NCBI GenBank assembly: GCA_012519205.1 | Contig: JAAYQR010000028.1 | Coordinates: forward strand, 4,411-68,410 | Direction: 5' to 3' | DNA: 64,000 bases | Source: Candidatus Epulonipiscium sp. | GTDB taxonomy: Bacteria; Bacillota; Clostridia; Lachnospirales; Defluviitaleaceae | In this document: one piece after another, positions 1 through 64,000 of the stretch | Layout of the letters: each line of letters opens with the position of its first letter | Numbering within the stretch: position 1 is the first letter of the stretch | Position numbers and translations under genes: made by a program | Notes under the pieces: generated by a model | What the model saw: only the letters and a program-made list of their open reading frames with translations | Told to the model about the DNA's origin: nothing | Database searches by the model: none

Positions 1-334
1 CAAACACTTGTCCAAAGGCCCTAACATCTATCCATTCCTTGCATGCTGCCTCATATAATTTATCCTTATCTTTAAGAACATCTTTAGGTAGAGTCTTTTC
101 AGCTCGCTCTTTTAAACTTTTATACCCATCCATTTTATTATCATCTGATTGAACGAATACCCTTTTCCCATTTTGCATTAGCCTATTTCTTATTTTACGC
201 TTAATGCATACATCCGATATTTCACCTATACCGTCATAATTAATGCGTGGCCTGTTTCCATTTAAGGGATCACCATTGGGGTTTGCATTTTTCACACTAA
301 GAACCACTAAGAAATCATACTTATTATTTAACAT
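1..334 (-). CDS. cas7c: Cas7c (Csd2) type I-C backbone subunit, N-terminal part only; the gene runs off the left window edge
   Basis: Hand translation of the minus strand from ATG 334-332 gives MLNNKYDFLVVLSVKNANPNGDPLNGNRPRINYDGIGEISDVCIKRKIRNRLMQNGKRVFVQ... NANPNGDP is the Csd2/Cas7 N-terminal signature. The ATG overlaps the cas8c stop (AAATGTTAA). Absent from the ORF track because it is truncated by the window edge. Confidence 0.85.
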   Translation of the reverse strand, partial: MLNNKYDFLVVLSVKNANPNGDPLNGNRPRINYDGIGEISDVCIKRKIRNRLMQNGKRVFVQSDDNKMDGYKSLKERAEKTLPKDVLKDKDKLYEAACKEWIDVRAFGQVF

Positions 335-693
335 TTTACTTCCTCCTTTTTTCTTAATGCTGCACGTTGGCAGTGATAACCTAATAAAAATTCACCGGAT
401 AATGCTGTATCTTTTATGAAGTCTTCCGGTTCAAATAAATTCATTATTTCATCAATTAAGCTCTCCCTACTTTTACCTTTTCCTTTTAGTCTTGTGAAAG
501 ATGGTTTTAGCGCTAATTCGATTGCTTTCCATGTTGAAAATGGATACTGGGAAAACCTCTGCATTAATCTATCTGCATTTGTTAGTCGATTTTCATCATT
601 TGTATCCAATGCCCATCTTTCAACATTTTGAGCTATGGCTAATAGTCTGCCATATAGATAATCTCTACTTCGTCTTTCCTTATCCAGTGCCAT
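328..693 (-). CDS. cas11c: Candidate Cas11c small subunit, translated from an internal start within cas8c (121 aa, same frame)
   Basis: In-frame ATG at 693-691 is preceded by a perfect AAGGAGG (708-702) at 8-nt spacing inside the cas8c coding sequence. The product starts MALDKERRSRDYLYGRLLAIAQ. Internal translation of Cas11 from the cas8 3' end is reported for type I-C systems. Confidence 0.6.
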   Translation of the reverse strand: MALDKERRSRDYLYGRLLAIAQNVERWALDTNDENRLTNADRLMQRFSQYPFSTWKAIELALKPSFTRLKGKGKSRESLIDEIMNLFEPEDFIKDTALSGEFLLGYHCQRAALRKKEEVKC

Positions 694-2130
694 ACTTATT
701 TCCTCCTTCTTATAATCATAGCAATACTTTTTATATAATGCACAAGTGATACTAAGAGATTTGTCAAAATTCCATTGTTTTTCAAATGCAACCCTATTTA
801 CTGTTCTTCTAACGGAATTCTGAACTAAATCTAAAGGTATCTTTTGTCCATCCGTGATACAAGTTAAAATTCTATCTATCACCTGCATTTTAACTTTTGT
901 ATTAACTTGCTTTCCCTCGCCAAAAATTGTATTTGCGATATCCATAGGGGCCGGAGCTCCAACGAATACATGAGGTTTTTTATAATGATGAATCCAATTG
1001 CAGGTTGTATGCCACTTTTCTAATTTGTCGATAAAATCTTCGGGATTCATTTCCTGATAATATGTAATGGATAATCTTCCATCGGTAACTGATTCGAGAC
1101 TCATTAATACAACGTGATCAAGTTCATCTAGTTTTGAATTGTATCCACGTAATTTCATATTAATTTTATTGGCAACTTCTTCCCCTGTATAAGTAACTGC
1201 ATTTTCACTTCCTTGATCTTCCCCACTTAGTAAATCAAAAGTATCATAAAAAATATTAGCAATTTCTACCTTAGATGTTCTCCAGCAAATAATCGTTTTT
1301 TTACCATTATTATATCCTTGCTTTGATATTAGCCACTTCACGGCATTATGGGCCTTTTGAGAAACTTCGTAACTTACCCCATAACTTTGAGTGGAATTTA
1401 GAAATCTTCCTCTGTAAGTAAATCCGTTAGAATCATTAGAACTTATTATTTTTGCATTAGCACACTTATTATATATGTTTTTAGGATGATTTATAGCAGT
1501 GGGTAAATGCTTGCCTAATACTTGGCAAAAGCCTTTTGATGTCAATGAAGAACTATAATATTTTTCCCAACTCTTAAAAAGACTAATATCCCTCCATACA
1601 CGACTTTCTTTTATATCTATTTGTTCAACACACCATCTTATAAAATCATCATTATTTTCCACATTCCCTTTATCATCCAAGGTATATACCTTTGCATTTA
1701 TCAAGTTTTCTATAAGAGTTCCTTTTTTTACATATTCATAAATGGCTTTTACCTTCCCATGGGTATCATTGGATACTGCCCATTGATATAAGTTTTTGCA
1801 GTAATCTTCATATCCATGCCATTTTTCGCCTCCATATTTCTTATAATCCCCAGCTAGATATTGTACCTTATCACATAATGGATGTGGAACTGGATATTTA
1901 CCTGCTCTACCACCTGATTCTTCTGTGCAAGGTATAATTATGCTAGGGCTATCCTTATCTAAGATATGGGCTCTTAAAAAATTACCCTTTCCATCAATAA
2001 CCACTTCAATCTGCGCCTGTACAATAGTATGATATATGGGCAGTAGAGGAGTTGTATCTTCACTTTCTATAACTCCTACTTGTGAAATATTATTTTCATA
2101 TGTATCATAAAGTCTTTGAATCCAACTCAT
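328..2130 (-). CDS. cas8c: Cas8c (Csd1) type I-C large subunit
   Basis: The 600-aa ORF lies between cas5c and cas7c in the canonical I-C order. The N-terminus MSWIQRLYDTYENN is Csd1-like. I prefer ATG 2130 (GAGGAGG 6 nt upstream) over the track start 2145, which lies inside that SD. Confidence 0.85.
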   Translation of the reverse strand: MSWIQRLYDTYENNISQVGVIESEDTTPLLPIYHTIVQAQIEVVIDGKGNFLRAHILDKDSPSIIIPCTEESGGRAGKYPVPHPLCDKVQYLAGDYKKYGGEKWHGYEDYCKNLYQWAVSNDTHGKVKAIYEYVKKGTLIENLINAKVYTLDDKGNVENNDDFIRWCVEQIDIKESRVWRDISLFKSWEKYYSSSLTSKGFCQVLGKHLPTAINHPKNIYNKCANAKIISSNDSNGFTYRGRFLNSTQSYGVSYEVSQKAHNAVKWLISKQGYNNGKKTIICWRTSKVEIANIFYDTFDLLSGEDQGSENAVTYTGEEVANKINMKLRGYNSKLDELDHVVLMSLESVTDGRLSITYYQEMNPEDFIDKLEKWHTTCNWIHHYKKPHVFVGAPAPMDIANTIFGEGKQVNTKVKMQVIDRILTCITDGQKIPLDLVQNSVRRTVNRVAFEKQWNFDKSLSITCALYKKYCYDYKKEEISMALDKERRSRDYLYGRLLAIAQNVERWALDTNDENRLTNADRLMQRFSQYPFSTWKAIELALKPSFTRLKGKGKSRESLIDEIMNLFEPEDFIKDTALSGEFLLGYHCQRAALRKKEEVKC

Positions 2131-2839
2131 ACCCCGCCTCCTCATACCCTTCTAGTAGCCTTGGCTCACTTATTCCGACTGTACTAATCTGCTCAAAATC
2201 CATTTCTTTAATAATCTTTGGTGTAGTATCTACGAAATCCATTGAAAACATAATAACACCATCTTTCATTATCGGTTTCCAAAAATATGCCTTTAAATTG
2301 TTTTCTCCGGATTCACTTGGGTAATCAAATTTATAAAACATTCTGTCAAACCGTAGTTCTCCATAATTATCATAAAACCCCTTCTTCGCGCCATATACTA
2401 CAGGTTCTACATATGCCTGACATTCTCTTGTTCCAAGAAAAACATCTCGTCTGCCTCCTTTTTCAATCATTCTCTTCGCTACAAAGAAATGTTTATTTTC
2501 ATTCCTATCTACTTCTAAATCCGTTCTATTAAGATTCCATTCAAAATGGGCTCTTACTTCGTATTCAACATCGCTTAAGTATGTATAATATGAAAGGGTA
2601 TTTCCTCCATTGTAATTAATGGGTCTAATACCTTGGCTCTGGGTTCTGATAGGATTCATTACCCGAATCTCATCAATAATCCAGTGAAATGTCGGTTTCC
2701 AATATATGCTTTCACATATTCCCTTTAATGCTTGATAAGTCGGAATTTGATATGTGAACTTTTCTCCCCCAACACGGGTTATGGAATCAGTAAAAAGAGC
2801 GTACCTTCCATAAATTTTAAACTCAACTTGATTTCTCAT
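2105..2839 (-). CDS. cas5c: Cas5c (Cas5d) type I-C pre-crRNA endoribonuclease / Cascade subunit
   Basis: 244 aa. N-terminus MRNQVEFKIYGRYALFTDSITRVGGEKFTYQIPTYQALKGICESIYWKP is typical of Cas5d. Sits between cas3 and cas8c. Confidence 0.88.
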   Translation of the reverse strand: MRNQVEFKIYGRYALFTDSITRVGGEKFTYQIPTYQALKGICESIYWKPTFHWIIDEIRVMNPIRTQSQGIRPINYNGGNTLSYYTYLSDVEYEVRAHFEWNLNRTDLEVDRNENKHFFVAKRMIEKGGRRDVFLGTRECQAYVEPVVYGAKKGFYDNYGELRFDRMFYKFDYPSESGENNLKAYFWKPIMKDGVIMFSMDFVDTTPKIIKEMDFEQISTVGISEPRLLEGYEEAGYELDSKTL

Positions 2840-2848
2840 AATCTCCTC

Positions 2849-5293
2849 CTATAAAATTGTGGCTTCTACAGCTTTTGATTCCATTAGTAAACCATAAGCA
2901 TCATCATAATAGGCCTCTGATAAATAATAGATTCCTGAATTCTTTTGAGTTTCATATATGGCTTCCATTTTACATAGGGCCTCAATTTGATAATGAAATA
3001 AATTAACCGAATGTCTTTGAGCTAACTTAAGATATGCGTACCCCTGTTCTAGGTAATACATGGCACATAAACCTGATATTATTTCTTTACTTTCATTGTT
3101 ATATGGAACAATAATGCCTTGGGTATATGTATCGATGGCTCTATAATTTTTAGCTGCTGTATCAAAAGCCTGTGTAAGGGTAATATGGGTGGCTTGTTTT
3201 CTATACTTAGCTGCCTCTATAGACTTTTCATTTATTGATAATAAGTTAAATATGTTATCTTGAACTCCCTCCTTCAATTTCACCAAATAAGGCATTCCCT
3301 CTTTTCTTTTGAAAAAGTAATACTCATAATATTTTTCTAAAGCTTTAGGACTAAGTAAATCATTATCAAACCTATCCGGTAAAACTCTATATTCTTCTAG
3401 AATCCGCTCCGTTACTTCTTTTCCCTTTAGAATATCCGTTAATCGAGATAACTTTTCATCTTTTGGATTAACTATGTAGACTTTTCCCTTATCTTTCATG
3501 AAACCATTTCTATTGCATCGACCTGCAGCCTGGACTATGGAATCTAACCCTGCCAAGTATCGAATAACTACATCAAAATCTATATTTATCCCCGCTTCCA
3601 TTAATTGTGTACTTACACAAATGATTGGTTCTGCCGTCCCATCCCTTGCCCGTTTAAGTTTATCAATCATTTCATTCAAACGCTCCATACGGTGAATAGG
3701 GCACATGCTTGTACTTAAATGATATACATTTTTAGAGTATTTATTTAATATTTTAGTGACTTTCATAGCAGAATTCTTTGTATTAACAATTATTAAAACA
3801 CTTTTTCCTTCTTTTACTTTATTTAAAACAAATTCTACTATTTCTTCGTTCTCCCATCCTCCAGTTTTTGTAAGATCTTCTGTAATAGTTCTTGAAAATT
3901 CTTTGTATAAGTTATTTGTGTTTTTAATGATTCTGTTCTTACTGTGGATATTTAATGCATAGGATTTAGGCTCAATTCTATCTAGAAGTGGTTGAGTGGC
4001 TGTACATAATACTATGGATGAGTGACATATTTCTTTTAGAAACTGCATGGCCATATTGAATAAATAAATAAATTTTACTCCTAATGTTTGTATTTCATCA
4101 AAAATTATTATGGAATTAGCCAATTGATGCATTCTTCTAACACTTCTTGTCCCTCCTGCAAATAACGTATCTAATAATTGCACCATAGAAGTAAAAATAA
4201 TGGGAGCATCCCAATTCTCTGATAATAATTTTGTTGTAGGCGTTTCTTCATCCTCAGTCAAGTTAGAGTGATGTTCTAAAACAACAGTTCCAAATTCCTC
4301 ATTAGTTTCTAAGATATCTCTAATTTCTTGAGCATTTTGATCAATAATCGTATTAAAGGGCACCACATATATAATTCTATCCATTTTATTTTCTTTGGCA
4401 TGGTGAAGTGCAAATCGCAGACTAGATAAGGTCTTTCCTCCACCTGTTGGAACTGTAAGTTGAAAAATATCATTATTAGCTTTCGCCGCAATTTTACAAC
4501 TATTAGATATCTCTGTTCTTAAACTATCTATCTTATTACGAATCTGAAATTTAGAAATATAATTTTCTAATCTTTCTATTAGAGTTGTCCAATCTATATA
4601 TTCACTATTTAAACGTCTCGTCTTCCCCATTGGCATTTGAAAGTCTGCGGTATCTTGCCTATCTGCATCTATCAAACAACTAAATAAATACTTTATAAGT
4701 AGACCAAACATATAAAAAGTTGTTTTATCGTCTTTAAATTTCTTTATACGGTCAAGATTATTCTTAAGCGGTGTAACTAAATCTTCATTAGTTAATTTAT
4801 CAATTAGAGATTTTAATTCATCATCCAAATTATTTACTGCCTCTATTAATCTCTCAATTGTTTCAGCCTTCTGCATTTTTTCATGTAGTAAGTTATTCCC
4901 ATCAGGAGTTAGACAGTCAATCAATCCCCCATGATGTGATTTAATTATTAATGATATAATGGACCTAATCCTTTCATCTATTTTTTCCAATTGATATATG
5001 TATTGTGCTCCTATTGATGAGTGATCTACTTTTCCCTTCCATTGGATGGGCTCCATATAATTTTTATCACCCTTATCTAATAATGCAGTTTGTGATTTTA
5101 TATATGAATTAAATAATTCTGTTTGTTTCCCTAAATCATGTAGTAGCCCTATTAATTCCCCCCATGATTTCATGCCAACTTTATTAGCATATTTCCCAGC
5201 TAGACGAGATGTTTCAATTAAGTGCTCTTTTACAGTCTGAATCACATCATCTTCTTTCCTATAATGCGCAATAAATATTTCATTTGAACTCAC
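2849..5293 (-). CDS. cas3: Cas3 HD nuclease / SF2 helicase (type I signature protein)
   Basis: N-terminal HD motifs HDLGK, SHHGG and IDADR. Helicase motif I PTGGGKT and motif II FDEIQ. 814 aa. GTG start at 5293 with GGAGGGAGG upstream. Confidence 0.93.
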   Translation of the reverse strand: MSSNEIFIAHYRKEDDVIQTVKEHLIETSRLAGKYANKVGMKSWGELIGLLHDLGKQTELFNSYIKSQTALLDKGDKNYMEPIQWKGKVDHSSIGAQYIYQLEKIDERIRSIISLIIKSHHGGLIDCLTPDGNNLLHEKMQKAETIERLIEAVNNLDDELKSLIDKLTNEDLVTPLKNNLDRIKKFKDDKTTFYMFGLLIKYLFSCLIDADRQDTADFQMPMGKTRRLNSEYIDWTTLIERLENYISKFQIRNKIDSLRTEISNSCKIAAKANNDIFQLTVPTGGGKTLSSLRFALHHAKENKMDRIIYVVPFNTIIDQNAQEIRDILETNEEFGTVVLEHHSNLTEDEETPTTKLLSENWDAPIIFTSMVQLLDTLFAGGTRSVRRMHQLANSIIIFDEIQTLGVKFIYLFNMAMQFLKEICHSSIVLCTATQPLLDRIEPKSYALNIHSKNRIIKNTNNLYKEFSRTITEDLTKTGGWENEEIVEFVLNKVKEGKSVLIIVNTKNSAMKVTKILNKYSKNVYHLSTSMCPIHRMERLNEMIDKLKRARDGTAEPIICVSTQLMEAGINIDFDVVIRYLAGLDSIVQAAGRCNRNGFMKDKGKVYIVNPKDEKLSRLTDILKGKEVTERILEEYRVLPDRFDNDLLSPKALEKYYEYYFFKRKEGMPYLVKLKEGVQDNIFNLLSINEKSIEAAKYRKQATHITLTQAFDTAAKNYRAIDTYTQGIIVPYNNESKEIISGLCAMYYLEQGYAYLKLAQRHSVNLFHYQIEALCKMEAIYETQKNSGIYYLSEAYYDDAYGLLMESKAVEATIL

Positions 5294-5456
5294 TATGAAT
5301 ACGCCTCCCTCCTTAATATTCTACATTTTTTTATACAAAAAAACAATATAATTTCAAAAAAAAGTGAAAAACAGTCAATAATATAAAAACGTGCATAAAC
5401 AACCAATTTGTATCAGTAGCTTATACACGTTTACTATTAAGTCCTAATAAAAATTA

Positions 5457-5888
5457 TTAAACTCTATCCATATACTCCCCATAACCTTCTTCTTCCATCT
5501 TATCCTTAGGAATAAATTTCAAAGCAGCGGAATTGATACAATACCTAAGGCCGCCTTTTTCTATGGGTCCATCATTAAATACATGTCCAAGATGGGAGTC
5601 AGAGCCAGAACTTCTTACCTCTGTTCTTATCATATTGTGACTGTAATCTTGCTTTTGCTTTACCAAATTGCTATCAATGGGTTTTGTAAAAGAAGGCCAG
5701 CCGCACCCTGATTCGAATTTTTCCCTAGATGAAAAGAGGGGTTTGCCACTTATGATATCGACATATATCCCATCTTCAAAGTTATCGTTATATTCGTTTT
5801 GAAAAGGCGGTTCGGTCCCATTTTCTTGAGTTACTTTGTACTGGATATCTGTTAACTTTTTCTTTAATTCCTCTTTGCTTTCTGCCAT
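5457..5888 (-). CDS. msrB: Peptide-methionine (R)-S-oxide reductase MsrB
   Basis: 143 aa with SelR motifs [17 protein letters not shown] and RYCINS. Confidence 0.92.
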
Positions 5889-5957
5889 AGATATATCACC
5901 TCAGTTTTATAATGCCCCATTTTGGGAAATTTAGAATATAATTATGCTATAAATTAT

Positions 5958-5985
5958 AAAAAAAAGACAAGCATAGATGCCTGCC
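5958..5985 (-). terminator. Rho-independent terminator downstream of the oxidoreductase gene
   Basis: Minus-strand RNA GGCAGGCAU-CU-AUGCUUGUC forms a stem (with G-U pairs) followed by U8. Confidence 0.6.
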
Positions 5986-6028
5986 CTACAAACTTTGAAC
6001 CTTTTTAATGGTTGGGATTTGTTGTTTA

Positions 6029-7003
6029 TTAGATTATACCGATTTGTTTTCTGATGGTATCTAGAGTTTGTTGAATTTCCAAGGATTCCTTAAGGGGCAT
6101 AATATCACTTTCTAACTTACCTTCCTTAAGGCATCTGATAACTTCTTCTATTTCATAATTATATCCGTTGCCTTCCATGGGCATATGGATTGTTTCTTGA
6201 TCCTTATTGTGTACTTGGATAAAAGCTTTTTCAGCTCTATACCAACCATGGGGGATATGTATATACCCCTTATCACCTATAATAAATATATTTTTGGGGG
6301 TTTCTGTCATTATTGCGCAGCTTAAAAGTGCCATTTCCCCATTTTCGTATCCAAAAATCATGGATGATTGCTCATCTACCCCCGTATGACATATATCTGA
6401 TATGACTTTTATCTCTTTGGGTTGCCTATTATATATCATGGATACAAAAGAAATAGGGTATACCCCTACATCCATTATTGCCCCCCCTGCTAGATTTTTA
6501 TCAAAACGGATATCATCATATCCCGTGCTGGACTTAAATCCAAAATCTCCTTTTATCATTTTAACTTTACCAATGATATCTTCATTGAGTATTTCCCTTA
6601 TCCTTCTAATCAGTGGAAAAAACCTTGTCCACATGGCTTCCATCAGAAATACATTATTTTCTTTGGCTATGCTAATCATTTCTTCTGCATCTTTTTTGCT
6701 CCCTGCAAAGGGTTTTTCGCAGATTACTGCTTTTTTATTTTTGAGGCACAATATTGCATGGTCTTTATGTAGTCCATTAGGAGTCGAAATATAAACGACA
6801 TCAATTTCTTCGTCTTTAGCCAATGCCTCATAATTATCATATCTTTTTTTAATTCCAAAGATATCTCCAAATTCATTAGACTTGGTTATATTTCTTGATG
6901 CGATGCCGATAAGCTCAGCTTCTTTTGCATATTTTATGCCTTCTGCAAACTTCTTGGCAATTCTTCCTGCTCCTATAATTCCGAATTTGATTTTTTTGTA
7001 CAT
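6029..7003 (-). CDS. Gfo/Idh/MocA family NAD(P)-dependent oxidoreductase
   Basis: N-terminal Rossmann motif KFGIIGAGRIAKKF and EKP motif (CEKPFA). Start moved to ATG 7003 (MYKKIKFG), which has GGGAGG 7 nt upstream. Confidence 0.8.
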   Translation of the reverse strand: MYKKIKFGIIGAGRIAKKFAEGIKYAKEAELIGIASRNITKSNEFGDIFGIKKRYDNYEALAKDEEIDVVYISTPNGLHKDHAILCLKNKKAVICEKPFAGSKKDAEEMISIAKENNVFLMEAMWTRFFPLIRRIREILNEDIIGKVKMIKGDFGFKSSTGYDDIRFDKNLAGGAIMDVGVYPISFVSMIYNRQPKEIKVISDICHTGVDEQSSMIFGYENGEMALLSCAIMTETPKNIFIIGDKGYIHIPHGWYRAEKAFIQVHNKDQETIHMPMEGNGYNYEIEEVIRCLKEGKLESDIMPLKESLEIQQTLDTIRKQIGII

Positions 7004-7034
7004 ATATTTGCCTCCCGTCATATTTATGAGGATA

Positions 7035-7063
7035 TTATACTATTGGCATATTTTATATTCAAA
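7035..7063 (-). promoter_or_regulatory. Sigma-A type promoter for the oxidoreductase gene
   Basis: Minus strand reads TTGAAT (7063-7058), 17-nt spacer, TATAAT (7040-7035). Confidence 0.55.
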
Positions 7064-7141
7064 GTATCCCCCATTCTTAAAATTATATTTGTATTGCAAA
7101 AGGCATCAAAGAATCAGGAGAGTTAGGGTATAGGTTTATTC

Positions 7142-8305
7142 TTACATGGAATCATGTCGATATCTGTGAATCCATCTTTTTACTAATTCTAGCAAAGAGC
7201 CTTGATAATCTTTTTGTTTACCTTGTTCTTTTTGTATACGGGCTTGTTCGAGTTTTGCTCCTTCATATTCATCGTTAATTTTAAGTGCTTCTTGGATTGC
7301 TCTAGATGCATCTTCTAGTTTTTTCTTTTTTCTATATAGTCTTGCTAATCTGACCCAAGCTAAAATATAATTCTTATTTATTTCTATACTTTTTTGGGCA
7401 TAATCTATTGCCAATTCTTCTTTGTTCCAGCTTTCATATAGATTCGAATATTCCAACCAATACTCTTCTTTCCTAAGCTTAGAAGGGATTTGTTCTAGAT
7501 AGTCTTCTGCTAGTTCGTATTGCCTTTTACCTATATATAGCCTTGATAATCTTATATAACTATCATAATCATCACCTTTTTTAATAGACCTTTTATAAGA
7601 CTCCACTGCCTCATTTTCACTGCCTTGATTGTTATACAGTTCTCCGTAGTAAAACCATATTAGTTTAGAATCCTCCATAGCTGCTGCTTCATTAAGATAT
7701 TCTGCTGCTTTTTCATAATCTGTTTTAAGTATATAGAGTTCTGTTAGATTTAAAAGTATAGACAAATTATTAGATTCTTTTTCATTTGCTTTGGTAAGAA
7801 AATAGGCAGCATCATCATACCATCCTAAGTGCATACAAGCAATTCCCATATTATTATAAACCTTGGAGTTTTCATCAAAGACTATGGCTTTTTTATACCA
7901 CTTTATTGCTTCCTCTGGCTTTTTTAAGGACATAAAATAATCGGCTTTTTCCTTACACTTTTCCCACTCTGCTTTATTTTCCCATTTGAAAATTTCTTTT
8001 CTTAGAGTATCTAATTCAGATTCATAAAAATAATCAATAAGATCTAGAAACCCAATATACTGTTCTGTTATGGATTGCTGCCCATCTTTTATCCTTTTTA
8101 TCTGTCCACTTATATGAGATAAACCTAATTCCACTCTTACCCAGTCTTCTAGTTTTCCCATTAAAAAGTCATCAATAGACTGCTTCCAATAATGGTAGCA
8201 GTGATAATACAATTCTTCTATGGAATATACCTTAATTTTAGTCATATAAAAATAGTATGGTCTCTCCACTGTTTCAGGAGAGACGCTAAGTATTAATGAG
8301 GACAT
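7142..8305 (-). CDS. TPR-repeat protein, last gene of the multi-Hsp70 operon
   Basis: About 7 degenerate 34-aa TPR units, e.g. AIKWYKKAIVFDENSKVYNNMGIACMHLGWYDDA, AVESYKRSIKKGDDYDSYIRLSRLY and AIDYAQKSIEINKNYILAWVRLARLY. Preferred start is ATG 8305 (GAGGTG upstream). The track start GTG 8314 lies 3 nt after the upstream stop. Confidence 0.8.
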   Translation of the reverse strand: MSSLILSVSPETVERPYYFYMTKIKVYSIEELYYHCYHYWKQSIDDFLMGKLEDWVRVELGLSHISGQIKRIKDGQQSITEQYIGFLDLIDYFYESELDTLRKEIFKWENKAEWEKCKEKADYFMSLKKPEEAIKWYKKAIVFDENSKVYNNMGIACMHLGWYDDAAYFLTKANEKESNNLSILLNLTELYILKTDYEKAAEYLNEAAAMEDSKLIWFYYGELYNNQGSENEAVESYKRSIKKGDDYDSYIRLSRLYIGKRQYELAEDYLEQIPSKLRKEEYWLEYSNLYESWNKEELAIDYAQKSIEINKNYILAWVRLARLYRKKKKLEDASRAIQEALKINDEYEGAKLEQARIQKEQGKQKDYQGSLLELVKRWIHRYRHDSM

Positions 8306-8317
8306 CTTATTCACCTC

Positions 8318-10396
8318 TTATAATCGTACCAATTCTGCAATGTCCATTGCTATATTGTCTAAGATATCTGTAAACTTATCTTGTAAATCATAATATTTTC
8401 CATTAGGCTTTGTTAAAGGATCATAGCTCTCTATGCTTAATTTATCCTTTCTTGCTACAACATAAGTTGTTATACTACTTTCCCTTAGCATAGCACAAAT
8501 CTCAGGAACATATTTCCCATCTTCCGTAGGTACATGGGGTGGGGCATCAGTTATAAGTATAAATATGTTTTTACCACTTTTGTCCACTTTAGAAGTTTTC
8601 AAAAGTTCTATACCTGTACCTACCGCTTCCAAAGAAGATTCGGGTATATCCCCTCCATAGGTTCTTGGAATATTTTTAACTTGTCTTTGGAATTTTTCTA
8701 CTTCATTTGTGAAGTTATAGACACTGGGGTTTTCTTTTTCTCCTAAATCACCAAAACCTATAAGGCCCAATTGGAAACCTATACCTTTTCGACTTAGTAT
8801 ATTTGAAAATTCTATGGCCCTATCCTTAACTCCATTAATATAGGTGTCCATGCTCCCTGTAGTATCTATTATAAATACAATATTCATATTTTCGGCAGAA
8901 GTAGTCGAAAGCTCTCTTTTAGGTGGCGGCATAACCTTGGTCCTATCAAATTCTGCTCTTTCAGTTTTTCCTGTAGATAAATCTTTTACAAATACTTCGA
9001 AAAGATTATTTTCATCTATGGCATAGGTAATTTCTAGCTGGGTAGTACCCTTAAGCCCCGTAAGCATTACACTACCTATATATTTTCTTTCTTCTTCATT
9101 ATCTTGCTCCCATTGATAAACATCAACCTGTACCGAAGAAGCCCCGGACATACTGGCAAAGTTTCTATCAGATATCTTTGCCGGAATAGAACTGCCCATG
9201 GGGATAATGGGAATTAATTCTTTTTTCATGGTATCTACATTTATAACCGCTTCCGTACCAAAAATTTGGCGGGTGATTTGCCCCACCTTTACATTGCTGT
9301 TAGGAAGGTGGATGAGATAATTATAAATCGATGCCCCCATGGCTACACTCTTTGCAGGGTCCGTAGCACGATAGGGTTCCTTAATGTATCCCCCAACCAT
9401 TCTTTTTACCATAGGAATTAGGGTTGAACCCCCAACTAAGATTACCTTTGATATTTCGTCGGGTTCCCTTCCTGCCCTTTTTAGGGCCTCTTGTATAATT
9501 TCACGGCTTCTGTCTATATATTTTCTAATTAAGGCTTCAAATTCTTCCCTTGTTAACTCCATTACTAGATTTTTGGGGACCCCTTCATGAATTATAAGGG
9601 GATGAATCCTTATGGCTACTTTGTTAGTTCCTGAAAGTTTCTTCTTGGCTTGTTCCGCTTCTTGCTTTAGTTTTTGAACCACTCTTTTTCTTTCTACAGT
9701 TTCTAACTTGTCTAGATTAATCCCTGTCTCCTTTAAAAAATTCTCTTTCATCAGGCGTATAAGTTCACTGTCAAAATCATCTCCCCCAAGATTCATATCT
9801 CCGACATCAGATAATTCTTGAAATATTTCCTCCCCATTTTTATCTTGGGATACCTTTAGGACACAAGCATCAAAGGTTCCCCCACCTAAGTCATATACTA
9901 AAAGGGTTTGGGCATACCCCTGCCTATACCCATATTCTATTGCCGCTGCTAGGGGTTCTGATAAAAGATGAACATTCTTAAATCCTGCCATCTCCCCTGC
10001 TTTTTTTGTTGCAAATATCTGTCTGTCGTTAAAATATGCTGGGTGGGTTATGACTACTTCATCAAAATTTTCTCCACTTTGATTTTCTGCTGCTTTTTTT
10101 AACTTTTTTAGTATTTCGGCACTTATTTCTTCCGGGAGTTTTTCTAAGGCTCCTACTTTGATTTTTTCCGATTGTCCCATGAATCTCTTGACAGAAATCA
10201 CGGTGCTTTCTGGATATATGATTGCCCCAGCCTTGGCCTCACTGCCTACTATAATCCCTTCTTCTCCATAGCACACAACAGAGGGAAGGATTTCATCCAC
10301 TCCATCTATCTTTACAATTTCCATTTCATCTGTTTTATCTTTATATATGATTGCTGCCGAATTGGTGGTTCCTAAATCTATTCCTAAATAACTCAT
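8318..10396 (-). CDS. Hsp70-family ATPase (NBD + SBD-beta, no lid) fused to a C-terminal von Willebrand A domain
   Basis: Hsp70 motifs IDLGTTNSAAI, VYDLGGGTFDACV and LVGGSTLIPMV. SBD-beta-like LTGLKGTTQLEITYAIDENNLFEVFVKDLSTGK. The last 189 aa (8321-8887) begin MNIVFIIDTTGSMD and contain YGGDIPESSLEA and ILITDAPPH, which is a vWA fold with a MIDAS-like DxTxS. Confidence 0.85.
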   Translation of the reverse strand: MSYLGIDLGTTNSAAIIYKDKTDEMEIVKIDGVDEILPSVVCYGEEGIIVGSEAKAGAIIYPESTVISVKRFMGQSEKIKVGALEKLPEEISAEILKKLKKAAENQSGENFDEVVITHPAYFNDRQIFATKKAGEMAGFKNVHLLSEPLAAAIEYGYRQGYAQTLLVYDLGGGTFDACVLKVSQDKNGEEIFQELSDVGDMNLGGDDFDSELIRLMKENFLKETGINLDKLETVERKRVVQKLKQEAEQAKKKLSGTNKVAIRIHPLIIHEGVPKNLVMELTREEFEALIRKYIDRSREIIQEALKRAGREPDEISKVILVGGSTLIPMVKRMVGGYIKEPYRATDPAKSVAMGASIYNYLIHLPNSNVKVGQITRQIFGTEAVINVDTMKKELIPIIPMGSSIPAKISDRNFASMSGASSVQVDVYQWEQDNEEERKYIGSVMLTGLKGTTQLEITYAIDENNLFEVFVKDLSTGKTERAEFDRTKVMPPPKRELSTTSAENMNIVFIIDTTGSMDTYINGVKDRAIEFSNILSRKGIGFQLGLIGFGDLGEKENPSVYNFTNEVEKFQRQVKNIPRTYGGDIPESSLEAVGTGIELLKTSKVDKSGKNIFILITDAPPHVPTEDGKYVPEICAMLRESSITTYVVARKDKLSIESYDPLTKPNGKYYDLQDKFTDILDNIAMDIAELVRL

Positions 10397-12033
10397 TCTT
10401 CTCCCTCCAGTACTGTCTTATTAAATCGGCTTGGATCAAAGGGCTGCTTAAATCCGCTAGGGGGATACTCTTCTCCGAATCCTAAATCTTCAACTGCACC
10501 TTTTACAAGCCCCCCTTCTTCCTCTACTGCAAGGGTTACCTGCAACTTAGTCTTACCTGATGGCCTCTTTGGCAATCCCTTTATGCCTACATCCCCAATT
10601 AACTTACAATTTTCTATGGTATCTTCTTTATCTATTCTTTCTAGAATTCTAAGTTCTAGAGTTGTCATATCTTCAAGAGTTTTCCCTGATAGAGTAAATA
10701 TATGGCTTTTTTTTGCCAATGAATAGGGGGTCCCCCTTCTTATCATGGTAAAAAAAGATTTCCTTGTGCCATGATCTACTTCGAGTCCAATATCATGGGG
10801 AACTGTAACTTCAAATTCCACTTCTACCTTTTCCGCTTCTAAATCAGGGTGGGTTAACACCCCCATTTTCATAGCTGCATAATAAGTAGCACCCAAGGAG
10901 ATATCTAGAGCTGGTCTTTCTGATGTGTATATTTTATTTTCTTCATTAAATATACCTATTAGCATATCTTTTATCCAAGGCATAGTAGATGAACCCCCTT
11001 CAAGAAGTACCCTATCTATGTCGCTTGGAAGCAGTGCCCCAGTATAAGCTTCTCTTAAAGCTTTTAATACAAGTTTTCTCGTTTTTTCTATAAAGTCATG
11101 GATTAAATTTTCAAATTGCTCCCTTGTTATTTGTTCTACAAATGGCGGAATACAAAAGGTAAAAGGAATTCTAAAGCTTTTGACCCCGGATAATCTTTCT
11201 TTTGTTTCCCTTGCTCTCATTATAAGTTCTGCTTGATTTTCTGGTGTCATAGCATCCTTATTTTGTCCTGTTTTATTTTCTATATATAAATAACATTGTT
11301 TTAGGAGGACTTCGTCGATATTATCTCCCCCGTGGCGTGCTTCCCCTCCTTCGCTTATTACCTGCAGCTTGATGCGACAATCATCTTTTTCGACTACATG
11401 GAATAGAGTAATATCTAAAGTCCCTCCCCCAAAATCAAAAACCATGATTTTTTCATCCTTGGATAATTGATGTCTGAAATTATATGCTAGGGCCGCTGCC
11501 TTTGGTTCTTCTATAAGGCAAATCAACTTATCTTTCAATCCCGCTAATTCACAAGCTCTCATCGTAGCCTTTTTTGCCCCATCATCAAAATCATAAGGTA
11601 CAGAAACTACGCACCCTGCAATCTCTGCATTTGGGTTCATGTTTTTACAATGACTTATCAATTCTTTTAAAATCATTGCCGATATCTCTTCCGGAAGATA
11701 TTCTTTATCTTCTATTTGTATTTTTTCGTTGGTTCCCATTTTTCTTTTGATTGATCTTATGGTGGTTTCCGGGTAAATTTTCATAGACCTATAGGCTTCT
11801 TCTCCTATAACCCATTCCTCTTCGTCCCCTTCTTCTCCCCTATATTGAGCTACTGAAGGAAGAGGAATCTTACCAAATCCATTGCTGATGTCTATGGGCT
11901 CGGGTTTTTTGTTATTATTATCCCAGTAACTTATTACTGAGTTGGTTGTCCCTAGGTCTATTCCTAGGATATACCATTCTTCGGGGAGATCTTTTTGTTC
12001 TTCGATTTGTTTCTTGTATTCTTCCCAGTTCAT
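10393..12033 (-). CDS. Hsp70-family ATPase paralog, lidless (546 aa)
   Basis: Motifs IDLGTTNSVIS, VFDFGGGTLDITLF and LLEGGSSTMPWI. SBD-beta-like IKGLPKRPSGKTKLQVTLAVEEEGGLVKGAVEDLGFGEEYP. 4-nt ATGA overlap with the downstream gene. Confidence 0.85.
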   Translation of the reverse strand: MNWEEYKKQIEEQKDLPEEWYILGIDLGTTNSVISYWDNNNKKPEPIDISNGFGKIPLPSVAQYRGEEGDEEEWVIGEEAYRSMKIYPETTIRSIKRKMGTNEKIQIEDKEYLPEEISAMILKELISHCKNMNPNAEIAGCVVSVPYDFDDGAKKATMRACELAGLKDKLICLIEEPKAAALAYNFRHQLSKDEKIMVFDFGGGTLDITLFHVVEKDDCRIKLQVISEGGEARHGGDNIDEVLLKQCYLYIENKTGQNKDAMTPENQAELIMRARETKERLSGVKSFRIPFTFCIPPFVEQITREQFENLIHDFIEKTRKLVLKALREAYTGALLPSDIDRVLLEGGSSTMPWIKDMLIGIFNEENKIYTSERPALDISLGATYYAAMKMGVLTHPDLEAEKVEVEFEVTVPHDIGLEVDHGTRKSFFTMIRRGTPYSLAKKSHIFTLSGKTLEDMTTLELRILERIDKEDTIENCKLIGDVGIKGLPKRPSGKTKLQVTLAVEEEGGLVKGAVEDLGFGEEYPPSGFKQPFDPSRFNKTVLEGEE

Positions 12034-12154
12034 TATTTCACTCCTTTTACATGGATAGATAGTTATGGGATTCCATGCGGATTTTGTGGTTTATAATGTT
12101 AAATTAGTTGAGGTGATTATGCAAGAATGGTGGTGGCTATATTAGGTATTTATG

Positions 12155-13726
12155 TTATAGTTGGATAATTGCAGTTTGGGTATAATCTGTGGCGGGAAAC
12201 ATTTCTCCGAATCCACAGTCCTTTATGATTACCTCTATTTGGTCATATTGTCTAAATCCTAAGGTAAATTTTAGCCTTAGGGTTCTTGAAGGTCTATCGG
12301 GTAAGCCTTCAAGGTTTATGGTATGTAGGGGTGTTATCTCCCCCCTATCATTTCTTTTGTATACAGGTATACATAATGTGTTTTCCGTTTCCCCATCCAA
12401 TATAAATATTTTTGGTTTGGGTTTTTGCCACCAAAACGTATTTTTTTCTATTAGGGGTATGAAACAAGGTGCCTTTCTAAAGGCTCCATTAATCCCTATA
12501 TCCCAGGTTAACCTATGGTAATCTGTTAATTTAATCATTGTCTCAGGAATGATTCCCAAGTAAGAAGCGGCACCTATACATGCCCCTAGTGCTACCGTCC
12601 CTTCTGCTTCTTTTGGGTATATGATGGAACTTCCTAGAAATTCGTTTTCTAAAAGTTCCTTCATCCAGCTCATTTCAAAGCCGCCCCCAACGGCTATTAT
12701 TTTGTGTATTTCATTTTTATCGATTACTCCGTTGATTGTTTTATTTAACAATTTAGAAATAAATTCTTTAATACTTTGTGAAAATGGCTCTATGAGCCTA
12801 TCCATATCCTCAATAGTAACGGACTTTTGGAAGGCAGGATATACAAAGTTAAAATATAGTTTTGTTGTTTTTTTCTTATAATAGTTTTGGAATAATAACC
12901 CTTTATTTTGATATGCAAAGACCTCAATTTGGTGGAGAATTTCATCACTAATCCTATGTTGAGTTAGCCCTGTTTCTTCACAATAAAAATTAACAAATAA
13001 CTTTTTTAATAGTTTATCAAGTTTTCTTCCTCCCAAGGTTGAATCAAATAAATAAGATAATGTCTCCGCATTAACACTCCCTTCATTGGAAGGATTAACC
13101 CTAATAAGTCCTCCCCGTATCTGTTCTCCCCCATAATCGATAAATAAAACCTTTTCTTCACTGTTTAGAGAACGCTCAAAATACAAATATCTTAAAATAC
13201 ATTCTCTATAACCCATTAGATTTATTAAGGCCTTACTAAGCCCTGCAATTGAAAAAGCTCTTTCTAATTCTTCCCTAGCACTTTCCGAAAAATAATCCGG
13301 TACTGCGGCTATAACCCCTACTATATCTGCATTGGGGTTTAGGTTCTTACACATATCTATTATTTCTTTAATGTATCTACTAAGGAGGTTTGGTATATTC
13401 ATGGGTTTACCACTAATATTTATAAGTTCCTTAGTTCCTAATTTTGATAAGATATTATGAATTGTGATATCATCAAAATATCCCCTATTAAGTAGGGCAT
13501 ATTCACCATAGACCCATTCCCTATTTTCTGGAATGTATTGCATAACCGTTGGTATGGAGGGATTCCCATAACCACCACTCATATCGATTAATTCTGCCTG
13601 CTTCCTATTAACATTCCAAATGGCTATTTTGGTTGCTTTGCTTCCTATATCTATTCCTAGTATGAATTTTGTTTCGTCATTAAAGTCCATTGATGAAATT
13701 TGTTTTTTGAATATTTTCCAGCTCAT
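12155..13726 (-). CDS. Divergent Hsp70-like paralog with degenerate nucleotide-binding motifs (523 aa)
   Basis: Collinear with its neighbours, but phosphate-1 is IDIGSKATKIA, phosphate-2 is FIDYGGEQIRGG and the adenosine motif is AVGGGFEMSWM. The C-terminus LEGLPDRPSRTLRLKFTLGFRQYDQIEVIIKDCGFGEMFP parallels the 546-aa paralog. Confidence 0.7.
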   Translation of the reverse strand: MSWKIFKKQISSMDFNDETKFILGIDIGSKATKIAIWNVNRKQAELIDMSGGYGNPSIPTVMQYIPENREWVYGEYALLNRGYFDDITIHNILSKLGTKELINISGKPMNIPNLLSRYIKEIIDMCKNLNPNADIVGVIAAVPDYFSESAREELERAFSIAGLSKALINLMGYRECILRYLYFERSLNSEEKVLFIDYGGEQIRGGLIRVNPSNEGSVNAETLSYLFDSTLGGRKLDKLLKKLFVNFYCEETGLTQHRISDEILHQIEVFAYQNKGLLFQNYYKKKTTKLYFNFVYPAFQKSVTIEDMDRLIEPFSQSIKEFISKLLNKTINGVIDKNEIHKIIAVGGGFEMSWMKELLENEFLGSSIIYPKEAEGTVALGACIGAASYLGIIPETMIKLTDYHRLTWDIGINGAFRKAPCFIPLIEKNTFWWQKPKPKIFILDGETENTLCIPVYKRNDRGEITPLHTINLEGLPDRPSRTLRLKFTLGFRQYDQIEVIIKDCGFGEMFPATDYTQTAIIQL

Positions 13727-13742
13727 AGCTTCTCATCCTCAC

Positions 13743-15665
13743 CTATTTGCCTGCAACTACATTGGCTTTTAATACGATTTGATTGTTATATTTATATCCC
13801 CTGTTCATGGTCTTGATGATTTCACCCTTTTCAAATCCTTCTTTTACTTCAGCCATCAGAACTTCATGTTCTTTCCCATTAAATTTTTCATGGGTCTTAG
13901 GGTTTATAAATTCAACTTTAAATTCCTCTAGCAGGTTTTCTAGTTTTAGGGTAAGGGCATCAATATTTTCTACATAAGAAGCTACTACCTCTTCATTTTC
14001 ATTTCTAAGTCTAGATACCGAATAGTTTATTATTTCTTCATAGGTGCTCATTTCAAAAAACAGATGCTCCCTAAGATACTTTATCATTTTTTTATTAGCT
14101 TCATTTTTAATTTTTTCTACTTTTCTTCCTAGCCTTTCCATAAGGGCATCATAGCCCTCTTTGATTTCATTATCTAAAAATGCTCCTTTTTGTGTTAGAA
14201 CATCCTCTATAGGGGTATCATACTTGCTAATAAATTTATTGTATATTTCTAAGTCGATTTTTTCGTATTCTTTTTCTATCACAATAGGATCCAACTCTTT
14301 TTTTACATATTCCTCAAATTGATTGATTGTACTCTGGTATAACTCTAGGCTTTCCCTTAGGCTTTCAATTTTTATAGAAATTGTTTCAGAGATTCCTTCT
14401 ATTATAGGGGTATACTCAGCTTCTTCCGGTATATCCTTGTATAATTCCTGATTTTTATTAAACTCTAGAAAAAAATCTACTATTCTTTCTCCGGCTTCTT
14501 TGTTTATATATAAATTTTCGACTATTTCCTTTAGTAGAGCCCCTGGGTTGAACTTTTCTATATATATCTTTAAAAGTTCCTCCTTCAAGGAGCCCCATTT
14601 TTCGGTAAAGTCATTAAAATTATCAATAAACTCTAAGGGCTCTTCGGTTTTGAGCCTAAGCTTCTTTCTTACGGTGATGTCATTAATATACAATCTCATT
14701 CCTTGAAACTTCAGGTAGTTTTCAAATCCCTCTTTATCAAGTAATATTATTTTGTTAGGCTCTTTTTCTGCCTCTTTAAAGAAATCCTCTAACTCTTCGA
14801 TTTCTTTTCCTAAATGCTGATAGGCCTCCCTTATGGTATGTAGAATTTCTTGGATTATTTGCTGTTCACTACTTTCGTACTGCTCTATTTTCATTTCTTC
14901 TTCCAAGGCATTCACTTGAATCTTAATAATTGCCTCCACATTATCTTTTTCTTGTTTTATGGATTCATAGTAAAAATTGGCAGCCTTTCTTAAATGAAAA
15001 TCGTTAAGCCTTTTTATACCCTTCTCTGACCTTTTTGTATAACATTTATAAAGAGGTTCACTCATTTCTTCAATCAATAAGAGATATAATTCTCTTATGA
15101 ATTCTAGTTGTGAATCTTCACCTTTATAGATGTCCATTAATCTATTTCTTGAATTTATTAAAGTTGGGCCTATTTTATAATTAAGCCATAGCTTTTCCAG
15201 TTCATCTAACTGATTTAAGATATTTATCTTTTGTTCTGTAACAAATTTATCCTTTTCTATTTTAATTGGATTGATATTAGCCTTAGGGTCGGCTATTCCC
15301 TGATTTGCCAGCTGGCTTTCTTTAAATTGCTTAAGCTGCGACAAAAGTACGGTGCATATTCCAATCAATATTTCTTTTGCTTTTCCCGTTTTTATGTTTT
15401 CCTCATTATCATAAAATAAGTAGATTGTCCTTTGATAATGATGCATTAAGTGATCAAAGTATTCAAATATCCGCTCATCATATTTGGATAATTTATTTTC
15501 CTCAGTAAGATGATTAAGTATTCTAAGCATTACCTTCATTTTGATATGAAAAAAACATCCCTTTATACTTTGTTCAGTAAATTCATCGAAAGCCTGAAGG
15601 GTTTTTCTCCAGGCTTCGATTAATTCCTTTGACTTTAGCAAAATAGGGGGATACTCCTTAAACAT
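13743..15665 (-). CDS. 640-aa helical / coiled-coil protein ending in a GrpE-like nucleotide-exchange domain
   Basis: The C-terminal 60 aa, KVEFINPKTHEKFNGKEHEVLMAEVKEGFEKGEIIKTMNRGYKYNNQIVLKANVVAGK, align by eye with the GrpE beta domain (F-D/N-P-x-x-H-x-A ... QKGY-x-L-x-x-R-x-x-R-x-A-x-V-x-V). The preceding ~570 aa are E/K-rich helical sequence. Confidence 0.7.
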   Translation of the reverse strand: MFKEYPPILLKSKELIEAWRKTLQAFDEFTEQSIKGCFFHIKMKVMLRILNHLTEENKLSKYDERIFEYFDHLMHHYQRTIYLFYDNEENIKTGKAKEILIGICTVLLSQLKQFKESQLANQGIADPKANINPIKIEKDKFVTEQKINILNQLDELEKLWLNYKIGPTLINSRNRLMDIYKGEDSQLEFIRELYLLLIEEMSEPLYKCYTKRSEKGIKRLNDFHLRKAANFYYESIKQEKDNVEAIIKIQVNALEEEMKIEQYESSEQQIIQEILHTIREAYQHLGKEIEELEDFFKEAEKEPNKIILLDKEGFENYLKFQGMRLYINDITVRKKLRLKTEEPLEFIDNFNDFTEKWGSLKEELLKIYIEKFNPGALLKEIVENLYINKEAGERIVDFFLEFNKNQELYKDIPEEAEYTPIIEGISETISIKIESLRESLELYQSTINQFEEYVKKELDPIVIEKEYEKIDLEIYNKFISKYDTPIEDVLTQKGAFLDNEIKEGYDALMERLGRKVEKIKNEANKKMIKYLREHLFFEMSTYEEIINYSVSRLRNENEEVVASYVENIDALTLKLENLLEEFKVEFINPKTHEKFNGKEHEVLMAEVKEGFEKGEIIKTMNRGYKYNNQIVLKANVVAGK

Positions 15666-15692
15666 ATAAATCCTCCTCTTACTATCATGACT

Positions 15693-17378
15693 TTAGTATA
15701 AGTCGTCTACAGATAGCTCCGTCTCTACTCCACTAGTACTCATGCTTTTAGCCATTACCTTAAGCATATTGTCCTGTCCTATATGAAAGATTACTTTTAC
15801 CTTTTCTTCTCCCTTTGCCTTAGACGGGATACCCCTTAGGCTCGTTCCTGCAAGGCGTTTCATACCATCTTCCATTACATAGGAAGCTTTCTTTTCTTCA
15901 CTAGAGGGTCTCATGTTTTCATAAACAACTATTGCCATACTGGTTACATTGTCAAAATTAGTAACCAAAAGTTCCGCCGCCTCTATAGTAAGACCCTCCT
16001 CAGGAATATCTACACCACTTTTTACAATCTCCATAAATCTTCTACCTGATATTTCGAGCCCTAAAGGGTGAATGGTCTTTTCTTGAACAATAGGTCCCTT
16101 TACCGTAGGCATCATAATCATATTGCAGTAATGGGCTGCCCCTTGAGAAATACTTAGGGCGGGACTAATTTTTGATTTAAAGGGTTCTTTTCCAAACTTT
16201 TCTTTTATTTTCTCCCTTATTCTAGGAATCGCAGAGGAACCTCCCACTAAGAATGTTTCATCAATATCTCTAGCTTCTAAGGAGGCAGCTCTTAGACATT
16301 CATCAATACACTCAATACTTCTTTCTATTAAGTCTTCTACCGATTTCCCTTCTAGTTTACTAAATACTTCATCGGAATCCCCTAACTGGTTGATTCTTTT
16401 ATGGTTTAAAAAGGCATCCTTTGTAATTTCCATATTGATATTAATAATTTTAGGTTCCTGGATAAATGGAGCTAAAACAACTTTGGTGGATTTAGCCGAT
16501 GAAAGTCTTTCCTTAGCTTGGTTAGCTACTTGGGCAAGGCGAACTAAAGCTGTTGTTTTTTGCCGTTTTGATGCACCATCATCAGCGTTTAAATCAAATA
16601 GATTAATTTCCTCATTAGTCATTTTTTTAAATTCTTCATAAACCATATCTATTATTATTTTATCTACGTCATTTCCACCTAGATAATTGTCACCAAAGGT
16701 ACTTAGTATAGATATAGAGGGTTCATCGGTATCTGTCATCCTTATATCCAGAACACAAGCATCAAAGGTTCCGCCCCCAAAATCATAAACCAATACCTTT
16801 TTATTTTTTCTTTCGTTGACTGCATATGAAATTGCTGCAGCTGCCGGTTCTAATCTAAGGTATATGTTATCTTCATCAAAACCTGCTAGTTTTGCGGCTT
16901 CTTTTGTCATTTTCTTTTGTTTATCCGTTGAATTGGCAGGAACGGTTATTACGCAGCCTGAGAATTCTCCTGCTATATTTAGTTCCTCTTGAGCATATTC
17001 ATCAGCTTTTTGCTTAAGATACCCTAATATCTCCCCAGTCACCTGCTCGGGAGTAAATTCATACTCTTTATCATCTACCACTATTTTTACTTTTTCTTCA
17101 CTTCCTAGAAGGCGCTTTATCGATAAAACTGTACTTTGCGGATAAATTATAGCTGCTTCTTTTGCCTGTATCCCAAAAATCCTAGATAGTTTATCAGGAT
17201 CATCGGGATCCGTTTCGAATTGTACCGCCGTTGGGAAAACATTGCTTCCATCAATGGGTATGGTTTGTACTTGTCCTTCTTTAAAGTCATACACACTTAC
17301 TACTGAGTTTGTTGTTCCAAAGTCGATTCCTAAAAACAATCCTCTTTCTACATCTAATCCTAGTGTTCCCACAAGCAA
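15693..17378 (-). CDS. Hsp70-family ATPase paralog, lidless (about 560 aa)
   Basis: Motifs IDFGTTNSVVS, VYDFGGGTFDACVL and LVGGSSAIPRI. SBD-beta-like LRGIPSKAKGEEKVKVIFHIGQDNMLKVMAKS. The track start is TTG 17378. GTG 17372 has better spacing to the AGGAGG at 17387-17381. Confidence 0.85.
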   Translation of the reverse strand: MLVGTLGLDVERGLFLGIDFGTTNSVVSVYDFKEGQVQTIPIDGSNVFPTAVQFETDPDDPDKLSRIFGIQAKEAAIIYPQSTVLSIKRLLGSEEKVKIVVDDKEYEFTPEQVTGEILGYLKQKADEYAQEELNIAGEFSGCVITVPANSTDKQKKMTKEAAKLAGFDEDNIYLRLEPAAAAISYAVNERKNKKVLVYDFGGGTFDACVLDIRMTDTDEPSISILSTFGDNYLGGNDVDKIIIDMVYEEFKKMTNEEINLFDLNADDGASKRQKTTALVRLAQVANQAKERLSSAKSTKVVLAPFIQEPKIININMEITKDAFLNHKRINQLGDSDEVFSKLEGKSVEDLIERSIECIDECLRAASLEARDIDETFLVGGSSAIPRIREKIKEKFGKEPFKSKISPALSISQGAAHYCNMIMMPTVKGPIVQEKTIHPLGLEISGRRFMEIVKSGVDIPEEGLTIEAAELLVTNFDNVTSMAIVVYENMRPSSEEKKASYVMEDGMKRLAGTSLRGIPSKAKGEEKVKVIFHIGQDNMLKVMAKSMSTSGVETELSVDDLY

Positions 17379-17387
17379 TTCCTCCTT

Positions 17388-20090
17388 TTATAATAACCAC
17401 CCTACATTATTCTTTTGGTTCTCGCAAATCATTTCATCAAGTATTGACTCAACCTTATCAAATTCTAAATCATGGCTATAAATACTCGCATTGTTTAATT
17501 TTTCGTAAACCTCTTTTGGATTGCCCCTTAGTTTTTTGCAGTTATGGTTATACATTTTGACTTCCGTAAGGATAATATTGTCTTCCTTATCGATTTCTTC
17601 AATATAGTATTCCATACTTTCATTAAAAAACAAAGAAACACAAATTCCATATAAGCCAAAAGCTATAGGATACATTTTCTTTTTATTCAAGGGAAAACCT
17701 TGAATTTTATAACAAAAATAGACTTCCTTCCCCTTCTTAGTATAATGGGTAAAGGGGGTATTCTGTTCTACATACGAAAAATACGGAAATTTGTCTTGTT
17801 TTTCTTTAATAATTGGAAAAATAAATTGATTTCTTTTCATCCATTTAAAAATGGGTAGTATTGTTTCATTTTTTATTTCTATATTCATTGGGATATTTGC
17901 GTAAATATGAATAAGAGATGATCCTAATAGCATATCTTGAGTAAGTTCAAAGTTTTTTTCTAGTTTTTCTAGGGTTTTTGGTGTAACCATCTTCCCATTT
18001 ATCAAAATTTCATAGCTGCAATATAGGATAAAGTCATTTGCCATGGTGGGTTCTTTTTCATATATGTTTTGAAAAGCTTCTTCTAGTTCTTCATTCAAAT
18101 CTCTAATCCAAATCCCCTTTTGCAATATTTTTTTATCTATATCGTAGGTTGGCTTTTCTAGGAGTTTTATCATATGCCTTAAGGCATACCATTCTCCCAT
18201 ACTTCCTTTATAATTCTTAAGAACATAATCTAAAATAACTTCATCGTATTTTCTTTCTAAAATAAGATTATATGCAATCCCTGCAATATATGAATTCTCT
18301 ATGTTTAACTCTATTCCCTTTTTTACTAGTTTAAACTTTGTATCATCCCCTAATGAATCCGAGCCTTGCGCCCAAAATATTGCCTTAGTTACATCTCCCC
18401 CTTCTATTAACGCATTTATTCCGTATTCTATCTGATACGGGTATAAATCCTGTAAATCTAGAGGTTTAAAGTATGGGAATGCCTTTTCTTGTTCTTTATT
18501 AAAACTATAAAGTGTTCCTAAGGAAGCTGATATTTTTTTCCTGAAGGTATCGGACAATGCGCTATTTTCTAAGCATTCCCCCATTATCCTTACAGCCTTT
18601 ATCAAAGATAGATTTCCCATGTTTTTTGGCATTTCATTTATAAAGTATTTAGTAAGTCTAATTAGAAGGCTTGCACTCCTATAGCCTTCATCATAATACT
18701 TTAATAATAAATCTACGGGCACATCTTTAACTAATTTATTCACCCGTATTAAGTCTTTAGGATAAATGCCCTTCTGCCTCTGACCTATACAAAGAATAGT
18801 CAGCTCATCTTTTTCATGGGCAACTGCTTCTATATAAAGTATCTTTTTATCGACTATATATGTAGCCGTTGTTTCTTTTTCGCTTTCGATAACCCATATA
18901 TATTTAATTAAGGGAGATTCTACATAGACTTCATATGTAAAAAGCTGCTCAAATATTGCTTTTTTAAATAAGTTATCGTTTTCGTTTTTCTCTAGTAATC
19001 GCATATATATATCAATATAGTATTTTCCTTGTTTGTTTGCTCTTAAGGCATTTTCCCCAAAGGCAAGAATCTTATTGTAATGAATTTGAAAAAGCATCCT
19101 ATGCTGCTCATCCTTGCATAAGATTGAGTATATATAGGCAGTTAGAGATTCATTAAATTGCTCCTTAAGCATTGCTGATTGTAAAATTGATGTAGGAATT
19201 TTTACCATATCTAGCTTATGAGCTGTTTCTATATATGCCAAATGAACTCCCTTAACATAAAATTTTAAATCTATTATTGCCTCAAATACCTTAAAGGCTT
19301 CCTTATCCCTCTTATTTTCTTTTATATAGGTTGCACATAATAGTACCAAGGCCTCGCTAATACCCCATCTATTATACATTTTTTCTATATAGTCCTTGGG
19401 AATATTGAGGCTTTCTTGATTTTGATTTGCCCAGCTTATAAATAACTTTGCATTTTCCTTATCCAAAACCTCATATTTTATTGCCCATATAAAAACAGCC
19501 CTGACCATATCCTTCATATTATAAAAATAAGTGAAATCAAGACAAAGCAACCGGTATACCTCTGAATATAAAAACGGGCTCCTTAAACCATTTAGAAAAG
19601 CCTTGTCATAATAATAGGCTTGGGTTTTTTCTTCATTAAAAAATTCTCTTTCTATCATGGCTTTTATAAAAAATAATATTCCGCTATTTTCTTCTTCTAA
19701 GCAATCATCAAATATCTTAAGAGACCTTTGTACAAACATATGTCTACCTTTATAATAATCTATCAATGCCTTAAAATAATATAGGATTGCCAAAATGGTT
19801 TTGTCGGTATCATGGTAATATTTTTTGTATTTGAGTAAAGCCTTAAGGGACTTATATGCCTCATCATATCTTTCTAGTTTTATTTTTAACCAAATAAGAC
19901 TTAAAGCAATCCTTATCTCTATTGGATTTTGTCTATTAAGTTCAGATACCAATAGTATCGAATCGTTATATTTCCCCATAAGTCCATAGCTTACTGCATT
20001 AAATAGTCTTACACGATAGGCGATACGATTTTGATTGGATTTGTCTTCCCACTTATCCATTAATGTCTGCATATATCCATTCATTTTCAT
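17388..20090 (-). CDS. 900-aa protein of unknown function, with an alpha-solenoid / TPR-like N-terminal region and a mixed C-terminal region
   Basis: Long uninterrupted ORF whose ATG overlaps the upstream stop (ATGA at 20087-20090). No signal peptide, TM segment or catalytic motif that I recognise. Helical repeat character, e.g. YDEAYKSLKALLKYKKYYHDTDKTILAILYYFKALIDYYKG. Confidence 0.55.
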   Translation of the reverse strand: MKMNGYMQTLMDKWEDKSNQNRIAYRVRLFNAVSYGLMGKYNDSILLVSELNRQNPIEIRIALSLIWLKIKLERYDEAYKSLKALLKYKKYYHDTDKTILAILYYFKALIDYYKGRHMFVQRSLKIFDDCLEEENSGILFFIKAMIEREFFNEEKTQAYYYDKAFLNGLRSPFLYSEVYRLLCLDFTYFYNMKDMVRAVFIWAIKYEVLDKENAKLFISWANQNQESLNIPKDYIEKMYNRWGISEALVLLCATYIKENKRDKEAFKVFEAIIDLKFYVKGVHLAYIETAHKLDMVKIPTSILQSAMLKEQFNESLTAYIYSILCKDEQHRMLFQIHYNKILAFGENALRANKQGKYYIDIYMRLLEKNENDNLFKKAIFEQLFTYEVYVESPLIKYIWVIESEKETTATYIVDKKILYIEAVAHEKDELTILCIGQRQKGIYPKDLIRVNKLVKDVPVDLLLKYYDEGYRSASLLIRLTKYFINEMPKNMGNLSLIKAVRIMGECLENSALSDTFRKKISASLGTLYSFNKEQEKAFPYFKPLDLQDLYPYQIEYGINALIEGGDVTKAIFWAQGSDSLGDDTKFKLVKKGIELNIENSYIAGIAYNLILERKYDEVILDYVLKNYKGSMGEWYALRHMIKLLEKPTYDIDKKILQKGIWIRDLNEELEEAFQNIYEKEPTMANDFILYCSYEILINGKMVTPKTLEKLEKNFELTQDMLLGSSLIHIYANIPMNIEIKNETILPIFKWMKRNQFIFPIIKEKQDKFPYFSYVEQNTPFTHYTKKGKEVYFCYKIQGFPLNKKKMYPIAFGLYGICVSLFFNESMEYYIEEIDKEDNIILTEVKMYNHNCKKLRGNPKEVYEKLNNASIYSHDLEFDKVESILDEMICENQKNNVGWLL

Positions 20091-21310
20091 CCCCCTAAAC
20101 CAATCCTATCAACTTTCAATACCAAACTATCTTTTATTCTATATTTTTTATTGCTAACCATAAGCTCGATTATCGTTTCGCAATAAGGTTCCTTGTTCAT
20201 CCCCCATTTATCCCAACCCGTTAAGCGAACTCTAAATGGAATTTCTGCCTTTTTTGATATAAGATATTTTTTAGCCTCAAAACCAATCCAGGAATCCTTA
20301 GGAAAGATATGAACCATGGCATCTTTCCCGGTTTCGTTTTCAATTATTAGCACTCCCACATCATCTTGTTTATAGGATTTTTTAGAAAGACTTATATTAA
20401 AAACTTGCTTTTGTGTTACTATAACCTTATATGTGCTTTCCATATCCTCATGATGAATCTTGATATATCCAAAGTTAATTTTGTTTTTAATTTTATTGGG
20501 TATAATTTCATACTCAATAATAAGTTTATTTTCTTTAAAATCCTGGGCTGTAAATATGGACTTAGATAGTTTTATCCAAGACTCATTGGTTTCTAGTTCT
20601 ATATCAATCAAACCCCATCCTTTTTTGTGCAGTATTATCCCTTTTTTGTTTGGCCTCTTATCCTTAGGAGATAGTTCTACTTTCCTTATATCGTCCTCTA
20701 TCCATATGGTTGGGGGTTGCTTATTGTTTGTTAATCTTAAAAAATATTCCAATGCCCAGTCCTTTTGTGAAATTATAATAATTTGGTTATATATTTTTAC
20801 ATATTCTAAGTTCTGACTTTGATAAAGCCAAGACAAAAATCCCGGTGAACAGAATATTTCATTTGCCCGTTCCCAATTATTTTTTGCAAACTCTGTGAAT
20901 TCCTCTAGGCTGGATACGCTATTGGTTTCATCAATAATTAACATTGGTTTTTTTATTCCGATATGGTTAGAAATCTCCTGTTCTCCTCCATTTGATTCTA
21001 TTATCCAAGTATCTTCATATGTATTACCCCAAAACATATTTTTACTATCAATACGATATATGATAACCTGCACATTATCCTTCCATTCTGCAGAATTAAA
21101 ATTTTCAGGTGTAAACTCTGCATATCCTTTTTTAGAAAAAACTTTACCCTTTAAGGGAGTTCCCCCTTTGTTTTCTACTCTAAATGCCCCTGTATATATG
21201 GATTGTGATGCAATTGTTATTCTTAGATTATTAATAGGTACAAAAAGTATCGGAGGGGTTTTACTATAATCTTCCCTATTAACTTGATAAGAAGTATTTT
21301 CCAATGTCAT
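20087..21310 (-). CDS. 407-aa protein of unknown function, first gene of the multi-Hsp70 operon, beta-rich (Ig-like/beta-sandwich-looking repeats)
   Basis: Uninterrupted ORF with no signal peptide or TM segment. Alternating beta-strand-like patterns, e.g. LRITIASQSIYTGAFRVENKGGTPLKGKVFSK and VGVLIIENETGKDAMVHIFPK. GGAGG abuts ATG 21310, so TTG 21304 may be the real start. Confidence 0.5.
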   Translation of the reverse strand: MTLENTSYQVNREDYSKTPPILFVPINNLRITIASQSIYTGAFRVENKGGTPLKGKVFSKKGYAEFTPENFNSAEWKDNVQVIIYRIDSKNMFWGNTYEDTWIIESNGGEQEISNHIGIKKPMLIIDETNSVSSLEEFTEFAKNNWERANEIFCSPGFLSWLYQSQNLEYVKIYNQIIIISQKDWALEYFLRLTNNKQPPTIWIEDDIRKVELSPKDKRPNKKGIILHKKGWGLIDIELETNESWIKLSKSIFTAQDFKENKLIIEYEIIPNKIKNKINFGYIKIHHEDMESTYKVIVTQKQVFNISLSKKSYKQDDVGVLIIENETGKDAMVHIFPKDSWIGFEAKKYLISKKAEIPFRVRLTGWDKWGMNKEPYCETIIELMVSNKKYRIKDSLVLKVDRIGLGG

Positions 21311-21338
21311 CCTCCTTTACTTTAAGGTATTATTAATT

Positions 21339-21368
21339 ATTATATATCAATCTACTTTAATTTTCCAA
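21339..21368 (-). promoter_or_regulatory. Candidate sigma-A promoter of the multi-Hsp70 operon
   Basis: Minus strand reads TTGGAA (21368-21363), 18-nt spacer, TATAAT (21344-21339), about 30 nt upstream of the first gene. The context is AT-rich, so specificity is low. Confidence 0.3.
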
Positions 21369-21527
21369 TATATTATGAATACATTAATCTTTACTGATAT
21401 CTTTTACTTATTCATAAGGATTAATTGACTTCTAGTTGCTTATGTCCTCTTTTGGTGTATAATATATAAAAATCCACTCATAAATGTAATTTTTTAATTT
21501 ATGCCTAAGGGCAGAACGGAGGACAAC

Positions 21528-22628
21528 ATGGAAAAATCTAAACATTACCTACACGGGGGAGATCTTGAAGCTATAGAAAAGCTATATAAAATTCCAAGAG
21601 ATAAACTTATTGATTTTAGCTCCAATGTTAACCCTTTAGGAATTTCTCCAAAAGCTAAAGAAGAATTAGCACATAATCTTGATTTGATTTCTACTTATCC
21701 AGATAGAGAATATATTAATCTTCGTCAAAAAATCTCTAAATACACGGGAGCTAGTTTTGAGTCTATCATAGTGGGCAATGGCTCAACGGAACTTATTTCC
21801 CTATTTATTAAACTAATAAATCCAAAAAAGTCTTTGGTTATAGGTCCCACTTATTCAGAATACGAAAGAGAAATTCTTTTAGGTGGCGGTAAGATAGAGT
21901 ATTACCCCTTAAAGGAAAAATTGGATTTTGAGATTGATATAGAAAATCTTAAAAACTCTTTATCAGAAGATTTATCTTTACTCGTTATATGTAATCCAAA
22001 CAATCCCACAAGTTCTGCTATTTCAAATTCTGATTTGGATGTGATAATTAATCATTGTAAGTCAAAAGGCATATATGTTCTAATTGATGAAACTTATATA
22101 GAATTTACAGAAAACATGGAAAAACTAGAGTCAATTTCCTTATCAAAATCATATGATAACCTAATTATTCTAAGGGGAATATCCAAATTCTTTTCTTCCC
22201 CGGGACTTCGTTTTGGATACGGTATATGCGGAAACAAAGACTTAATTAATAAAATGAATGACTATAAAAATCCATGGACCATAAATATATTAGCTTCCTT
22301 TGGTGCAGGAATTATGTTAGAAGATAGGGAGTATATTAAAGCCACAAAAAAAATGATTTGCTCAGAAAGAACTAAAATGTATAATGCCTTAAAATCTTGG
22401 AAAAACATTAAGGTATACGAACCCAAAGCTAATTTTATCCTTTTTAAGCTTCTTAGGGGTGATATTAACTCCACAGAGATTTTCGAGAAACTTATTAAGC
22501 AAAATATGATTATAAGAGATGCCGCTAGCTTTCCGTTTTTAAATTCTAGGTATATGAGATTTTGTTTTTTACTTCCAGAACAAAACCAACAACTTATAGA
22601 TTATCTTTACGAACTGATTGAACAGTAA
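21528..22628 (+). CDS. cobD: PLP-dependent class I/II aminotransferase-fold enzyme, most like L-threonine-O-3-phosphate decarboxylase CobD (HisC-like)
   Basis: N-terminal HGGDLEA...IDFSSNVNPLGISP is CobD-like. Also GNGSTELI, NPNNPT and the PLP-lysine context RGISKFFSSPGLRFGY. Start moved to ATG 21528 (GGAGG upstream). Confidence 0.6.
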   Translation: MEKSKHYLHGGDLEAIEKLYKIPRDKLIDFSSNVNPLGISPKAKEELAHNLDLISTYPDREYINLRQKISKYTGASFESIIVGNGSTELISLFIKLINPKKSLVIGPTYSEYEREILLGGGKIEYYPLKEKLDFEIDIENLKNSLSEDLSLLVICNPNNPTSSAISNSDLDVIINHCKSKGIYVLIDETYIEFTENMEKLESISLSKSYDNLIILRGISKFFSSPGLRFGYGICGNKDLINKMNDYKNPWTINILASFGAGIMLEDREYIKATKKMICSERTKMYNALKSWKNIKVYEPKANFILFKLLRGDINSTEIFEKLIKQNMIIRDAASFPFLNSRYMRFCFLLPEQNQQLIDYLYELIEQ

Positions 22629-22655
22629 AAGGCTGCCTAATAGGTAGCCTTTTTT
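22627..22655. terminator. Hairpin terminator between the convergent cobD-like and DUF815 genes
   Basis: AAAAGGCTGCC-TAATA-GGTAGCCTTTTTT. Confidence 0.65.
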
Positions 22656-22661
22656 GCTTTC

Positions 22662-23858
22662 TTATTTTCCTGAAATATAATCAATAAACTGGCGAGCCGT
22701 CCTTCCAGAGCGGCCATTATGCCACATTTCCCATTGTAGCGCTTTTTTTCGCAATTCTTCCCTTGGGATATCTATTTGATGTTTGGCCGCTAAACCCTCT
22801 ACTATTTTAAGGTATTCTTCCTGACTTGGGGATATATAAGTAATGCTTATGCCAAACCTATCTGCCAAGGATATCTTTTCTTGAACAGAATCAGAAATAT
22901 GTATTTCTTCAGTGTTTTGCCTATCATTCCACGTTTCTTTTATCAAATGTCTTCTATTAGATGTAGCATAGATTAAAACATTATCCGGTTTTTTCTCTAT
23001 ACCCCCTTCGATGACAGCTTTCATATGCTTATATTCTATTTCAAATTCTTCGAAGGATAAATCATCCATAAATATTATAAAATATCTATTCCTATTTCTA
23101 ATAAGGGATATTATTTTATTAAAATCAATAAGTTGATTTTTGTTTAATTCAATTAATCTAAGACCCCTGTGGGCATATTCATTTAAAAGAGCTTTAACAG
23201 AAGAAGATTTCCCTGTCCCCCTATCTCCAAATAACAAAACATTATTTGCACTTTTCCCTTCTAGAAAACCTTCTGTGTTTTCCTTTAAAATCTTTTTTTG
23301 TTCCTCATAGCCTATTAAATCCTTAAGTCTTATGTTGTCGGGATTTTCTATACCTTTTAATCCGTCTTCCCACCTAAATGCCCTATATTTCCCCATCATA
23401 CCGCAGCCATTTTCATAATAATACCGTGCCAATTTATTAATGATATCGTCTATGGCGATATTATCTTTTTGGGATGCATTTAAAAATGATAAGGGCTCTA
23501 TTTTAAGTTTGCTTGCTATTATATCCCAATCTATATGGGCAAATTCACTCAAAATTAACAAATCCCTTTTCACAACCATTTCTATTGCTGTATCCCTTTT
23601 ATTATTTTCTTTTTCACAGGAAAGACTAAAAATATTTTCATCCTCAATTACTAAATGAATTATATAATTTTTCCACAAAGAATCTCTTAAGTTATATTTA
23701 AAACCAAATTCAAGAAGCTGTGAGATAATTTCTGAAAAATCATTTTGTAATTTGGTACCATCCTTGTTTTGCTGTTTCAAATCCGTAATAAGTCTTTGGG
23801 TTGCACTTATTAGCTTATCCTCCAAAAGACTTCTATAAATCAATAAATTATTTATCAT
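22662..23858 (-). CDS. P-loop ATPase of the DUF815 (AAA-like) family
   Basis: 398 aa. Walker A LLFGDRGTGKSSSVKALL and Walker B-like YFIIFMDDLSF. Size and layout are typical of Firmicute DUF815 proteins. Confidence 0.65.
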   Translation of the reverse strand: MINNLLIYRSLLEDKLISATQRLITDLKQQNKDGTKLQNDFSEIISQLLEFGFKYNLRDSLWKNYIIHLVIEDENIFSLSCEKENNKRDTAIEMVVKRDLLILSEFAHIDWDIIASKLKIEPLSFLNASQKDNIAIDDIINKLARYYYENGCGMMGKYRAFRWEDGLKGIENPDNIRLKDLIGYEEQKKILKENTEGFLEGKSANNVLLFGDRGTGKSSSVKALLNEYAHRGLRLIELNKNQLIDFNKIISLIRNRNRYFIIFMDDLSFEEFEIEYKHMKAVIEGGIEKKPDNVLIYATSNRRHLIKETWNDRQNTEEIHISDSVQEKISLADRFGISITYISPSQEEYLKIVEGLAAKHQIDIPREELRKKALQWEMWHNGRSGRTARQFIDYISGK

Positions 23859-23943
23859 ATTAATTCTCCTTTGATTATAAAATCAGCCTACGACTTAACT
23901 GTACAAGGCAGTAAGCCATAGGCATTAGTATCGTTTGTTAAAA

Positions 23944-24660
23944 TTAAATATGTTTAAACCATCGTGATAAGACAAATATTATAAAAGAATGTAGCGGGAT
24001 AATAACCAACCCTGCAATTATCCTTCCAGGTAAGAATGCCAGAAATCCCTTTTCATAAGTAATTGCAAGCACAAAGGTATTTATTATTAGTGAAATTATA
24101 AAATACCCTACGGTTACTACAAATAATATCTTATCAAATGAATATAGGCTATCTTTTGATTTTACGATTATCCCTAATATAATAGGAAGCACTATAAATG
24201 CTAGAGCAACTAACCCATATAGTATCAAAATAAAATTCGATATCTCAATATTTTGGGTCATAGGAACATATATTGCCCCTACCGCCATAATAAGGCTAAA
24301 TATAACATTTATAATATGAAAATTAATCTTGACTTTATGGTTTCTAATTACCCAATAAATTAAACCCGGTAATAATCCTCTCAAAATTGCCCCTACTGTC
24401 ATCCCAGGGATATAAGGCCCACCCATGGGATTAATGATAAATCCCAAGATATCGCTTACCCCCCCGGTTAATGCTCCAGCAATAGGTCCAAAGAGTATAC
24501 CACTTATTATAACGGGTATATCCCCAAATCCTATGCGTAGAACCGGGAACCCTGCCAAGGGAATCATATATGAGAAAAATCTAGTCAATATAATGCTAAT
24601 TCCTGAAAGCAGTCCACAAGAGACCAAAATCTTTGTATCAAAAACTTTTGATTTATTCAA
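23944..24660 (-). CDS. folT: ECF transporter S component, folate family (FolT)
   Basis: Polytopic membrane protein directly downstream of a THF riboswitch. I prefer TTG 24660 (AAGGAGGGAG 6 nt upstream) over the track start 24702. Confidence 0.75.
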   Translation of the reverse strand: MNKSKVFDTKILVSCGLLSGISIILTRFFSYMIPLAGFPVLRIGFGDIPVIISGILFGPIAGALTGGVSDILGFIINPMGGPYIPGMTVGAILRGLLPGLIYWVIRNHKVKINFHIINVIFSLIMAVGAIYVPMTQNIEISNFILILYGLVALAFIVLPIILGIIVKSKDSLYSFDKILFVVTVGYFIISLIINTFVLAITYEKGFLAFLPGRIIAGLVIIPLHSFIIFVLSRWFKHI

Positions 24661-24730
24661 ACTCTCCCTCCTTTCTCTAGTATGATATGACATGAGTAAC
24701 ACACCACACTAAAGAAAGGGGTTCTTTAAT

Positions 24731-24840
24731 GCACAGCGGAAGCGATAAAGCACCGCAGCAATGGATTTATAAAATCCATCTCTTTCGTTTAAGAGCAACT
24801 TCCCATCTCTTAACACTTAACGCGCCTTATCTACTCTGTC
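24731..24840 (-). promoter_or_regulatory. THF (tetrahydrofolate, folT-motif) riboswitch
   Basis: Minus strand reads GACAGAGTAGATAAGGCGCGTTAAGTGTTAAGAGATGGGAAGTTGCTCTTAAACGAAAG...GCGGTGCTTTATCGCTTCCGCTGTGC. This matches the conserved THF-riboswitch blocks AGAGUAGAU, CGCGUUAAGUG, AUGGGA, AACGAA, GCGGUG and UCCGCU. Confidence 0.85.
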
Positions 24841-24851
24841 ATTCCATAATC

Positions 24852-24880
24852 ATTATATATAATTATACAAAATTCTGCAA
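24852..24880 (-). promoter_or_regulatory. Sigma-A promoter driving the THF riboswitch and folT
   Basis: Minus strand reads TTGCAG (24880-24875), 17-nt spacer, TATAAT (24857-24852), 11 nt before the riboswitch P1. Confidence 0.55.
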
Positions 24881-25043
24881 GAAATAATAGATAAACAACA
24901 GCCATTATTCCATATTTCTCTTTTTTCCAGCTCTATTTAATTTATTCCGTGAGTTGTCATTCTGAGCAGAGCAAAAAATATAGGCCTCAAAATCCTTTAC
25001 TTCGTTTAGGACGGTAGGGACGGATTTACTGGTTAAATAGGTA

Positions 25044-25073
25044 TTGACATTTCGTCAATAATATGCATATAAT
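25044..25073 (+). promoter_or_regulatory. Sigma-A promoter of the XRE/cupin regulator and pot operon
   Basis: TTGACA (25044-25049), 18-nt spacer, TATAAT (25068-25073). Confidence 0.6.
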
Positions 25074-25084
25074 AAACCGTTTCA

Positions 25085-25107
25085 TTTGTTTAGCAAATCT
25101 AAACAAA
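25085..25107 (+). promoter_or_regulatory. Perfect 9-bp inverted repeat, candidate operator (or 5' UTR hairpin) just downstream of the -10
   Basis: TTTGTTTAG-caaat-CTAAACAAA. A third half-site-like GTTTAG lies at 25110-25115. Confidence 0.4.
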
Positions 25108-25147
25108 AAGTTTAGTTAATCAAAACATACAGGAATAGGGTGTATTT

Positions 25148-25687
25148 ATGAATATCGGTGAAAAAATAAAATTACTAAGGATTACTAATGGCTTAACTCA
25201 AGAAGAACTAGCTAACCGTTGCGAACTTACAAAGGGATTTATTTCTCAAGTTGAAAGGGATTTAACATCTCCTTCTATTGCAACCTTAGTTGATATTTTA
25301 GAATGCTTGGGAACCAATTTAAAAAACTTTTTCAATGAAGCCGAAGAAGAAAAAATCGTATTTCACAAGGATGATATTTTTATTCAAGAGGACCTTGATA
25401 ATAAAAACGAAATACATTGGATAATCCCAAATGCACAGAAAAATCATATGGAACCTATTATGCTTGTTATGGAAAAAGGCGGAAGTTCCATACCACATCC
25501 ACCCCACGAAGGGGAAGAATTCGGGTATGTTTTATCGGGAAATATTTTAATCAATATTGGTAATAACAAGTATAAGGCGAAAAAAGGCGAAACCTTTTGC
25601 TTTAAACCTTCTAAATCTCATTTTATTTCCAATACAGGAAATTCAAAGGCAAAAATATTATGGGTATGCACCCCACCTAGTTTCTAA
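25148..25687 (+). CDS. XRE-family HTH transcriptional regulator with C-terminal cupin domain (PuuR-like)
   Basis: N-terminal HTH_3 sequence [37 protein letters not shown]-terminal cupin sequence [33 protein letters not shown]. Confidence 0.85.
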
Positions 25688-25715
25688 CGATATCATTTAT
25701 AAGGAGGAAATCAAT

Positions 25716-26762
25716 ATGGCAAAGAATATAATCGAATTAGTAGATATCTCAAAAACTTATGACTCTACGGAAGTGCTTAAGGGCATTAATCTCTATATCA
25801 AAAAAAATGAGTTTTTAACTCTACTAGGTCCTAGTGGGTGTGGCAAAACCACTACCTTAAGAATTATTGGAGGGTTTGAATTTCCTACAAGGGGCAAAAT
25901 TATTTTTGAAGGAAAAAATATTAATTCCCTTCCTCCTTACAAAAGAAAGGTAAATACTGTCTTTCAAAAATATGCCTTGTTTTCTCATATGAATGTTGAA
26001 GAAAACATTGCCTTTGGCCTTAAAATCAAGAAAGTAAATGAAAAAACTATACAAGAAAAAATTCATAAGATATTAAAATTAGTTAACCTTGAAGGATATG
26101 AAAAACGCTCCATTGATTCCCTTAGTGGCGGACAACAACAAAGAATTGCCATTGCCAGAGCTTTAGTAAATGAACCAGATGTATTGTTATTGGATGAACC
26201 CCTTGGTGCCCTTGACTTAAAACTAAGGCAGGATATGCAAGTGGAACTTAAGAGAATGCAAAAACAGCTGGGCATTACATTTATATATGTAACCCATGAC
26301 CAAGAAGAAGCCTTAACGATGTCTGATACTATTGTCGTTATGAAAGATGGGATTATTCAACAAATTGGAACCCCGGAAGATATCTATAACGAACCAAAAA
26401 ATGCCTTTGTTGCAGATTTTATTGGGGAAAGCAATATTATCTCAGGAATAATGAAACAAGATTGCTTGGTCGAATTTAGCAAAACCGCATTCCAGTGTGT
26501 GGATAAGGGTTTTGCCCTTAATCAGCCAGTAGATGTGGTTATAAGGCCTGAAGATATAGAGGTAAGCTCTAATGAACAAGGAATGCTTTCTGGTATAGTC
26601 CAGTCGACCACCTTCAAGGGAGTCCATTATGAGATGATTATTAAAACGGATTCCTTCGAATGGATGGTTCATAGCACTGCCATGTATCCTCCGAAATCAG
26701 CAGTGGGGATTAATATCGCCCCCCACAATATTCATATTATGAAAAAGGTGGTGAACCAATGA
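25716..26762 (+). CDS. potA: Spermidine/putrescine ABC transporter ATP-binding protein PotA
   Basis: Walker [10 protein letters not shown], signature [15 protein letters not shown], Walker [12 protein letters not shown], and a C-terminal TOBE-like region. Start set at ATG 25716 (AAGGAGG upstream). The track start 25557 overlaps the regulator gene. Confidence 0.9.
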
Positions 26763-26796
26763 AAAAAAATGGCTATCCTATCCTTATATACTCTGG

Positions 26797-27582
26797 ATGG
26801 GGATTTTCGTTGTTGTTCCTTTAATTTTAGTCTTTTTTTTCAGTATCACCACTTCTAGTGATGGAACACTCGTATTTTCCTTGGAGCATTACCGACGCTT
26901 TATGGAACCTCTTTACCTTAAGGTATTGTTAAAATCTATTTCCCTTGCAGGAGTAAGCACAATAATATGTCTTATTTTAGGTTACCCCGTAGCTCTTATT
27001 TTAGCCGGCAGACAAATGAATAAAAAAAGTTTTCTTCTTTTTTTATTCGTTCTGCCTATGTGGATGAATTTCTTACTTAGGACCTACGCCTGGATGACTC
27101 TACTCGAAAAGAATGGATTTATTAATACCATATTATCCCTCTTTGGATTGGGTCCATTCCAACTCCTATACAATGATGCCGCCGTTATATTGGGTATGGT
27201 TTATAACTTTCTACCCTTTATGGTCCTTCCTATTTATTCGGTATTGAGAAAAATTGATCATAGTATCATCGAGGCAGCTGAGGATTTGGGAGCCAACCAA
27301 ATTATAATATTTAAAAAAATAATATTTCCCTTAAGTCTACCTGGGGTTTTTTCTGGTATATCTATGGTATTTATGCCTGCCGTCACCACCTTTGTTATTT
27401 CAAGACTTCTCGGGGGAGGTCAATATATGCTTATTGGAAATTTAATCGAAAGACAATTCCTTTTAGCCGGGGATTGGAATTTTGGTTCCGCCATATCTAT
27501 TGTTATGATGATTATTATTTTAATAAGTATGGGTGTTACATCAAAATATGATAAAGAACATGAGGGGGGAGGACTATGGTAA
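26797..27582 (+). CDS. potB: Spermidine/putrescine ABC transporter permease PotB; the 5' end is disrupted relative to the likely ancestral start at 26759
   Basis: Polytopic permease with an EAA-loop region (IIEAAEDLGANQIIIFKKIIFPLSLPG). An ATG at 26759 overlaps the potA stop (ATGA) but is out of frame because of an A8 run. See findings. Confidence 0.8.
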   Translation: MGIFVVVPLILVFFFSITTSSDGTLVFSLEHYRRFMEPLYLKVLLKSISLAGVSTIICLILGYPVALILAGRQMNKKSFLLFLFVLPMWMNFLLRTYAWMTLLEKNGFINTILSLFGLGPFQLLYNDAAVILGMVYNFLPFMVLPIYSVLRKIDHSIIEAAEDLGANQIIIFKKIIFPLSLPGVFSGISMVFMPAVTTFVISRLLGGGQYMLIGNLIERQFLLAGDWNFGSAISIVMMIIILISMGVTSKYDKEHEGGGLW

Positions 27583-28349
27583 AAAACATAATAAATCGCA
27601 TCTATTTGTTTATAATATTTGTATTCCTATATGCCCCTATTGCAGTGCTCATTGTTTTTTCTTTTAATGATTCTAAATCAAGGGCCCGCTGGAGTGGTTT
27701 TACCCTTAAGTGGTATGAGGGATTATTAAGAAGCCCGGATATAAAAAAGGCCCTTTATTATACTATAATCATTGCTATACTATCTTCTGTTATCTCTACA
27801 GTTATTGGTACTATCGCAGCCATAGGGATACACAATATGAAAAAATGGAAAAAAGGATTGGTAATGAATCTTACTTATTTGCCAATACTTAACCCAGATA
27901 TTGTAACCGGTATATCCCTTATGATTTTATTTATCTTTATTCGCCTAAAATTAGGGTTTTTTTCAATGCTCTTGGCACATATTACATTTAATATACCCTA
28001 TGTTATTTTGTCTGTAATGCCTAAGCTAAAACAGTTAAATAAACATCTGTATGAGGCGGCTTTAGACCTTGGAGCAACCCCTACCTATGCGTTTTTTAAA
28101 GTTATATTGCCTGAAATTATGCCTGGTATTATAACCGGTGCCCTATTGGCCTTTACCCTGTCTTTGGATGATTTTGTAATCAGCTTTTTTAATACCAGTT
28201 CAGGGGTAACTAATTTATCTATTACTATTTATTCTATGGCAAGAAAAGGAGTAAATCCAACTATCAATGCATTGTCTACATTAATGTTTCTTACTGTATT
28301 GATTTTACTCTTTATTGTTAATAAAAGAACTTCAAAAGATACCCATTGA
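27576..28349 (+). CDS. potC: Spermidine/putrescine ABC transporter permease PotC
   Basis: Polytopic permease with EAA loop YEAALDLGATPTYAFFKVILPEIMPG. Its start overlaps the potB stop. Confidence 0.88.
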   Translation: MVKNIINRIYLFIIFVFLYAPIAVLIVFSFNDSKSRARWSGFTLKWYEGLLRSPDIKKALYYTIIIAILSSVISTVIGTIAAIGIHNMKKWKKGLVMNLTYLPILNPDIVTGISLMILFIFIRLKLGFFSMLLAHITFNIPYVILSVMPKLKQLNKHLYEAALDLGATPTYAFFKVILPEIMPGIITGALLAFTLSLDDFVISFFNTSSGVTNLSITIYSMARKGVNPTINALSTLMFLTVLILLFIVNKRTSKDTH

Positions 28350-28362
28350 GGAGGAGATTTTA

Positions 28363-29412
28363 ATGAAAAAACTAGGATTTATTACTTTTTTACTGTTTTC
28401 CATAGCCACTGTCCTATCTTCCTGCACAACCAGTGATAGTACAGGTAATAAAACGGTTCTCAATATTTATAACTGGGGAGATTATATCGATGAAGATGTT
28501 ATAAAAGGATTTGAAAACAAATATGGGATTAAGGTAAACTATGATACCTTTGCTACTAATGAAGATATGTACGTTAAAATTAAATCAGGGGGAAGCAATT
28601 ATGATGTTATTTTCCCTTCGGACTATATGATAGAAAAAATGATTAACGAAAACCTACTCCAAAAAATAGACTTAAATAATATCTCTAACTATGACTTAAT
28701 AGACAGCCAATTTAAAAACCTAGATTATGATCCTAACAATGAATATTCCGTTCCCTATATGTGGGGGACTGTAGGAATTCTTTATAATAAGACCATGGTT
28801 GATGAGCCGATTGATAGCTGGGATATTCTTTGGGATAAAAAATATGCAAAGCAGATATTTATGCTAGATAGCCAAAGAGATTCCATAGGGGTTGCCCTAA
28901 AAAAATTAGGTTTTTCCTTTAACACCAGGGAGGTTAGTGAATTAGAACAAGCAAAACAGGCGCTAATTGAGCAGCGCCCTTTAGTCCTAGCTTATGTAGG
29001 GGATGAGGTTAAGGACAAAATGATTGGGGAAGAGGCTGCCTTCGCCGTAGTCTGGTCTGGGGATGCCGTATATTGTAAAAGAGAAAATCCAAATCTTGAA
29101 TATGTAATCCCCAAGGAAGGTTCAAACTTTTGGTTCGATGCAATGGCTATCCCGTCATCAGCCAAAAATAAAGAAGAAGCCGAAATGTTTATAAATTATT
29201 TATGTGAAACCGATATTGCCTTTGCCAATACGAATTATATAGGATATTCTACCCCTCATATAGCAGCAAAGGAAATGCTTGAGGAGGATATCCTATATGA
29301 TAGGGCTGCTTACCCCCTCGAAGAAGACATAGCACATTGTGAAATTTTCAAAGACTTAGGGGGCTTTGTTAAAGAGTACGATAGAATATGGACTGAAATT
29401 ATGGCACAATAA
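28363..29412 (+). CDS. potD: Spermidine/putrescine-binding lipoprotein PotD
   Basis: Start at ATG 28363 (GGAGGAG upstream). Signal peptide with lipobox MKKLGFITFLLFSIATVLSSC. PotD-like LNIYNWGDYID and VPYMWGT. Confidence 0.88.
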   Translation: MKKLGFITFLLFSIATVLSSCTTSDSTGNKTVLNIYNWGDYIDEDVIKGFENKYGIKVNYDTFATNEDMYVKIKSGGSNYDVIFPSDYMIEKMINENLLQKIDLNNISNYDLIDSQFKNLDYDPNNEYSVPYMWGTVGILYNKTMVDEPIDSWDILWDKKYAKQIFMLDSQRDSIGVALKKLGFSFNTREVSELEQAKQALIEQRPLVLAYVGDEVKDKMIGEEAAFAVVWSGDAVYCKRENPNLEYVIPKEGSNFWFDAMAIPSSAKNKEEAEMFINYLCETDIAFANTNYIGYSTPHIAAKEMLEEDILYDRAAYPLEEDIAHCEIFKDLGGFVKEYDRIWTEIMAQ

Positions 29413-29498
29413 AATATATGGCGCAGCAAGACAAGCACCATTAGCTTCCCCCTAGTCATATACTACTAATGGAATTTTTAGTAAAGTGAGGAATTGGA

Positions 29499-30779
29499 AT
29501 GTTTATGCGCTATCCAGCAGCGATGGATCGACAATCCACTGGAAAATTAGTAGTAGATGTTTTTACTGCCAGACAGGGACGGCTTGCCCCAGTTAATAAT
29601 GCAACTGTGGCAATCCGTCAAAGGACTAGGTATACTAGACAAAACCAACCGCTTGAGGTAGTTATCACCAATGAATCAGGAAAAACAGAAACTGTTTCAC
29701 TTAGTACACCTTCTATTGAACTTACCCAAGAGCCTCCGCAGCAACAGCCTTACTCCACCTATGATGTTGAGATACAAGCCCCAGGGTATGAAACCTTACT
29801 AATTGAAGGGGTACAGCTTTTTGCAGATTCAACTGCTATCCAAAACGTAATCCTAGGACCTGAAGGTTCGATGGAAAGACAAGTTAATGAAATCATTATT
29901 GAGCCTCATACTCTATGGGGAACCTATCCACCAAAAATCCCCGAAGACCCTATAAAACAAGAACCCCCTCCAACGGGATTTGTTGTGCTAGATCAACCGG
30001 TTGTTCCCCAATTTGTAATCGTTCATGATGGGGTTCCCGATAATTCTGTTGCCCCTAACTATACAGTCAGTTTTAAAGATTATATAAAAAATGTTGCATC
30101 CAGTGAAATCTTCCCCACATGGCCTGAATCTACTATCCGTGCTAATGTCCTTGCTATTTTATCTTTCACCCTAAACAGGGTATTCACAGAATGGTATAGG
30201 GGTAAGGGGTATAATTTTACCATAACTTCTTCCACTGCCTACGATCATGCTTTCTTCTACGGACGAAATATTTATGAATCCGTCTCTCAGATTGTAGATG
30301 AAATATTTGTAAATTATATAAAAAGACCAGGATTTCGCCAGCCCCTCCTTACCCAATACTGTGATGGTGTTAAGGTAGAATGCCCCACGTGGATGACACA
30401 ATGGGGATCTAAGAACTTAGGCGATCAAGGTTTAGATGCTGTAAGTATCCTTAGAAGCTTCTATGGGCAAGATATATCCCTTGACACTGCCCCAAGAGTA
30501 GCTGGTATTCCTTCTTCTTATCCCGGCACTAGTCTAACTATAGGTTCTAGCGGACCCTCAGTTAGAACGATACAAGAACAACTTAATGCCATCTCAAATA
30601 ACTTTCCAGCTATTCCTAAGGTAAGAGCCGATGGGAATTTCGGAGAACAAACAGCAGATTCTGTTAAAAAATTTCAAGAAGTGTTTAATCTAACTCCCGA
30701 TGGGATTGTGGGGTCGGCTACCTGGTATAAAATCTCTGATATATATGTGGCTGTAACAAGAATTGCAGAACTGGTATAA
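29499..30779 (+). CDS. sleC: Spore cortex-lytic enzyme SleC (pre-pro form) with C-terminal peptidoglycan-binding domain
   Basis: Long collinear resemblance, from memory, to clostridial SleC. Matching segments include HTLWGTYPPKIPE, PPPTGFVVLD.PVVP.F..VHDG, NRVFTEWYRGKGYNFTITSSTAYDH, QYCDG and MTQWGSK.LGDQG. C-terminal PG_binding_1 sequence VRTIQEQLNAISNNFPAIPKVRADGNFGEQT...TWYKI. Confidence 0.85.
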   Translation: MFMRYPAAMDRQSTGKLVVDVFTARQGRLAPVNNATVAIRQRTRYTRQNQPLEVVITNESGKTETVSLSTPSIELTQEPPQQQPYSTYDVEIQAPGYETLLIEGVQLFADSTAIQNVILGPEGSMERQVNEIIIEPHTLWGTYPPKIPEDPIKQEPPPTGFVVLDQPVVPQFVIVHDGVPDNSVAPNYTVSFKDYIKNVASSEIFPTWPESTIRANVLAILSFTLNRVFTEWYRGKGYNFTITSSTAYDHAFFYGRNIYESVSQIVDEIFVNYIKRPGFRQPLLTQYCDGVKVECPTWMTQWGSKNLGDQGLDAVSILRSFYGQDISLDTAPRVAGIPSSYPGTSLTIGSSGPSVRTIQEQLNAISNNFPAIPKVRADGNFGEQTADSVKKFQEVFNLTPDGIVGSATWYKISDIYVAVTRIAELV

Positions 30780-30780
30780 A

Positions 30781-30819
30781 AACACTTTCTGTCACCTAAG
30801 GTGACAGAAAGTGTTTTTT
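30781..30819 (+). terminator. Rho-independent terminator of sleC
   Basis: AACACTTTCTGTCACC-TAA-GGTGACAGAAAGTGTT followed by a T run. Confidence 0.85.
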
Positions 30820-30894
30820 GTGACTTAAATCATATAAATATGCCATACTATACTCTATAATCTAATAAAATATTATTACTTAGGAGGAATATAT

Positions 30895-31455
30895 ATGGAT
30901 GCAATTACTTTACTTATGGTGGAACATAATAATATAAAAAGGGCATTGGCCGCTATAAGAAAGCTATGCATATCTATCTTAAACGGCAAGGAAGTGGATA
31001 GAGAGCTTTTTTATGGTATTATTGATTTTGTGAGAAATTATTCTGATAAACACCATCATAAAAAAGAAGAAGATATACTCTTTAAAAAGATGTCCCAAGA
31101 ATTAGGAGAAAGAATTGCCAATGGTCCTATTTATGGAATGATAGCTGAACATGATTTAGGGAGATTATTTATGATGAACTTAGAAAATGCCTTAAAAGAG
31201 CTAGAAAAGGGTAATTCTGATGCTAAGGTTGATGTCATCGCTAATGCCATTGCTTATACAGACTTGCTTAATAGGCATATCTTCAAAGAAGATACTGCCA
31301 TATACACCTTTGCCAAGAAACAGCTTTCAAAAGAAGGAATGGAGGAAGTAGAAGAAAAATGCGCTGAAGTAGAAGAAATTGCTAAGGAAGATAACATCCA
31401 AAATAAATATCTCAGTTTTCTAGAATACTTAGAGAAATCTTCAGAAAACTTATAA
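30895..31455 (+). CDS. Hemerythrin-like HHE cation-binding domain protein
   Basis: 186 aa with MVEHNNIKR, HHHKKEEDILF, EHDLGR and HIFKED, which are spaced like hemerythrin metal ligands. Confidence 0.7.
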   Translation: MDAITLLMVEHNNIKRALAAIRKLCISILNGKEVDRELFYGIIDFVRNYSDKHHHKKEEDILFKKMSQELGERIANGPIYGMIAEHDLGRLFMMNLENALKELEKGNSDAKVDVIANAIAYTDLLNRHIFKEDTAIYTFAKKQLSKEGMEEVEEKCAEVEEIAKEDNIQNKYLSFLEYLEKSSENL

Positions 31456-31546
31456 CTTTTCTGTTCTGGATAATCATTATTATTTACTTTTTATTATTTT
31501 ATGATATAATATAAATGTAAATAATTGATTGAGGGAGGATATGTAA

Positions 31547-32137
31547 ATGAAATCATTAAAAGGAACAAAAACAGCAGAAAATTTACTTAAGTCTTTTGCA
31601 GGAGAATCCCAAGCTAGAAATCGTTATACATACTACGCATCCATAGCAAGAAAGGAAGGTTATGTCCAAACTTCTAACGTTTTTACAGAAACAGCAGATA
31701 ATGAAAAAGAACATGCTAAAAGGTTTTTTAAATTCTTAAGTGCAGACAAAGAGCTAAATCAAACAGCGCTTGAAATCACTGCAGGTTTTCCTATAGCCCT
31801 TGGTAATACAAAAGAAAATCTCCTTGCGGCTGCTGAGGGAGAAAACGAAGAATGGGCCGATTTGTATCCTGCCTTCGCAGATACAGCTGATGAAGAAGGT
31901 TTTAAAGAAATAGCTGCGGTTTTTAGAAAAATAGCTGATGCAGAACAAAGCCATGAAATAAGATTTAAAAAATTAGCGGCTAATATCGAAAATGGTTCGG
32001 TTTTTAAAAAGAATGAATCCGTATTCTGGAAATGCAATAACTGCGGATATATCCATGAAGGTACAGAAGCTCCAAATCTTTGCCCAGCATGTGCTCATCC
32101 CCAAGCTCATTTCGAAGTATTTGTTGAAACATATTAA
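31547..32137 (+). CDS. rbr: Rubrerythrin
   Basis: Ferritin-like diiron N-terminal domain (AGESQARNRYTYYA, EKEHAKRF, EGENEEW, EQSHEIRF) plus a C-terminal rubredoxin CxxC...CxxC (WKCNNCGY...CPACAHP). Confidence 0.92.
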   Translation: MKSLKGTKTAENLLKSFAGESQARNRYTYYASIARKEGYVQTSNVFTETADNEKEHAKRFFKFLSADKELNQTALEITAGFPIALGNTKENLLAAAEGENEEWADLYPAFADTADEEGFKEIAAVFRKIADAEQSHEIRFKKLAANIENGSVFKKNESVFWKCNNCGYIHEGTEAPNLCPACAHPQAHFEVFVETY

Positions 32138-32141
32138 ATAA

Positions 32142-32175
32142 AATAATACCCGGCACTGCAGTGCTGGGTATTATT
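32142..32175. terminator. Bidirectional hairpin terminator between convergent rbr and cspBA
   Basis: A 15-bp stem AATAATACCCGGCAC-TGCA-GTGCTGGGTATTATT, flanked by A/T runs on both sides. Confidence 0.8.
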
Positions 32176-35100
32176 TTATAAGTTCCTAATAAACTGAAAT
32201 GTATTTAATAAATTTAGTTCTCCATACCCCCAGGATGTATCAGGGTATCTTCTTGATTCCCTCCTTGTTGCTCCTCTTATTAGATATGTTCTTACCTTTC
32301 TTGTTGTTAAGGTAGTATCATTTCCTTTTATAATTCCCCACTCTAAAAGAAGGGCTGCTGCCCCAGCAGCAATCGCCGCTGCAATGCTAGTTCCAGTCAT
32401 TTGCCCATATCCACCCCCAGAAAGAGGCCCCCTTACATTAACTCCCGGGGCAACTAAATCTGGTTTCATTTCGTCATCTCTTGTTCGGCCTCTACCTGAT
32501 GCACTGTATAAACTGTTATCTATAGGATTGTATGCTCCAACTGTTATTGTTCCCTTCCCACTTCCTGGAACAGTAACAGTAGTTTGCGGTACTGGTTTTA
32601 AAAAAACTGTATCTTTATCAATCCAGCCTTCTCTTGGAAGCCATACATTGTATCTTCCATCAACTATAAAATCTCCATGCAGGGTCACAATCCAGTTCCC
32701 CGGAGTAGGATCTTCGAATCGTATTCTAGTAAGTTGATCTCCTGTCCTTGGCTCTGGATATATATAATCTACTTTTACTCTGGTTTTTTCTAATATAAAT
32801 CGTATTTCTTCTTCTTCCCCAAATCTCGCAGGAATCCTTTCAATAAATTCTCCTGTAGGAGATATCATAGAGATAGACATTTTGTCAGGGGCATTATTCC
32901 ATATATATAAGATAAATCCCCTTTCTCCTTCTCCCACCTTTATTTCTATATCCTCTGTTTGGATGCCATCTAGGCTGCCACTCGTATGATGTAGTGTATT
33001 TGCTTCATTGCCTGCACTAGCAATCATTACAACGCCCCTTCTTCCACCTAATTCAGCCATATAAGTTTCTGTAAAAGAAGTACCATCATGCCCTCCTTCG
33101 TTACTCCCTATTCCCAAACTAATAACTACAGGCATATTCAAACTTCGTGCCGTCTCCACCACATATTTTAGTGCCATAATTACATCGGTACTTTGATATA
33201 CTGTGGTTTTAGGAGCTCCTATTAAGTTGTAATCCCTAAGATATTCCTTGGCTGCCTTTAGTTTTACAACTAAAAGATTAGAATCAGGGGCAGCCCCTAT
33301 AAACCCTTTATCGATTCTATCATATCCTGCTGATACCCCTGCTAAAAATGTTCCATGTCCCACTTCATCCCTATGGGGAACTATTTCCCCTGGATTTTTA
33401 CTTTGTAATGCATTATTTATTTCCTCTTCAGTGAATTCCGTTCCATAGTCAAAACCTTGTGGTGGATTGCCTTCTAAGGATTGATCCCATATTCTTAAAA
33501 TCCTAGTCGTATTGTCTTCATATAAAAATGCAGGATGAGCATAATCTATCCCTGAATCGATAACCCCGACTAATATCCCTTGGCCCCTTAACTCACCGTA
33601 GGGATAGTTATGAAACATAAGTATATCCGAAGCTTCCAAACTTCCATTGGCATAGTTCCCAAAAAGGAGAGGGATTGTGTACTGAACTATCTCCCTAGTT
33701 TCTTCAAAAAATTTTTCTTTTATGTCCCTAGGAATCTGTAAAATAGCATAATTTTCATTGATGATTTCCACATTGGCGGCACCATTTTGTAATGCTGCTT
33801 CAACTATATTTTCATTATACTCAACTATGAAATCTAGATATTCATCAGATATAATTGATTGTGGGTCCATGGCAGGAATATTCCCCTGCCTTAAATCTTC
33901 CATATTATTATCCAAGATTTGGCCTTTCATTCCTCTTATATCCCCCTGTCTTAACCCCTCAAATGAATTAGCCAAACATAAACTTCCATATCCCCAAGAA
34001 GGATTAGGATAATTTAAAAATGGCCATGTTCTCCTAGCACCCTTATATAAGTATGCCTTTAACCTCTCTCCATATAAAAATGGGTCATTTCCCTTAACTA
34101 TGCCCCATTCCATAAGCAGAGCTGCGGCCCCACTCCCATGGGGGGCTGCCATACTAGTTCCACTTAGCAAATCATATCCGCCTCCAGGGATGGGTGCCAT
34201 AATATTAATCCCCGGAGCCACCAGTTCTGGTTTAACAAATCTACTTCTTCTCGTATAACCCCTTCCAGAAAAGGGAGCAATTTGATTAGTTGTTCCATTA
34301 TATGCTCCAACACTTATCATCCGTTCTGCTGTTGAGGGTATTGTTAGGGTATGTTCTAGTTTAGGCTCCACAAATGCAGTTTGTCTACCTATTTCCTCCG
34401 TAATAGGAAGCCAAATGCTATATATTCCCTCAACAATACTAACCCCATACAAATTAAGCTGCCAAATACCATTGTCTATAAACTGATTTACAGAAATAAG
34501 GGCAATAAATATTTCCTCATCTCCATTTAAAGGAGAAGGTCCCCCAAAATAAGCCATAACTTCTGTACTTCCTATAATAATTCTTTGAACTCCTGCTTTA
34601 GGTGAAATTTTATTGGTACTTTCTCCATTGGGTGCTGTTACAGAAAATTCCATAGTATCTGCAAAAGACTTCCATAGGGTCAAAGTAAGACTTGTAAGCC
34701 CTTCATCGGCAATAAATTGTATGTTTTTTTCTTCACCTTCTTCTAATAATCCTCCCGTATGGTGACCCGTATCTCCTTCATTTCCTGTTGCCACAACAAT
34801 GGCACTCTTCCACCTATTTGCCATTTCATCCATATAAGTTTCTACTATTGAGTTACCGTCATGGGGCCCCTCATTGGTTCCAAAACTTATATTAATTGCT
34901 ATGGGCCTTGCCAGTTCCTCTGCTTTTTCTACTATATATTTAATAGCTCTCATAAGTTCGGTAGTTCTAGGAAAAGACTGAGTCCCTCTTCTTCCTAGCT
35001 TTACTATAATGAATTCTGACTCCGGAGCTACCCCCATATATTTTCCATTACTACCTCTCCCATTTCCTCCTGCTATACCTGCTACATGGGTTCCGTGGCC

Positions 35101-35691
35101 AATCTCATCCTTATGGGGCACCCTAGCTATCCTTTCCATTAAGGTGGAAAGGCTTAGAGCCTCATCGATATCCTTCCTCGTAAACTCAATTCCCCCGCTA
35201 AATCCCTGTGGCGGTTCCCCATTTAAGGTTTGATCCCATATATATAAAATACGGCTTTTTCCATCCCCGTTTATAAAATCAGGATGGGCATAATCTATGC
35301 CGGAATCAATAATTCCTAGAAGTACCCCTTGTCCTCTTAGATCATTCGGTGGCCTTTGTACGGCTGTAATGCAACTTTCCCTAAGGCTATTATTAAGGTT
35401 AATCCCTAATCTTTTAGGTCTTTCAATGTATTCAACCTGGCTATAATCCGATAACTTTGGGATTTTACTTTCCTCTAAGGTTAAAATTCCATATCCTTGG
35501 GTTAATATTTCTACTCCTGCCTCTAATTGTCTCCCTACTTCACTTAAATCTCCATGGTATTTTACTATTACCTCCCAAGTATTAGATTCTGCATTAAACC
35601 CAGTATTAAAATCCTGTGCCTTTACTCTTTCTTCTTCATCCATATTTAGTAACAACTCTAATCCATTATCTATTTTATTATCAGAAGGCAT
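32176..35691 (-). CDS. cspBA: Tandem two-domain subtilisin-like (S8) germination protease, CspBA-like fusion
   Basis: 1171 aa. Domain 1: IIDSGIDYAHPDF, GHGTHVAGIAGG, SGTSMAAPHGSGAAALL. Domain 2: VIDSGIDYAHPAF, GHGTFLAGVSAG, TGTSIAAAIAAGAAALL. Each domain is preceded by a Csp-type prodomain (YGILTLEE... / YAILQIPR...). sleC lies 1.4 kb away. Confidence 0.8.
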   Translation of the reverse strand: MPSDNKIDNGLELLLNMDEEERVKAQDFNTGFNAESNTWEVIVKYHGDLSEVGRQLEAGVEILTQGYGILTLEESKIPKLSDYSQVEYIERPKRLGINLNNSLRESCITAVQRPPNDLRGQGVLLGIIDSGIDYAHPDFINGDGKSRILYIWDQTLNGEPPQGFSGGIEFTRKDIDEALSLSTLMERIARVPHKDEIGHGTHVAGIAGGNGRGSNGKYMGVAPESEFIIVKLGRRGTQSFPRTTELMRAIKYIVEKAEELARPIAINISFGTNEGPHDGNSIVETYMDEMANRWKSAIVVATGNEGDTGHHTGGLLEEGEEKNIQFIADEGLTSLTLTLWKSFADTMEFSVTAPNGESTNKISPKAGVQRIIIGSTEVMAYFGGPSPLNGDEEIFIALISVNQFIDNGIWQLNLYGVSIVEGIYSIWLPITEEIGRQTAFVEPKLEHTLTIPSTAERMISVGAYNGTTNQIAPFSGRGYTRRSRFVKPELVAPGINIMAPIPGGGYDLLSGTSMAAPHGSGAAALLMEWGIVKGNDPFLYGERLKAYLYKGARRTWPFLNYPNPSWGYGSLCLANSFEGLRQGDIRGMKGQILDNNMEDLRQGNIPAMDPQSIISDEYLDFIVEYNENIVEAALQNGAANVEIINENYAILQIPRDIKEKFFEETREIVQYTIPLLFGNYANGSLEASDILMFHNYPYGELRGQGILVGVIDSGIDYAHPAFLYEDNTTRILRIWDQSLEGNPPQGFDYGTEFTEEEINNALQSKNPGEIVPHRDEVGHGTFLAGVSAGYDRIDKGFIGAAPDSNLLVVKLKAAKEYLRDYNLIGAPKTTVYQSTDVIMALKYVVETARSLNMPVVISLGIGSNEGGHDGTSFTETYMAELGGRRGVVMIASAGNEANTLHHTSGSLDGIQTEDIEIKVGEGERGFILYIWNNAPDKMSISMISPTGEFIERIPARFGEEEEIRFILEKTRVKVDYIYPEPRTGDQLTRIRFEDPTPGNWIVTLHGDFIVDGRYNVWLPREGWIDKDTVFLKPVPQTTVTVPGSGKGTITVGAYNPIDNSLYSASGRGRTRDDEMKPDLVAPGVNVRGPLSGGGYGQMTGTSIAAAIAAGAAALLLEWGIIKGNDTTLTTRKVRTYLIRGATRRESRRYPDTSWGYGELNLLNTFQFIRNL

Positions 35692-35760
35692 AACTCACCC
35701 CCAAAAAAATATAGAGAACTATGCAAAAGCATACCTCTCTATATATCTATGCGCTCCTAT

Positions 35761-36595
35761 TTAATTAATTCTTTTTTCTAACCAACATAATATATCGGAC
35801 ATTATTTCTTCTTTTTCTGGTTCATGAACCAGCTCATGGTAACAATTTTCATAGAATTTTAATGTCTTATCCTCCGATTGAATCCTGTGGTATACTTCTG
35901 TGGTTCTCTCATAAGGGATTACCTTATCACACTTTCCATGAAGGAAAAGACAAGGTAAATCGTAATGTTCTGCATTTTCCTGAGCCCAACTAATTCCTTT
36001 GTATAAAAATTCTCTTATTAGACCAATTGTAGAATATCTAAGGTCATAAAAGTCTTTTTTAAACTCCTTTGAGTATTGTATATTTCTAGTGGCTCTCCTT
36101 CTGCCTATCCTGTATATTCTTCCCTTTGGTATAGTCTTTCCTAATACATTGCATAACTTTAACGATGCCCCGTACAACCCCCAGGGAGCCCCCAAGGCAG
36201 GGCCCGAAAAATTTGTCCCCTAAGTTCTACCTCAGGATATATCAGTCCATATATGAAGGTAATAAGTCCCCCATACTGTGGCCAAAAGTAAAGATTTTAC
36301 TATTAGGATGATTTCTTTTTACTATTAAAAACAATCGGTTAAAATCAACAGTAAACTTGAAAAAAGATTCTATATGACCTCTTGTCCCCTCGGACCTTCC
36401 ATGACTTCTATTATCTATTAAGTATACTCCGTAGCCATTTTTAATCAGTAACTCGGAAAGTTCCAAGTAATGGCCTGAGTGTTCACCATAGCCATGACTA
36501 ATAATTATAATAGCCTTAGGATTATAAGGTACATCTTTCCTGTAAAAGATACGAAGTCCATCTGAACTTCTAAAATATTTATGAATCAAATTCAT
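35761..36595 (-). pseudogene. Alpha/beta hydrolase (lysophospholipase / monoacylglycerol lipase-like) interrupted by two -1 frameshifts
   Basis: The N-terminal ORF (36242-36595) ends just after the nucleophile elbow GHSMG. The C-terminal ORF (35761-36195) carries LFLHGKCDKVIP and CYHELVHE. Adding one base in the C5 run (36268-36272) and one in the A5 run (36207-36211) restores GHSMGGLITFIYGLIYPEVELRGQIFSGPALGAPWGLYG. Confidence 0.8.
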
Positions 36596-36696
36596 AAAAT
36601 TATCTCCTTTATTTGTAAGATGAATCCTGCTTTTGGATTATATTACTATTAAAATAGTGTGTAAATATTAATACAGTGAAATTTCTACCCTAGAAT

Positions 36697-37422
36697 TTAT
36701 ATGAATCTACATCTATATTGCGTTAGGATATTATCTATCATTCTGCTGGCTTCTGACTTTGTCAGACCTTCAATATCTTTGTCTATTTCTATCTTATGGG
36801 TTTTAATCAAGCTTATGAGGTATCTTTTCTGTCTTTCTGTAATCATATCCTGTTTTGGTGGATTCCATACCATATCCCTTGCTTTAAATAATGACTCATC
36901 TATGTGGAAAAAGTCTCTTTTTAGGCATTTAAACAATTGGAAAGTAGCTTCTGCATCGTGTATCGCCCGATGGGCATTGGTTAAATCTATCCCATAATAT
37001 TGACAAAGAGGCGCTAAACTCCTACTAGGAAGATGTTTTAGAAATCTTCTGGCTATTGCTAAGGTATCTATAGCTTTTTTTGAAAAGCCATAACCTTCCT
37101 TTATACTTTTTGCTTTTATGAATCTGTAATCAAAAGAAACATTATGGCCTAAGACATAATCCCCATCACAAAAGTCTAGGAAGCTTGGCAATGCTTCTTC
37201 TATGGTCAATCCATCCTTTACCATATCGTTGGTAATCCCCGTAATCTCTGTAATAAAAGAAGGGATAGATTCCTTAGGATTAAGCATTTGGTGATATTTA
37301 TCCACTGCTTTTCCGTTTTCAATTTTAATTGCACCTATCTCAATAATGGAATCCAAGACAGGGTTGCATCCTGTAGTTTCTAAGTCAAATACTACCACAT
37401 TTTTCATATAATCATTAATCAT
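36697..37422 (-). CDS. DnaQ-like (DEDDh) 3'-5' exonuclease domain protein
   Basis: Exo I VVFDLETTG, Exo II VLGHNVSFDYRFI, Exo III HRAIHDAEAT. Confidence 0.8.
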   Translation of the reverse strand: MINDYMKNVVVFDLETTGCNPVLDSIIEIGAIKIENGKAVDKYHQMLNPKESIPSFITEITGITNDMVKDGLTIEEALPSFLDFCDGDYVLGHNVSFDYRFIKAKSIKEGYGFSKKAIDTLAIARRFLKHLPSRSLAPLCQYYGIDLTNAHRAIHDAEATFQLFKCLKRDFFHIDESLFKARDMVWNPPKQDMITERQKRYLISLIKTHKIEIDKDIEGLTKSEASRMIDNILTQYRCRFI

Positions 37423-37538
37423 TATAACATCCTTCTAAACTTTTATTTTCAATGCAAACAAGCTTATATAATCATACCATTTTATTTAATGAATATAAAT
37501 AATATCTATTAAAAATGCCACCCCATGGGGCAGCACTT

Positions 37539-38453
37539 TTAAAGATTCTCAAGATTATACGGGGTTTCTTGGTATACATAATAATTCAACCAATTAGAAA
37601 AAAGTAAATTGGCATGGCTCCTCCATAAAACTATGGGTTCCTTTGAAATATCATTCTTTGGGAAATAATTCTTAGGAATTTGTATGTCTAGGCCTTTTGA
37701 TAAATCTCTTTCGTATTCCAACTTTAAAGTATTGGCATCATATTCTGAATGTCCTGTAACAAAGATTTGTTTCCCATCTTTAGAAGCAACGATATAAACC
37801 CCAGATTCCTCGGATAAGGCTAGAATTTCCAAATCCTCTACCTTTTCAATATCTTCCTTTTTTACTCCCGTATGCCTTGATTGGGGTACATGGAAAATAT
37901 CATCAAAACCTTGGATAAGTTTTATATTTTTTTTCAAGGTTTGATGAGGAAATATCCCAAACATTTTTTGTGGTAAGGGATACTTAGGAATCCCATAGTG
38001 ATAATATAATCCCGCTTGGGCTCCCCAGCAAATATGAAAGGTAGAAGTTACATGTTTTTTGGTCCACTCCATAATCTGTTTTAATTCTTCCCAATAGGTA
38101 ACGTCTTCGAAGGAAAGGTTTTCTATAGGAGCCCCTGTAATAATCATCCCATCAAATTTTTTATTCTTTATCTCATCAAATGTATTATAAAAAGAAACCA
38201 AGTATTCCTCAGGAGTATTTTTGGGTATATGACTCTTGGGATGTAATAGGGAAACTTCTACCTGCAATGGGGTGTTTCCCAAAAGTCTTAATAATTGTGT
38301 TTCTGTTACTTGCTTTAGTGGCATTAAGTTTAAAATGACAATCTTAAGTTCCCTTATATCTTGTTTAAGAGCTCTATTTTCATCCATAATAAAGATATTT
38401 TCATTGGTCAGAATCTGCTTGGCAGGAAGATTATTAGGTATTTTAATCGGCAT
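37539..38453 (-). CDS. metA: Homoserine O-acyltransferase MetA (acetyl- or succinyl-transferring)
   Basis: The sequence from [45 protein letters not shown], plus [10 protein letters not shown] and [14 protein letters not shown], is typical MetA. Start set at ATG 38453. The track ORF reads on through the tRNA gene. Confidence 0.9.
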
Positions 38454-38521
38454 CTTTTTCCTCTTTTCTACCGTCATTTCGTAATATATATTATATATAA
38501 ACCTTTGGTCAAATGCAATGT

Positions 38522-38554
38522 AAAAAACCTCTAAATCCCTTGGATTTAAAGGTT
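38522..38554 (-). terminator. Hairpin terminator downstream of tRNA-fMet
   Basis: Minus strand AACCUUUAAAUCC-AAG-GGAUUUAGAGGUU followed by a U run. Confidence 0.6.
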
Positions 38555-38560
38555 TTAAAA

Positions 38561-38634
<74 letters not shown>

Positions 38635-38748
38635 TCATTTAAAATTCTGCTGACAAAATTCATTTTAGCATACTAGTAATATTATGTCAAGTGTTCTTTT
38701 CAAAAAAATGTAAGCCTTAAAGAAAAGGGCAGGTGTGAAAACCTGCCC

Positions 38749-41700
38749 CTATAGATATTCAATTTTTACTTTACTTCCGCTTAACCCCTGCCGTGCCGGT
38801 TCTACAATTAACTTAATGGGTATTCTTGACTTTAGTTCTTCCACATGACTTATGATACCAACACAAAGCTGTTGAGAGTGTAGTTTTTCTAAGGCACCCA
38901 TTACTATATCCAAAAGATTATTATCCAGCGTACCAAAACCCTCATCTAAGAAAAAGAATTCTAAAGGGGAGGTATTATTTAGCTGTATTTGGGATGAAAG
39001 GGCTAGAGCCAGGGATAAAGAAGTAAGGAAGGTTTCCCCCCCAGATAGAGTAGTGGCAGAACGCCTTATGCCTCCATTAAAATCATCCCTCATTATAAAA
39101 TTACCATCCCCATCTAACTCTAGGGCATACCTACCTCTAGTAATCTCTTTTAAAGTTTTGGATGCCTCTTTGGCAATATATCTTAGTCTATTATAGGCTG
39201 CAAATTCTACAAACTTATTCCCCTGTACCAATCTGTATAAATCCTCTAAAAGGCTAAATGTTCTATCCAGTACTGCCTTTTTATCATTTAACTCCACTAT
39301 TGATTCTAGATTCTGTTTCATAATGTTTAATTTCTCATGGATTACAGCAATATACTTGCTCCTTCTTTCTAAATCAGAAACCTTTTCTCTTTTTTCCACC
39401 TTTAAATCTTCCCAAGCCTCTTTTGATATTACGTCTTCTTTTAGCTTTGATTGAATCCTAAAGAGATTATTTTTTATTTCGTCCAGGGCCTTTTCATATT
39501 CACTTATCTCTTCCTTTAGAGCTTCCCTTTCCATTTGGGGTAGCCAATGACTATATACCTCATCACAGTCTAAAAGTTTATATTCCTTAAGTAATAAAGT
39601 TATTTTATTTTCTTGTTCTTGTTTAAGTTGATTTAAGGTTTGATTATAGGCTTTTAGCTTAATGACCTCCTCCTCTACGCCTTGTATTTCCTTTTTTATT
39701 TTTTCAAAGGAGTGGCGCAAGGTTTCTTCTTCTTTTAATATACCTTTAATTTTATTTCTTATCTCTTCCCTATGGCTGTACGGCTCCTTCTTCCCTGATA
39801 AATTTATTATCTGTTCATCCCATTTTTCTATCATAGTTGTTTTTTCTATTCCACTTTGTTTTGTTTTTTCGTTTTCCTTAGTGAGTTCCGATATTAATTT
39901 GGTAAGTTCATCTTTTTTAATTATTTTGATCTTTATATTTTCCCTTAGCTCCTTTTCTTCTTTTTCTAAGGCAGCTTTTAGTTTATCCCATTCTTTTATT
40001 TCATTTATTCTATCTTCTATCTTATTAAGGTTGTATTTGTTTTTTATCTTATTATAATGGGATAATACTTCCTCTAGCTTTACCGCGGTTTTTTGCCACT
40101 TCTCTTTAAGTTCCTTGTAATTATCTTTATCATTATTTAGTCTTTCCTTTAGACGGGCTTCTTCTTTTTCTATATTATTAACTTTTTCTTTAGAAATCGA
40201 TAGGTTTGATTCATTTTCCAAAATACTACTTTCCCATTTTTTAATAGTTTCTTGAAGCAATTTTAGAGATTCTTCCTCTTTTATTAAAATACTTTTTAGG
40301 GTATCGATGTTTTTATCCTCTATAATCACATTGATTCTATCTATTTCCGCTTGAGTTTGCAGAACTTCTTTTTTCATCTGCGTATGCTCTAAGGATATTT
40401 TATGATATGACGTTTCTATTTCCCTAAGACTATTTTCTAATTTTTTTTCTTCAATCACCATATTATTATATTTTTCTTCATCTAACTCAAATTCCATGGG
40501 AATATGGTTCGTCGAACCACATACAGGGCAGCTTTGCCCCTCTTTAAGTTCCCTTGCTAAGATTGCAGCCATGTTTTTTCTTTTTATACCTTCTAACATA
40601 TCTTTTAATTTTTCTTGTTTTTTCTTTATCTCTCCTAATTCAGCAAACAACTTCTCCTTAAGTCCTTCCCCCTCCTTTACTATAATAAAAGTATCCTTAA
40701 GCCTATCTTCTTTTATTGTTTTTTGTCTTATATTTTCATCTAGGTCTCTTATATTAGTTTTTAATTCTTCCAAATACTTATGCTTGCTCAAAATATCATC
40801 GTTGCTTCCGGGGCAGTTTTTTCTTAAATTTATTAATCCCTCATTAAGTTTTTGTAAAATGACACTTTCTTCTTCCTTTTCTTTAGATAAGGCATTATAT
40901 TTCTTTGTTGATTCTAAAATTTGCGAATGGATTTTTTCTAACTTTTCTTCTGTTTCATTATTTTCTTTTTCTAAATTAAAATATTCCCTCTCTAATTCAT
41001 ATCCTTTTTGTATTTCTTCTCTTATATGGGGTTCAATATGTATTTTTTGTTTTGCCCTTTCTATCTCATTGGCTCTTTTTTCTAAGTTCTCGATTTTATT
41101 TTTAAGCTCATTTTCTTTGGCTTCATCTTCTTCTATTTCCTTTTTGTTTTCTTTATATACTTCTCTTAGGTTGTCCCTTTCTTTTTTCATAGAAATCTTA
41201 TCTTCTAACATTTTTAACGCTTGATTAAGATTGGTTTCTTTTTGAAGAAGAATTGGGTGGTTTATATTTTTATTGTTTAAAGCTTCTAAATACTCAGCCT
41301 CAATCCTTTCTTTTTCTTTTATAATGTTTTGTAGTGTATCATTTAATGTTTTAAGTGTATTTTCGTTTTCTGATTTTTTCTTCTCAATTTCCCTTAATTC
41401 TTCGATTTGGGGCTTGATTATTTCTGCATCTTTTGCCCTGCTTAAGATTTGTTTTTTCTTATTGTATTCATCTTTTTTCCCATTGAGATCTTTTTGTTTG
41501 TTTTGGTATATTTCTAGTTCTTGTTGAAGCTCCCATATTCCCTGATATTTTTCATATTTCTTATTAATGATTTCTAATTCACTTTTTAATCTTTCCTCTT
41601 CTAGCACAAGTATCTCATAATTTTTCTTTTGTTCTTCATATTCCTCTTTCGTCAAATTACCATATACCTTCAATTGTGATTCTATGTCTAATATCTCCAT

Positions 41701-42279
41701 GCTCTTTTTATTTTTTATAATTTTGATTTTTTCCGTTAAACCTTTTCCATATCTTTTTAACCCAAAAATTCTTTCTAGCATATTACGCCTATCGGCCCCT
41801 GTTAATTTTAAAAATTCATTAAATTTTCCCTGAGGCAGTACAACAGAACGGGTAAAATCCTCTGCGCCTAACCCTAGAATTTCATTAATTTTTTGGGTTA
41901 CATTGTTTATTCCTTCTGCAATAATATCTATGTTTTCTCTATCTATTAATAAAAGTCTTGCACTCCTTGATTTTCTTATGCCCTCTTCCGTCTTTTTAAA
42001 ATTTCTTTCTACTATATAGATATTAATATTTTCTCCATCTTTAATAGAAAATTCATAAGAAACATTAAGGGTATCTACTTCTGTATTTACAAATTCCTTT
42101 GTATTTCTTGGGATTTCACCATATAAAGCTAAGGTTATAGCATCTAATATTGTAGATTTACCACTACCTGTAGGTCCAAAAATCCCGAATAAACCTCTTC
42201 CGGTAAGTTTGCAAAAGTCTATTTCCTGTTCTTCTATAAAACTATTTAAACCTTTTATCTTAAGCATCCTGGGCTTCAT
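38749..42279 (-). CDS. sbcC: SbcC/Rad50-family DNA repair ATPase
   Basis: Walker A GPTGSGKST, a long K/E-rich coiled coil, a central zinc hook CPVCGS, signature LSGGETFLTSLSLALAL and Walker B FFFLDEGFGTLD. Start chosen at ATG 42279 (GAGGAGG 6 nt upstream). Confidence 0.92.
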   Translation of the reverse strand: MKPRMLKIKGLNSFIEEQEIDFCKLTGRGLFGIFGPTGSGKSTILDAITLALYGEIPRNTKEFVNTEVDTLNVSYEFSIKDGENINIYIVERNFKKTEEGIRKSRSARLLLIDRENIDIIAEGINNVTQKINEILGLGAEDFTRSVVLPQGKFNEFLKLTGADRRNMLERIFGLKRYGKGLTEKIKIIKNKKSMEILDIESQLKVYGNLTKEEYEEQKKNYEILVLEEERLKSELEIINKKYEKYQGIWELQQELEIYQNKQKDLNGKKDEYNKKKQILSRAKDAEIIKPQIEELREIEKKKSENENTLKTLNDTLQNIIKEKERIEAEYLEALNNKNINHPILLQKETNLNQALKMLEDKISMKKERDNLREVYKENKKEIEEDEAKENELKNKIENLEKRANEIERAKQKIHIEPHIREEIQKGYELEREYFNLEKENNETEEKLEKIHSQILESTKKYNALSKEKEEESVILQKLNEGLINLRKNCPGSNDDILSKHKYLEELKTNIRDLDENIRQKTIKEDRLKDTFIIVKEGEGLKEKLFAELGEIKKKQEKLKDMLEGIKRKNMAAILARELKEGQSCPVCGSTNHIPMEFELDEEKYNNMVIEEKKLENSLREIETSYHKISLEHTQMKKEVLQTQAEIDRINVIIEDKNIDTLKSILIKEEESLKLLQETIKKWESSILENESNLSISKEKVNNIEKEEARLKERLNNDKDNYKELKEKWQKTAVKLEEVLSHYNKIKNKYNLNKIEDRINEIKEWDKLKAALEKEEKELRENIKIKIIKKDELTKLISELTKENEKTKQSGIEKTTMIEKWDEQIINLSGKKEPYSHREEIRNKIKGILKEEETLRHSFEKIKKEIQGVEEEVIKLKAYNQTLNQLKQEQENKITLLLKEYKLLDCDEVYSHWLPQMEREALKEEISEYEKALDEIKNNLFRIQSKLKEDVISKEAWEDLKVEKREKVSDLERRSKYIAVIHEKLNIMKQNLESIVELNDKKAVLDRTFSLLEDLYRLVQGNKFVEFAAYNRLRYIAKEASKTLKEITRGRYALELDGDGNFIMRDDFNGGIRRSATTLSGGETFLTSLSLALALSSQIQLNNTSPLEFFFLDEGFGTLDNNLLDIVMGALEKLHSQQLCVGIISHVEELKSRIPIKLIVEPARQGLSGSKVKIEYL

Positions 42280-43486
42280 CTTTTTCCTCCTCCTCATTTA
42301 TTATGGAAAGAAAGAGCTCCATCATTTCTGCAGAGGGCTGAACTTGTTTTTGGTGGATATAAAATTCCTTAAATAATTCATCTACCTTCTTTTCTTTTAT
42401 GCTTTTTAATTCTTTTTCCTCTTTTTCCGACTCATAAAATAGTGGAAGAATCTCAACTATATCTTCCTTTGTTTTTTTCATTTCCTTTATTTCAGATTGG
42501 AGAAGTATTCTATCCGTTTTGATTTCTAAATACACCCATACGTTTCTTTTGCTATTTTCTTCACATTTTTTAATTGCTTCCTCAATGCTTTCACATCGCC
42601 AAACTTCTATGGGCTTATAGTTTTTAAGATATACTTCTTGAATATTTGCTTTTTCACCGACACAGACATCAACTATGTAAAGACTCTTTGAATAAGAAAT
42701 TTCGCTTTTACTATACTGTAAAGGAGAACCCGAATAACGGGCCTCTACCTCTGTTCCTTTTACTTTTTGGGGTCTATGAAGATGTCCTAGGGCTACATAT
42801 TGGGCCTTTCGCGGAAGTACACTAGGATCTATTGCTAAACTTCCCCCTAATTGGATGGGACGTTCTGAATCTGTACTCTCGCCGCCTGATATAAAAAAAT
42901 GCCCTGCCGCAATATTTATTGTATCTTTTCTATATTTAGATGAAAGGTTGTCAAATAATACAGCCATTCTTTCTGAATAACTTCTTTGCATTTCTTCTTC
43001 ATCCATACTAATACTTATAAGTTCATTTAGTCTCTTTTCACTAGGGTAAGGTATCGTAATAATAACTACTTTTTCCTTGTCTTTTTCAATCTCTACATAT
43101 CCTTCTCCTGCATCGGTAATTTTATAATAAGGATACTCTCCAACCCTAGCTATACTCTTAGGGGTGCCAAGAAGTATTATCCCCTGCTCATAGGCAAGGG
43201 GTCCGGCAGCAGATAATCTTTCTGGATGATCATGATTACCTGCAATAACCAAAACCGGCCTTTTTCCTCCCTTAGATATTTTTTTGAGGGCAAAATAAAA
43301 AAGTTTCTCTGCTCTAGCAGGAGGATTGCCGGTATCATATATATCTCCTGATATAATTATCATATCTACATTTTCCCTATCTACTATTTCAATGAGTTCC
43401 TCTATAAATAATTCCTGCTCCTCCAGCCTGCTGCACCCTTCTAAGTTTTTTCCTAGATGCCAATCGGAAGTATGAAGTATTCTCAT
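42260..43486 (-). CDS. sbcD: SbcD/Mre11-family nuclease
   Basis: MRILHTSDWHLGK, GDIYD, AGNHD and GHLH phosphoesterase motifs. Its 3' end overlaps the sbcC start. Confidence 0.92.
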   Translation of the reverse strand: MRILHTSDWHLGKNLEGCSRLEEQELFIEELIEIVDRENVDMIIISGDIYDTGNPPARAEKLFYFALKKISKGGKRPVLVIAGNHDHPERLSAAGPLAYEQGIILLGTPKSIARVGEYPYYKITDAGEGYVEIEKDKEKVVIITIPYPSEKRLNELISISMDEEEMQRSYSERMAVLFDNLSSKYRKDTINIAAGHFFISGGESTDSERPIQLGGSLAIDPSVLPRKAQYVALGHLHRPQKVKGTEVEARYSGSPLQYSKSEISYSKSLYIVDVCVGEKANIQEVYLKNYKPIEVWRCESIEEAIKKCEENSKRNVWVYLEIKTDRILLQSEIKEMKKTKEDIVEILPLFYESEKEEKELKSIKEKKVDELFKEFYIHQKQVQPSAEMMELFLSIINEEEEKDEAQDA

Positions 43487-43673
43487 ATAATCATCTCCTA
43501 GTTACTATTATAGGCTTTCAAGCCATAAAATCTAATCGAACTTACCATAAATTTTATCATATTTTAGTCATTAATTCCAAGCAGTATCCATATGATTTCA
43601 CACAAGCCCTATTACAATTAATTAGATTAAAAAAACAAGAGAGCTGCTTCATTAAGCGCCCTCCTACTTTTAG

Positions 43674-43967
43674 TTATATTAAGTTAATAATTTGGTTACT
43701 TCCACCCTCATATTTTATTATAATAATATGTTCTTGTTTATTATACTCTACACTCCCCGAGCCTATTTTAATTTTATTTTCTGCAAAAAGGCCGTAAAAA
43801 ATATCATCGGCGAGGGTTTTAGCACATTCTACCTTTTCTTCCTTAGTTAAAGCTTCAAACTCTATAAAGCCCATATCAAAAAAATTATAAAAGCCCTCTA
43901 TTTTATAAATGGCCTCCCCTAGCTCATTGCTTATATCTTCATATTCTCTGTTGAACTTAATTCCCAT
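43674..43967 (-). CDS. Hypothetical 97-aa acidic protein
   Basis: ORF only. I recognise no motif. Confidence 0.35.
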   Translation of the reverse strand: MGIKFNREYEDISNELGEAIYKIEGFYNFFDMGFIEFEALTKEEKVECAKTLADDIFYGLFAENKIKIGSGSVEYNKQEHIIIIKYEGGSNQIINLI

Positions 43968-44142
43968 TATATCAATCCTTTTTGTTTTATTTGTTATTTT
44001 ACTATAATTTTTAATACATCACAACTAAACCTTATTTCTAATCTACAGATATTGCTAGTTTCTAATTATATAGATTTTAAAATGATAAATATTGAGGGTC
44101 TTATTATGTCTATAGCACTTTATATAGTATATTTTTGAAAAT

Positions 44143-44165
44143 AAAAAAACGAGATTTCATCTCGT
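44143..44165 (-). terminator. Rho-independent terminator after the 103-aa ORF
   Basis: Minus strand ACGAGAU-GAA-AUCUCGU followed by U7. Confidence 0.7.
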
Positions 44166-44168
44166 CTT

Positions 44169-44480
44169 TTATCGTGTGTTTAGATAGCTAGAAAGTATCT
44201 CCTTCATTTTATGGGGACGTTCGTTGGTTTCGATTACTATACTATCCCCTAGTACATTTACCTTAAAATTATTAAATCCATTATTCTCAAGATAACCATT
44301 TATATCTTCTGGGTCATCTGTCTGGGTCAATAATACTTTTTCTCCTATTTTATCATCATTTACAAAAACTTCATAGGTATCATTTGATACCTTGGTGCCA
44401 TTGTCTTCGTAGGGAACCGGTATTGCAACCGTAGCCCTTACATTATCCGTAGTTGATATTACAGGGAATATTTCTGCCAT
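44169..44480 (-). CDS. Hypothetical 103-aa acidic protein
   Basis: ORF with GGAGG-type SD (AAAGGAGGAAGAGC upstream of the ATG) and its own terminator. I recognise no motif. Confidence 0.45.
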   Translation of the reverse strand: MAEIFPVISTTDNVRATVAIPVPYEDNGTKVSNDTYEVFVNDDKIGEKVLLTQTDDPEDINGYLENNGFNNFKVNVLGDSIVIETNERPHKMKEILSSYLNTR

Positions 44481-44623
44481 GCTCTTCCTCCTTTAAGTAC
44501 ATAAGGATAGTTAGTTATAAATTTGCCAGTTAAATCAAGTTCCTTAGCAAATTCTTTTAATATAGATTCGTAATGGAAATCTATAAATATAGTATGGCAT
44601 AATAGATATAAAATAATTCGTTG

Positions 44624-45271
44624 CTATTTTTTAGGTACACCTTCCCAATCTTTTAAGAAACGCTCAACACCCAAATCGGTTAATGGATGTTTTGTCATTT
44701 GTTCAATAACGTTATAAGGGATAGTTGCAATATGTGCGCCTATTCTTGCTGCTTGAATTACATGAATTGGGTTTCTGATGCTTGCTGCAATGATTTCTGT
44801 GTGAATATCATGAATGCTAAATATTTCTACTATCTCTTCTATTAAATTCATACCTTCATTACCGATATCATCTAATCTCCCTAAAAATGGGCTTACATAA
44901 GTTGCCCCTGCTCTTGCTGCAAGCAAAGCCTGGGTTGCCGAAAAAATAAGAGTAACATTGGTTTTAATGTTTTCTTCAGTAAGAATCTTAACAGCTTTTA
45001 ATCCTTCTATAGTCATAGGAATTTTGATAATAATGTTTTTATGAATCTTTACTAATTCTCTTGCTTCCTTTATCATTTCATCTGCTTTTAAACTTATAAC
45101 CTCTGCACTAATAGGACCATCAACAATCGTTGTTATTTCTTTTACAACTTCAACAAAATCCCTACCTTCTTTTGCAATTAAAGAAGGGTTTGTTGTCACC
45201 CCACAGATAACTCCCATATCATTGGCTTTTTTGATATCTTCTACATTTGCGGTATCAATAAATATTTTCAT
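44624..45271 (-). CDS. tal: Transaldolase type 3B / fructose-6-phosphate aldolase family protein
   Basis: 215 aa. [15 protein letters not shown]...GVTTNPSL and the Schiff-base lysine context IIKIPMT are typical of short TalC/Fsa-type enzymes. Confidence 0.85.
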
Positions 45272-45294
45272 CTCAATTCTCCTTATCTTATAAA

Positions 45295-45984
45295 TTAATT
45301 TTGCCCATAGTAGGCATTTTTACCATGCTTACGTAAAAAATGCTTATCCAATAAAACTTGATCCATATTTCCTTTATCAGGGGAAATCACCATGCTATGA
45401 TATGTCATTTTTGCAACTTCTTCCATAACCACAGAATTATGAACAGCATTCATAGAATCTGTTCCCCATGTAAAAGGCCCATGGCTATGAACCAACACTC
45501 CTGGTATCTCCATAGGATTCATGTTTTTAAATGTTTCTACTATTACGTTGCCTGTTTCTTTTTCGTATGCACCTTCTATTTCTTTTGATGTCATTTTTCT
45601 TGTACAGGGAATCTCACCATAAAAATAGTCTCCATGGGTAGTGCCCATAGGCGGAATGCCTCTTCCTGCCTGTGCCCATGCCGTTGCCCAAGAAGAATGA
45701 GTATGAACTACCCCGCCAATTTCTTTAAATTTATTGTATAATACTAAATGGGTAGCTGTATCAGAGGATGGATTAAGGTTTCCTTCTATAATCTTTCCTT
45801 CCAAGTCCAGTACAATCAACTTGGCTTCTGTCAGTTCATCATATTGTATCCCGCTGGGCTTAATAACTACTAAACCTTTTTCCCTATCAATTCCGCTTAC
45901 ATTCCCCCAAGTAAAAATAACAAGCCCATACCTTACCAAGGCTAAATTAGCTTCTAATACGGATTTTTTTAAAGCCTCTAACAT
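45295..45984 (-). CDS. araD: L-ribulose-5-phosphate 4-epimerase
   Basis: 229 aa class II aldolase/adducin fold. [25 protein letters not shown] and a C-terminus [10 protein letters not shown] typical of AraD. Confidence 0.88.
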
Positions 45985-46037
45985 ATTATCACCTTCTTAG
46001 TAGGTTTTATTATCTTTGTGTATTACAGCCCCATTAT

Positions 46038-46053
46038 ACTTGTACGCACAAGT
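46038..46053. promoter_or_regulatory. AraR-type operator upstream of araD-tal
   Basis: ACTTGTA-CG-CACAAGT. One mismatch from a perfect palindrome, and matches the ATTTGTACGTACAAAT-type AraR box. Confidence 0.65.
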
Positions 46054-46061
46054 ATTGTCAA

Positions 46062-47150
46062 TTATATTTGTTTAACCGAATTCCTTATCATTAACTTAGG
46101 TTCAATCCTATCTTGCATGATATTCTGATTACCTTTTAACTGGGATATGAGGTTGGACGCTGCCTTTCTCCCTAATACTTCTTTTGGATGCGCTACAGTT
46201 GTCAATTTTATTTCGCCTTGCTGTGCCAGTTCAGAATTATCAAAACCTACTATGGAGTAATCCTTAGGAACATCTAGTCCCTGGCTTTTAAATAGCTTAA
46301 TTATTTCCATAGCAATCAAATCATTATAGCAAATAATCCCCGTATATTTTTTTTCTTTATTTATAGATTGATTAAAGTACCTATAATCTGAGAATAATAT
46401 ATCCCTATCTTGGGATGAATACCATATCACAGCATCTTCATTTATATCTATATCTCTTTCTCTATGTGCCCTAACAAATCCTTGGAAACGGGCATGTCCC
46501 TGCATATCATCGCTTTTAAAGATACCTACAATATTTCTATGTCCCTTATCCATCAAATGTTTTGTTGCTAGATATCCGCCTAGGATATCGTCCTCTATTA
46601 CATAAGATGAATTAATCTGATTATAATAAGCATGTATAAATACAATAGGAATATTTTTGGCTTTAAACTTTTTATAAATATCTAAATTAGGATTTGGCAA
46701 AATGCTTTTTGTAGGTTCTATAATAAGTCCCTCTAAGTCATTGCTCAACATATTAAGGAGGCAGTCTCTTTCCTTTTGAAACTCATTGTTAGTATGCCCA
46801 AGTAAAATAGTATAACCTTCTTTACTAAGTATTTCATCAATTCCATAAATGATACTAGGGAAAATATAGTCTTTTAGATATGTGGTCACGACTCCTATTA
46901 ATTTTGTCTTCTTCTTTTTCATTCCATCGGTACTGGCAACAAAGGTGCCTTTGCCTTGTATCTGATAAAGCCATCCTTCATTAATAAGTTCTCCTATGGC
47001 TTTCCTGACAGTATGCCGGCTTATTTGAAATTTATTAGCCAGTTCATGTTCTGAAAATAGTTTATCACCGTTTTTAAGTTCTCCATCTGCTATATATTTT
47101 TTAATAAATTCTTTGACTTTTATATATTTAGGTTCACCATTTAGATTCAT
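46062..47150 (-). CDS. araR: Arabinose-responsive repressor AraR (GntR-type HTH plus LacI/PBP-type sugar-binding domain)
   Basis: N-terminal GntR wHTH sequence GDKLFSEHELANKFQISRHTVRKAIGELINEGWLYQIQGKGTFV, followed by a periplasmic-binding-protein-like domain. Start set at ATG 47150 (GAGGTGG upstream). Confidence 0.85.
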   Translation of the reverse strand: MNLNGEPKYIKVKEFIKKYIADGELKNGDKLFSEHELANKFQISRHTVRKAIGELINEGWLYQIQGKGTFVASTDGMKKKKTKLIGVVTTYLKDYIFPSIIYGIDEILSKEGYTILLGHTNNEFQKERDCLLNMLSNDLEGLIIEPTKSILPNPNLDIYKKFKAKNIPIVFIHAYYNQINSSYVIEDDILGGYLATKHLMDKGHRNIVGIFKSDDMQGHARFQGFVRAHRERDIDINEDAVIWYSSQDRDILFSDYRYFNQSINKEKKYTGIICYNDLIAMEIIKLFKSQGLDVPKDYSIVGFDNSELAQQGEIKLTTVAHPKEVLGRKAASNLISQLKGNQNIMQDRIEPKLMIRNSVKQI

Positions 47151-47163
47151 AATCCACCTCTTC

Positions 47164-47179
47164 ACATTGTATGCACAAG
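47164..47179. promoter_or_regulatory. Weaker AraR-type box in the araR leader (possible autoregulation)
   Basis: CATTGTA-TG-CACAAGA lies immediately upstream of the araR SD. Confidence 0.4.
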
Positions 47180-47287
47180 ATGATTGTATCACATATTTAT
47201 ATCCTTGTGAATATCTTATACATTCTTCATGAATTACCTAAAACTATATTGAAAAATAGACAAAAACAGTGTAAAATCTAAGTATCT

Positions 47288-47303
47288 ACTTGTATGTACA
47301 AGT
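47288..47303. promoter_or_regulatory. AraR-type operator in the araR/araA divergent region
   Basis: Perfect palindrome ACTTGTA-TG-TACAAGT. Confidence 0.7.
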
Positions 47304-47365
47304 ATAGTGCTTTAGCATAATACTATAGGATAATAAAAATAAACCCAAATCAAAGGAGAAGGACT

Positions 47366-48844
47366 ATGTTAAACTTAAAATCTTTGGAAATCTGGTTTGT
47401 AACAGGAAGTCAACATTTATACGGACTCGAAACCCTCAGGCAAGTAGAAGAGCATTCCCACAAAATAGTAGAAGGTCTGGATAAGGATTCATCCATCCCC
47501 TGTAAGGTTGTATTTAAGCCTATCCTAACTACCTCCAATGCTATCCGTAAACTTTGCCAAGAAGCCAACCTAGATGGAAAATGCGTCGGTATTATTACAT
47601 GGATGCATACATTTTCTCCAGCTAAAATGTGGATTGCCGGCCTTTCTGAACTTAAAAAACCCCTGTTCCATCTTCATACTCAATTTAACAGGGATATTCC
47701 ATGGAATAGTATTGATATGGATTTTATGAATCTTAATCAATCTGCCCATGGGGATAGAGAATATGGCTTTATCGGTGCCAGATTAAAAATTGCCCGTAAA
47801 ATTATCGTAGGTTATTGGGAAGACCCTAAGACTAAAAATCGTATAGGAGCATGGATGCGCTCTGCTGTTGCCTTTACCGAAGGCCACAAACTTAAGGTAG
47901 CCCGTTTTGGTGATAATATGCGTAATGTTGCTGTTACCGAAGGAGATAAGGTAGAAGCTCAAATAAAATTTGGCTGGGCAGTTGATGCTTATGGCATAGG
48001 CGACCTCGTAGAATATATTGATGCCGTAACTAATGTACAAATCAATGAACTAATGGACGAATACAAAAAACTCTACGATATAGATACTAAAGCTAATATA
48101 GACTCCATAAAAGAACAAGCTCGTATCGAAATAGGTATAAAAAACTTTTTAGTTAAAGGAAATTACGGTGCCTTTACTACTAATTTCGAAAATCTATATG
48201 GTATGAAACAACTTCCGGGACTTGCAGTACAACACCTAATGGCACAAGGTTATGGTTTCGGTGGTGAAGGTGACTGGAAGACAGCCGCTATGGTCCATAT
48301 TATGAAAATGATGGCATCGGGGCTTAAGGGTGGAACTTCCTTCATGGAAGACTATACCTATCATCTCGAACCAGATAATGAAATGATATTAGGAGCCCAT
48401 ATGTTAGAAGTATGTCCTAGTATATCGGCAACAAAGCCAAGGATTGAAGTTCACCCCTTAGGTATCGGTGGAAAAGCTGACCCTGCCCGTTTAGTATTTG
48501 ACGGTAAATGTGGCCCTGCCATCGCCGCTTCTTTAGTGGAAATGGGTGGCCGTTATCGTCTTATTATCAATGCTGTAAATGCCATCCAACCTACACAGCC
48601 AATGCCTAATCTTCCTGTAGCAGGAGTGCTTTGGAAGCCCCAACCATCCCTTAGTGAAGCTGCAGAAGCTTGGATACTTGCCGGGGGCGCTCACCATACT
48701 TCCTTCTCCTATGATATTACGGCAGAACAAATGATGGATTGGGCGGAAATGGCACAAATTGAATGTGTACTCATTGACAATAGTACAGATCTTCTTAGAT
48801 TTAGAAATGAACTAAGATGGAATGATATGGCTTGGAGAAGATAA
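47366..48844 (+). CDS. araA: L-arabinose isomerase
   Basis: 492 aa. N-terminus EIWFVTGSQHLYG and FGGEGDWKTAA are typical AraA blocks. Confidence 0.92.
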   Translation: MLNLKSLEIWFVTGSQHLYGLETLRQVEEHSHKIVEGLDKDSSIPCKVVFKPILTTSNAIRKLCQEANLDGKCVGIITWMHTFSPAKMWIAGLSELKKPLFHLHTQFNRDIPWNSIDMDFMNLNQSAHGDREYGFIGARLKIARKIIVGYWEDPKTKNRIGAWMRSAVAFTEGHKLKVARFGDNMRNVAVTEGDKVEAQIKFGWAVDAYGIGDLVEYIDAVTNVQINELMDEYKKLYDIDTKANIDSIKEQARIEIGIKNFLVKGNYGAFTTNFENLYGMKQLPGLAVQHLMAQGYGFGGEGDWKTAAMVHIMKMMASGLKGGTSFMEDYTYHLEPDNEMILGAHMLEVCPSISATKPRIEVHPLGIGGKADPARLVFDGKCGPAIAASLVEMGGRYRLIINAVNAIQPTQPMPNLPVAGVLWKPQPSLSEAAEAWILAGGAHHTSFSYDITAEQMMDWAEMAQIECVLIDNSTDLLRFRNELRWNDMAWRR

Positions 48845-48875
48845 GATTATAAAAAACATTATGGAGGATTAGTGT

Positions 48876-50483
48876 ATGAATCTGAAAATGCATGATGTTA
48901 AAAACTCTATTATTAACGGAAAAACTGCATTGGGAATTGAACTGGGTTCAACTAGAATCAAAGCTGTCCTTGTTGGTGAGGATAATTCACCAATTGCTTC
49001 TGGCAGCCACGACTGGGAAAATAGCTATATTAACAACATGTGGACTTACAGCGTAGAAGAAATTTGGAAGGGGGTGCAAGATAGCTTCCGAAAGATGGCT
49101 TATGATGTTAAACAACAGTATGGTATTACTCTCCAAAAAATAGGGGCTATTGGTTTTAGTGCAATGATGCATGGCTATCTGGCCTTTGATAAGGATGAGA
49201 ACCTCTTGGTGCCATTTCGCACATGGCGTAACAACATTACTGAAGAAGCATCCAAATCCTTAACAAAGCTATTTAACTATAATATCCCCCAACGATGGAG
49301 TATCGCCCACCTTTATCAAGCTATCTTAAATGCAGAAGAACATATAACTGATATAAACTTCCTAACAACCCTAGCAGGATATGTTCACTGGAAATTGACA
49401 GGTCAAAAAGTGCTTGGAATTGGAGAGGCTTCAGGGGTTTTTCCAATCGATTTAAATTCTAAGCGTTATGATAAAAACATGACTAATCAGTTTAACAAAT
49501 TGATTGATTCTTATAATCTTCCATGGAAGCTTGAAGATATCCTTCCTAAGGTATTGCTAGCCGGTGAAAATGCCGGTATCCTTACAGAAGAAGGAGCAAG
49601 GCTTTTAGACATTTCTGGAAACCTTCAGGCAGGCATTCCCCTTTGTCCTCCTGAGGGAGATGCAGGAACAGGTATGGTTGCAACCAATAGCATTGCAAAA
49701 CGTACTGGGAATGTTTCCGCGGGAACATCAGTATTTGCGATGATTGTCCTAGAAAAGGAGTTGTCCAAGGTGCATCCTGAAATAGACCTAGTTACAACCC
49801 CTGTGGGTAACTTGGTGGCTATGGCTCATTCCAACAATTGTTCCTCAGATCTTAATGCATGGGTAGGATTATTTGCGGAATTTGCAAAGTCAATGGGCAT
49901 AGAACCAAATATGGATAAGATATTTGGTTCTCTATACAATATGGCACTAAAAGGCGACCCAGATTGTGGCGGCTTATTAGCTTATGGTTATCTCTCCGGA
50001 GAACATATGACAGGCTTTGAAGAAGGCCGTCCATTATTTGTCCGTTCCTCTGATAGCAAATTCAATCTGGCTAACTTTATGAGAGTTAATTTATTTACGG
50101 CTTTGGGAGCTCTTAAGATTGGTCTTGATATTCTTCTTAAAGAAGAAGGGATTAAATTAGATAAAATCTTAGGCCATGGGGGTTTATTCAAAACAAAAAG
50201 AGTAGGACAAAAAATCATGGCCGGTGCCATTAATGTACCTGTAACCGTTATGGAAACCGCTGGTGAAGGCGGTGCATGGGGGATAGCTCTACTGGCGTCC
50301 TATATGATTAATAAAAATGGTGGCGAAACCTTAGAAGTTTATCTTAGCACTAAAGTATTCGCAGGAAAAGGAGTCCATACCATGACCCCTGATTCTAAGG
50401 ATGTGGAAGGCTTTGAAAAATTTATGGACCGTTATGTTAAAGGACTTGCTATTGAGCGGGCTGCTATAAAATATCTTAAATAA
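48876..50483 (+). CDS. araK: FGGY-family sugar kinase, probable ribulokinase of the clostridial AraK type
   Basis: FGGY N-terminal [14 protein letters not shown] and C-terminal GGGLFKT-like [20 protein letters not shown]. Sits directly after araA in an AraR-box-controlled operon. It does not look like classical AraB (MAYTIGVDFGT...). Confidence 0.6.
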
Positions 50484-50540
50484 TTAAGACATAAGGACAT
50501 GGGATGGTTTAGTTATTAGGTGGCACTGGGAGGTATAAGG

Positions 50541-51674
50541 ATGAAAGTTGTAATAGCAATTGATTCACTAAAAGGAAGCCTTACTTCCATGGAGGCGGGA
50601 AATGCAATCAAAGAGGGAATATTAAGAGTGTCTAATGCTAATATTATTGTAAAACCTTTAGCTGATGGAGGAGAAGGAACTGTCGATACTCTTATAGAGG
50701 GCTTAGGATGCAAGAAAATTTATGTAGATGTAACCGGACCCTTAAATCAAAGAGTAACCGCTTATTATGGATATCAGGAAAAAAGTAACACAGCTATTAT
50801 TGAAATGGCTTCTGCCTCTGGAATAACCCTAATAAAGCCAGATGAAAGAAACCCCATGATTGCTACTACTTATGGGGTAGGTGAAATGATTAAACATGCG
50901 GCAAAAAATGGCTGTCGGCATTTCATTGTGGCTATAGGGGGCAGTGCTACTAATGATGGTGGCATTGGAATGCTACAGGCTCTTGGCTATGAATTTTTTG
51001 GCATTGATAATAAAGCTGTAGGGCAAGGCGGACAAGCCCTAGAAAAAATTAAATCAATTTCGGATAATAATAAGTTGGATTTACTTAAGGAATGTAGTTT
51101 TAAAGTGGCATGTGATGTGACTAACCCCCTTTGTGGCATCAATGGGGCTACTTATATATACGGCCCCCAAAAAGGGGTTACCGATGATATTAAGGATTCG
51201 CTAGATGCCGGTATGAAAAACTATGCAAAGATTACCAAATCTTTTAATGGTACTGATTATAAAAACTTTCCCGGTGCTGGTGCTGCAGGTGGCCTAGGAT
51301 TTGCATTTTTAAGCTTTTTGAATGCTGAGTTAGAACTCGGAATTGAACTGATATTAAATGCGGTTCAGCTAGAAAAAGATATCCTTGATGCTGACTATGT
51401 AATAACAGGTGAAGGAAAACTCGATTATCAAACTTCAATGGGTAAAGCCCCTATCGGAGTGGCTAAACTAGCTAAAAAACATGGAGTAAAGGTTATTGCC
51501 CTAACAGGAAGTATAGGTAAAGACGCATCTAAATGCAATGAGGCAGGAATAGATGCTTATTTTTCTATCATCAATTCAATTATAAGCTTAGAGTATGCTA
51601 TGGATAAAAAAATTGCTATAAAAAATATGACTGAAACCGCTGAGCAGGTCTTTCGTCTTATCTCATCCGTCTAA
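50541..51674 (+). CDS. glxK: Glycerate kinase
   Basis: MKVVIAIDSLKGSLTS, ADGGEGT, GGSATNDGG and GEGKLDYQT are glycerate kinase family blocks. Start at ATG 50541 with GGAGG upstream. Confidence 0.85.
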   Translation: MKVVIAIDSLKGSLTSMEAGNAIKEGILRVSNANIIVKPLADGGEGTVDTLIEGLGCKKIYVDVTGPLNQRVTAYYGYQEKSNTAIIEMASASGITLIKPDERNPMIATTYGVGEMIKHAAKNGCRHFIVAIGGSATNDGGIGMLQALGYEFFGIDNKAVGQGGQALEKIKSISDNNKLDLLKECSFKVACDVTNPLCGINGATYIYGPQKGVTDDIKDSLDAGMKNYAKITKSFNGTDYKNFPGAGAAGGLGFAFLSFLNAELELGIELILNAVQLEKDILDADYVITGEGKLDYQTSMGKAPIGVAKLAKKHGVKVIALTGSIGKDASKCNEAGIDAYFSIINSIISLEYAMDKKIAIKNMTETAEQVFRLISSV

Positions 51675-51697
51675 ATCCCCTCTTTGTTATAGATATT

Positions 51698-51729
51698 AAA
51701 AAAGATACTAGCACGCTAGTATCTTTTTT
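51698..51729. terminator. Bidirectional hairpin terminator
   Basis: AAAAAAGATACTAGC-AC-GCTAGTATCTTTTTT lies between convergent glxK and the 60-aa ORF. Confidence 0.75.
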
Positions 51730-51910
51730 AATTATGATTTAGATTTTCCCCTCTTAAATCCATTGTATCATTTTTTTCCCCTTTTGGAATTCTTCCTTCT
51801 GATTCTAGTCTGATTTTTTCTACTTTTTGCAAGTGACTAAAGTAAATATTAGTGACAGAAATAATTGTAATACATATGGCAATAACTATCCCCAAAATAA
51901 CCTCTGGCAT
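51728..51910 (-). CDS. Hypothetical 60-aa single-TM protein
   Basis: AAGGAGG lies 9 nt upstream of the ATG. N-terminal hydrophobic helix VILGIVIAICITIISVTNIYF. Confidence 0.45.
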   Translation of the reverse strand: MPEVILGIVIAICITIISVTNIYFSHLQKVEKIRLESEGRIPKGEKNDTMDLRGENLNHN

Positions 51911-52000
51911 TACTGATTTTCCTCCTTAGATTAATATTTATAAATACTATAATCTATTATACGAGGAAAACAACCCAAAGTCTGCTATCTTTTATAATAA

Positions 52001-53359
52001 TTAATTTACTAATATCAATTTATGATTCTCATCTAATTTTCTCATTTCCTTCCAAATAAATAATCCCGTAATTACTGTAGATAAACCATCTGCTATAGGT
52101 CCTGCCATCCAAACACCTGATAACTCAAATGCCATGGGGAGAAGCAATAACAAAGGAATTAATAAAATTACCTGTCGCAGCAAACTTAATACTATAGATA
52201 TTTTTGCTTTTCCTACTGCTTGGAAATAGTTTGAGCTTACAATTTGAAAACCTATTAAAGGCATCATGCTTAAGAATATACGAATGCCACTACTACCTAT
52301 TCGAATTAGTTCTGGTGAATCGTTAAAAATCCGAATAACAGCTTCTGGATATACTTCCACTACAATAAAACCTAAGGTAGAGATAACTGTAGCCGCTACA
52401 ACTGCCAGTTTTAATGCCTGTTTTACCCTATCGTATTGTTTTGCCCCATAATTGTATCCGATTATAGGTTGTACTCCTTGATTAATACCAAAAATAGGCA
52501 TAAAGAATATCATAGCTACGCTAGATATAATACTCATAGCGCCGATGGCCAAATCTCCCCCATAATCCCTTAGGGCATTATTAGATATGGTGGTAACTAC
52601 ACTGGCAGCCAATTGCATGGCAAAAGGAGACATTCCAATGGAAAATATTTCTATAATCACATTTCTTGATAACTTCATATTTCTAATATGAAAATTTAAG
52701 TGACTGTGTTTACTTTGTAGAAATGCAAGTACATATACAGCACTAATAGCCTGTGAGATTATGGTCGCATAAGCTGCACCCTTAATCCCCATGGCAAAAA
52801 CAAAAATAAATATCGGGTCCAAAATAGTATTGGTTAATGCACCTATTAGCATAGATGCCATAGCCGCCCTTGGATGGCCTTGGGCACGAATCATATGATT
52901 CATGGCAAATCCTATGGTATTACCTAAGGAACCATATAAGATGATAGTAATATAATCCCTAGCATATGCATAGGTGTTTTCACTGGCTCCAAATATCCTA
53001 AGTAAAGGGTCCCTGTATATAAGGCCTAATATAGTAACAAGAACTGTGACGATAATCATTAATATAAAAGAATTTCCTAGTATGCGTTCGGCATCCTCTT
53101 TTCTATCCTGCCCTAACCTGATAGAAATAAGGGAAGCCCCACCAATACCTACTAGCATAGAAAAAGCTAAAAGGATTGTCATAAAAGGAAAGGCCACTCC
53201 TATCCCCGTAAGGGCCAGTTCATTTACTCCCTTTCCTACAAATATCCTATCCACTATATTATATAATGCATTTACAAGCATTCCCACTATTGCCGGTATA
53301 GAAAACTTAAGAAGTAACCGACCTATTCCTTCATTTTTCAATTGTTCTTGCGTAGTCAT
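52001..53359 (-). CDS. MATE-family multidrug/compound efflux transporter
   Basis: 452 aa, about 12 TM segments. N-terminus LLKFSIPAIVGMLVNALYNIVDRIFVG is typical of MATE/NorM-like proteins. Confidence 0.88.
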   Translation of the reverse strand: MTTQEQLKNEGIGRLLLKFSIPAIVGMLVNALYNIVDRIFVGKGVNELALTGIGVAFPFMTILLAFSMLVGIGGASLISIRLGQDRKEDAERILGNSFILMIIVTVLVTILGLIYRDPLLRIFGASENTYAYARDYITIILYGSLGNTIGFAMNHMIRAQGHPRAAMASMLIGALTNTILDPIFIFVFAMGIKGAAYATIISQAISAVYVLAFLQSKHSHLNFHIRNMKLSRNVIIEIFSIGMSPFAMQLAASVVTTISNNALRDYGGDLAIGAMSIISSVAMIFFMPIFGINQGVQPIIGYNYGAKQYDRVKQALKLAVVAATVISTLGFIVVEVYPEAVIRIFNDSPELIRIGSSGIRIFLSMMPLIGFQIVSSNYFQAVGKAKISIVLSLLRQVILLIPLLLLLPMAFELSGVWMAGPIADGLSTVITGLFIWKEMRKLDENHKLILVN

Positions 53360-53802
53360 TACTTTTCCTCCCTATTGTAGTATTGATGTATATTTTTTGT
53401 CATGGCCTCTAGGAGGTTTATTGACTTTTGTTTATCCTCTTCTGAAAAACCATCCACTAATATATCAGTCCAATTTCTTAGTATTTTAAAAATATCTCCT
53501 TTTATACTTAAAGCTCTATCAGTTAAAAAAACTAATTGGGCTCTCCTGTCATTAGAATCTATTTTTCTATAAACATATCCCTCTTCTTCAAGCTTTTTGA
53601 TTGCCCTTGCCGTTGTTCCTTTATCAATATCTAGCAAATATGATATTTCTTCTTGGCGTATTCCATCTTGTTGATAGAGGATATTTAAAAATATAAATTG
53701 CCCACTTCCAATACCAAAAGCTTCAAGCTTTCTGTTTATATAACATTGGGCTTGTCTATATATTATTGATATATATCTCCCAATGGACCTTGAATGCTGC
53801 AT
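53359..53802 (-). CDS. MarR-family transcriptional regulator
   Basis: wHTH sequence QEEISYLLDIDKGTTARAIKKLEEEGYVYRKIDSNDRRAQLVFLT. Start set at ATG 53802 (GAGAGGAG upstream). Its stop overlaps the MATE start. Confidence 0.85.
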   Translation of the reverse strand: MQHSRSIGRYISIIYRQAQCYINRKLEAFGIGSGQFIFLNILYQQDGIRQEEISYLLDIDKGTTARAIKKLEEEGYVYRKIDSNDRRAQLVFLTDRALSIKGDIFKILRNWTDILVDGFSEEDKQKSINLLEAMTKNIHQYYNREEK

Positions 53803-53906
53803 TATAAAACTCCTCTCATTGGTTGCATCAACAACTATATCATAATAGGGTTTAGTTGTCAATGCAACCAATATACAAAAAAATCATAATTTCTTAGAAT
53901 GATTTG

Positions 53907-53935
53907 TTGACAAATGACAATTCCCATAGTATCAT
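53907..53935 (+). promoter_or_regulatory. Sigma-A promoter of bioY
   Basis: TTGACA (53907-53912), 17-nt spacer, TATCAT (53930-53935). Confidence 0.6.
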
Positions 53936-53939
53936 TTGA

Positions 53940-53970
53940 TTGTCAACCAATATTTATCAGTGGTTAACAA
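53940..53970. promoter_or_regulatory. BirA-type operator (bioO) overlapping the bioY transcription start region
   Basis: TTGTCAACC-N13-GGTTAACAA, i.e. TGTCAAC-N15-GTTAACA, has the geometry of Firmicute BirA sites (TGTnAAC-N15-GTTnACA). Confidence 0.6.
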
Positions 53971-53993
53971 TCAAATAGTAGGAGGTTTTAGTA

Positions 53994-54551
53994 ATGAATA
54001 TGAAAGTTAAGGATATGATTTTAGTTTCACTATTTGCAGCATTAACAGCGATTGGAGCATTTATCAAATTTCCTGTGGGTCCCGCTCCTATGTCACTTCA
54101 GTTTTTATTTACCGCCTTTTCTGCTATACTTCTTGGTTCAAAGCTGGGGGCTCTTTCTCAGCTCATATATTTGATAATAGGCCTTAGCGGAATTCCAATT
54201 TTTACCGGCGGTGGCGGTATAGGTTATATTCTAAATCCCACCTTTGGGTATCTTATCGGATTTGTCATAGGCGCTTTTGTGATAGGAAAAAGTATTGAAA
54301 ATGCAAAGTCAAATTCTTTTATGAGGCTTTTTACTTCATGTTTGATTGGGTTGGGGGTTGTATATCTAATAGGAGTTCCTTATTTGTATTTGATTTTAAA
54401 AAATGTGGTTCAAAAAGACATTACCTTCATAGAGACCCTAAAGTCGGGATTAATAGTCTTTCTCCCTGGGGACTTTATAAAATGTTTCATTACCTCATTT
54501 ATAGGGTTTAAAATAATTCCCATACTAAACAAACTCAAGGCTAATAAATAA
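53994..54551 (+). CDS. bioY: Biotin transporter BioY (ECF S component)
   Basis: 185 aa with 5-6 TM segments. Contains FIKFPVGPAPMSLQ and GYLIGF blocks typical of BioY. Confidence 0.85.
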   Translation: MNMKVKDMILVSLFAALTAIGAFIKFPVGPAPMSLQFLFTAFSAILLGSKLGALSQLIYLIIGLSGIPIFTGGGGIGYILNPTFGYLIGFVIGAFVIGKSIENAKSNSFMRLFTSCLIGLGVVYLIGVPYLYLILKNVVQKDITFIETLKSGLIVFLPGDFIKCFITSFIGFKIIPILNKLKANK

Positions 54552-54626
54552 ATATATTGATTTACTAATGACATATTTTATTCTTCCTTGTATAATTCTA
54601 ATAGAAACTTACAAAGGAGAAATGTT

Positions 54627-55304
54627 GTGAATAATAAACGTATTTGGGAAATTGACTTTCTTAGGGGAATTGCACTTATTCTTATGATGATATTTCATCT
54701 TCTATATGACCTTAATGACTTTTTTAACATCCCTATCCCCTCTTGGAATGGATTTTGGTACTATGAAGGAAAGGTTTCTGCTATTTTATTTATGCTTTTG
54801 GCTGGGATTAGCAGTACTTTTAGTAAAAATAATTTCAAAAGAGGTTTAAGAGTTTTTATTATTGGAATGGGGTTAACTATTGTCACATATCTAATAATGC
54901 CATCGGAATATATCCGCTTTGGAATTCTTCATTTGATGGGTGTTGGTATGATTATATATCATTTTATTAGGGTTATACCCATTATACATACTTCTATTTT
55001 ATCTATCTTCATCATTATTTTAGGATATATATTTAGTAACATTAATATGTCTACATGGCTTCTTATACCCTTGGGAATTACAGATAGAAACTTTGTATCT
55101 ATGGATTATTATCCCCTTTTCCCTTGGCTTGCTGTATTTTTAACCGGAAGCATAACCGGTAGAATTTTATACAAAGAAAAAAGGAGCATCCTCCAGAAGA
55201 CTTATGGCAATGACCCTGTCACATTTCTTGGAAGACACTCCCTTATGGTTTATCTTATTCATCAACCGGTAATTTTATTAATCCTCTATTTGATTTTTAT
55301 ATAG
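54627..55304 (+). CDS. Membrane acyltransferase-like protein, DUF1624 / heparan-alpha-glucosaminide N-acetyltransferase-like
   Basis: RIWEIDFLRGIALILMMIFH at the N-terminus plus multiple TM segments. GTG 54627 has AAAGGAGA 6 nt upstream. Confidence 0.6.
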   Translation: MNNKRIWEIDFLRGIALILMMIFHLLYDLNDFFNIPIPSWNGFWYYEGKVSAILFMLLAGISSTFSKNNFKRGLRVFIIGMGLTIVTYLIMPSEYIRFGILHLMGVGMIIYHFIRVIPIIHTSILSIFIIILGYIFSNINMSTWLLIPLGITDRNFVSMDYYPLFPWLAVFLTGSITGRILYKEKRSILQKTYGNDPVTFLGRHSLMVYLIHQPVILLILYLIFI

Positions 55305-56070
55305 GTATCATATGAGGTTTGCCTGTTACCGGATTTTTCATCATATATACTTCCATGTCATATACGTTTTTTATATTTTCTTTCGTCAATACTTCTTCCA
55401 CTGAACCCAGGGCCGAAATTTTTCCTTGGCTTAACAAAATAAGTTCATCACTGAATCTAGCTGCTAGATTTAAATCATGAAGTACGGCTATAACCGTAAG
55501 ACCCTTTTGCGTGTTCAAGCCTTTTATACTATCTAATAATTTAATCTGGTGATGAATATCTAAATGGGCTATGGGTTCATCCAAAAGTAGAACATCCGAT
55601 TCTTGGGTTAGAGCCCTAGCTACGATAACCCTTTGTCTTTCCCCACCACTTAAATTGTTAATATTTTCATGTCTCATTTGCCAAGTATTGGTTGTCATCA
55701 TAGATTCCCTTGCTATGGCGGCATCTTTATCCTTTTCCATTTCAAATCTTTTAAGGTGGGGGGTTCTTCCCATCATTACTATGGCCTCTGCTGAAAAATC
55801 AAAATTTATTTCTGTATTTTGGGGTACCGATGCTAACTTTCTTGCCAACTCTTTGCCTTTAAAGTCTAGAATATCTTTATCTTCAATCCATATAGTATCC
55901 TTTTGGGGCTCTAGTATTTTTGTTATACTCTTAAGAAGTGTTGTCTTTCCCGAACCATTAGGCCCTATTATACTATAGAATTTTCCCCTTTCCATTTCTA
56001 AATCTATGTTATCTAAGATTAGTCTTTCCCCATATTTCCAGTGAAGAGCCTTAATTTTTATGATTTTCAT
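55297..56070 (-). CDS. Iron-siderophore/cobalamin-type ABC transporter ATP-binding protein (BtuD/FecE-like)
   Basis: Walker A GPNGSGKTT, signature LSGGERQRVIVARAL, Walker B LLLDEPIAHLD. Confidence 0.88.
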   Translation of the reverse strand: MKIIKIKALHWKYGERLILDNIDLEMERGKFYSIIGPNGSGKTTLLKSITKILEPQKDTIWIEDKDILDFKGKELARKLASVPQNTEINFDFSAEAIVMMGRTPHLKRFEMEKDKDAAIARESMMTTNTWQMRHENINNLSGGERQRVIVARALTQESDVLLLDEPIAHLDIHHQIKLLDSIKGLNTQKGLTVIAVLHDLNLAARFSDELILLSQGKISALGSVEEVLTKENIKNVYDMEVYMMKNPVTGKPHMIPI

Positions 56071-57119
56071 AGTGCCACCTTCTTATGTTTGTATAGAAGA
56101 TAAATAAAATAGGGCGCCCCGAAAAGGGCAGTCACCGCCCCCACAGGGATTTCTGAAGGAGCAATAAGGGTCCTTGATAGGGTATCACAAATAATTAGAA
56201 ATATACTCCCCCCCAAAGCGGAAAAAGGGATAAGTACCCTATTATCGGCTCCAATCAACATACGCATAATATGAGGAATGACAAGTCCAACAAAACCTAT
56301 CAGCCCACTTACTGATACAACTGCTCCAATAAGGATGGAACAAATAATAATTAAAATCTTTTTGACTTTTTCTATTTCTATCCCAAGGGTCTTTGCGGTT
56401 TCATCTCCCATTAATAAAACATTTAAATCTCTCGAAAATACCCACAACAAAATATTCCCTAAAACAACAAAGGGGGTCAAGAATACAACCTGTCTCCAGC
56501 TAGCTGTTGAAACACTTCCCATTACCCAAAAAATTATCTTTTCTATTTGATTTCTATTAAAAATCATAAGAATTGACATAATCGATGACCATAATTGACT
56601 TATTGCTATTCCAGAAAGTAAAAGAGTTATGGTTGGAAGTCTTGCTCCTGTTTTTGCAATCTTGTATACCATTATCACTGTAAGAAAAGCCCCAAAAAAT
56701 GCCCCAAGACTTATAAATCCAAATCCCAGTACTGTGCTATTAAGCCCTAAAACAATAGCTATTGTAGCTCCAAGCCCCGCTCCAGATGAAATCCCGATAA
56801 CATATGGATCTGCCATGGGATTTTTAAATATACCTTGAAAAGCTGCCCCAACCACCGAGAGTCCCATTCCCACTAGACCTGCTAGTATAATCCTAGGAAG
56901 TCTAATGTTTAATATAATAGTTTCATGGGATTCTATAATTTCACCATGGGGTAGTATGTCTTTTATAAATGGCAGTCTTCGAAACAAAACCATACTAAAC
57001 TGTCTAAGAGATATATCCGCACTCCCAAAGGTAGATGAAATAAAAATAACAGAAAATAAAATCCCTAGACCTATTATAAACAATATATAAAAATATCTTT
57101 TTTTCCTTAAGTAACCCAT
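56067..57119 (-). CDS. FecCD/BtuC-family ABC transporter permease
   Basis: 350 aa polytopic protein. NIRLPRIILAGLVGMGLSVVGAAFQGIFKNPMADPYVIGISSGA is typical of FecCD. Confidence 0.88.
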   Translation of the reverse strand: MGYLRKKRYFYILFIIGLGILFSVIFISSTFGSADISLRQFSMVLFRRLPFIKDILPHGEIIESHETIILNIRLPRIILAGLVGMGLSVVGAAFQGIFKNPMADPYVIGISSGAGLGATIAIVLGLNSTVLGFGFISLGAFFGAFLTVIMVYKIAKTGARLPTITLLLSGIAISQLWSSIMSILMIFNRNQIEKIIFWVMGSVSTASWRQVVFLTPFVVLGNILLWVFSRDLNVLLMGDETAKTLGIEIEKVKKILIIICSILIGAVVSVSGLIGFVGLVIPHIMRMLIGADNRVLIPFSALGGSIFLIICDTLSRTLIAPSEIPVGAVTALFGAPYFIYLLYKHKKVAL

Positions 57120-57145
57120 AAACTTCCTCTTTTCGCTAATAACCC

Positions 57146-58090
57146 TTAATTAAATAACTCCGGATGGATAAGTTTTGCCAGTTCTTCTAACCCCTGTGCC
57201 ACCCTAGGCCCTTGTCTATCCAGTAGATTATTATCGATTTCTAATAATCTGTCCCCTTTAACTGCTGATAAATCTTTATAACCTTGGGCATTTTCTATAC
57301 CCGATTTGGCATCATAGTATTTAGAACAAATTAGTATATCAGGATTTTGTTCAACTATCTTCTCTAAACTATACTGCCAACCTTCCAAATCTCTTGCAGC
57401 ATTTTCGCCCCCCGCCATCTCTATCATTTTTCCTATGAAAGTATCCCCCCCAGCGGTATAATCCCCCGCTTCTCCAAAACCTACTACATAGTATATAGAG
57501 GGCTTAGGTTCATCCTTTACTTTATCTATTACATTTTGAACTTTATCTTTCATATCTGTAACCATAGCTTCCGCTTTAGGGGAAACATTTAAGATTTGCC
57601 CCATTGTAGTTATGGTATCGTAAATCCCCTCAAAACTTTGATTGCTATCTAAAATAAGCACCTGGATATTTAATTCCTGAAGTTTTGCATCGGCTTCCCT
57701 AGTAAAAATTCTTGAAGCAAGAACGATGTCTGGTTTGAGTTCTGCAATTTTTTCTATACTGGGATTATCTATACCACCAACAGATTCGATATTTTGCACT
57801 TCCTCGGGATAATCACAATAATCTGATTTACCTGTTAGCCTTTGCTGTTCCCCTAGGGCAAATATAATTTCAGTTATATCAGGATTTACCGATATAATTT
57901 TTTGAGGTTCTTTTTCGATAGTTATTTCTCTTCCATGGGCATCCGTAAGAACTATTGGATATAAATTATCCCCTTCTTTATTAACTTCCCCACTGCCCCC
58001 TATCGCTGTATTTTCTTTAGCACATCCTGTAAAAATGGTAGCCGTTCCTAAAATCATAAATATTAATAATATACTTAAATATTTCTTCAT
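57146..58090 (-). CDS. BtuF-like (class III) substrate-binding lipoprotein
   Basis: Lipobox MKKYLSILLIFMILGTATIFTGC. PBP type 2 (Peripla_BP_2) layout. Sits downstream of a cobalamin riboswitch. Confidence 0.8.
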   Translation of the reverse strand: MKKYLSILLIFMILGTATIFTGCAKENTAIGGSGEVNKEGDNLYPIVLTDAHGREITIEKEPQKIISVNPDITEIIFALGEQQRLTGKSDYCDYPEEVQNIESVGGIDNPSIEKIAELKPDIVLASRIFTREADAKLQELNIQVLILDSNQSFEGIYDTITTMGQILNVSPKAEAMVTDMKDKVQNVIDKVKDEPKPSIYYVVGFGEAGDYTAGGDTFIGKMIEMAGGENAARDLEGWQYSLEKIVEQNPDILICSKYYDAKSGIENAQGYKDLSAVKGDRLLEIDNNLLDRQGPRVAQGLEELAKLIHPELFN

Positions 58091-58142
58091 CTTTTTACTC
58101 CTTTAAAGTAGTTTAGTAAATTTGTTCTTGAATTTTTACAAT

Positions 58143-58357
58143 AAAAAAACACACCGACGGTGTGGAATTTTCCACCCCTCCCTCCGAGAGTTGAATTAAT
58201 ATCAGTTTTGGCAGGTTTCCTGGCTTATGGTTCATCTTACTCTCCAACCTTCTCGGTTTCCCAATGGCATTTTGGATTTCATCACCATTTACAGTAGCGG
58301 GGGCTGCAACGGATTTACACCGTCTTCCCTTTTAACCCATTTTAAAGGGCACCATAA
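58143..58357 (-). promoter_or_regulatory. Cobalamin (B12) riboswitch with an intrinsic terminator as expression platform
   Basis: Minus strand reads GGTGCCC...GGTTAAAAGGGAAGACGGTGTAAATCCGTTGCAGCCCCCGCTACTGTAA...GCCATTGGGAAACCGAGAAGG...AAGCCAGGAAACCTGCC. This carries the conserved core and B12 box. It ends in CACACCGTCGGTGTG followed by U7 (58143-58165). Confidence 0.88.
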
Positions 58358-58452
58358 ACTTTTATTATCTTTTAAAATATATTTATTGTAGCACTTCTTA
58401 AATTTTAACGCAAGGTACCTAATGGTAAAAAAAATAGGAATGCAAAGCATTC

Positions 58453-60126
58453 CTATTGTAGTTCCTCTGTGATTACATCTTCTATAGCCTTACCCGGCGG
58501 TACCATCGGTAGCACTTTTTCATCTATATCTACATGGCAATCTAATATAACCGGTGCTTTTAAGGAGAGAGCTTCCCCTAATGCAATATCTAGCTCTTCC
58601 TCAGTAGTGATTTTGTATCCCTTGGCCCCGTAGGCCTCAGCTAATTTTACAAAATCAGGACCTCTATCTAAGGTTGTAGCAGAATGTCTGCCTCCATAAA
58701 ACATGGTCTGCCATTGTCTAACCATACCTAAGGTTCCATTATTAATAACTACTATAATAATCGGGATATTATAAGCGTTGATAGTTGCTAATTCATTGCA
58801 GTTCATTCTAAAACTTCCATCTCCTGCAATATGAACAACTTGTTTTTCAGGCATTCCGATTTGAGCTCCTATAGCCGCCCCTGTACCATATCCCATAGTT
58901 CCAAGTCCTCCCGATGTTATATAAGTACGGGGTGTAGTAAATTTATAATATTGAGCTGCCCACATTTGGTGCTGTCCAACTTCTGTTGTGATTATGGCTC
59001 CACCCTGTGTCTTTTCATAAATCTTCTCTATAACTTGTTGAGGCATTAGACTACCGTTTTTATTATAACCTACAGGATATTCTTTCATTAAATCGTCTAT
59101 CCTTTCGTTCCATTTGCCCCTTGTCTTGCCTTCTAACTGTGTATTTAGCAGTTTTAAAACTTCTTTTAGGTCACCTATTATATGGCGATGGGTATGAATA
59201 TTCTTATTTATTTCTGCAGGGTCAATATCTATATGAAGTACCTTGGCATCCGGTGCAAATCTCTCTAGTTTACTAACAACCCTATCGCTAAAACGAGCGC
59301 CGATGGCAATAAGCAAGTCACATTCTGTAGCTGCTATATTTGATGCCTTTGTTCCATGCATTCCAATCATACCTGTATAAAGCCCGTGGGTTGCTGGGAA
59401 TGCTCCTTGTCCCATTAGGCTGCAAGCCACAGGAGCGTTGATTTTTTCTGCAAAGTCTACCAATTCGCTAGAAGCATTGGCGTATCCTACTCCCCCACCT
59501 GCATATACAAAGGGTCTTTTTGAGTTATTGATTAATTCAAGCGCTCTATTTATATCTTTTTCCCTAATATATTCCGTATTTGTGGGAATAGGTTTCGGCT
59601 CTTGGTATTTATAGTTTGTATAAGCCGCAGTTATATCCTTTGGAATATCTATAAGAACTGGACCCGGACGTCCTTCCTTTGCTATATAAAATGCCTTTCT
59701 TATGGTATCTGCTAATTCGTTTACATCTTTTACAATAAAATTATGTTTTGTAATAGGCATGGTTATTCCGCAAATATCCACCTCTTGAAAACTATCTTTT
59801 CCCAAGAGAGAAATGGGTACATTCCCAGTTATGGCTACCATAGGAACCGAATCCATATAAGCAGTTGCTATGCCTGTTACTAGATTGGTTGCTCCGGGGC
59901 CAGAAGTCGCTATACACACTCCTACTTTTCCTGTAACCCTTGCATAGCCATCGGCTGCATGGGATGCCCCCTGCTCATGGGCGGTTAATATATGTCTTAT
60001 TTCATTTTGATGTTTATATAACTCGTCGTATATGTTTAAAACAGCCCCTCCAGGGTATCCAAAAACCGTGTCGACTCCTTGTTCTTTTAAACATTCTATT
60101 AAAATCTGTGAACCCGTCAGCTGCAT
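58453..60126 (-). CDS. ilvB: Acetolactate synthase (acetohydroxyacid synthase) large subunit
   Basis: 557 aa ThDP enzyme. GYPGGAVLNIYDEL, and a ThDP motif GDGSFRMNCNELATI...NNGTLGMVRQWQ. Confidence 0.9.
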   Translation of the reverse strand: MQLTGSQILIECLKEQGVDTVFGYPGGAVLNIYDELYKHQNEIRHILTAHEQGASHAADGYARVTGKVGVCIATSGPGATNLVTGIATAYMDSVPMVAITGNVPISLLGKDSFQEVDICGITMPITKHNFIVKDVNELADTIRKAFYIAKEGRPGPVLIDIPKDITAAYTNYKYQEPKPIPTNTEYIREKDINRALELINNSKRPFVYAGGGVGYANASSELVDFAEKINAPVACSLMGQGAFPATHGLYTGMIGMHGTKASNIAATECDLLIAIGARFSDRVVSKLERFAPDAKVLHIDIDPAEINKNIHTHRHIIGDLKEVLKLLNTQLEGKTRGKWNERIDDLMKEYPVGYNKNGSLMPQQVIEKIYEKTQGGAIITTEVGQHQMWAAQYYKFTTPRTYITSGGLGTMGYGTGAAIGAQIGMPEKQVVHIAGDGSFRMNCNELATINAYNIPIIIVVINNGTLGMVRQWQTMFYGGRHSATTLDRGPDFVKLAEAYGAKGYKITTEEELDIALGEALSLKAPVILDCHVDIDEKVLPMVPPGKAIEDVITEELQ

Positions 60127-60238
60127 AAGTTTCCTCCTTCTTTTATAAGAAAAGCGGCTATCGCCGCATTATCTTATATATAAATTTACTATGTTTATAC
60201 TTTGTGGGCAGGTTTTTACACCTACCCTAGCAAAGTAA

Positions 60239-61900
60239 TTAGTTCTTAAGTACTCCGCCTGTGCTGGCAGATGTAACTAATTTTGCATATCTCGCAAGGT
60301 ATCCTGTTTTTATTTTAGGCTCCGGTACAACCCATTTTTCTTTTCTTGCTTCTAATTCTTCATCAGAAACTTCTAGCTGGAGTATACCTTTTACCATATC
60401 TATTGAGATGATATCCCCCTCTTCTACGAAAGCTATAGGACCTCCTTCAGCAGCCTCTGGGGATACATGGCCAATAGAGGCTCCTCTTGTTGCTCCGCTA
60501 AATCTTCCATCGGTGATAAGAGCTACATCCTTATCAAGCCCCATACCTGCTAGTGCCGATGTAGGGGTAAGCATTTCTCTCATCCCTGGACCACCCTTAG
60601 GTCCTTCATACCTGATAACAACTACCTCACCTTTATTTATCTTCCCCCCATAAATCGCCTCATTAACTTCTTCCTCAGAATCAAATACCCTAGCAGGACC
60701 CTTGTGAACAAGCATCTCTTCTGCCACTGCCGAACGTTTCACAACACATCCGTCCGGTGCTAAGTTTCCTTTTAATACGGCGATACCACCGGTTTGGCTA
60801 TATGGATTTTCGATTGGACGAATGATATCATGATTACGATTAAATGCAGGAGCAATATTTTCTCCTACAGTCTTTCCCGTAACCGTTGGAAGAGATAGAT
60901 TTAATAAGTCTTTTTTAGAAAGCTCTTTCATTACTGCTTGCACTCCCCCTGCTTCAAATAAATCTACAATGAAGCTAGGTCCTGCTGGAGCTAGTTTGCA
61001 TAAGTTAGGGGTCTTTGCACTGATTTCATTGGCAAGTTCTAAGTTTAGTAAAACCCCTGCTTCATGGGCAATAGCAGGAAGATGAAGCATGCTATTGGTG
61101 CTGCAGCCCAGAGCCATATCGACAGTTAAGGCATTTAAAAATGCTTCCTTGGTCATAATATCCTTCGGCTTTACATCTCGTTTTAAAAGTTCCATGACTG
61201 TCATTCCTGCTTTTTTAGCCAAACGTATCCTATCAGCATATACCGCAGGAATAGTGCCATTTCCAGGGAGCCCCATACCCAATGCTTCTGTTAAACAATT
61301 CATGCTATTTGCGGTAAACATACCAGAACAGGAGCCACAGCTTTGACAGGCAGAATCTTCGCATTTACGGAGTTCTTCTTCAGTCATTGTCCCAGCCTTA
61401 ACTGCTCCAACCGCTTCGAATACATCTGTTAAACTCAGTCTTTTTCCTTCCATACTTCCCGGCAGCATAGCTCCCCCACTTACAACAATGGTAGGAATAT
61501 TAACCCTTGCTGCTGCCATAAGCATAGCTGGAACGATTTTATCACAGTTTGGTATCATAACCAAAGCATCAAAACTATGGGCCATTGCCATGGTTTCTAT
61601 GGAATCCGCTATAAGTTCCCTTGAAGCTAGGGAATAATGCATTCCTATATGCCCCATAGCTATTCCATCACATACTCCTATGGCAGGAAACTCTATAGGA
61701 GTCCCTCCACCCATTCTAACCCCGGCCTTTACTGCTTCTGTGATGGTGTCCAGATGAATATGTCCGGGGATAATTTCATTCTTTGCATTCACTATACCTA
61801 TTAGAGGTTGTCTTATTTCTTCATCTGTATAACCCATCGCCTTAAATAAGGAACGATGAGGTGCTCTTTCTAGCCCACTTTTTGCACGATCGCTTCTCAT
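60239..61900 (-). CDS. ilvD: Dihydroxy-acid dehydratase
   Basis: 553 aa. [30 protein letters not shown] and [12 protein letters not shown] are IlvD blocks. Confidence 0.93.
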
Positions 61901-61911
61901 ACTATCACTCC

Positions 61912-62796
61912 TTATTTGTAAATTGCTTCTCCATTACTATTTGCATATGATTGAAATGCTTCAAGAAGTTTTTTTGTTATCGGACCTGCGACACCATTTC
62001 CGATAACTCTTCCATCAACTTCGGTAACAGCAATGGCCTCTGCCGCTGTCCCTGTTAGGAAACATTCATCAGCATTATATACGTTAAATAAAGTAAATTC
62101 TTTTTCTACTACTTCCATGCCCATATCTTTTGCTAAATCCATTACGGTTCTTCTTGTAATCCCATCGAGAATTCCTATATGGATTGGTGGGGTATAGACT
62201 ACATTATCCTTTACGATAAAAATATTATCCCCTGTGCATTCTGCTACAATCCCATCATGGTTGAGCATCAATGCTTCCGGAACCCCTGCACGGTTTGCTT
62301 CTATTTTTGCAAGAATATTGTTAAGATAATTTAACGACTTAATTTGAGGGTCAACAATGGTTGCCTTGTTTCTTCTTTGAGCTGCTGTGATGATTGGCAT
62401 TCCCTTTTCATACATTTCCGGTGGGTAAAGTGTAATCGTTGAGGAGATACAAAATACTGTAGGTTTAGGACATTTAGTGGGACTAAGTCCTAGATCTCCC
62501 GCTCCTCTTGTTACAACCAAACGAATATATCCATCTTTTATATTGTTTTTTCTACAAGTTTCAAGTAAAATTTCCTTCATTTCTTCCTTGGTCATAGGGA
62601 TTTCTAGCATAATAGCCTTGGCTGCTGCATAAATCCTATCAATATGCTCTTTGCATTTGAATATACACCCATTATAAGCGCGAATACCTTCAAATACACC
62701 GTCCCCATATAGTAAACCATGATCAAATACAGATACCTTTGCCTCTGACTTTTTTACATATTCTCCGTCTAAATAAATGATTAATTCATCGGACAT
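61912..62796 (-). CDS. ilvE: Branched-chain amino acid aminotransferase (PLP fold type IV)
   Basis: 294 aa. [16 protein letters not shown] and GITRRTV motifs. Lies in an ilv/leu gene context. Confidence 0.82.
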
Positions 62797-62825
62797 ACTA
62801 CTACCTCCCGCTTTATCAGTTCGTT

Positions 62826-63896
62826 TTACAGTGCCTCTATAACAAGGCGGCCCATTTCTTTTGTTCCGATTAATTTCATACCCTCACTCATGATGTCCCC
62901 TGTGCGGAAGTTTTGTTCTAGTACCTTTGTTACTGCTTCTTCTATAGCAATTGCTTCTTTTTCTAAGTTAAAGGAATATCTAAGCATCATAGCCGCTGAA
63001 AGAATAGTAGCTAAAGGATTTGCTTTGTCTTGACCCGCTATATCAGGAGCAGAACCATGAATAGGCTCATACATTCCAAGGGTACCTTCCCCTAAACTAG
63101 CTGAAGGAAGCATTCCTATGGAACCAGTAATCATGCTGGCTTCATCGGATAATATATCCCCAAACATATTACTTGTAATAATAACGTCGAATTGCCTTGG
63201 ATTTCTAACTAACTGCATAGCTGCGTTATCTACATACATATGGTTTACTTCCACTTCTTCGTAATCCTTTGCCACTTCTTCTACTACTTTTCTCCAAAGT
63301 CGTGAGGATTCCAATATATTAGCTTTATCTATACTGGTTACTTTTTTGTTTCTTTTCATAGCAGCCTCAAAACCAACCCTTGCTATGCGTTCTACTTCCT
63401 TAATGGAATAACTTTCAGTATCGTAAGCTTCTTCACCCATCTTACCGGTTCTTCTTCCTCTTTCCCCAAAATAAATTCCACCGGTAAGTTCACGAACCAC
63501 TAATATATCCAATCCATCTCCTATAATTTCAGGCTTTAGAGGACAAGCATCTTTTAGCGCATTATGAAGTAGCGCAGGCCTAAGATTCGCAAAAAGTCCT
63601 AATTCTCCTCTAAGTCCTAAAAGAGCTTTCTCAGGTCTTTCATCCCCTGGTAAGTCATCCCACTTAGGTCCCCCAACAGCTCCCAACAATACAGAATCAC
63701 TTTTTTTGCAGATATCTATAGTCTCTTGTGGAAGGGGTTCTCCTTTTTTATCAATTGCCACTCCCCCAGCTAGCACTTCTGTGTAGTTAAAGGTATGACC
63801 AAACTTTTCACCGATTTTATCTAAAACAAGTATTGTTTGTTCTATAATGTCTGGACCTATTCCATCACCTGGGATGGTTGCTATATTAAATTTCAT
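62826..63896 (-). CDS. leuB: 3-isopropylmalate dehydrogenase
   Basis: 356 aa. [24 protein letters not shown] and [26 protein letters not shown] are typical of LeuB. Confidence 0.92.
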
Positions 63897-64000
63897 TTAA
63901 TTCCCTCCGTCTCTTAGTTTCAAAATAAAACACATTGTTCGTAATCTGAAAATCTATCATTTTGGGGCAGCGTAGAATACTGGTTGGAAATCCTTCGCTA

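Follow-up and report, generated by a model that had tools for sequence, protein, structure and literature searches.

The minus strand of the window (i.e., the whole 64-kb stretch of DNA that was analyzed) encodes an eight-gene operon (21310→7142) that combines three working and one dead short Hsp70s, a recharging factor and scaffolds, with no J-protein, and therefore looks like a private protein-remodelling machine. With about even confidence, we regard the system as a chromosomally and vertically inherited, self-contained, J-independent Hsp70 machine for assembling or remodelling one specific cytoplasmic target, not unfolded proteins generally. Its role is judged to be cell-biological (i.e., assembly or remodelling of a large complex) rather than in phage defence, and is possibly developmental in these spore formers. 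The original prediction, a specialised Hsp70 machine equipped with its own exchange factor and adaptors, is supported by the conserved gene order, the lack of a match to any characterised pathway and the absence of a J-protein and CIRCE. It had treated defence and large-assembly biogenesis as equally open; the evidence leans to the latter, with a defence role the less probable of the two.

The eight open reading frames, g1 to g8, encode proteins of 407, 900, 561, 640, 523, 546, 692 and 390 aa, respectively, all with the coordinates and lengths proposed originally, except that the last had been put at ~387 aa. The genes overlap by 4 bases (ATGA) at 20087-20090 and 10393-10396, and the remaining intergenic gaps are 9, 27, 16, 121 and 3 nt, also as claimed. 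A predicted sigma-A-type promoter-like site (TTGGAA-18-TATAAT; 21339..21368, minus strand), called in a consensus scan of the sequence by match to the consensus alone, lies ~30 nt upstream of the ribosome-binding site and ATG of g1, and the TTGGA(A/C)…TATAAT arrangement is also found upstream of the operon in loci L001 and L009. All eight proteins appear soluble, as none has a hydrophobic stretch sufficient for a membrane helix. Domain profile searches found no nuclease, protease, TIR or pore domain in them, and a Walker A motif (P-loop) is absent from all eight. The predicted lack of a J domain and of CIRCE is likewise upheld: the Pfam DnaJ profile matches none of the eight proteins, the HPD motif is absent from g1, g2, g4 and g8, and no CIRCE was found in the entire 64 kb with up to 3 mismatches tolerated.

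Three of the Hsp70 paralogs are catalytically intact. The first, g3 (15693..17378, minus strand; ~559-561 aa), consists of an NBD and SBDβ and spans positions 2-493 of the 599-position Pfam HSP70 profile (E=1e-71). Its orthologues, which are 70-89% identical, start two codons downstream of the listed TTG start, share the C-terminal tail …TELSVD(D/E)LY and keep D8, K70, E171, D194, T199 and D201 (DnaK numbering) in 6/6 cases. The catalytic residues are also conserved in g6 (10393..12033, minus strand; 546 aa; Pfam HSP70 E=2e-60), whose conserved tail reads …FDPSRFNKTVLEG(EE) and whose identity is 70-88% over 18 tabulated loci and 54-89% (median 73%) over all 39 loci. The overlapping g7 (8318..10396, minus strand; 692 aa; Pfam HSP70 E=3e-93), which stays adjacent to g6 in most loci, aligns to residues 4-467 of DnaK 2V7Y. 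As anticipated for one paralog, a vWA domain (~505-692; Pfam VWA_4/VWA) takes the place of the lid at its C-terminus, and the MIDAS-type motifs of this domain (DxTGSM … GGDxPES … ILITDAPPH) are conserved across 14 fusion clusters; an exhaustive search found ~12 clusters with the Hsp70-vWA architecture.

The fourth paralog, g5 (12155..13726, minus strand; 523 aa), matches both Pfam DUF5716_C (E=1e-28) and HSP70 (E=5e-18). It keeps the length for a complete NBD+SBDβ fold, its motifs read IDIGSKAT, DYGGEQIR and GGGFEMS, and K70, E171, T199 and D201 (DnaK numbering) are missing in every orthologue. Judged by sequence, g5 is a dead ATPase, i.e., a pseudo-Hsp70. Its nearest active relative is its sister paralog g6 (28% identity, E=8e-66), which itself weakly matches DUF5716_C. 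Thus, of the Hsp70 motifs originally assigned to four open reading frames, those in g3, g6 and g7 are intact but those in g5 are degenerate, while Pfam HSP70 matches all four. Each of the four ends at about DnaK residue 500, directly past SBDβ, and is therefore lidless, as had been claimed.

Given that g3, g6 and g7 share the NBD catalytic residues and DnaK-type SBDβ of the canonical DnaK-DnaJ-GrpE system, and that a GrpE-fold domain is encoded in the same operon, the block might be a duplicated general chaperone set, whose additional DnaK/GrpE copies would help thermophilic anaerobes to tolerate stress; several of the hosts come from thermophilic digesters, as inferred from MAG and isolate names. 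This explanation is, however, highly improbable. In contrast to the canonical system, the operon has neither the helical lid, a J-protein nor CIRCE/HrcA control, and all four paralogs lack DnaK R167, N170 and the VLLLD linker and score far under the cut-offs of the NCBIfam DnaK and HscA models (e.g., 346 vs 648 bits). One of its four paralogs is dead, its GrpE domain is fused to a 500-aa arm, and its genes are obligatorily linked to DUF5717 scaffold, DUF5716, vWA and TPR proteins. Furthermore, mesophilic communities of the termite gut (contigs of 41-60% GC) harbour the system as well. Since profile searches also place the block in no characterised pathway, the earlier statement that it is not the housekeeping hrcA-grpE-dnaK-dnaJ operon holds.

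The GrpE domain forms the C-terminus of g4 (13743..15665, minus strand; 640 aa), where the original prediction had put it (Pfam GrpE, residues 507-637; 46.4 bits vs a cut-off of 25.8). It consists of the four-helix-bundle end and the β-domain, and the g4 family profile weakly matches residues 126-204 of Geobacillus kaustophilus GrpE 4ANI. The ~500-aa N-terminal region has no significant Pfam match (best E 0.08) and no convincing PDB match; 32 homologue clusters have the same length. The protein is predicted to be the dedicated nucleotide-exchange factor of the system. The last protein, g8 (7142..8314, minus strand; 390 aa, with a 387-aa orthologue in D. saccharophila), had been described as all TPR. 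Pfam TPR families match its repeats at ~120-360, but residues 1-110 are a distinct domain with no Pfam match, which is shared with the orthologous 270-275-aa partner protein of a minimal cluster in Lachnospiraceae (BLAST E=3e-11 across residues 4-186 against the 275-aa protein of locus L003).

The first two genes were originally thought to match no family, but both match Pfam DUF5717 models. The 407-aa g1 (20087..21310, minus strand; DUF5717_N E=2e-43) covers DUF5717_N positions 8-292, and the 900-aa g2 (17388..20090, minus strand) covers positions 329-869 followed by the C-terminal DUF5717 model. Because of this complementary coverage and of the single fused equivalents of 1299-1329 aa in Defluviitalea saccharophila and others, g1 and g2 are identified by sequence comparison as two halves of one DUF5717 protein, g1 being its N-terminal third and g2 the remainder. 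The AF2 model of g1 (mean pLDDT 78.9) has a helical bundle (135-193) between two β-sandwiches, the first of them Ig-like/ASH-type (28-120) and carrying a conserved NGGxE loop and the second at 201-300, and adds a third β-sandwich at lower confidence; its top Foldseek matches are titin and ASH/Ig-repeat proteins of the ciliary central apparatus. The model of g2 (mean pLDDT 84.5) alternates two solenoids (a TPR-like α-solenoid at 20-383 and another at 459-776) with two β-sandwiches (385-452, which is small, and 777-848) and ends in a helical tail. Its Foldseek matches are only to generic TPR scaffolds (Ski3, Ctr9, IFT-A and Naa15), a sequence search of the PDB returned no match for g2, and no catalytic motif was found in it. 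These models suggest that DUF5717 is a scaffold-type protein composed of Ig/ASH-type β-sandwiches and ~750 residues of TPR-like solenoid.

By gathering score, g1 plus g2, g5 and, weakly, g6 are members of DUF5717/DUF5716, uncharacterised Clostridia families whose Pfam entries give no function and do not capture the link to active Hsp70s, GrpE and vWA. In full-text literature searches, DUF5717 appeared in no paper, the single paper with 'DUF5716' was unrelated and none described this operon, which is consistent with the claim that the system is undescribed, with the qualification that two of its components already carry Pfam DUF names.

Besides dozens of metagenome contigs, the full block was identified in "Epulopiscium" MAGs and in each of the three named Defluviitalea species; the genomes and contigs that bear it have GC contents of 25–60%, and the system is restricted to Clostridia-like genomes. 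The co-occurrence and order of the genes recur among these: the order is preserved in D. saccharophila, an Epulonipiscium MAG, Logan contigs and 15/22 metagenome loci with sufficient upstream flank, and g8 is directly downstream of g7 in 18 of the 47 metagenome loci with sufficient flank. Strict operon linkage is not universal, because g6 and g7 lack other operon genes nearby in six metagenome loci. Lachnospiraceae retain only a trio of DUF5717, DUF5716 and a short TPR protein, adjoining housekeeping genes (tig-clpP-clpX-lon-engB, gap-pgk-tpi, gltX and pheST). The 407-414-aa DUF5716 protein of this trio is orthologous to g5 (BLAST of g5 to the L003 protein covers both halves), and the sequences identify the trio as a reduced form of the operon. 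The trio includes no ATPase, so the 'platform' that it represents could have a non-chaperone function. The same aminotransferase is syntenic with the block from Defluviitalea to Lachnospiraceae. Together with the occurrence of the block in each of the three named species of Defluviitalea, this synteny indicates that the system is inherited vertically and not patchily transferred.

The active Hsp70 trio has a median identity between loci of 73-75%, which is probably comparable to that of housekeeping DnaK, but the scaffold, GrpE-arm and TPR proteins are only 23-37% identical. Conflict systems, too, typically pair rapidly evolving proteins with a constant ATPase core, and this contrast counts against the assembly reading. 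It would fit a conflict or anti-phage system with a 'constant NTPase switch plus variable sensor', i.e., a system related to the GAP1-N2 DO-GTPase systems with HSP70 and GrpE but devoid of their GTPase, an explanation that we consider unlikely. In such a system, DUF5717, g4 and g8 would sense an invader protein and the Hsp70 trio with GrpE would set a threshold or drive a sequestering or dominant-negative complex via the vWA domain. In the GAP1-N2-type DO-GTPase conflict systems of Firmicutes and Actinobacteria, the operons of the HSP70 + GrpE theme add another, truncated HSP70 and a protein of β-sandwich repeats joined to DnaJ or TPR repeats, vWA proteins occur in sister themes, and NTPase-centred conflict systems often contain vWA and TPR modules (Kaur, Burroughs, Iyer and Aravind, 2020, eLife, PMC7159879); an Hsp70-vWA fusion is not mentioned there. 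Similarly, DUF5717 combines β-sandwiches with TPR. Other multi-Hsp70/GrpE operons are likewise built around lidless Hsp70–vWA fusions; one of them, at locus L092, encodes, next to Hsp70-vWA, GrpE and Hsp70, a multidomain protein with a DnaJ-like domain lacking HPD, the first β-sandwich of DUF5717_N, TM segments and PEGA. A distant locus of Peribacillus kribbensis (L091), which also counts against the assembly reading, joins five Hsp70 paralogs, including Hsp70-PIN and Hsp70-vWA, to a WHH nuclease toxin, a SUKH immunity protein and three dynamin-like GTPases.

Unlike the GAP1-N2 systems, the operon has no DO-GTPase, no GAP1 (neither a Walker A motif nor an extra gene), and no variable effector genes; besides the pseudo-Hsp70, it encodes three full Hsp70s that include SBDβ, and it is vertically inherited in housekeeping contexts. 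No gene family, and no defence gene, recurs in the flanks of the loci; searches of plasmids and phages found no matching system, and IMG/VR gave generic vWA matches only. PADLOC yielded no significant system match for the operon. Both g6 and g7 weakly match its candidate PDC-M61B (E=4e-10 and 2e-7). These matches, which would favour a conflict role, were set aside as generic Hsp70 similarity over ~190 residues. The type I-C cas3/cas5/cas8c genes at 328-5293 are 1.85 kb from the operon end (1.8 kb in the original prediction) and had been read as compatible with a defence role. This neighbourhood is, however, limited to the 64-kb window: cas adjacency was seen at no other locus, and the loci elsewhere are surrounded by housekeeping or metabolic genes.

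In MoxR-type AAA+/vWA pairs (RavA-ViaA, CbbQ-CbbO, NorQ-NorD and BchI-BchD), an ATPase and a MIDAS-bearing vWA adaptor remodel, or insert in, a specific target complex. Likewise, g7 couples an ATPase to a vWA domain that keeps MIDAS-type motifs, but its ATPase is an Hsp70 (actin-fold family) instead of an AAA+ ring, its vWA is fused in cis in the lid position, and the operon has no MoxR gene. In RAC (Ssz1-Zuo1) with Ssb and in Hsp110-Hsp70, an Hsp70 that is catalytically impaired and has a truncated SBD is a stable structural partner of active Hsp70s and the paralogs work as a fixed team, just as the pseudo-Hsp70 g5 stands beside active paralogs, closest to g6. RAC depends on the J-protein Zuo1 and the ribosome, whereas the operon has no J domain and its partners are DUF5717, TPR and vWA proteins; homology is limited to the Hsp70 fold. 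CnuD and McrB-fused Hsp70-like NBD/SBD units, some with degenerate ATPase motifs, accompany the McrBC GTPase/nuclease systems of CoCoNuTs with HEPN, coiled-coil and CSD domains, and vWA proteins are found in extended Type III-A CoCoNuT operons (Bell et al., 2024, eLife, PMC11090510). These units, too, are Hsp70 NBD/SBD modules recruited into specialised multi-gene systems, but the McrBC, HEPN, coiled-coil and CSD features are all missing from the operon.

Alternatively, the system could be an assembly chaperone that spore-forming Lachnospirales use specifically in sporulation or germination, to build or remodel a large spore structure such as the coat/cortex machinery, or the offspring-cell structures of Epulopiscium relatives. 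A CspBA-type germination protease fusion in the host marks it as a Clostridia-type spore former, and spore formation is also described for Defluviitalea species. In addition, only Clostridia-like genomes carry the system, and non-enzymatic scaffold proteins would suit the building of large structures. Given that the conserved upstream motif is sigma-A-like, not SigE-, SigK-, SigF- or SigG-like, and that known spo/ger genes are linked at none of the examined loci, this specific role is rather improbable.

With regard to the preferred reading of an assembly or remodelling machine, the DUF5717 scaffold (g1 plus g2), the dead Hsp70 g5 and the TPR protein g8 make up a non-enzymatic platform that survives alone in Lachnospiraceae, and in the full system the Hsp70s g3, g6 and g7 and the GrpE domain of g4 on its 500-residue arm are encoded alongside it. 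The three Hsp70s would dock on this platform, and the scaffold would position a client or stimulate the ATPases, substituting for J-domain stimulation. The latter step fits the loss of R167/N170 and the hydrophobic linker and the fusion of a J-like domain to a DUF5717 β-sandwich in L092. Nucleotide exchange through g4 would reset the Hsp70s, while the vWA/MIDAS domain of g7 may bind an acidic residue of a partner and thereby tether the machine to it; ATP cycles would then assemble, disassemble or pull on that partner, by analogy with MoxR-vWA pairs. For g3 and g6, the conserved acidic/aromatic tails at the C-terminus may serve as docking peptides for the TPR modules, as in EEVD-TPR binding.

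The eight consecutive open reading frames on the minus strand from 21310 to 7142 (g1 to g8, in order 407, 900, 561, 640, 523, 546, 692 and 390 aa) constitute the same-strand block of the original prediction, whose description was right in outline and whose coordinates were borne out. Two ATGA overlaps (20087–20090 and 10393–10396) join neighboring genes, and the remaining intergenic gaps are 9, 27, 16, 121 and 3 nt. A strong ribosome-binding site precedes g1, the first gene, as does a sigma-A-like promoter identified by consensus match (TTGGAA-18-TATAAT, 21368–21339, minus strand), and a similar motif, TTGGA(A/C)…TATAAT, also precedes the orthologous operons of the Candidatus Epulonipiscium MAG locus L001 and the contig L009. 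The 121-nt gap between g5 and g6 was rejected as an internal promoter or RNA element, as the orthologous gap varied from 20 to 129 nt, with no convincing hexamer pair and no Rfam match; no Rfam RNA element was found in the operon region. The DnaK operons of Firmicutes are under HrcA/CIRCE heat-shock control, whereas the operon studied here has the sigma-A-like promoter and, as proposed for its surroundings, no CIRCE element, which held across the 64-kb window even with up to 3 mismatches allowed. No hrcA-like gene was found among the operon neighbors at 328–7021 and 21501–26762, the remainder of the window being scanned in part.

Pfam assigned HSP70 to g3, HSP70 and a weak DUF5716_C match to g6, HSP70 and a vWA domain to g7, and DUF5716_C with a weak HSP70 match to g5; the DUF5716 scores of g5 and g6 were 100.5 and 38.4 bits, respectively, vs. 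a Pfam cut-off of 34.7. The scores of these paralogs against the NCBIfam DnaK and HscA models were far under the cut-offs. The four paralogs were aligned to E. coli DnaK, with E. coli residue numbering. The catalytic residues that the canonical DnaK/Hsp70 system has in its nucleotide-binding domain (NBD), D8, K70, E171, D194, T199 and D201, were kept by g3, g6 and g7 in every orthologue examined, whereas K70, E171, T199 and D201 were lost from g5, which is thus a predicted pseudo-ATPase. Of the four motif-bearing Hsp70s originally proposed, g3, g6 and g7 are therefore intact and g5 lacks the Hsp70 motifs. The substrate-binding SBDβ was alignable in all four paralogs, which end 10–25 residues from DnaK position ~500 and therefore have no helical lid (SBDα), in contrast to canonical DnaK. 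Pfam HSP70 coverage, which stopped at profile positions 413–501 of 599 (493–501 for g3 and g7), agreed with the alignment, so that the suspected loss of the lid applies to all four. In g7, the vWA domain directly follows SBDβ. The C-terminal tails of g3 (…TELSVD(D/E)LY) and g6 (…FDPSRFNKTVLEG(EE)) are conserved.

By the prevailing view, Hsp70s rely on J-proteins both to receive clients and to have their ATPase activated, and R167 and N170 of DnaK lie on the surface by which the J-domain HPD loop is recognized. Both residues were replaced in all four paralogs and in all orthologues, and the hydrophobic interdomain linker VLLLD was replaced by P(I/V)VQE in g3, EKVEV in g6 and VKVGQ in g7. No operon protein matched Pfam DnaJ; a J-protein may be encoded elsewhere in the genome. 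The HPD motif was absent from g1, g2, g4 and g8, and the HPD tripeptide at g6 residue 395, the only one, was rejected as a J domain as it is positioned in the NBD-SBD linker, in agreement with the earlier statement that the block lacks a J domain. The canonical system thus differs from the operon by its J-protein partner, R167 and VLLLD linker, and shares with it a GrpE exchange factor, here a divergent domain of g4. Given these shared and missing features, we consider a plain stress-chaperone duplicate very improbable, and less likely than either an assembly/remodeling or a conflict role.

The GrpE domain of g4 (residues 507–637) scored above the Pfam gathering score, and the g4 family profile weakly matched the GrpE structure 4ANI. 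All scores of g4 against the NCBIfam GrpE equivalogs were, however, far under the cut-off, which indicates a divergent domain and not an orthologue. The first 500 residues of g4 had no relatives detectable outside the g4 family in Pfam, PDB or profile searches. The first two genes, which had been noted as matching no recognized family, proved to be the halves of one Pfam DUF5717 protein: g1 covers DUF5717_N profile positions 8–292 (148.7 bits), and g2 covers DUF5717_N positions 329–869 and the DUF5717 C-terminal model (118.2 and 86.5 bits; cut-off 25). The two halves are fused into a protein of 1299–1329 aa in Defluviitalea saccharophila and several metagenome relatives and are split at the same site in other relatives. 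Similarly, g8 is not entirely TPR as first described, but has a ~110-aa non-TPR domain N-terminal to its Pfam TPR region. In AlphaFold2 models made with family alignments, g2 (mean pLDDT 84.5) was predicted to be a TPR-like solenoid broken by two small β-sandwiches, and g1 (mean pLDDT 78.9) an Ig-like sandwich, a helical bundle and then two further sandwiches. Foldseek matched g2 to generic scaffolds alone (Ski3, Ctr9, IFT-A, Naa15 and APC/C) and g1 to titin and the ASH/Ig-repeat proteins of the ciliary central apparatus, with no catalytic fold among the matches of either model. A Foldseek-based function for DUF5717 was rejected, the matches being generic TPR-solenoid and Ig/ASH-repeat folds without functional assignment. 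Sequence and profile searches of the PDB for solved relatives of DUF5717 and the g4 arm yielded TPR noise and the weak GrpE match. The operon components belong to known folds, and two of the components are already catalogued as DUFs (g1, g2, g5 and g6 are DUF5717/DUF5716 members by gathering score), and all eight proteins appear to be soluble.

The window comes from an 'Epulopiscium sp.' MAG, g2 and g4 being 100% identical to NCBI MAG proteins. A contig search with g2 alone returned 1 locus, as single-protein patterns reach close relatives only; further loci came from look-ups of contigs encoding homologues and from a scan of metagenomes with a vWA alignment. The block recurs in the same order, as the proposed neighborhood check had sought, in the Epulonipiscium MAG, in D. 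saccharophila (L002) and in three Logan/NCBI contigs (L004, L009 and L010). An extra first gene (435 aa) in L009 was rejected as a relocated g8 because of the lack of similarity. Named homologues were also found in D. phaphyphila and D. raffinosedens, and thus all three named Defluviitalea species carry the system. The metagenome scan, for which the vWA part was aligned, identified 80 loci, mostly from termite-gut samples and with GC contents from 25 to 70% (25–60% where g7 was at least 70% identical). In 22 loci, the sequence extended 7.5 kb or more upstream of g7; among these, g3-g7 were contiguous in 15, 6 had only g6/g7 and 1 had g5-g8, and the exceptions had unrelated neighbors such as metK, asd, BlaR1, S41 peptidases and a serpin. 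In two termite-gut contigs (L068:1–15183 and L022:1–10579), ~7 kb of unrelated genes separate g6 from g7; the insert of L068 consists of S41 peptidases, a BNR protein and a serpin, and its g8 is located another 3.4 kb on. The genes of the system are thus dispersed in some lineages, with proteins that are still ~73% identical.

Lachnospiraceae keep a reduced trio of DUF5717 (1157–1194 aa), a DUF5716 protein (407–414 aa) orthologous to g5 and a 270–275-aa orthologue of g8 that matches its N-terminal domain and first TPR. This trio adjoins tig-clpP-clpX-lon-engB, gap-pgk-tpi, gltX or pheST. In two Lachnospiraceae loci (L003:9804–10976 and L005:13654–14826), the gene after the trio encodes a 390-aa protein that is strongly hydrophobic around residue 200 and has weak LapA and holin-like matches; this protein is absent from the other trio loci.

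The type I-C genes for Cas3 (HD and helicase), Cas5d and Csd1/Cas8c occupy 328–5293 on the minus strand, 1.85 kb from the operon, and this proximity had been taken as compatible with defense. Among the loci compared, the adjacency is confined to the window: no other locus had cas genes or recurrent defense neighbors, and the defense-island evidence was therefore rejected. MsrB and a GFO/IDH/MocA oxidoreductase lie between the cas genes and the Hsp70 operon, and the remaining cas operon and any CRISPR array would fall beyond the left end of the window. Searches of PADLOC-DB 2.0 revealed no significant system match, only generic Hsp70 similarity to the candidate PDC-M61B (E = 4e-10 and 2e-7) and TPR noise; plasmids and phages had no operon match, and IMG/VR gave generic vWA similarity alone (23–36%). 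Clustering of all flanking ORFs detected no recurrent neighbor save a divergent class I/II aminotransferase in five related loci. The latter, upstream of the operon in the window, L001, L002, L003 and L005 and absent from L006–L010, was rejected as a partner and is treated as inherited synteny outside the system. A DUF815-family AAA ATPase (22662–23858, minus strand) located one divergent gene upstream of the operon was likewise rejected, as it lies beyond that divergent gene and no such gene is found there in D. saccharophila; its presence is probably inherited synteny. A 398-aa ORF of L001 (5732–6928) is probably its counterpart by matching position alone.

The median identity to the window proteins across loci was 73% for g3, 73% for g6 and 75% for g7, vs. 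26% for g1, 23% for g2, 28% for g4, 37% for g5 and 34% for g8. Given that the genes of one locus share the same history, recent transfer does not account for the conservation of the g3/g6/g7 trio. The ATPases are under housekeeping-grade constraint and their partner proteins are drifting or diversifying. This rate contrast is one of the observations in favor of a conflict role, which we consider unlikely overall. A second is the likeness to the GAP1-N2 DO-GTPase conflict systems with an HSP70-GrpE theme, which consist of one or two DO-GTPases (TRAFAC-class P-loop GTPases), a GAP1 protein with GAP1-N2, -M and -C domains, a β-sandwich-repeat protein fused to DnaJ or TPR and variable effector genes, and which have a patchy, conflict-like distribution (PMC7159879). 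The operon shares with them Hsp70, GrpE and a β-sandwich/TPR protein, DUF5717, whose modeled sandwiches resemble ASH/Ig folds and are not assigned to FNIII. The GTPase that defines those systems is, however, absent: none of the eight proteins contained a Walker A motif or a GTPase Pfam match, and the flanks are an aminotransferase and an oxidoreductase. The eight ORFs are also otherwise assigned, leaving no spare gene for GAP1, of which a cryptic domain in g4 residues 1–500 is possible. In contrast to the effectors and patchiness of the GAP1-N2 systems, the operon has a constant composition across loci, housekeeping contexts and no effector domains. MoxR-vWA pairs include a MoxR-class AAA+ ATPase, which the operon does not encode, and share with g7 a vWA domain with a predicted MIDAS motif (VWA_4 and VWA above gathering score). 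The kind of system was rated as that of specialized NTPase-plus-adaptor machines. In full-text literature searches, neither the operon nor Hsp70-vWA fusions were found described, and no paper dealt with DUF5716 or DUF5717.

An exhaustive search with g7 residues 381–692 as the query, with matches grouped at 50% identity, placed the lidless Hsp70-vWA fusions (688–746 aa) in about a dozen clusters, of which two had an organism name (a Deinococcus MAG and Peribacillus kribbensis). The vWA motifs DxTGSM, GGDxPES and TDAPPH were conserved in 14 fusion representatives. The other contexts examined (L091–L094) were again multi-Hsp70 operons. L094 encodes Hsp70-vWA, Hsp70, GrpE, Hsp70 and an uncharacterized 639-aa protein that was rejected as a homologue of g4 or DUF5717, with no similarity to either; L093 encodes Hsp70-vWA, a 152-aa protein, Hsp70, an uncharacterized 492-aa protein and Hsp70; and L092 encodes a rhomboid protease, Hsp70-vWA, GrpE, Hsp70 and a 769-aa protein. 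The rhomboid gene of L092 overlaps the start of its Hsp70-vWA gene. No homology was found among the large partners of these variant operons. The 769-aa protein of L092 (14454–16763) combines a DnaJ-like domain without HPD, the first DUF5717_N β-sandwich, TM segments and PEGA, and its sandwich shares an NGGxE loop with g1. As a J-like domain is fused to this sandwich, the DUF5717 β-sandwich may hold the functional position of a J-protein client-delivery module. In the Peribacillus kribbensis locus L091 (AUMQ01000016.1, 1–21285), 13 genes lie on the same strand in one block. Five Hsp70 paralogs are encoded there, of which one carries a fused PIN_4 nuclease domain and another a fused vWA domain, and uncharacterized proteins of 262, 575 and 477 aa are interleaved with them. 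Beyond these, the block encodes a WHH/colicin-DNase toxin and a SUKH immunity protein, then three dynamin-like GTPases and an 821-aa TPR protein. This locus, which also favors a conflict role, may belong to the DO-GTPase/HSP70 conflict systems or form a bridge toward them. If a conflict role were correct, the operon would be an immune module centered on Hsp70 and lacking the GTPase that is diagnostic of its nearest described relatives.

The block is a conserved, self-contained unit with three Hsp70s predicted from their residues to be active, one predicted to be dead, a GrpE domain, a MIDAS-type vWA domain and scaffold proteins without a catalytic domain, and it has no J domain, J-contact residues, lid or heat-shock control. 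We favor a cell-biological assembly or remodeling role, although with evenly balanced confidence, because of the vertical inheritance, genus-wide presence and housekeeping contexts of the operon, its sigma-A-type promoter, the lack of effectors and its absence from mobile elements. In such a role, DUF5717, g5 and g8 would form a platform, the part of the system that Lachnospiraceae keep; the active Hsp70s would act on this platform and be recycled by g4, and the vWA domain of g7 would tether the target. More tentatively, and with doubt predominating, the lidless Hsp70-vWA fusions may represent an unrecognized, phylogenetically scattered class of bacterial Hsp70 machines without canonical J-domain activation. 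Each machine would combine Hsp70-vWA with additional Hsp70 paralogs, in most cases a GrpE-like factor, and a large non-enzymatic partner specific to its lineage, and the Lachnospirales version would be a stable cytoplasmic super-complex on a DUF5717/DUF5716/TPR platform. If so, Hsp70 co-chaperones would follow a new logic, with scaffold- or MIDAS-directed client capture instead of J-protein delivery, in a new large cellular assembly or a new threshold-type immune module of gut and digester Clostridia. The operon would offer a natural experiment on how Hsp70 can otherwise be controlled, with vWA for the lid, a tethered GrpE and no J features. The analysis also provides a first functional context for DUF5716 and DUF5717, which are common in human- and animal-gut Lachnospiraceae, and ties them to the wider multi-Hsp70/vWA operons of Peribacillus and unassigned metagenome contigs. 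The system can be tested directly in D. saccharophila, a cultured species whose genome is complete and whose chromosome is CP121687.

Other features of the window were also identified. A 1171-aa protein with a CspB prodomain and several subtilase (S8) stretches (32176–35691, minus strand) resembles the fused CspBA-type germination protease of Clostridioides difficile and thus points to a spore-forming host; a sporulation-specific role for the operon is nevertheless quite improbable, and less likely than assembly/remodeling or conflict. A THF riboswitch (24732–24840, minus strand; 68.9 bits) directly upstream of an ECF-transporter S component (23944–24702, minus strand) probably marks a folate-regulated folate transporter, and a cobalamin riboswitch (58193–58371, minus strand; 119 bits) is located upstream of the same-strand ORFs 57146–58090 and 56067–57119. 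A tRNA-Met gene (38561–38634, minus strand) lies inside a mechanically listed 374-aa ORF (37539–38663, minus strand), and thus this ORF is probably spurious, either as a whole or at least in its 5′ part. Homologues of SbcD and SbcC are encoded at 42260–43486 and 38749–42297, respectively.

Follow-up and report, generated by a model that had tools for sequence, protein, structure and literature searches.

Hsp70s belong to the most thoroughly studied molecular machines. Their targeting is thought to need J-domain proteins, and their substrate trapping a helical lid; DnaK truncated in its lid remains allosteric and still binds substrate, with faster kinetics. A MIDAS site binds its ligand through a carboxylate, and vWA proteins serve as adaptors for the ATPases MoxR, CbbQ, NorQ, BchI and Rea1. 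BchD and Rea1 provide precedents for fusion in cis. Conflict systems composed of HSP70 and GrpE homologues, TPR or DnaJ proteins and GTPases have been described (Kaur, Burroughs, Iyer & Aravind 2020; PMC7159879), with no Hsp70-vWA fusion among them. A FEBS J review of 2026 (PMC13580251) covers prokaryotic DnaK-derived paralogues that have gained domains and whose lids are shortened or lost, and suggests that they are partners of other Hsp70s; it mentions neither vWA fusions nor operons of the kind presented here. In addition, a literature search covered DUF5716/DUF5717 as well as Hsp70 in combination with vWA, MIDAS, dynamin or PIN. Neither the fusion nor its operon was described in the papers found, and the only one that names either DUF is an unrelated study.

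In the window analysed here (the whole stretch of 64,000 nucleotides from Candidatus Epulonipiscium sp.), a conserved gene encodes a lidless Hsp70-vWA protein within an uncharacterised operon, and similar fusions occur across many bacterial phyla. The operon consists of eight genes in the order DUF5717 (two ORFs), Hsp70, GrpE-like, pseudo-Hsp70 (DUF5716), Hsp70, Hsp70-vWA and TPR protein (Table 1). The fusion shares with DnaK an actin-like NBD with its catalytic residues, an SBDβ and a GrpE-type factor encoded nearby, but differs in the absence of the SBDα lid, a divergent linker, the replacement of R167 by His and the deletion of DnaK segment 79-104 (26 residues), and its operon has neither a J-domain partner nor a CIRCE operator. 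With the MoxR-vWA pairs (RavA-ViaA, CbbQ-CbbO, NorQ-NorD, BchI-BchD and Rea1/Midasin), it has in common an ATPase and a MIDAS-bearing vWA domain thought to dock onto targets, whereas the ATPase here is an actin-fold Hsp70 instead of a ring-forming AAA+ protein. A scan of the operon proteins by Pfam and motifs found no AAA+/MoxR, GTPase or Walker A/P-loop; the missing AAA+ gene rules out a MoxR-vWA system. The DO-GTPase/GAP1-N2 systems (PMC7159879) similarly comprise HSP70 paralogues, some of them truncated, a GrpE homologue and a TPR protein, and occur in Firmicutes, but the lack of a GTPase or any P-loop motif in the non-Hsp70 operon proteins rules out such a system, as compared on its GTPase half. 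Like the DnaK-derived paralogues of prokaryotes (PMC13580251) and like HscC, YegD and HSPA12/13/14, the fusion combines an Hsp70 NBD with a missing lid and an added domain, but it belongs to a self-contained operon with its own exchange factor.

Table 1. Positions of the fusion gene, its domains and motifs, and the genes of its operon, counted from the first letter of the window
Feature	Position	Strand	Evidence and remarks
Hsp70-vWA fusion gene	8318..10396	(-)	692 aa plus stop codon; uninterrupted ORF, ATG start
Hsp70 NBD, residues 1-365	9302..10396	(-)	DnaK alignment; Foldseek matches to DnaK structures
NBD-SBD linker, residues 366-378, NSNVKVGQITRQI	9263..9301	(-)	Unlike DnaK VLLLDVTP; clade-conserved
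SBDβ, residues 379-490	8927..9262	(-)	Pfam HSP70, model, DnaK alignment; not followed by an α-helical lid
Pro-rich variable tether, residues 491-503, PPKRELSTTSAEN	8888..8926	(-)	Orthologue alignment; pLDDT <50
vWA domain, residues 504-692 (M504-L692, 189 aa)	8321..8887	(-)	Pfam, AlphaFold2, Foldseek, PDB-sequence profile search
MIDAS motif 1 DTTGSMD, residues 511-517 (D511, T513, S515)	8846..8866	(-)	Orthologue alignment
GGDIPES, residues 581-587 (E586 predicted fourth MIDAS ligand, D583 SyMBS-like)	8636..8656	(-)	Aligned to integrin NIDTPEG
TDAPPH, residues 616-621 (D617 predicted fifth MIDAS ligand)	8534..8551	(-)	Aligned to integrin SDADSH
DUF5717 protein, first part, 407 aa	20087..21310	(-)	Pfam DUF5717_N positions 8-292; 4-nt overlap with next ORF
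DUF5717 protein, second part, 900 aa	17388..20090	(-)	Pfam DUF5717_N and DUF5717; helical, TPR-like N-terminal half
Lidless Hsp70 paralogue, catalytically intact, ~560 aa	15693..17378	(-)	Pfam HSP70, motifs; conserved C-terminal tail LSVD(D/E)LY
Long GrpE-like protein, 640 aa	13743..15665	(-)	Pfam GrpE, E 4e-12; operon position conserved
DUF5716-type pseudo-Hsp70, 523 aa	12155..13726	(-)	Pfam DUF5716_C and weak HSP70 match
Lidless Hsp70 paralogue, catalytically intact, 546 aa	10393..12033	(-)	Pfam HSP70; stop overlaps fusion start (ATGA)
TPR protein, 387 aa	7142..8305	(-)	Pfam TPR families; GAGGTG ribosome-binding site
Best sigma-70-like promoter match ahead of the first operon gene, TTGGAA-18-TATAAT	21339..21368	(-)	Consensus match; number of sites in the region equals chance expectation

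Architecture and conservation of the fusion protein

The Pfam model HSP70 (PF00012) matched residues 4-488 with an E-value of 3e-93 over profile positions 2-501 of 599, and the identity to DnaK structures is 33-37% over ~500 residues. The catalytic residues D7, K70, E147 (DnaK E171), D169 (D194), T174 (T199) and D176 (D201) are kept, and together with T10 and T11 they are invariant in the 47 orthologues; the first-pass annotation was thus right to call the ATPase motifs and SBDβ intact. Hsp70 homology ends exactly at the end of SBDβ. The model has β-strands at residues 378-483, followed by coil and then the vWA domain, and the Foldseek alignment to DnaK comprises ~500-520 columns. No residues were aligned to DnaK helices A-E and the model contains no lid helix. 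The fusion is a predicted catalytically competent yet lidless Hsp70 (NBD and SBDβ). As the first-pass annotation had placed it, the vWA domain stands where the lid would sit: alignment to DnaK puts its onset, after a tether of ~13 aa, where helix A would begin. The vWA domain likewise begins 10-25 residues past SBDβ in all 10 divergent fusions tested. In the full-length model, which has a pTM of 0.50, the tether is disordered, and the inter-domain geometry of the fusion protein is not confidently predicted.

The NBD-SBD linker, with a mean identity of 86% among orthologues, lacks the hydrophobic VLLL stretch of DnaK; together with the change of DnaK R167 to His, this suggests that allosteric coupling may differ from that of DnaK. 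The scores against the NCBIfam equivalogs lie far below the cut-offs, with 343 versus 822 bits for DnaK (TIGR02350), 292 versus 708 bits for HscA (TIGR01991) and 90 versus 331 bits for PRK11678, which rules out a housekeeping DnaK, HscA or HscC. In addition, no CIRCE operator was found within the window.

A genome scan with a vWA alignment of four sequences as query revealed further carriers of the same fusion. The species-level genomes that encode it number at least 47 and belong to Defluviitaleaceae, Epulonipiscium, Vallitaleaceae and related Clostridia, in agreement with the single Hsp70-vWA polypeptide proposed in the first-pass annotation. Further clades of fusions, at 29-45% identity, were found in Bacillaceae, Deinococcus, Gammaproteobacteria, Fusobacteria and Campylobacterota. 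The architecture, for which the first-pass annotation had suggested a database search, is thus widespread, and it is already deposited in databases under the mere name “Hsp70 family protein”. Among the orthologues, the mean identity is 78% for the NBD and 73% for the vWA domain, compared to 28% for the tether, the length of which is nearly constant. Judging from these alignments, strict purifying selection acts on the ATPase residues as well as on those of the predicted MIDAS. A full-length fusion was absent by tblastn from 72,556 plasmids and from 50,697 phage records, and an origin on mobile elements was rejected. The carriers include the cultured Defluviitalea phaphyphila Alg1, Peribacillus kribbensis and Photobacterium phosphoreum, which make questions on Hsp70-vWA proteins testable.

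The presence of Met504 at the very start of the vWA domain, and of short “vWA-only” proteins in the database, would fit two adjacent genes, for an Hsp70 and a vWA protein, that only seem fused through an error in sequencing or assembly or through a missed stop codon, the last of which the first-pass annotation had also allowed for. Conservation data already refute this explanation, to which we assign a negligible probability. The identical 692-aa protein is encoded on five independent contigs and the fusion is in frame in the 47 species-level genomes, which rules out a missed stop codon or assembly artefact. Met504 is unconserved, most orthologues having V, L, F or I at this site, and an internal start at this position is thus ruled out as well. 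The close short matches (58-84% identity) come from contigs of ~1-5 kb and are fragments, since those that were aligned start inside SBDβ or the tether; a search for vWA-only proteins gave mostly fragments at contig ends.

The vWA domain and its MIDAS

The assignment of the last 189 residues to a vWA fold, made in the first-pass annotation from motifs, is in accord with profile and structure comparisons. Pfam VWA_4 (PF25106) matched residues 506-642 with 39.3 bits against a gathering score of 27, and VWA (PF00092) matched residues 505-661 with 29.6 bits against 23.8. AlphaFold2 predicted the C-terminal 193 residues with a pLDDT of 90.1 and a pTM of 0.89 in the β-α-β topology of a vWA domain. 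Structural similarity search of this model with Foldseek returned vWA and integrin β I-like domains with TM scores of 0.74-0.80 and E-values of ~1e-10, the top matches being integrin β I-like domains. Moreover, the best profile matches among PDB sequences are integrins β6, β8 and β3, at 12-16% identity.

In the profile alignment against these three integrins, GGDiPES corresponds to NIDTPEG and TDApPH to SDADSH. There is no classical MIDAS Thr; the aligned residue is Glu586, which belongs to the invariant PES motif. The first-pass annotation had given the letters DxTxS, GGD and TDA correctly; however, it took Asp583 for the residue replacing the Thr of GGT, which by alignment is Glu586. Glu586 would be the counterpart of the fourth MIDAS ligand of integrin β3, E220, and Asp583 that of the SyMBS Asp, D217 in the same numbering. 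The residues D511, T513, S515, M516, G581, G582, D583, P585, E586, S587 and D617 are invariant in the 47 orthologues. In fusion clades at 29-39% identity, D511, S515, M516, G582, D583 and D617 are still invariant, and T513, G581 and E586 nearly so. The predicted MIDAS, composed of D511, T513, S515, E586 and D617, is complete and of the integrin-β type. This is the regular form in a large VWA_4-like vWA subfamily, and the term “variant MIDAS” finds no support if taken to mean unusual or degenerate. The proteobacterial Hsp70-vWA relatives have the classical DxSxS/GGT/TDG MIDAS.

The fusion and the integrin β I-like (βA) domain share DxS/TxSM, D-x-P-E and (S/T)DAxxH as well as Glu as the (here predicted) fourth MIDAS ligand, but the fusion is a cytoplasmic bacterial protein without the ADMIDAS pair, the specificity-determining loop or the hybrid-domain insertion. 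The Asp-Asp pair of the ADMIDAS is replaced by D-T-Y after S515-M516, at positions that vary across clades, and neither a complete SyMBS, nor a specificity-loop Asp, nor a hybrid domain was found in the vWA part of the fusion. The missing ADMIDAS pair and the deviation from the textbook DxSxS...T...D could be taken as signs of a decayed vWA fold that binds no metal and serves as a structural or oligomerisation appendage only. We regard this as very improbable, because all five predicted ligands are invariant among the orthologues and nearly so across clades, the motif pattern is that of a functional integrin-β MIDAS, and Thr and Ser are chemically equivalent ligands.

The multi-Hsp70 operon and its surroundings

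The fusion gene is translationally coupled within the operon. Upstream, its start codon overlaps the stop codon of the 546-aa Hsp70 gene, with the ribosome-binding site GGAGGGAG at this junction; downstream, the probable ATG start of the TPR gene at 8305 lies 12 nt past the fusion stop codon. The same gene order is found in ~30 of the 47 species genomes that carry the fusion, and the TPR gene directly follows the fusion in 36 species loci. The 546-aa Hsp70 is the most constant neighbour, reduced loci included. In a few species the fusion has no other companion than the 546-aa Hsp70, the TPR gene or both, or stands alone on its contig, which suggests that the full operon may not be obligatory.

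The operon encodes four lidless Hsp70 paralogues: the fusion, two catalytically intact proteins and the DUF5716-type pseudo-Hsp70, which by motif alignment has lost the equivalents of K70, E171, T199 and D201. The GrpE domain (46.4 bits against a gathering score of 25.8) occupies residues 507-637 of the 640-residue GrpE-like protein, behind an N-terminal extension of ~500 aa. DUF5716_C and DUF5717 (Pfam PF18980, PF18983 and PF18984) co-occur here and in related loci, and the split of DUF5717 into two ORFs recurs in related contigs. For the function of DUF5717, phmmer against PDB sequences gave no match, Pfam was uninformative beyond the DUF models, and the second part contains no Walker A motif. 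No operon protein matched the Pfam model of DnaJ, and an HPD motif occurs only in the linker of one Hsp70; a J-protein may be encoded elsewhere in the genome. The four lidless paralogues, the GrpE-like and TPR proteins encoded in the operon and the wide spread of the architecture had escaped the first-pass annotation.

A DUF815 AAA gene at 22662-23858 is cut off from the operon by a gene on the opposite strand, and a divergently oriented MoxR gene in one related contig is not conserved. A distance of 1.8 kb separates the Hsp70-vWA operon from a type I-C cas operon; MocA, MsrB and cas genes flank the Hsp70-vWA operon only in contigs of the same species, so that a functional link is unsupported. 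In related species the operon is often located beside housekeeping genes resembling rplS, rbgA and valS. A TerY-P triad (vWA, PP2C and Ser/Thr kinase) was also rejected, because the operon has no kinase or PP2C, both of which accompany only unfused vWA relatives. Searches against PADLOC-DB v2 gave only weak partial matches of the NBDs to the candidate model PDC-M61B (E-values of 1e-7 to 1e-10), and a named anti-phage defence system is thus ruled out.

Possible roles of the vWA domain

We see about an even chance that the operon encodes a dedicated multi-Hsp70 machine, one subunit of which has the vWA domain as a built-in docking adaptor. Such an adaptor would be metal-dependent, an Asp or Glu of the partner completing the coordination of the MIDAS cation, and the partner would most likely be a product of this operon or its client. 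While docking keeps the Hsp70 on the partner, the adjacent SBDβ would bind and release a nearby segment under ATP/ADP control, and the GrpE-like protein would reset the cycle. The vWA domain would then take over the targeting for which canonical DnaK relies on J-domain proteins and the lid, in parallel to the vWA adaptors that recruit MoxR-type AAA+ ATPases, and the fusion would be a specialised subunit of a multi-Hsp70 assembly rather than a general heat-shock chaperone. Consistent with this proposal are the purifying selection on both halves, the constant placement of the vWA domain, and an operon that provides a dedicated GrpE-type exchange factor and is devoid of J-domain, AAA+ and P-loop proteins; the equivalog scores and the absent CIRCE speak against a housekeeping chaperone. 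Moreover, sister proteins built on the lidless chassis either lack a tail or carry a TerD tail or a PIN insert, and such varied add-ons suggest that the added domain is more readily seen as an “adaptor or tool” than as a structural lid. On the other hand, the low pTM leaves the inter-domain arrangement uncertain, the linker without VLLL and the His at R167 depart from DnaK, the MIDAS was assigned by alignment to integrin β domains, and some species are without the full operon.

The start of the vWA domain at the helix A position, the same in all divergent fusion clades, and a tether conserved in length and not in sequence would also suit a substitute lid, in which the vWA domain closes over the SBDβ cleft in the ADP state and clamp cycles gate the MIDAS or trap a ligand in cis. 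This alternative comes closest to the interpretation in the first-pass annotation, and we consider it unlikely: the chassis appears to need no lid substitute, since sister Hsp70s work without a C-terminal domain or with an unrelated TerD, and the disordered tether and unpredicted domain arrangement come with no identified conserved contact surface. The related notions that the Hsp70 replaces a MoxR partner and that its clamp cycle is coupled to a vWA-bound ligand are best read as an analogy. If the vWA domain does recruit a client, as a docking adaptor would, Hsp70 would be the second ATPase class, after AAA+ MoxR, to use a vWA adaptor, and the fusion would offer a simple natural system for J-protein-independent Hsp70 targeting. 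In place of a lid and an operon-encoded J-domain protein, a putative metal-dependent docking domain is hard-wired to the chaperone in dozens of species and across phyla.

A conflict or defence role is possible for the Hsp70-vWA operons, and it is compatible with the adaptor mechanism, from which it differs in the biological role. In an NTP-dependent (e.g. anti-phage) system, the Hsp70 ATPase core would set a threshold and the vWA domain would sense or tether an invader or effector, with the fast-evolving DUF5717, GrpE-like, pseudo-Hsp70 and TPR proteins as sensing or effector parts. We hold this tentatively, as possible rather than probable. The precedent of PMC7159879 and the nearby cas operon favour it, as do the clusters around distant fusions in Peribacillus, Photobacterium, a gammaproteobacterial MAG and a metagenome contig, which include an Hsp70 interrupted by a PIN nuclease domain, an Hsp70-TerD fusion and dynamin-like GTPases, and in Peribacillus also a WHH/Colicin-DNase toxin with SUKH immunity. 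The closest unfused vWA proteins (45-48% identity) likewise have kinase-vWA-PP2C genes, HerA/FtsK-like ATPases and Tox-HNH/Tox-GHH toxins as neighbours. The identity of ~74% for the Hsp70s versus 30-38% for the accessory proteins points the same way, although ordinary differences in fold constraint could also explain it. Against a conflict role, the operon encodes no nuclease, toxin, GTPase or other recognisable effector, the PADLOC matches are weak, and the gene order is stable in many species, often beside housekeeping-like genes; furthermore, plasmids and phages yielded no full-length copy and conservation of the cas neighbourhood does not extend to other species.

Rather doubtful, in our estimate, is the broader proposal that Hsp70-vWA fusions mark undescribed multi-Hsp70 machines of several phyla with an immune or conflict function, the Lachnospirales operon being an effector-poor, vertically retained derivative. 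In these machines the lidless NBD-SBDβ chassis would be duplicated within each operon, each copy with its own “tool” (vWA/MIDAS, TerD, PIN or none), and with a TPR scaffold and a GrpE-like exchange factor reserved for them; the clusters of Proteobacteria and Bacilli encode dynamin-like GTPases and toxins as well. Multi-Hsp70 operons could thus represent a new chaperone-based cellular system, possibly immune, on which we found no paper in the searchable literature. The proteins of unassigned function in the proteobacterial and Bacillus clusters share no homology by phmmer with the GrpE-like, DUF5717 and TPR proteins of the operon, the only trace being a 250-aa protein of one cluster with a weak GrpE match (E-value of 6e-4).

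Architecture of the Hsp70-vWA fusion

The ORF of the fusion comprises 692 codons from an ATG start without interruption. Pfam search revealed an HSP70 match at residues 4-488 (E 3e-93, profile positions 2-501 of 599), together with VWA_4 at residues 506-642 (39.3 bits, curated threshold 27) and VWA at residues 505-661 (29.6 bits, curated threshold 23.8). In an alignment to E. coli DnaK (638 aa), the Asp, Lys, Glu and Thr residues of the catalytic site are retained, the alignment stops exactly at the end of the DnaK SBD-beta, and none of the DnaK lid helices is found in the fusion. The ATPase motifs and SBD-beta that the first-pass annotation placed in residues 1 to ~500 are thus confirmed, and both the ATPase site and SBD-beta are predicted to be intact. 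The AlphaFold2 model of the full-length fusion (pLDDT 74.8, pTM 0.50) matches DnaK structures over ~500 residues and leaves the relative placement of the domains unpredicted, because residues 493-501 are disordered.

The C-terminal 193 residues alone yielded a confident AlphaFold2 model (pLDDT 90.1, pTM 0.89) with the strand-helix order of a vWA domain. Structural similarity search using Foldseek demonstrated that its best PDB matches are integrin beta I-like domains, with TM scores of 0.74-0.80 and E ~1e-10, followed by the vWA domains of ITIH, SpaC and the anthrax receptor. In the sequence profile search, integrin beta6, beta8 and beta3 rank first (E 2e-7). Altogether, Pfam, the model, Foldseek and the profile search bear out the earlier assignment of the last 189 aa (8321-8887) to a vWA fold; these coordinates and the three motifs quoted for the protein were also right.

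In the profile alignment against integrin beta, the segments DtTgSM, GGDiPES and TDApPH correspond to DLSASM, NIDTPEG and SDADSH, respectively, and the site is therefore of the integrin-beta type. By homology, Glu586 would take the place of the classical MIDAS Thr, a position previously given to Asp583, which instead aligns with, and would be the counterpart of, the Asp of the neighbouring SyMBS of integrin. The DxTxS and TDA motifs once described as a variant MIDAS were correctly read, but they represent the normal signature of a subfamily and not a degenerate site. Compared to the integrin beta domain, the vWA domain of the fusion lacks the ADMIDAS Asp pair. The MIDAS of the fusion is predicted to be intact and of the integrin-beta type, and the domain that bears it is joined to the Hsp70 part by a short, flexible tether.

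Conservation and breadth of the fusion

The identical fusion protein is present on five contigs. Its best 120 database relatives, named solely “Hsp70 family protein”, share at least 74% identity, are 688-694 aa long and all contain HSP70 and VWA. When one genome per species was scanned, the fusion turned up in 49 loci; Defluviitalea phaphyphila Alg1, whose vWA domain is 89% identical, ranks among the nearest, and the remaining carriers belong to Candidatus Epulonipiscium, Defluviitaleaceae, Vallitaleaceae and termite-gut or other Clostridia MAGs. Across 47 full-length orthologues, all ATPase residues are invariant, as are D511, T513, S515, M516, G581, G582, D583, P585, E586, S587, T616, D617, A618 and H621 in the MIDAS region. 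Relative to the window protein, the NBD averages 78% identity, the SBD-beta 69% and the vWA domain 73%, but the Pro-rich tether of 13-16 residues only 28%. Met504 is unconserved among these orthologues, which excludes a conserved internal start. A missed stop codon between two genes is ruled out by the five contigs and the in-frame fusion in all 47 orthologues, in agreement with the single polypeptide first proposed.

Exhaustive searching of 1.84 billion cluster representatives with HMMER revealed ~12 more 50%-identity clusters that align end to end with the fusion at 29-39% identity. In all ten divergent fusions scanned, the HSP70 match ends near profile position 500 and the vWA domain begins 10-25 residues further on. 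Residues D511, S515, M516, G582, D583 and D617 are invariant across the divergent clades, and T513, G581, E586 and H621 nearly so. The integrin-beta form of the MIDAS is shared by the window and Peribacillus clades, whereas the proteobacterial fusions have the textbook form, DVSYSM ... GGTD ... TDG. With one of the divergent proteins, WP_026691852.1 of Peribacillus kribbensis, as query, HSP70+VWA proteins of 650-780 aa account for 80 of the 120 top relatives and come from Neobacillus, Selenomonadaceae, Thiovulum, Cetobacterium, Photobacterium phosphoreum and Gammaproteobacteria; the rest are either Hsp70s of ~490 aa that lack a lid or fusions of Hsp70 to TerD. Thus, the fusion is widespread, with many further carriers in several phyla, and already present in databases. 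Literature searches found no paper describing it; it is uncharacterised, and cultured carriers exist for experiments.

Organization of the operon

The fusion is gene 7 of eight co-directional genes. The stop codon of the 546-aa Hsp70 gene and the ATG of the fusion, which follows a GGAGGGAG ribosome-binding site, overlap in ATGA; the fusion's own stop lies 12 nt before the TPR gene. For the latter, the mechanical ORF list gives a GTG start at 8314 (region 8302-8317, minus strand); the ATG at 8305 is the likelier start, because a GAGGTG ribosome-binding site precedes it and gene calls in related contigs agree. The fusion gene is tightly coupled to those of the other Hsp70 paralogues and the TPR protein.

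Features of the operon and of the adjacent cas genes in the window
Feature	Position	Strand	Remark
cas8c/csd1	328-2145	-	type I-C
cas5d	2105-2839	-	type I-C
cas3 (HD + helicase)	2849-5293	-	type I-C
TPR protein	7142-8305	-	387 aa from ATG at 8305
Hsp70-vWA fusion	8318-10396	-	
Hsp70, 546 aa	10393-12033	-	
DUF5716 protein	12155-13726	-	
GrpE-like, 640 aa	13743-15665	-	GrpE domain at 507-637
Hsp70, 561 aa (about 560)	15693-17378	-	
DUF5717, second ORF	17388-20090	-	900 aa
DUF5717, first ORF	20087-21310	-	407 aa

All four Hsp70-like proteins of the operon are lidless, and motif alignment showed that three retain the catalytic residues. In the DUF5716 protein, the counterparts of DnaK K70, E171, T199 and D201 are lost, and the protein is thus predicted to be an Hsp70-fold pseudo-ATPase; its phosphate-1 and phosphate-2 motifs are replaced, the stretches reading GIDIGSKATK, NILSKLG, GYRECIL and IDYGGEQIRG. 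The operon also encodes a private GrpE-like factor. Pfam and motif searches found no J-domain, AAA+ or P-loop protein among its products, upholding the earlier view that an AAA+ partner is absent, and no CIRCE element occurs within the 64-kb window.

The gene order is repeated in ~30 species genomes, and in reduced or split loci the 546-aa Hsp70 and TPR genes are the constant neighbours of the fusion. DUF5717, a single Pfam family pair of ~1,200 aa, is divided here into two ORFs with a 4-nt overlap at 20087-20090; the same split in related contigs L004, L005 and L007 excludes a sequencing error. A reduced cluster in GCA_900198705.1 (FZPS01000063.1 5180094-5202169), a 5.6-Mb record that may be a concatenated assembly, encodes a 251-aa GrpE, a 526-aa protein, a 556-aa Hsp70, the fusion and a TPR protein; it lacks DUF5717 and the 561-aa Hsp70, and a divergent MoxR-type AAA+ gene lies upstream.

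Two of the Hsp70s bear conserved C-terminal tails. That of the 561-aa Hsp70, LSVD(D/E)LY (15696-15716, minus strand), is acidic-aromatic, strongly conserved in orthologues (loci L008-L056) and mostly at the extreme C-terminus, whereas the 546-aa Hsp70 has a separate tail, DPSRFNKTVLEG(EE). Eukaryotic TPR co-chaperones bind an EEVD tail, of which LSVD(D/E)LY is reminiscent, and the TPR gene is the last of the operon. Speculatively, this tail could be one candidate ligand of the MIDAS or, alternatively, of the TPR protein.

Possible roles of the vWA domain and the operon

In MoxR-type systems, vWA adaptors serve AAA+ ATPases. By analogy, we propose that the vWA domain might act as a built-in docking adaptor, whose metal ion would bind an acidic residue of a specific partner and position the lidless Hsp70 clamp on it, giving the targeting otherwise provided in DnaK by a J-protein or the lid. 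A role as an added tool is favoured over that of a lid substitute, because sister proteins built on the same chassis end without a tail, carry TerD as a tail or contain an inserted PIN domain. The original interpretation, in which an Hsp70 replaces the AAA+ partner and would couple its clamp cycle to a vWA-bound ligand, is partly supported: the architecture and the lack of an AAA+ partner stand, the cis-coupled clamp is hypothetical, and the MIDAS once described as variant is of a normal subfamily type.

A function of the operon in biological conflict rather than housekeeping is possible, but we consider it less likely than not. It is suggested by the surroundings of distant fusions, which in P. 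kribbensis (AUMQ01000016.1), P. phosphoreum, a gammaproteobacterial MAG and a metagenome contig (loci L092-L095) lie in larger clusters. These comprise an Hsp70 whose NBD contains an inserted PIN_4 domain, a fusion of Hsp70 to TerD, and two or three plain Hsp70s without lids that alternate with unknown proteins of 450-575 aa. The clusters also encode dynamin-like GTPases, a large TPR protein, a ~255-aa protein that matches GrpE weakly and, in P. kribbensis, a WHH/Colicin-DNase toxin and SUKH immunity protein; in a Deinococcus MAG, two other Hsp70-like genes flank the fusion. Such contexts resemble the GTPase-centred conflict systems with HSP70, GrpE, TPR or DnaJ components (Kaur et al. 2020, PMC7159879), whose defining GTPase is, however, missing from the window operon; PADLOC identified no system matching the L092-L095 clusters, and gave only weak matches to the operon proteins. 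The closest unfused vWA relatives (45-48% identity), a 246-aa zinc-ribbon-vWA protein and vWA proteins of ~275 aa (loci L003, L088, L090), point the same way, with a TerY-P-like conflict neighbourhood of FHA, PP2C, Ser/Thr kinase, kinase-vWA-PP2C, HerA/FtsK-like ATPase and Tox-HNH/Tox-GHH toxin genes, whereas the window operon has no recognisable effector.

Unequal conservation also argues for conflict: mean identity to the window is ~74% for the three active Hsp70s but 30-38% for the second DUF5717 ORF, GrpE-like protein, pseudo-Hsp70 and TPR protein (loci L008-L054), which reach just 52-69% in the nearest species. Nevertheless, the gene order is stable throughout a family-level clade, the flanks are variable and frequently carry housekeeping genes, and tblastn against 72,556 plasmids and 50,697 phage records found no full-length fusion. 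The nearby type I-C cas operon (328-5293), truncated by the window start and continued by cas7, cas4 and cas1 on the same-species contig L004, would fit a conflict role, but this neighbourhood is restricted to same-species contigs.

Elsewhere in the window, the product of the minus-strand gene 32176-35691 (1,171 aa) combines a CspB prodomain with several subtilase (S8) stretches; it looks like a CspBA-like fused spore-germination protease and thereby suggests that the host is one of the spore-forming Clostridia. Genes for SbcCD (38749-43486) and for arabinose utilisation are located nearby. Because a tRNA gene (38561-38634, minus strand) falls within ORF 37539-38663 of the mechanical list, the 5' portion of this ORF is probably spurious. 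In addition, a THF riboswitch (24732-24840) precedes a membrane-protein gene (23944-24702), and a cobalamin riboswitch (58193-58371) precedes the gene at 57146-58090, both riboswitches on the minus strand.

Follow-up and report, generated by a model that had tools for sequence, protein, structure and literature searches.

The window, by which we mean the whole 64,000-nucleotide stretch of Candidatus Epulonipiscium DNA that was analyzed, carries on its minus strand an operon with a DUF5716-family gene at its center. The ORF predicted earlier at 12155–13726 exists; it has an ATG start, is preceded by a GAGG Shine-Dalgarno sequence about 10 nt upstream and encodes a 523-aa protein. Directly upstream lies the gene of a 640-aa protein (minus strand, 13743–15665) with a C-terminal GrpE domain (residues 507–637), preceded by a lidless 561-aa Hsp70 paralog whose motifs are intact (minus strand, 15693–17378) and by DUF5717, which is present as two minus-strand ORFs (17388–21310) encoding 407 aa (20087–21310) and 900 aa (17388–20090). 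Downstream, on the same strand, are the genes of a 546-aa Hsp70 with intact catalytic motifs (10393–12033), a 692-aa Hsp70 paralog that carries a fused vWA domain (8318–10396) and a 390-aa TPR protein (7142–8314), the N-terminal domain of which has a homolog beside DUF5716 in reduced clusters. The Hsp70 paralogs were assigned by profiles and alignment, and the 546-aa protein by blastp and a tree as well. A profile search of the eight operon proteins returned no match to a J-domain. The reading frame differs between the genes of the 523- and 546-aa proteins, and no usable read-through joins them.

Two Pfam models match the 523-aa protein: PF18980 (DUF5716_C) at 100.5 bits against a gathering cut-off of 34.7, and PF00012 (HSP70) at 65.1 bits against a cut-off of 20.6, the latter match spanning residues 106–432. 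The NCBIfam DnaK/HscA models give 40–46 bits against cut-offs of 620–1019, and the equivalog cut-offs for HscA (45.7 bits versus 708.55) and DnaK (44.3 versus 822.55) are missed. A sequence search of the PDB retrieves BiP/DnaK with an E-value of 2e-10, and the nearest named homolog is a DUF5716 family protein of Defluviitalea phaphyphila (66% identity). The AF2 model (pLDDT 93.2, pTM 0.90) comprises an actin-like, two-lobed NBD followed by an SBD-β sandwich, after which the chain ends at residue 523; this is the domain arrangement of DnaK, Hsc70 and BiP without the helical lid. The top Foldseek matches are DnaK, BiP and Hsc70 (E-values of 1e-33 to 1e-29), with 2v7y, 7kru and 4b9q as the best entries and an E-value of 4.7e-33 over 512 alignment columns for DnaK 2v7y. 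Ssz1-RAC (6sr6 and 7x3k), Sse1 (2qxl) and the Hsp110:Hsc70 complex (3c7n) are found among the further matches. The protein is homologous to Hsp70, far above chance.

Remodeling of the nucleotide-binding pocket

The catalytic residues were scored in an alignment of the 523-aa protein with E. coli DnaK (which we take to be the reference sequence, with a length of 638 and residues 8, 70, 171, 194, 199 and 201 as expected), the genome's own DnaK, its HscC-like Hsp70 and the three operon paralogs. The genome's own DnaK yields the same alignment with the 523-aa protein as E. coli DnaK does. The three sister paralogs retain every scored residue. In the 523-aa protein the equivalents of K70, E171, T199 and D201 are all replaced, which rules out conservation of all catalytic residues and bears out the sequence-only reading, in which the motifs had been called degraded; the motif strings quoted there were all found in place, including IDIGSKATKIA at residues 25–35.

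In the phosphate-1 loop GIDIGSKATK (residues 24–33, 13628–13657, minus strand), D8 and G10 of DnaK are kept as D26 and G28, both invariant in the family, and T11, T12 and N13 are replaced by S29, K30 and A31. The K70 equivalent is L93, within HNILSKLG (residues 90–97, 13436–13459, minus strand). The E171 equivalent is Y173, within INLMGYRECIL (residues 168–178, 13193–13225, minus strand), and is followed by the near-invariant R174-E175-C176. The phosphate-2 loop FIDYGGEQIRGG (residues 195–206, 13109–13144, minus strand) reads D-Y-G-G-E-Q-I-R in place of D-x-G-G-G-T-x-D; D194 and the two glycines G196/197 are retained as the invariant D197 and as G199/200, with E201, Q202 and R204 standing for G198, T199 and D201. 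In the adenosine motif AVGGGFEMSWM (residues 345–355, 12662–12694, minus strand), G341–343 are kept as the invariant G347–349, and F350 and E351 replace T344 and the adenine-stacking R345. The interdomain-coupling motif NTTIP of DnaK has become NTFWWQ, and the FWWQ (residues 431–434, 12425–12436, minus strand) is near-invariant in long forms. Both Mg-coordinating aspartates, D8 and D194, are thus represented, by D26 and D197, and these are invariant in the long-form family.

As judged from the alignment, these changes are of the kind that abolishes hydrolysis of the DnaK type, and the 523-aa protein is predicted to lack ATPase activity. Loss of canonical residues is in itself no proof of lost nucleotide binding or hydrolysis. 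D26, G28, D197, G199 and GGG347–349 are invariant in long forms, and the new near-invariant polar residues R174-E175-C176, R204 and E351 line the old pocket, which could still bind a ligand. The earlier description of the motifs as eroded holds for their degeneracy but is too weak a term for a pocket that has been remodeled, with family-specific, near-invariant REC, R204-G-G and GGGFE signatures.

The sister paralog and the tail loop

That the 523- and 546-aa proteins go back to a duplication, as had been proposed, is confirmed by blastp, with an E-value of 1e-67 between the two compared with 1e-10 to 1e-13 for the other Hsp70s, and by a clade support of 100/100. Common to both are an N-terminal helix, an IDxSGGYG insert, an FxFxxPPF hairpin in subdomain IIB, an MxW after the adenosine motif, a GLPxRP motif and the tail. 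All full clusters examined, from five bacterial families, have the two genes side by side.

The tail loop DCGFGEMFPATDY occupies residues 503–515 of the 523-aa protein (12182–12220, minus strand), and the parallel that had been drawn to the neighboring gene is real, with DLGFGEEYPPSGF at residues 516–528 of the 546-aa protein (10450–10488). It is no new appendage; it corresponds by homology to the β7–β8 turn (KDKNSGKE) of SBD-β in DnaK, in a modified form that is about 9 residues longer. As a hallmark of DUF5716 the GFGE tail is nearly invariant: D503, G505 and G507 do not vary among 95 sequences, and D-x-G-F-G-E-x-F-P is the most persistent motif of the family, present even in the most reduced forms. 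The tail of the 546-type proteins is less conserved, as in DMGYGTEYEP (lineage L026) and DMGFAAEYEP (P0176).

Conservation and selection across the family

The replacements are shared by the family. The K70 position is hydrophobic in all 119 of 119 homologs, D201 has become arginine in 115/119 and R345 has become glutamate or aspartate in 116/119. An alignment of 95 long-form sequences contains 30 invariant columns; D26, G28, D197 and GGG347–349 are invariant, and REC174–176, R204 and E351 near-invariant. At the E171 position most long forms have aspartate, and the clade of the 523-aa protein has tyrosine. In every match listed, from 142 genomes of 92 genera, the ORF is free of internal stops.

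Compared with its closest complete relative (genome G452), the 523-aa gene has a dN of 0.16 with saturated dS. A dS value could be computed for three operon genes and exceeds 2 in each, so that only dN and an upper bound on ω are usable, and the dN of 0.16 with saturated dS places ω for this gene below about 0.1. The gene is under purifying selection. The 523-aa protein has evolved at about 2.4 to 8 times the rate of its 546-aa sister, and identity between bacterial families is 31–42% for DUF5716 versus 73–79% for the three active Hsp70s. The degeneration noted in the sequence-only reading is, on the 119 homologs, the 95-sequence alignment and dN, a stable property of a whole selected family and not decay.

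Some members have lost more. In one lineage with the full cluster including GrpE (L027), G10, D194 and the GGG are also gone, the motifs reading DLCTDYS, EMSQNGLR and GSGFE. In the family designated f2, subdomain IIB is deleted, with 25–27 residues opposite residues 222–312. The DUF5716 family persists after loss of the G10, D194, GGG and IIB features. The f2 forms are about 430 aa long and score about 357 bits against PF18980, compared with about 520 aa for the long form in the window, which has IIB and a PF00012 match; judged by these scores, the f2 short forms appear closest to the PF18980 model, which covers the C-terminal ~300 residues only and has no function attached to it. DUF5716 branches are long in the tree, and the nesting of the reduced forms could reflect long-branch effects.

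Gene neighborhood and partners

DUF5716 was found in about half of the sampled Lachnospirales genomes, in a cluster that shows vertical conservation, with synteny kept between bacterial families. DUF5716 and DUF5717 occur together in 139 genomes, one of them alone in 3 and 7, and neither in 152, so that DUF5717 accompanies DUF5716 in 139 of 142 genomes. Reduced clusters retain DUF5717, DUF5716 and the homolog of the TPR N-terminal domain and contain no active Hsp70 paralog. In the f2 genomes DUF5716 is kept with its tail, no 546-, 561- or vWA-type Hsp70 occurs, and DnaK is the only Hsp70. Genomes that have kept GrpE have also kept subdomain IIB, and in f2 both are missing. The constant partners of DUF5716 are DUF5717 and the TPR protein. 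In one genome (G551) a single 725-aa ORF joins DUF5716 to the TPR homolog right after the tail, and this fusion and the gene neighborhood suggest a physical complex of DUF5716 with DUF5717 and the TPR protein.

Discussion

The 523-aa protein is probably a fixed, non-catalytic, Ssz1-like subunit with the Hsp70 fold in a multi-Hsp70 machine. It would have arisen by duplication of the neighboring 546-aa Hsp70 type and then lost the hydrolysis machinery (K70, E171, T199, D201, T11–T12 and the adenine contacts) while keeping the two-domain fold, so that it would no longer cycle as an ATPase of the DnaK type. Together with the giant DUF5717 protein and the TPR protein it would form a core, in which SBD-β, with its lengthened GFGE-x-F-P loop at the C-terminus, would likely serve in docking or in holding peptides. 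Here, as in most Lachnospirales families, the core would be served by the three active lidless Hsp70s, the sister included, and by the GrpE-domain exchange factor of the same operon.

Ssz1 belongs to the yeast ribosome-associated complex, where it is a stable partner of the non-Hsp70 protein Zuo1 and cooperates with an active Hsp70, its own hydrolysis being unused. Both Ssz1 and the 523-aa protein have an Hsp70 fold that is cut short at the C-terminus and lacks the lid, and the residue losses suggest that hydrolysis would be dispensable in the 523-aa protein too. Ssz1 differs in being eukaryotic and ribosome-bound, in having a J-protein partner and in still binding ATP, whereas the operon in the window encodes no J-domain protein and DUF5717 and the TPR protein appear as partners. 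The likeness is independent and not a sign of orthology, since the identity is only 13–16%.

The sequence-only reading had suggested a heterodimer of the 523-aa protein with the 546-aa protein, one subunit weakened and the other active, with the shared GFGE tail as a possible docking motif. The adjacency of the two genes and the helix, inserts and tail common to these sister paralogs speak for such a pairing, as does the precedent of NBD-mediated dimers of ATP-bound DnaK and of NBD–NBD heterodimers between Hsp110 and Hsp70. Against it, the tail is less conserved on the 546-type side, and the f2 genomes keep DUF5716 with its tail in the genome-wide absence of a 546-type paralog; a heterodimer therefore cannot be the obligatory function of the family, and we regard an obligate heterodimer as unlikely. 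In lineages with the full cluster, such as that of the window, a heterodimer is compatible with the non-catalytic subunit proposed here.

Alternatively, the pocket may be a rewired but functional nucleotide site, acting as a switch or hydrolyzing by relocated residues (R204 for K70, an aspartate or glutamate near E171) under regulation by the upstream GrpE-domain protein. The invariant and near-invariant pocket residues, the acidic residue at the E171 position in most long forms and the retention of IIB, the GrpE-binding lobe in DnaK, alongside GrpE are consistent with this. However, the clade of the window itself has tyrosine at the E171 position, the adenine-stacking arginine is acidic family-wide, L027 has the full cluster with GrpE and yet has lost G10, D194 and the GGG, and the family persists after losing all these features, which makes a rewired site rather improbable.

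An Hsp110-like exchange factor, with the degenerate Hsp70 bound to an active paralog's NBD to free it of ADP, is suggested by the matches to Sse1 and to Hsp110:Hsc70. Hsp110, Sse1 and Grp170 are derived from Hsp70 and act on or with Hsp70s with no need for hydrolysis, but Hsp110 has to bind ATP and depends on a long lid that carries an acidic insertion. The 523-aa protein has neither lid nor acidic insertion, its ATP contacts are replaced, the operon already supplies a factor of the GrpE type, and in f2 there is no Hsp70 paralog on which such a protein could act; an exchange factor is very unlikely. Decay toward a pseudogene, which the motif loss and the faster evolution might suggest, is effectively refuted by the intact frames among the matches listed, the 30 invariant columns, the very confident AF2 model and the dN of 0.16 with saturated dS.

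Bacterial operons with an Hsp70, a GrpE, a second, NBD-only HSP70 and TPR/vWA parts have been described as GAP1-N2 GTPase conflict systems (Kaur et al. 2020, PMC7159879). The operon in the window has a similar make-up, with TPR and vWA parts and with an atypical member of the Hsp70 family beside an Hsp70 and GrpE. Those systems are centered on a GTPase and their second Hsp70 has no peptide-binding domain (PMC7159879), whereas the cluster in the window is vertically conserved across an order and its atypical protein keeps SBD-β. Assignment to such a GTPase-centered system was rejected, as there is no GTPase in the cluster. Among the PADLOC defense models none matched the 523-aa protein, and the neighbors gave only weak matches, likely at noise level; a defense system was rejected on this result and on the vertical, syntenic conservation across bacterial families.

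Eukaryotes offer textbook examples of Hsp70 relatives that do without catalysis, Ssz1 among them. In full-text literature searches we found no description of a bacterial counterpart, and nothing relevant on DUF5716/DUF5717, on atypical or pseudo-ATPase bacterial Hsp70s or on multi-Hsp70 operons in Clostridia. We put forward tentatively that DUF5716 is the first bacterial Hsp70 pseudo-enzyme, a duplicated Hsp70 turned into a permanent, nucleotide-independent clamp that would nucleate a DUF5717/TPR scaffold through its GFGE-x-F-P loop, with three lidless Hsp70 motors and a giant GrpE driving the complex without a J-protein in most Lachnospirales, and with the motors discarded and the clamp stripped of IIB in f2.

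The order Lachnospirales includes major gut and digester bacteria. At the center of its operon, DUF5716 is accompanied by three additional Hsp70s of very high conservation and by a GrpE of the operon's own, and no J-protein is encoded there. Knowing what the presumably dead copy binds would help to find the client of the machine and its purpose, and the natural series from active to pocket-dead to lobe-deleted Hsp70 may show how an allosteric ATPase becomes a scaffold.

Catalytic residues and fold of the 523-aa protein

The 523-aa protein (12155–13726, minus strand; PF18980 DUF5716_C, 100.5 bits; PF00012 HSP70, 65 bits) was aligned with E. coli DnaK, the genome's own DnaK, an HscC-like protein and the three Hsp70 paralogs of its operon. 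The length of the E. coli reference and six of its landmark residues were checked and agreed. The motif strings quoted in the sequence-only reading were all found in place, and the alignment confirmed that they are degenerate. Asp-8 and Gly-10 of DnaK are kept (Asp-26 and Gly-28), as are Asp-194 (Asp-197), Gly-196/Gly-197 and Gly-341/Gly-342; position 343, Gln in DnaK, is Gly as well, so that 347–349 read GGG. Replaced are Thr-11/Thr-12/Asn-13 (Ser/Lys/Ala), Lys-70 (Leu-93), Glu-171 (Tyr-173), Gly-198/Thr-199 (Glu-201/Gln-202), Asp-201 (Arg-204) and Thr-344/Arg-345 (Phe-350/Glu-351), and NTFWWQ takes the place of the interdomain motif NTTIP. The 561-, 546- and 692-aa paralogs retain all these residues. 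Against the NCBIfam DnaK and HscA models the 523-aa protein scored 40–46 bits, far under the cut-offs of 620–1019.

The AlphaFold2 model, built with 95 homologs as input, is very confident (pLDDT 93.2, pTM 0.90) and shows a nucleotide-binding domain followed by a β-sandwich, with no lid. Its Foldseek matches are DnaK, BiP and Hsc70 (E 1e-33 to 1e-29) and include the atypical Hsp70 Ssz1 of the RAC complex and the Hsp110 Sse1. Ssz1 is the nearest functional analogue, by analogy and not orthology; the two differ in that Pfam found no J-protein among the eight operon proteins of the window.

Family-wide conservation and selection

Among 119 full-length DUF5716 sequences (33–74% identity, the window's own entry being 100%), Asp-8, Gly-10, Asp-194 and GGG are invariant. 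The Lys-70 position is hydrophobic in every homolog, Asp-201 is Arg in 115 of 119 and Arg-345 is Glu or Asp in 116 of 119, and the Glu-171 position carries Asp in most members and Tyr in the window's clade. Near-invariant residues of the family's own surround the old pocket, namely R-E-C directly after the Glu-171 position, R204-G-G and GGGFE. Judged from these homologs, the altered motifs are a trait of the whole family and not decay. The motifs had been called eroded; given the family's own near-invariant residues, the pocket is better termed remodelled. The chief alternative still standing is a rewired nucleotide switch, for which the unvarying Asp and Gly and the polar positions newly conserved round the pocket speak. 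In L027, a lineage with the full cluster, DUF5716 already lacks Gly-10, Asp-194 and GGG, which suggests that the pocket is dispensable even with active Hsp70s and GrpE present.

No internal stops occur in the DUF5716 frames among the matches listed (142 genomes), and an alignment of 95 sequences has 30 invariant columns. The dN of the 523-aa gene to its nearest complete relative is 0.16, with dS saturated (>2 in three neighboring genes where computable; not computable for the 523-aa gene itself). These intact frames, invariant columns and dN with saturated dS effectively rule out a decaying gene and point to purifying selection.

Relation to the 546-aa paralog and the operon

That the 523- and 546-aa proteins are a duplicated pair, as proposed from the sequence, was borne out. 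They match by blastp at E 1e-67 (28% identity over 534 aa), compared with 1e-10 to 1e-13 for the other Hsp70s, and have in common an N-terminal helix, an IDxSGGYG insert, an FxFxxPPF hairpin in subdomain IIB, GLPxRP and the tail. Maximum likelihood grouped the four paralogs of the operon in a single clade that excludes DnaK and the HscC-like protein (100/99); inside it, DUF5716 pairs with the 546 type as its sister (100/100), and the branches of DUF5716 are several-fold longer. Identity to the window's proteins between bacterial families is 73–79% for the three active Hsp70s but only 31–42% for DUF5716, and its dN compares with 0.055–0.068 for the active Hsp70s.

The tail, DCGFGEMFPATDY, aligns with the KDKNSGKE turn between the last two SBDβ strands of DnaK, is about nine residues longer and is followed by the final strand (aa 516–522). 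Asp-503, Gly-505 and Gly-507 are invariant. No motif persists more widely than D-x-G-F-G-E-x-(F/Y)-P among ~110 DUF5716 representatives taken from a library of 1.8 billion proteins; it is retained in ~420-aa forms without the phosphate-2 and adenosine motifs. This persistence fits a putative binding element. In 546-type orthologs the tail is looser (DMGYGTEYEP).

The operon comprises eight ORFs in the same orientation on the minus strand (7142–21310), assigned by Pfam: DUF5717 in two pieces of 407 aa (20087–21310) and 900 aa (17388–20090), the 561-aa Hsp70 (15693–17378), a 640-aa protein with a GrpE domain at its end, the 523-aa protein, the 546-aa Hsp70 (10393–12033), a 692-aa Hsp70-vWA fusion and a 390-aa TPR protein. 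A 121-nt gap at 12034–12154, between the 523- and 546-aa genes, is the sole long intergenic gap, and a strong ribosome-binding site, AAGGAG, precedes the 546-aa gene. The active 546- and 561-aa paralogs have acidic C-termini (…TVLEGEE and …ELSVDDLY) reminiscent of EEVD, the tail by which eukaryotic Hsp70 docks to TPR proteins; the C-terminus of the 523-aa protein, …TAIIQL, has no acidic tail. The 2.13-Mb genome (G+C ~33%) also encodes, on other contigs, a normal DnaK (C7) and a sixth Hsp70, the HscC-like protein (C18, 43347–45011; 584 aa), whose motifs are intact and whose lid is short.

Distribution, reduced clusters and partners

PF18980 was confined to the window's order in a phylum-wide sample (4 of 401 genomes, all of that order), within which it occurs in 142 of 301 genomes and 92 of 158 genera. 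DUF5717 is present in 146 of these 301; the two families occur together in 139 genomes, one alone in 3 and 7, and neither in 152. The complete set of eight genes keeps its order in five bacterial families. In L027 (G403:C25; 4205–7384, 10514–11353) the Hsp70-vWA gene is two ORFs (198 and 494 aa), the TPR gene is likewise two (123 and 195 aa) and the GrpE protein is just 279 aa; the system may be under reduction there. At another locus (L030, G432:C26, 8770–11650) DUF5716 lies downstream of ppx/ppk between a transglutaminase-like gene and a PD-(D/E)XK family transposase, with DUF5717 on another contig, and the cluster appears broken by rearrangement.

One family of the order, f2, has a reduced cluster only: DUF5717 (~1190 aa), DUF5716 (420–433 aa), a 279-aa homolog of the TPR protein's N-terminal domain and a 392–397-aa gene (L023 7437–8630; L028 7723–8901). 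This fourth gene has weak matches to membrane-protein families (DUF2207_C, holin-like) and no counterpart in the window's operon. The f2 DUF5716 lacks subdomain IIB (25–27 residues opposite aa 222–312) and the phosphate and adenosine motifs, with the tail retained. The 546-, 561- and vWA-type Hsp70s are absent from f2 genomes with the reduced cluster, DnaK being the sole match. The ATPase/pseudo-ATPase heterodimer originally envisaged, between the sisters 523 and 546, may form in full-cluster lineages such as the window's, but it cannot account for how the family works in general.

In G551, one 725-aa ORF (L031, contig C4, 4392–6569) joins DUF5716 (aa 16–435) to a TPR homolog; its residues 445–631 match aa 1–178 of the window's TPR protein (E 2e-15). 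The junction lies a few residues past the tail, with a 13-residue linker directly after the last SBDβ strand. The existence of such a natural fusion speaks for the two proteins being in physical contact. The two DUF5717 ORFs of the window overlap by 4 nt (20087–20090). As judged from the loci compared (window 17388–21310; L024 15054–19034; L023 10811–14404), the split is a recurrent natural state, because it is also found in four other bacterial families, which rules out an assembly frameshift, and single ORFs occur in f2 and in a genome of the window's own family (G452, 1326 aa).

Discussion

The DUF5716 family is known solely as a catalogued DUF, and a literature search found no paper on it or its operon; among named homologs, the one nearest to the 523-aa protein is a Defluviitalea phaphyphila "DUF5716 family protein" (66% identity). 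Readings as a defence system or a GTPase-centered conflict system were rejected. The evidence best supports reading the 523-aa protein as a pseudo-enzyme of Hsp70 descent, which would serve as a fixed subunit with an Hsp70 fold. DUF5716, DUF5717 and the TPR protein would form the system's constant core, round which the three active lidless Hsp70s and the GrpE-domain protein may be an ATP-driven module, added in most Lachnospirales.
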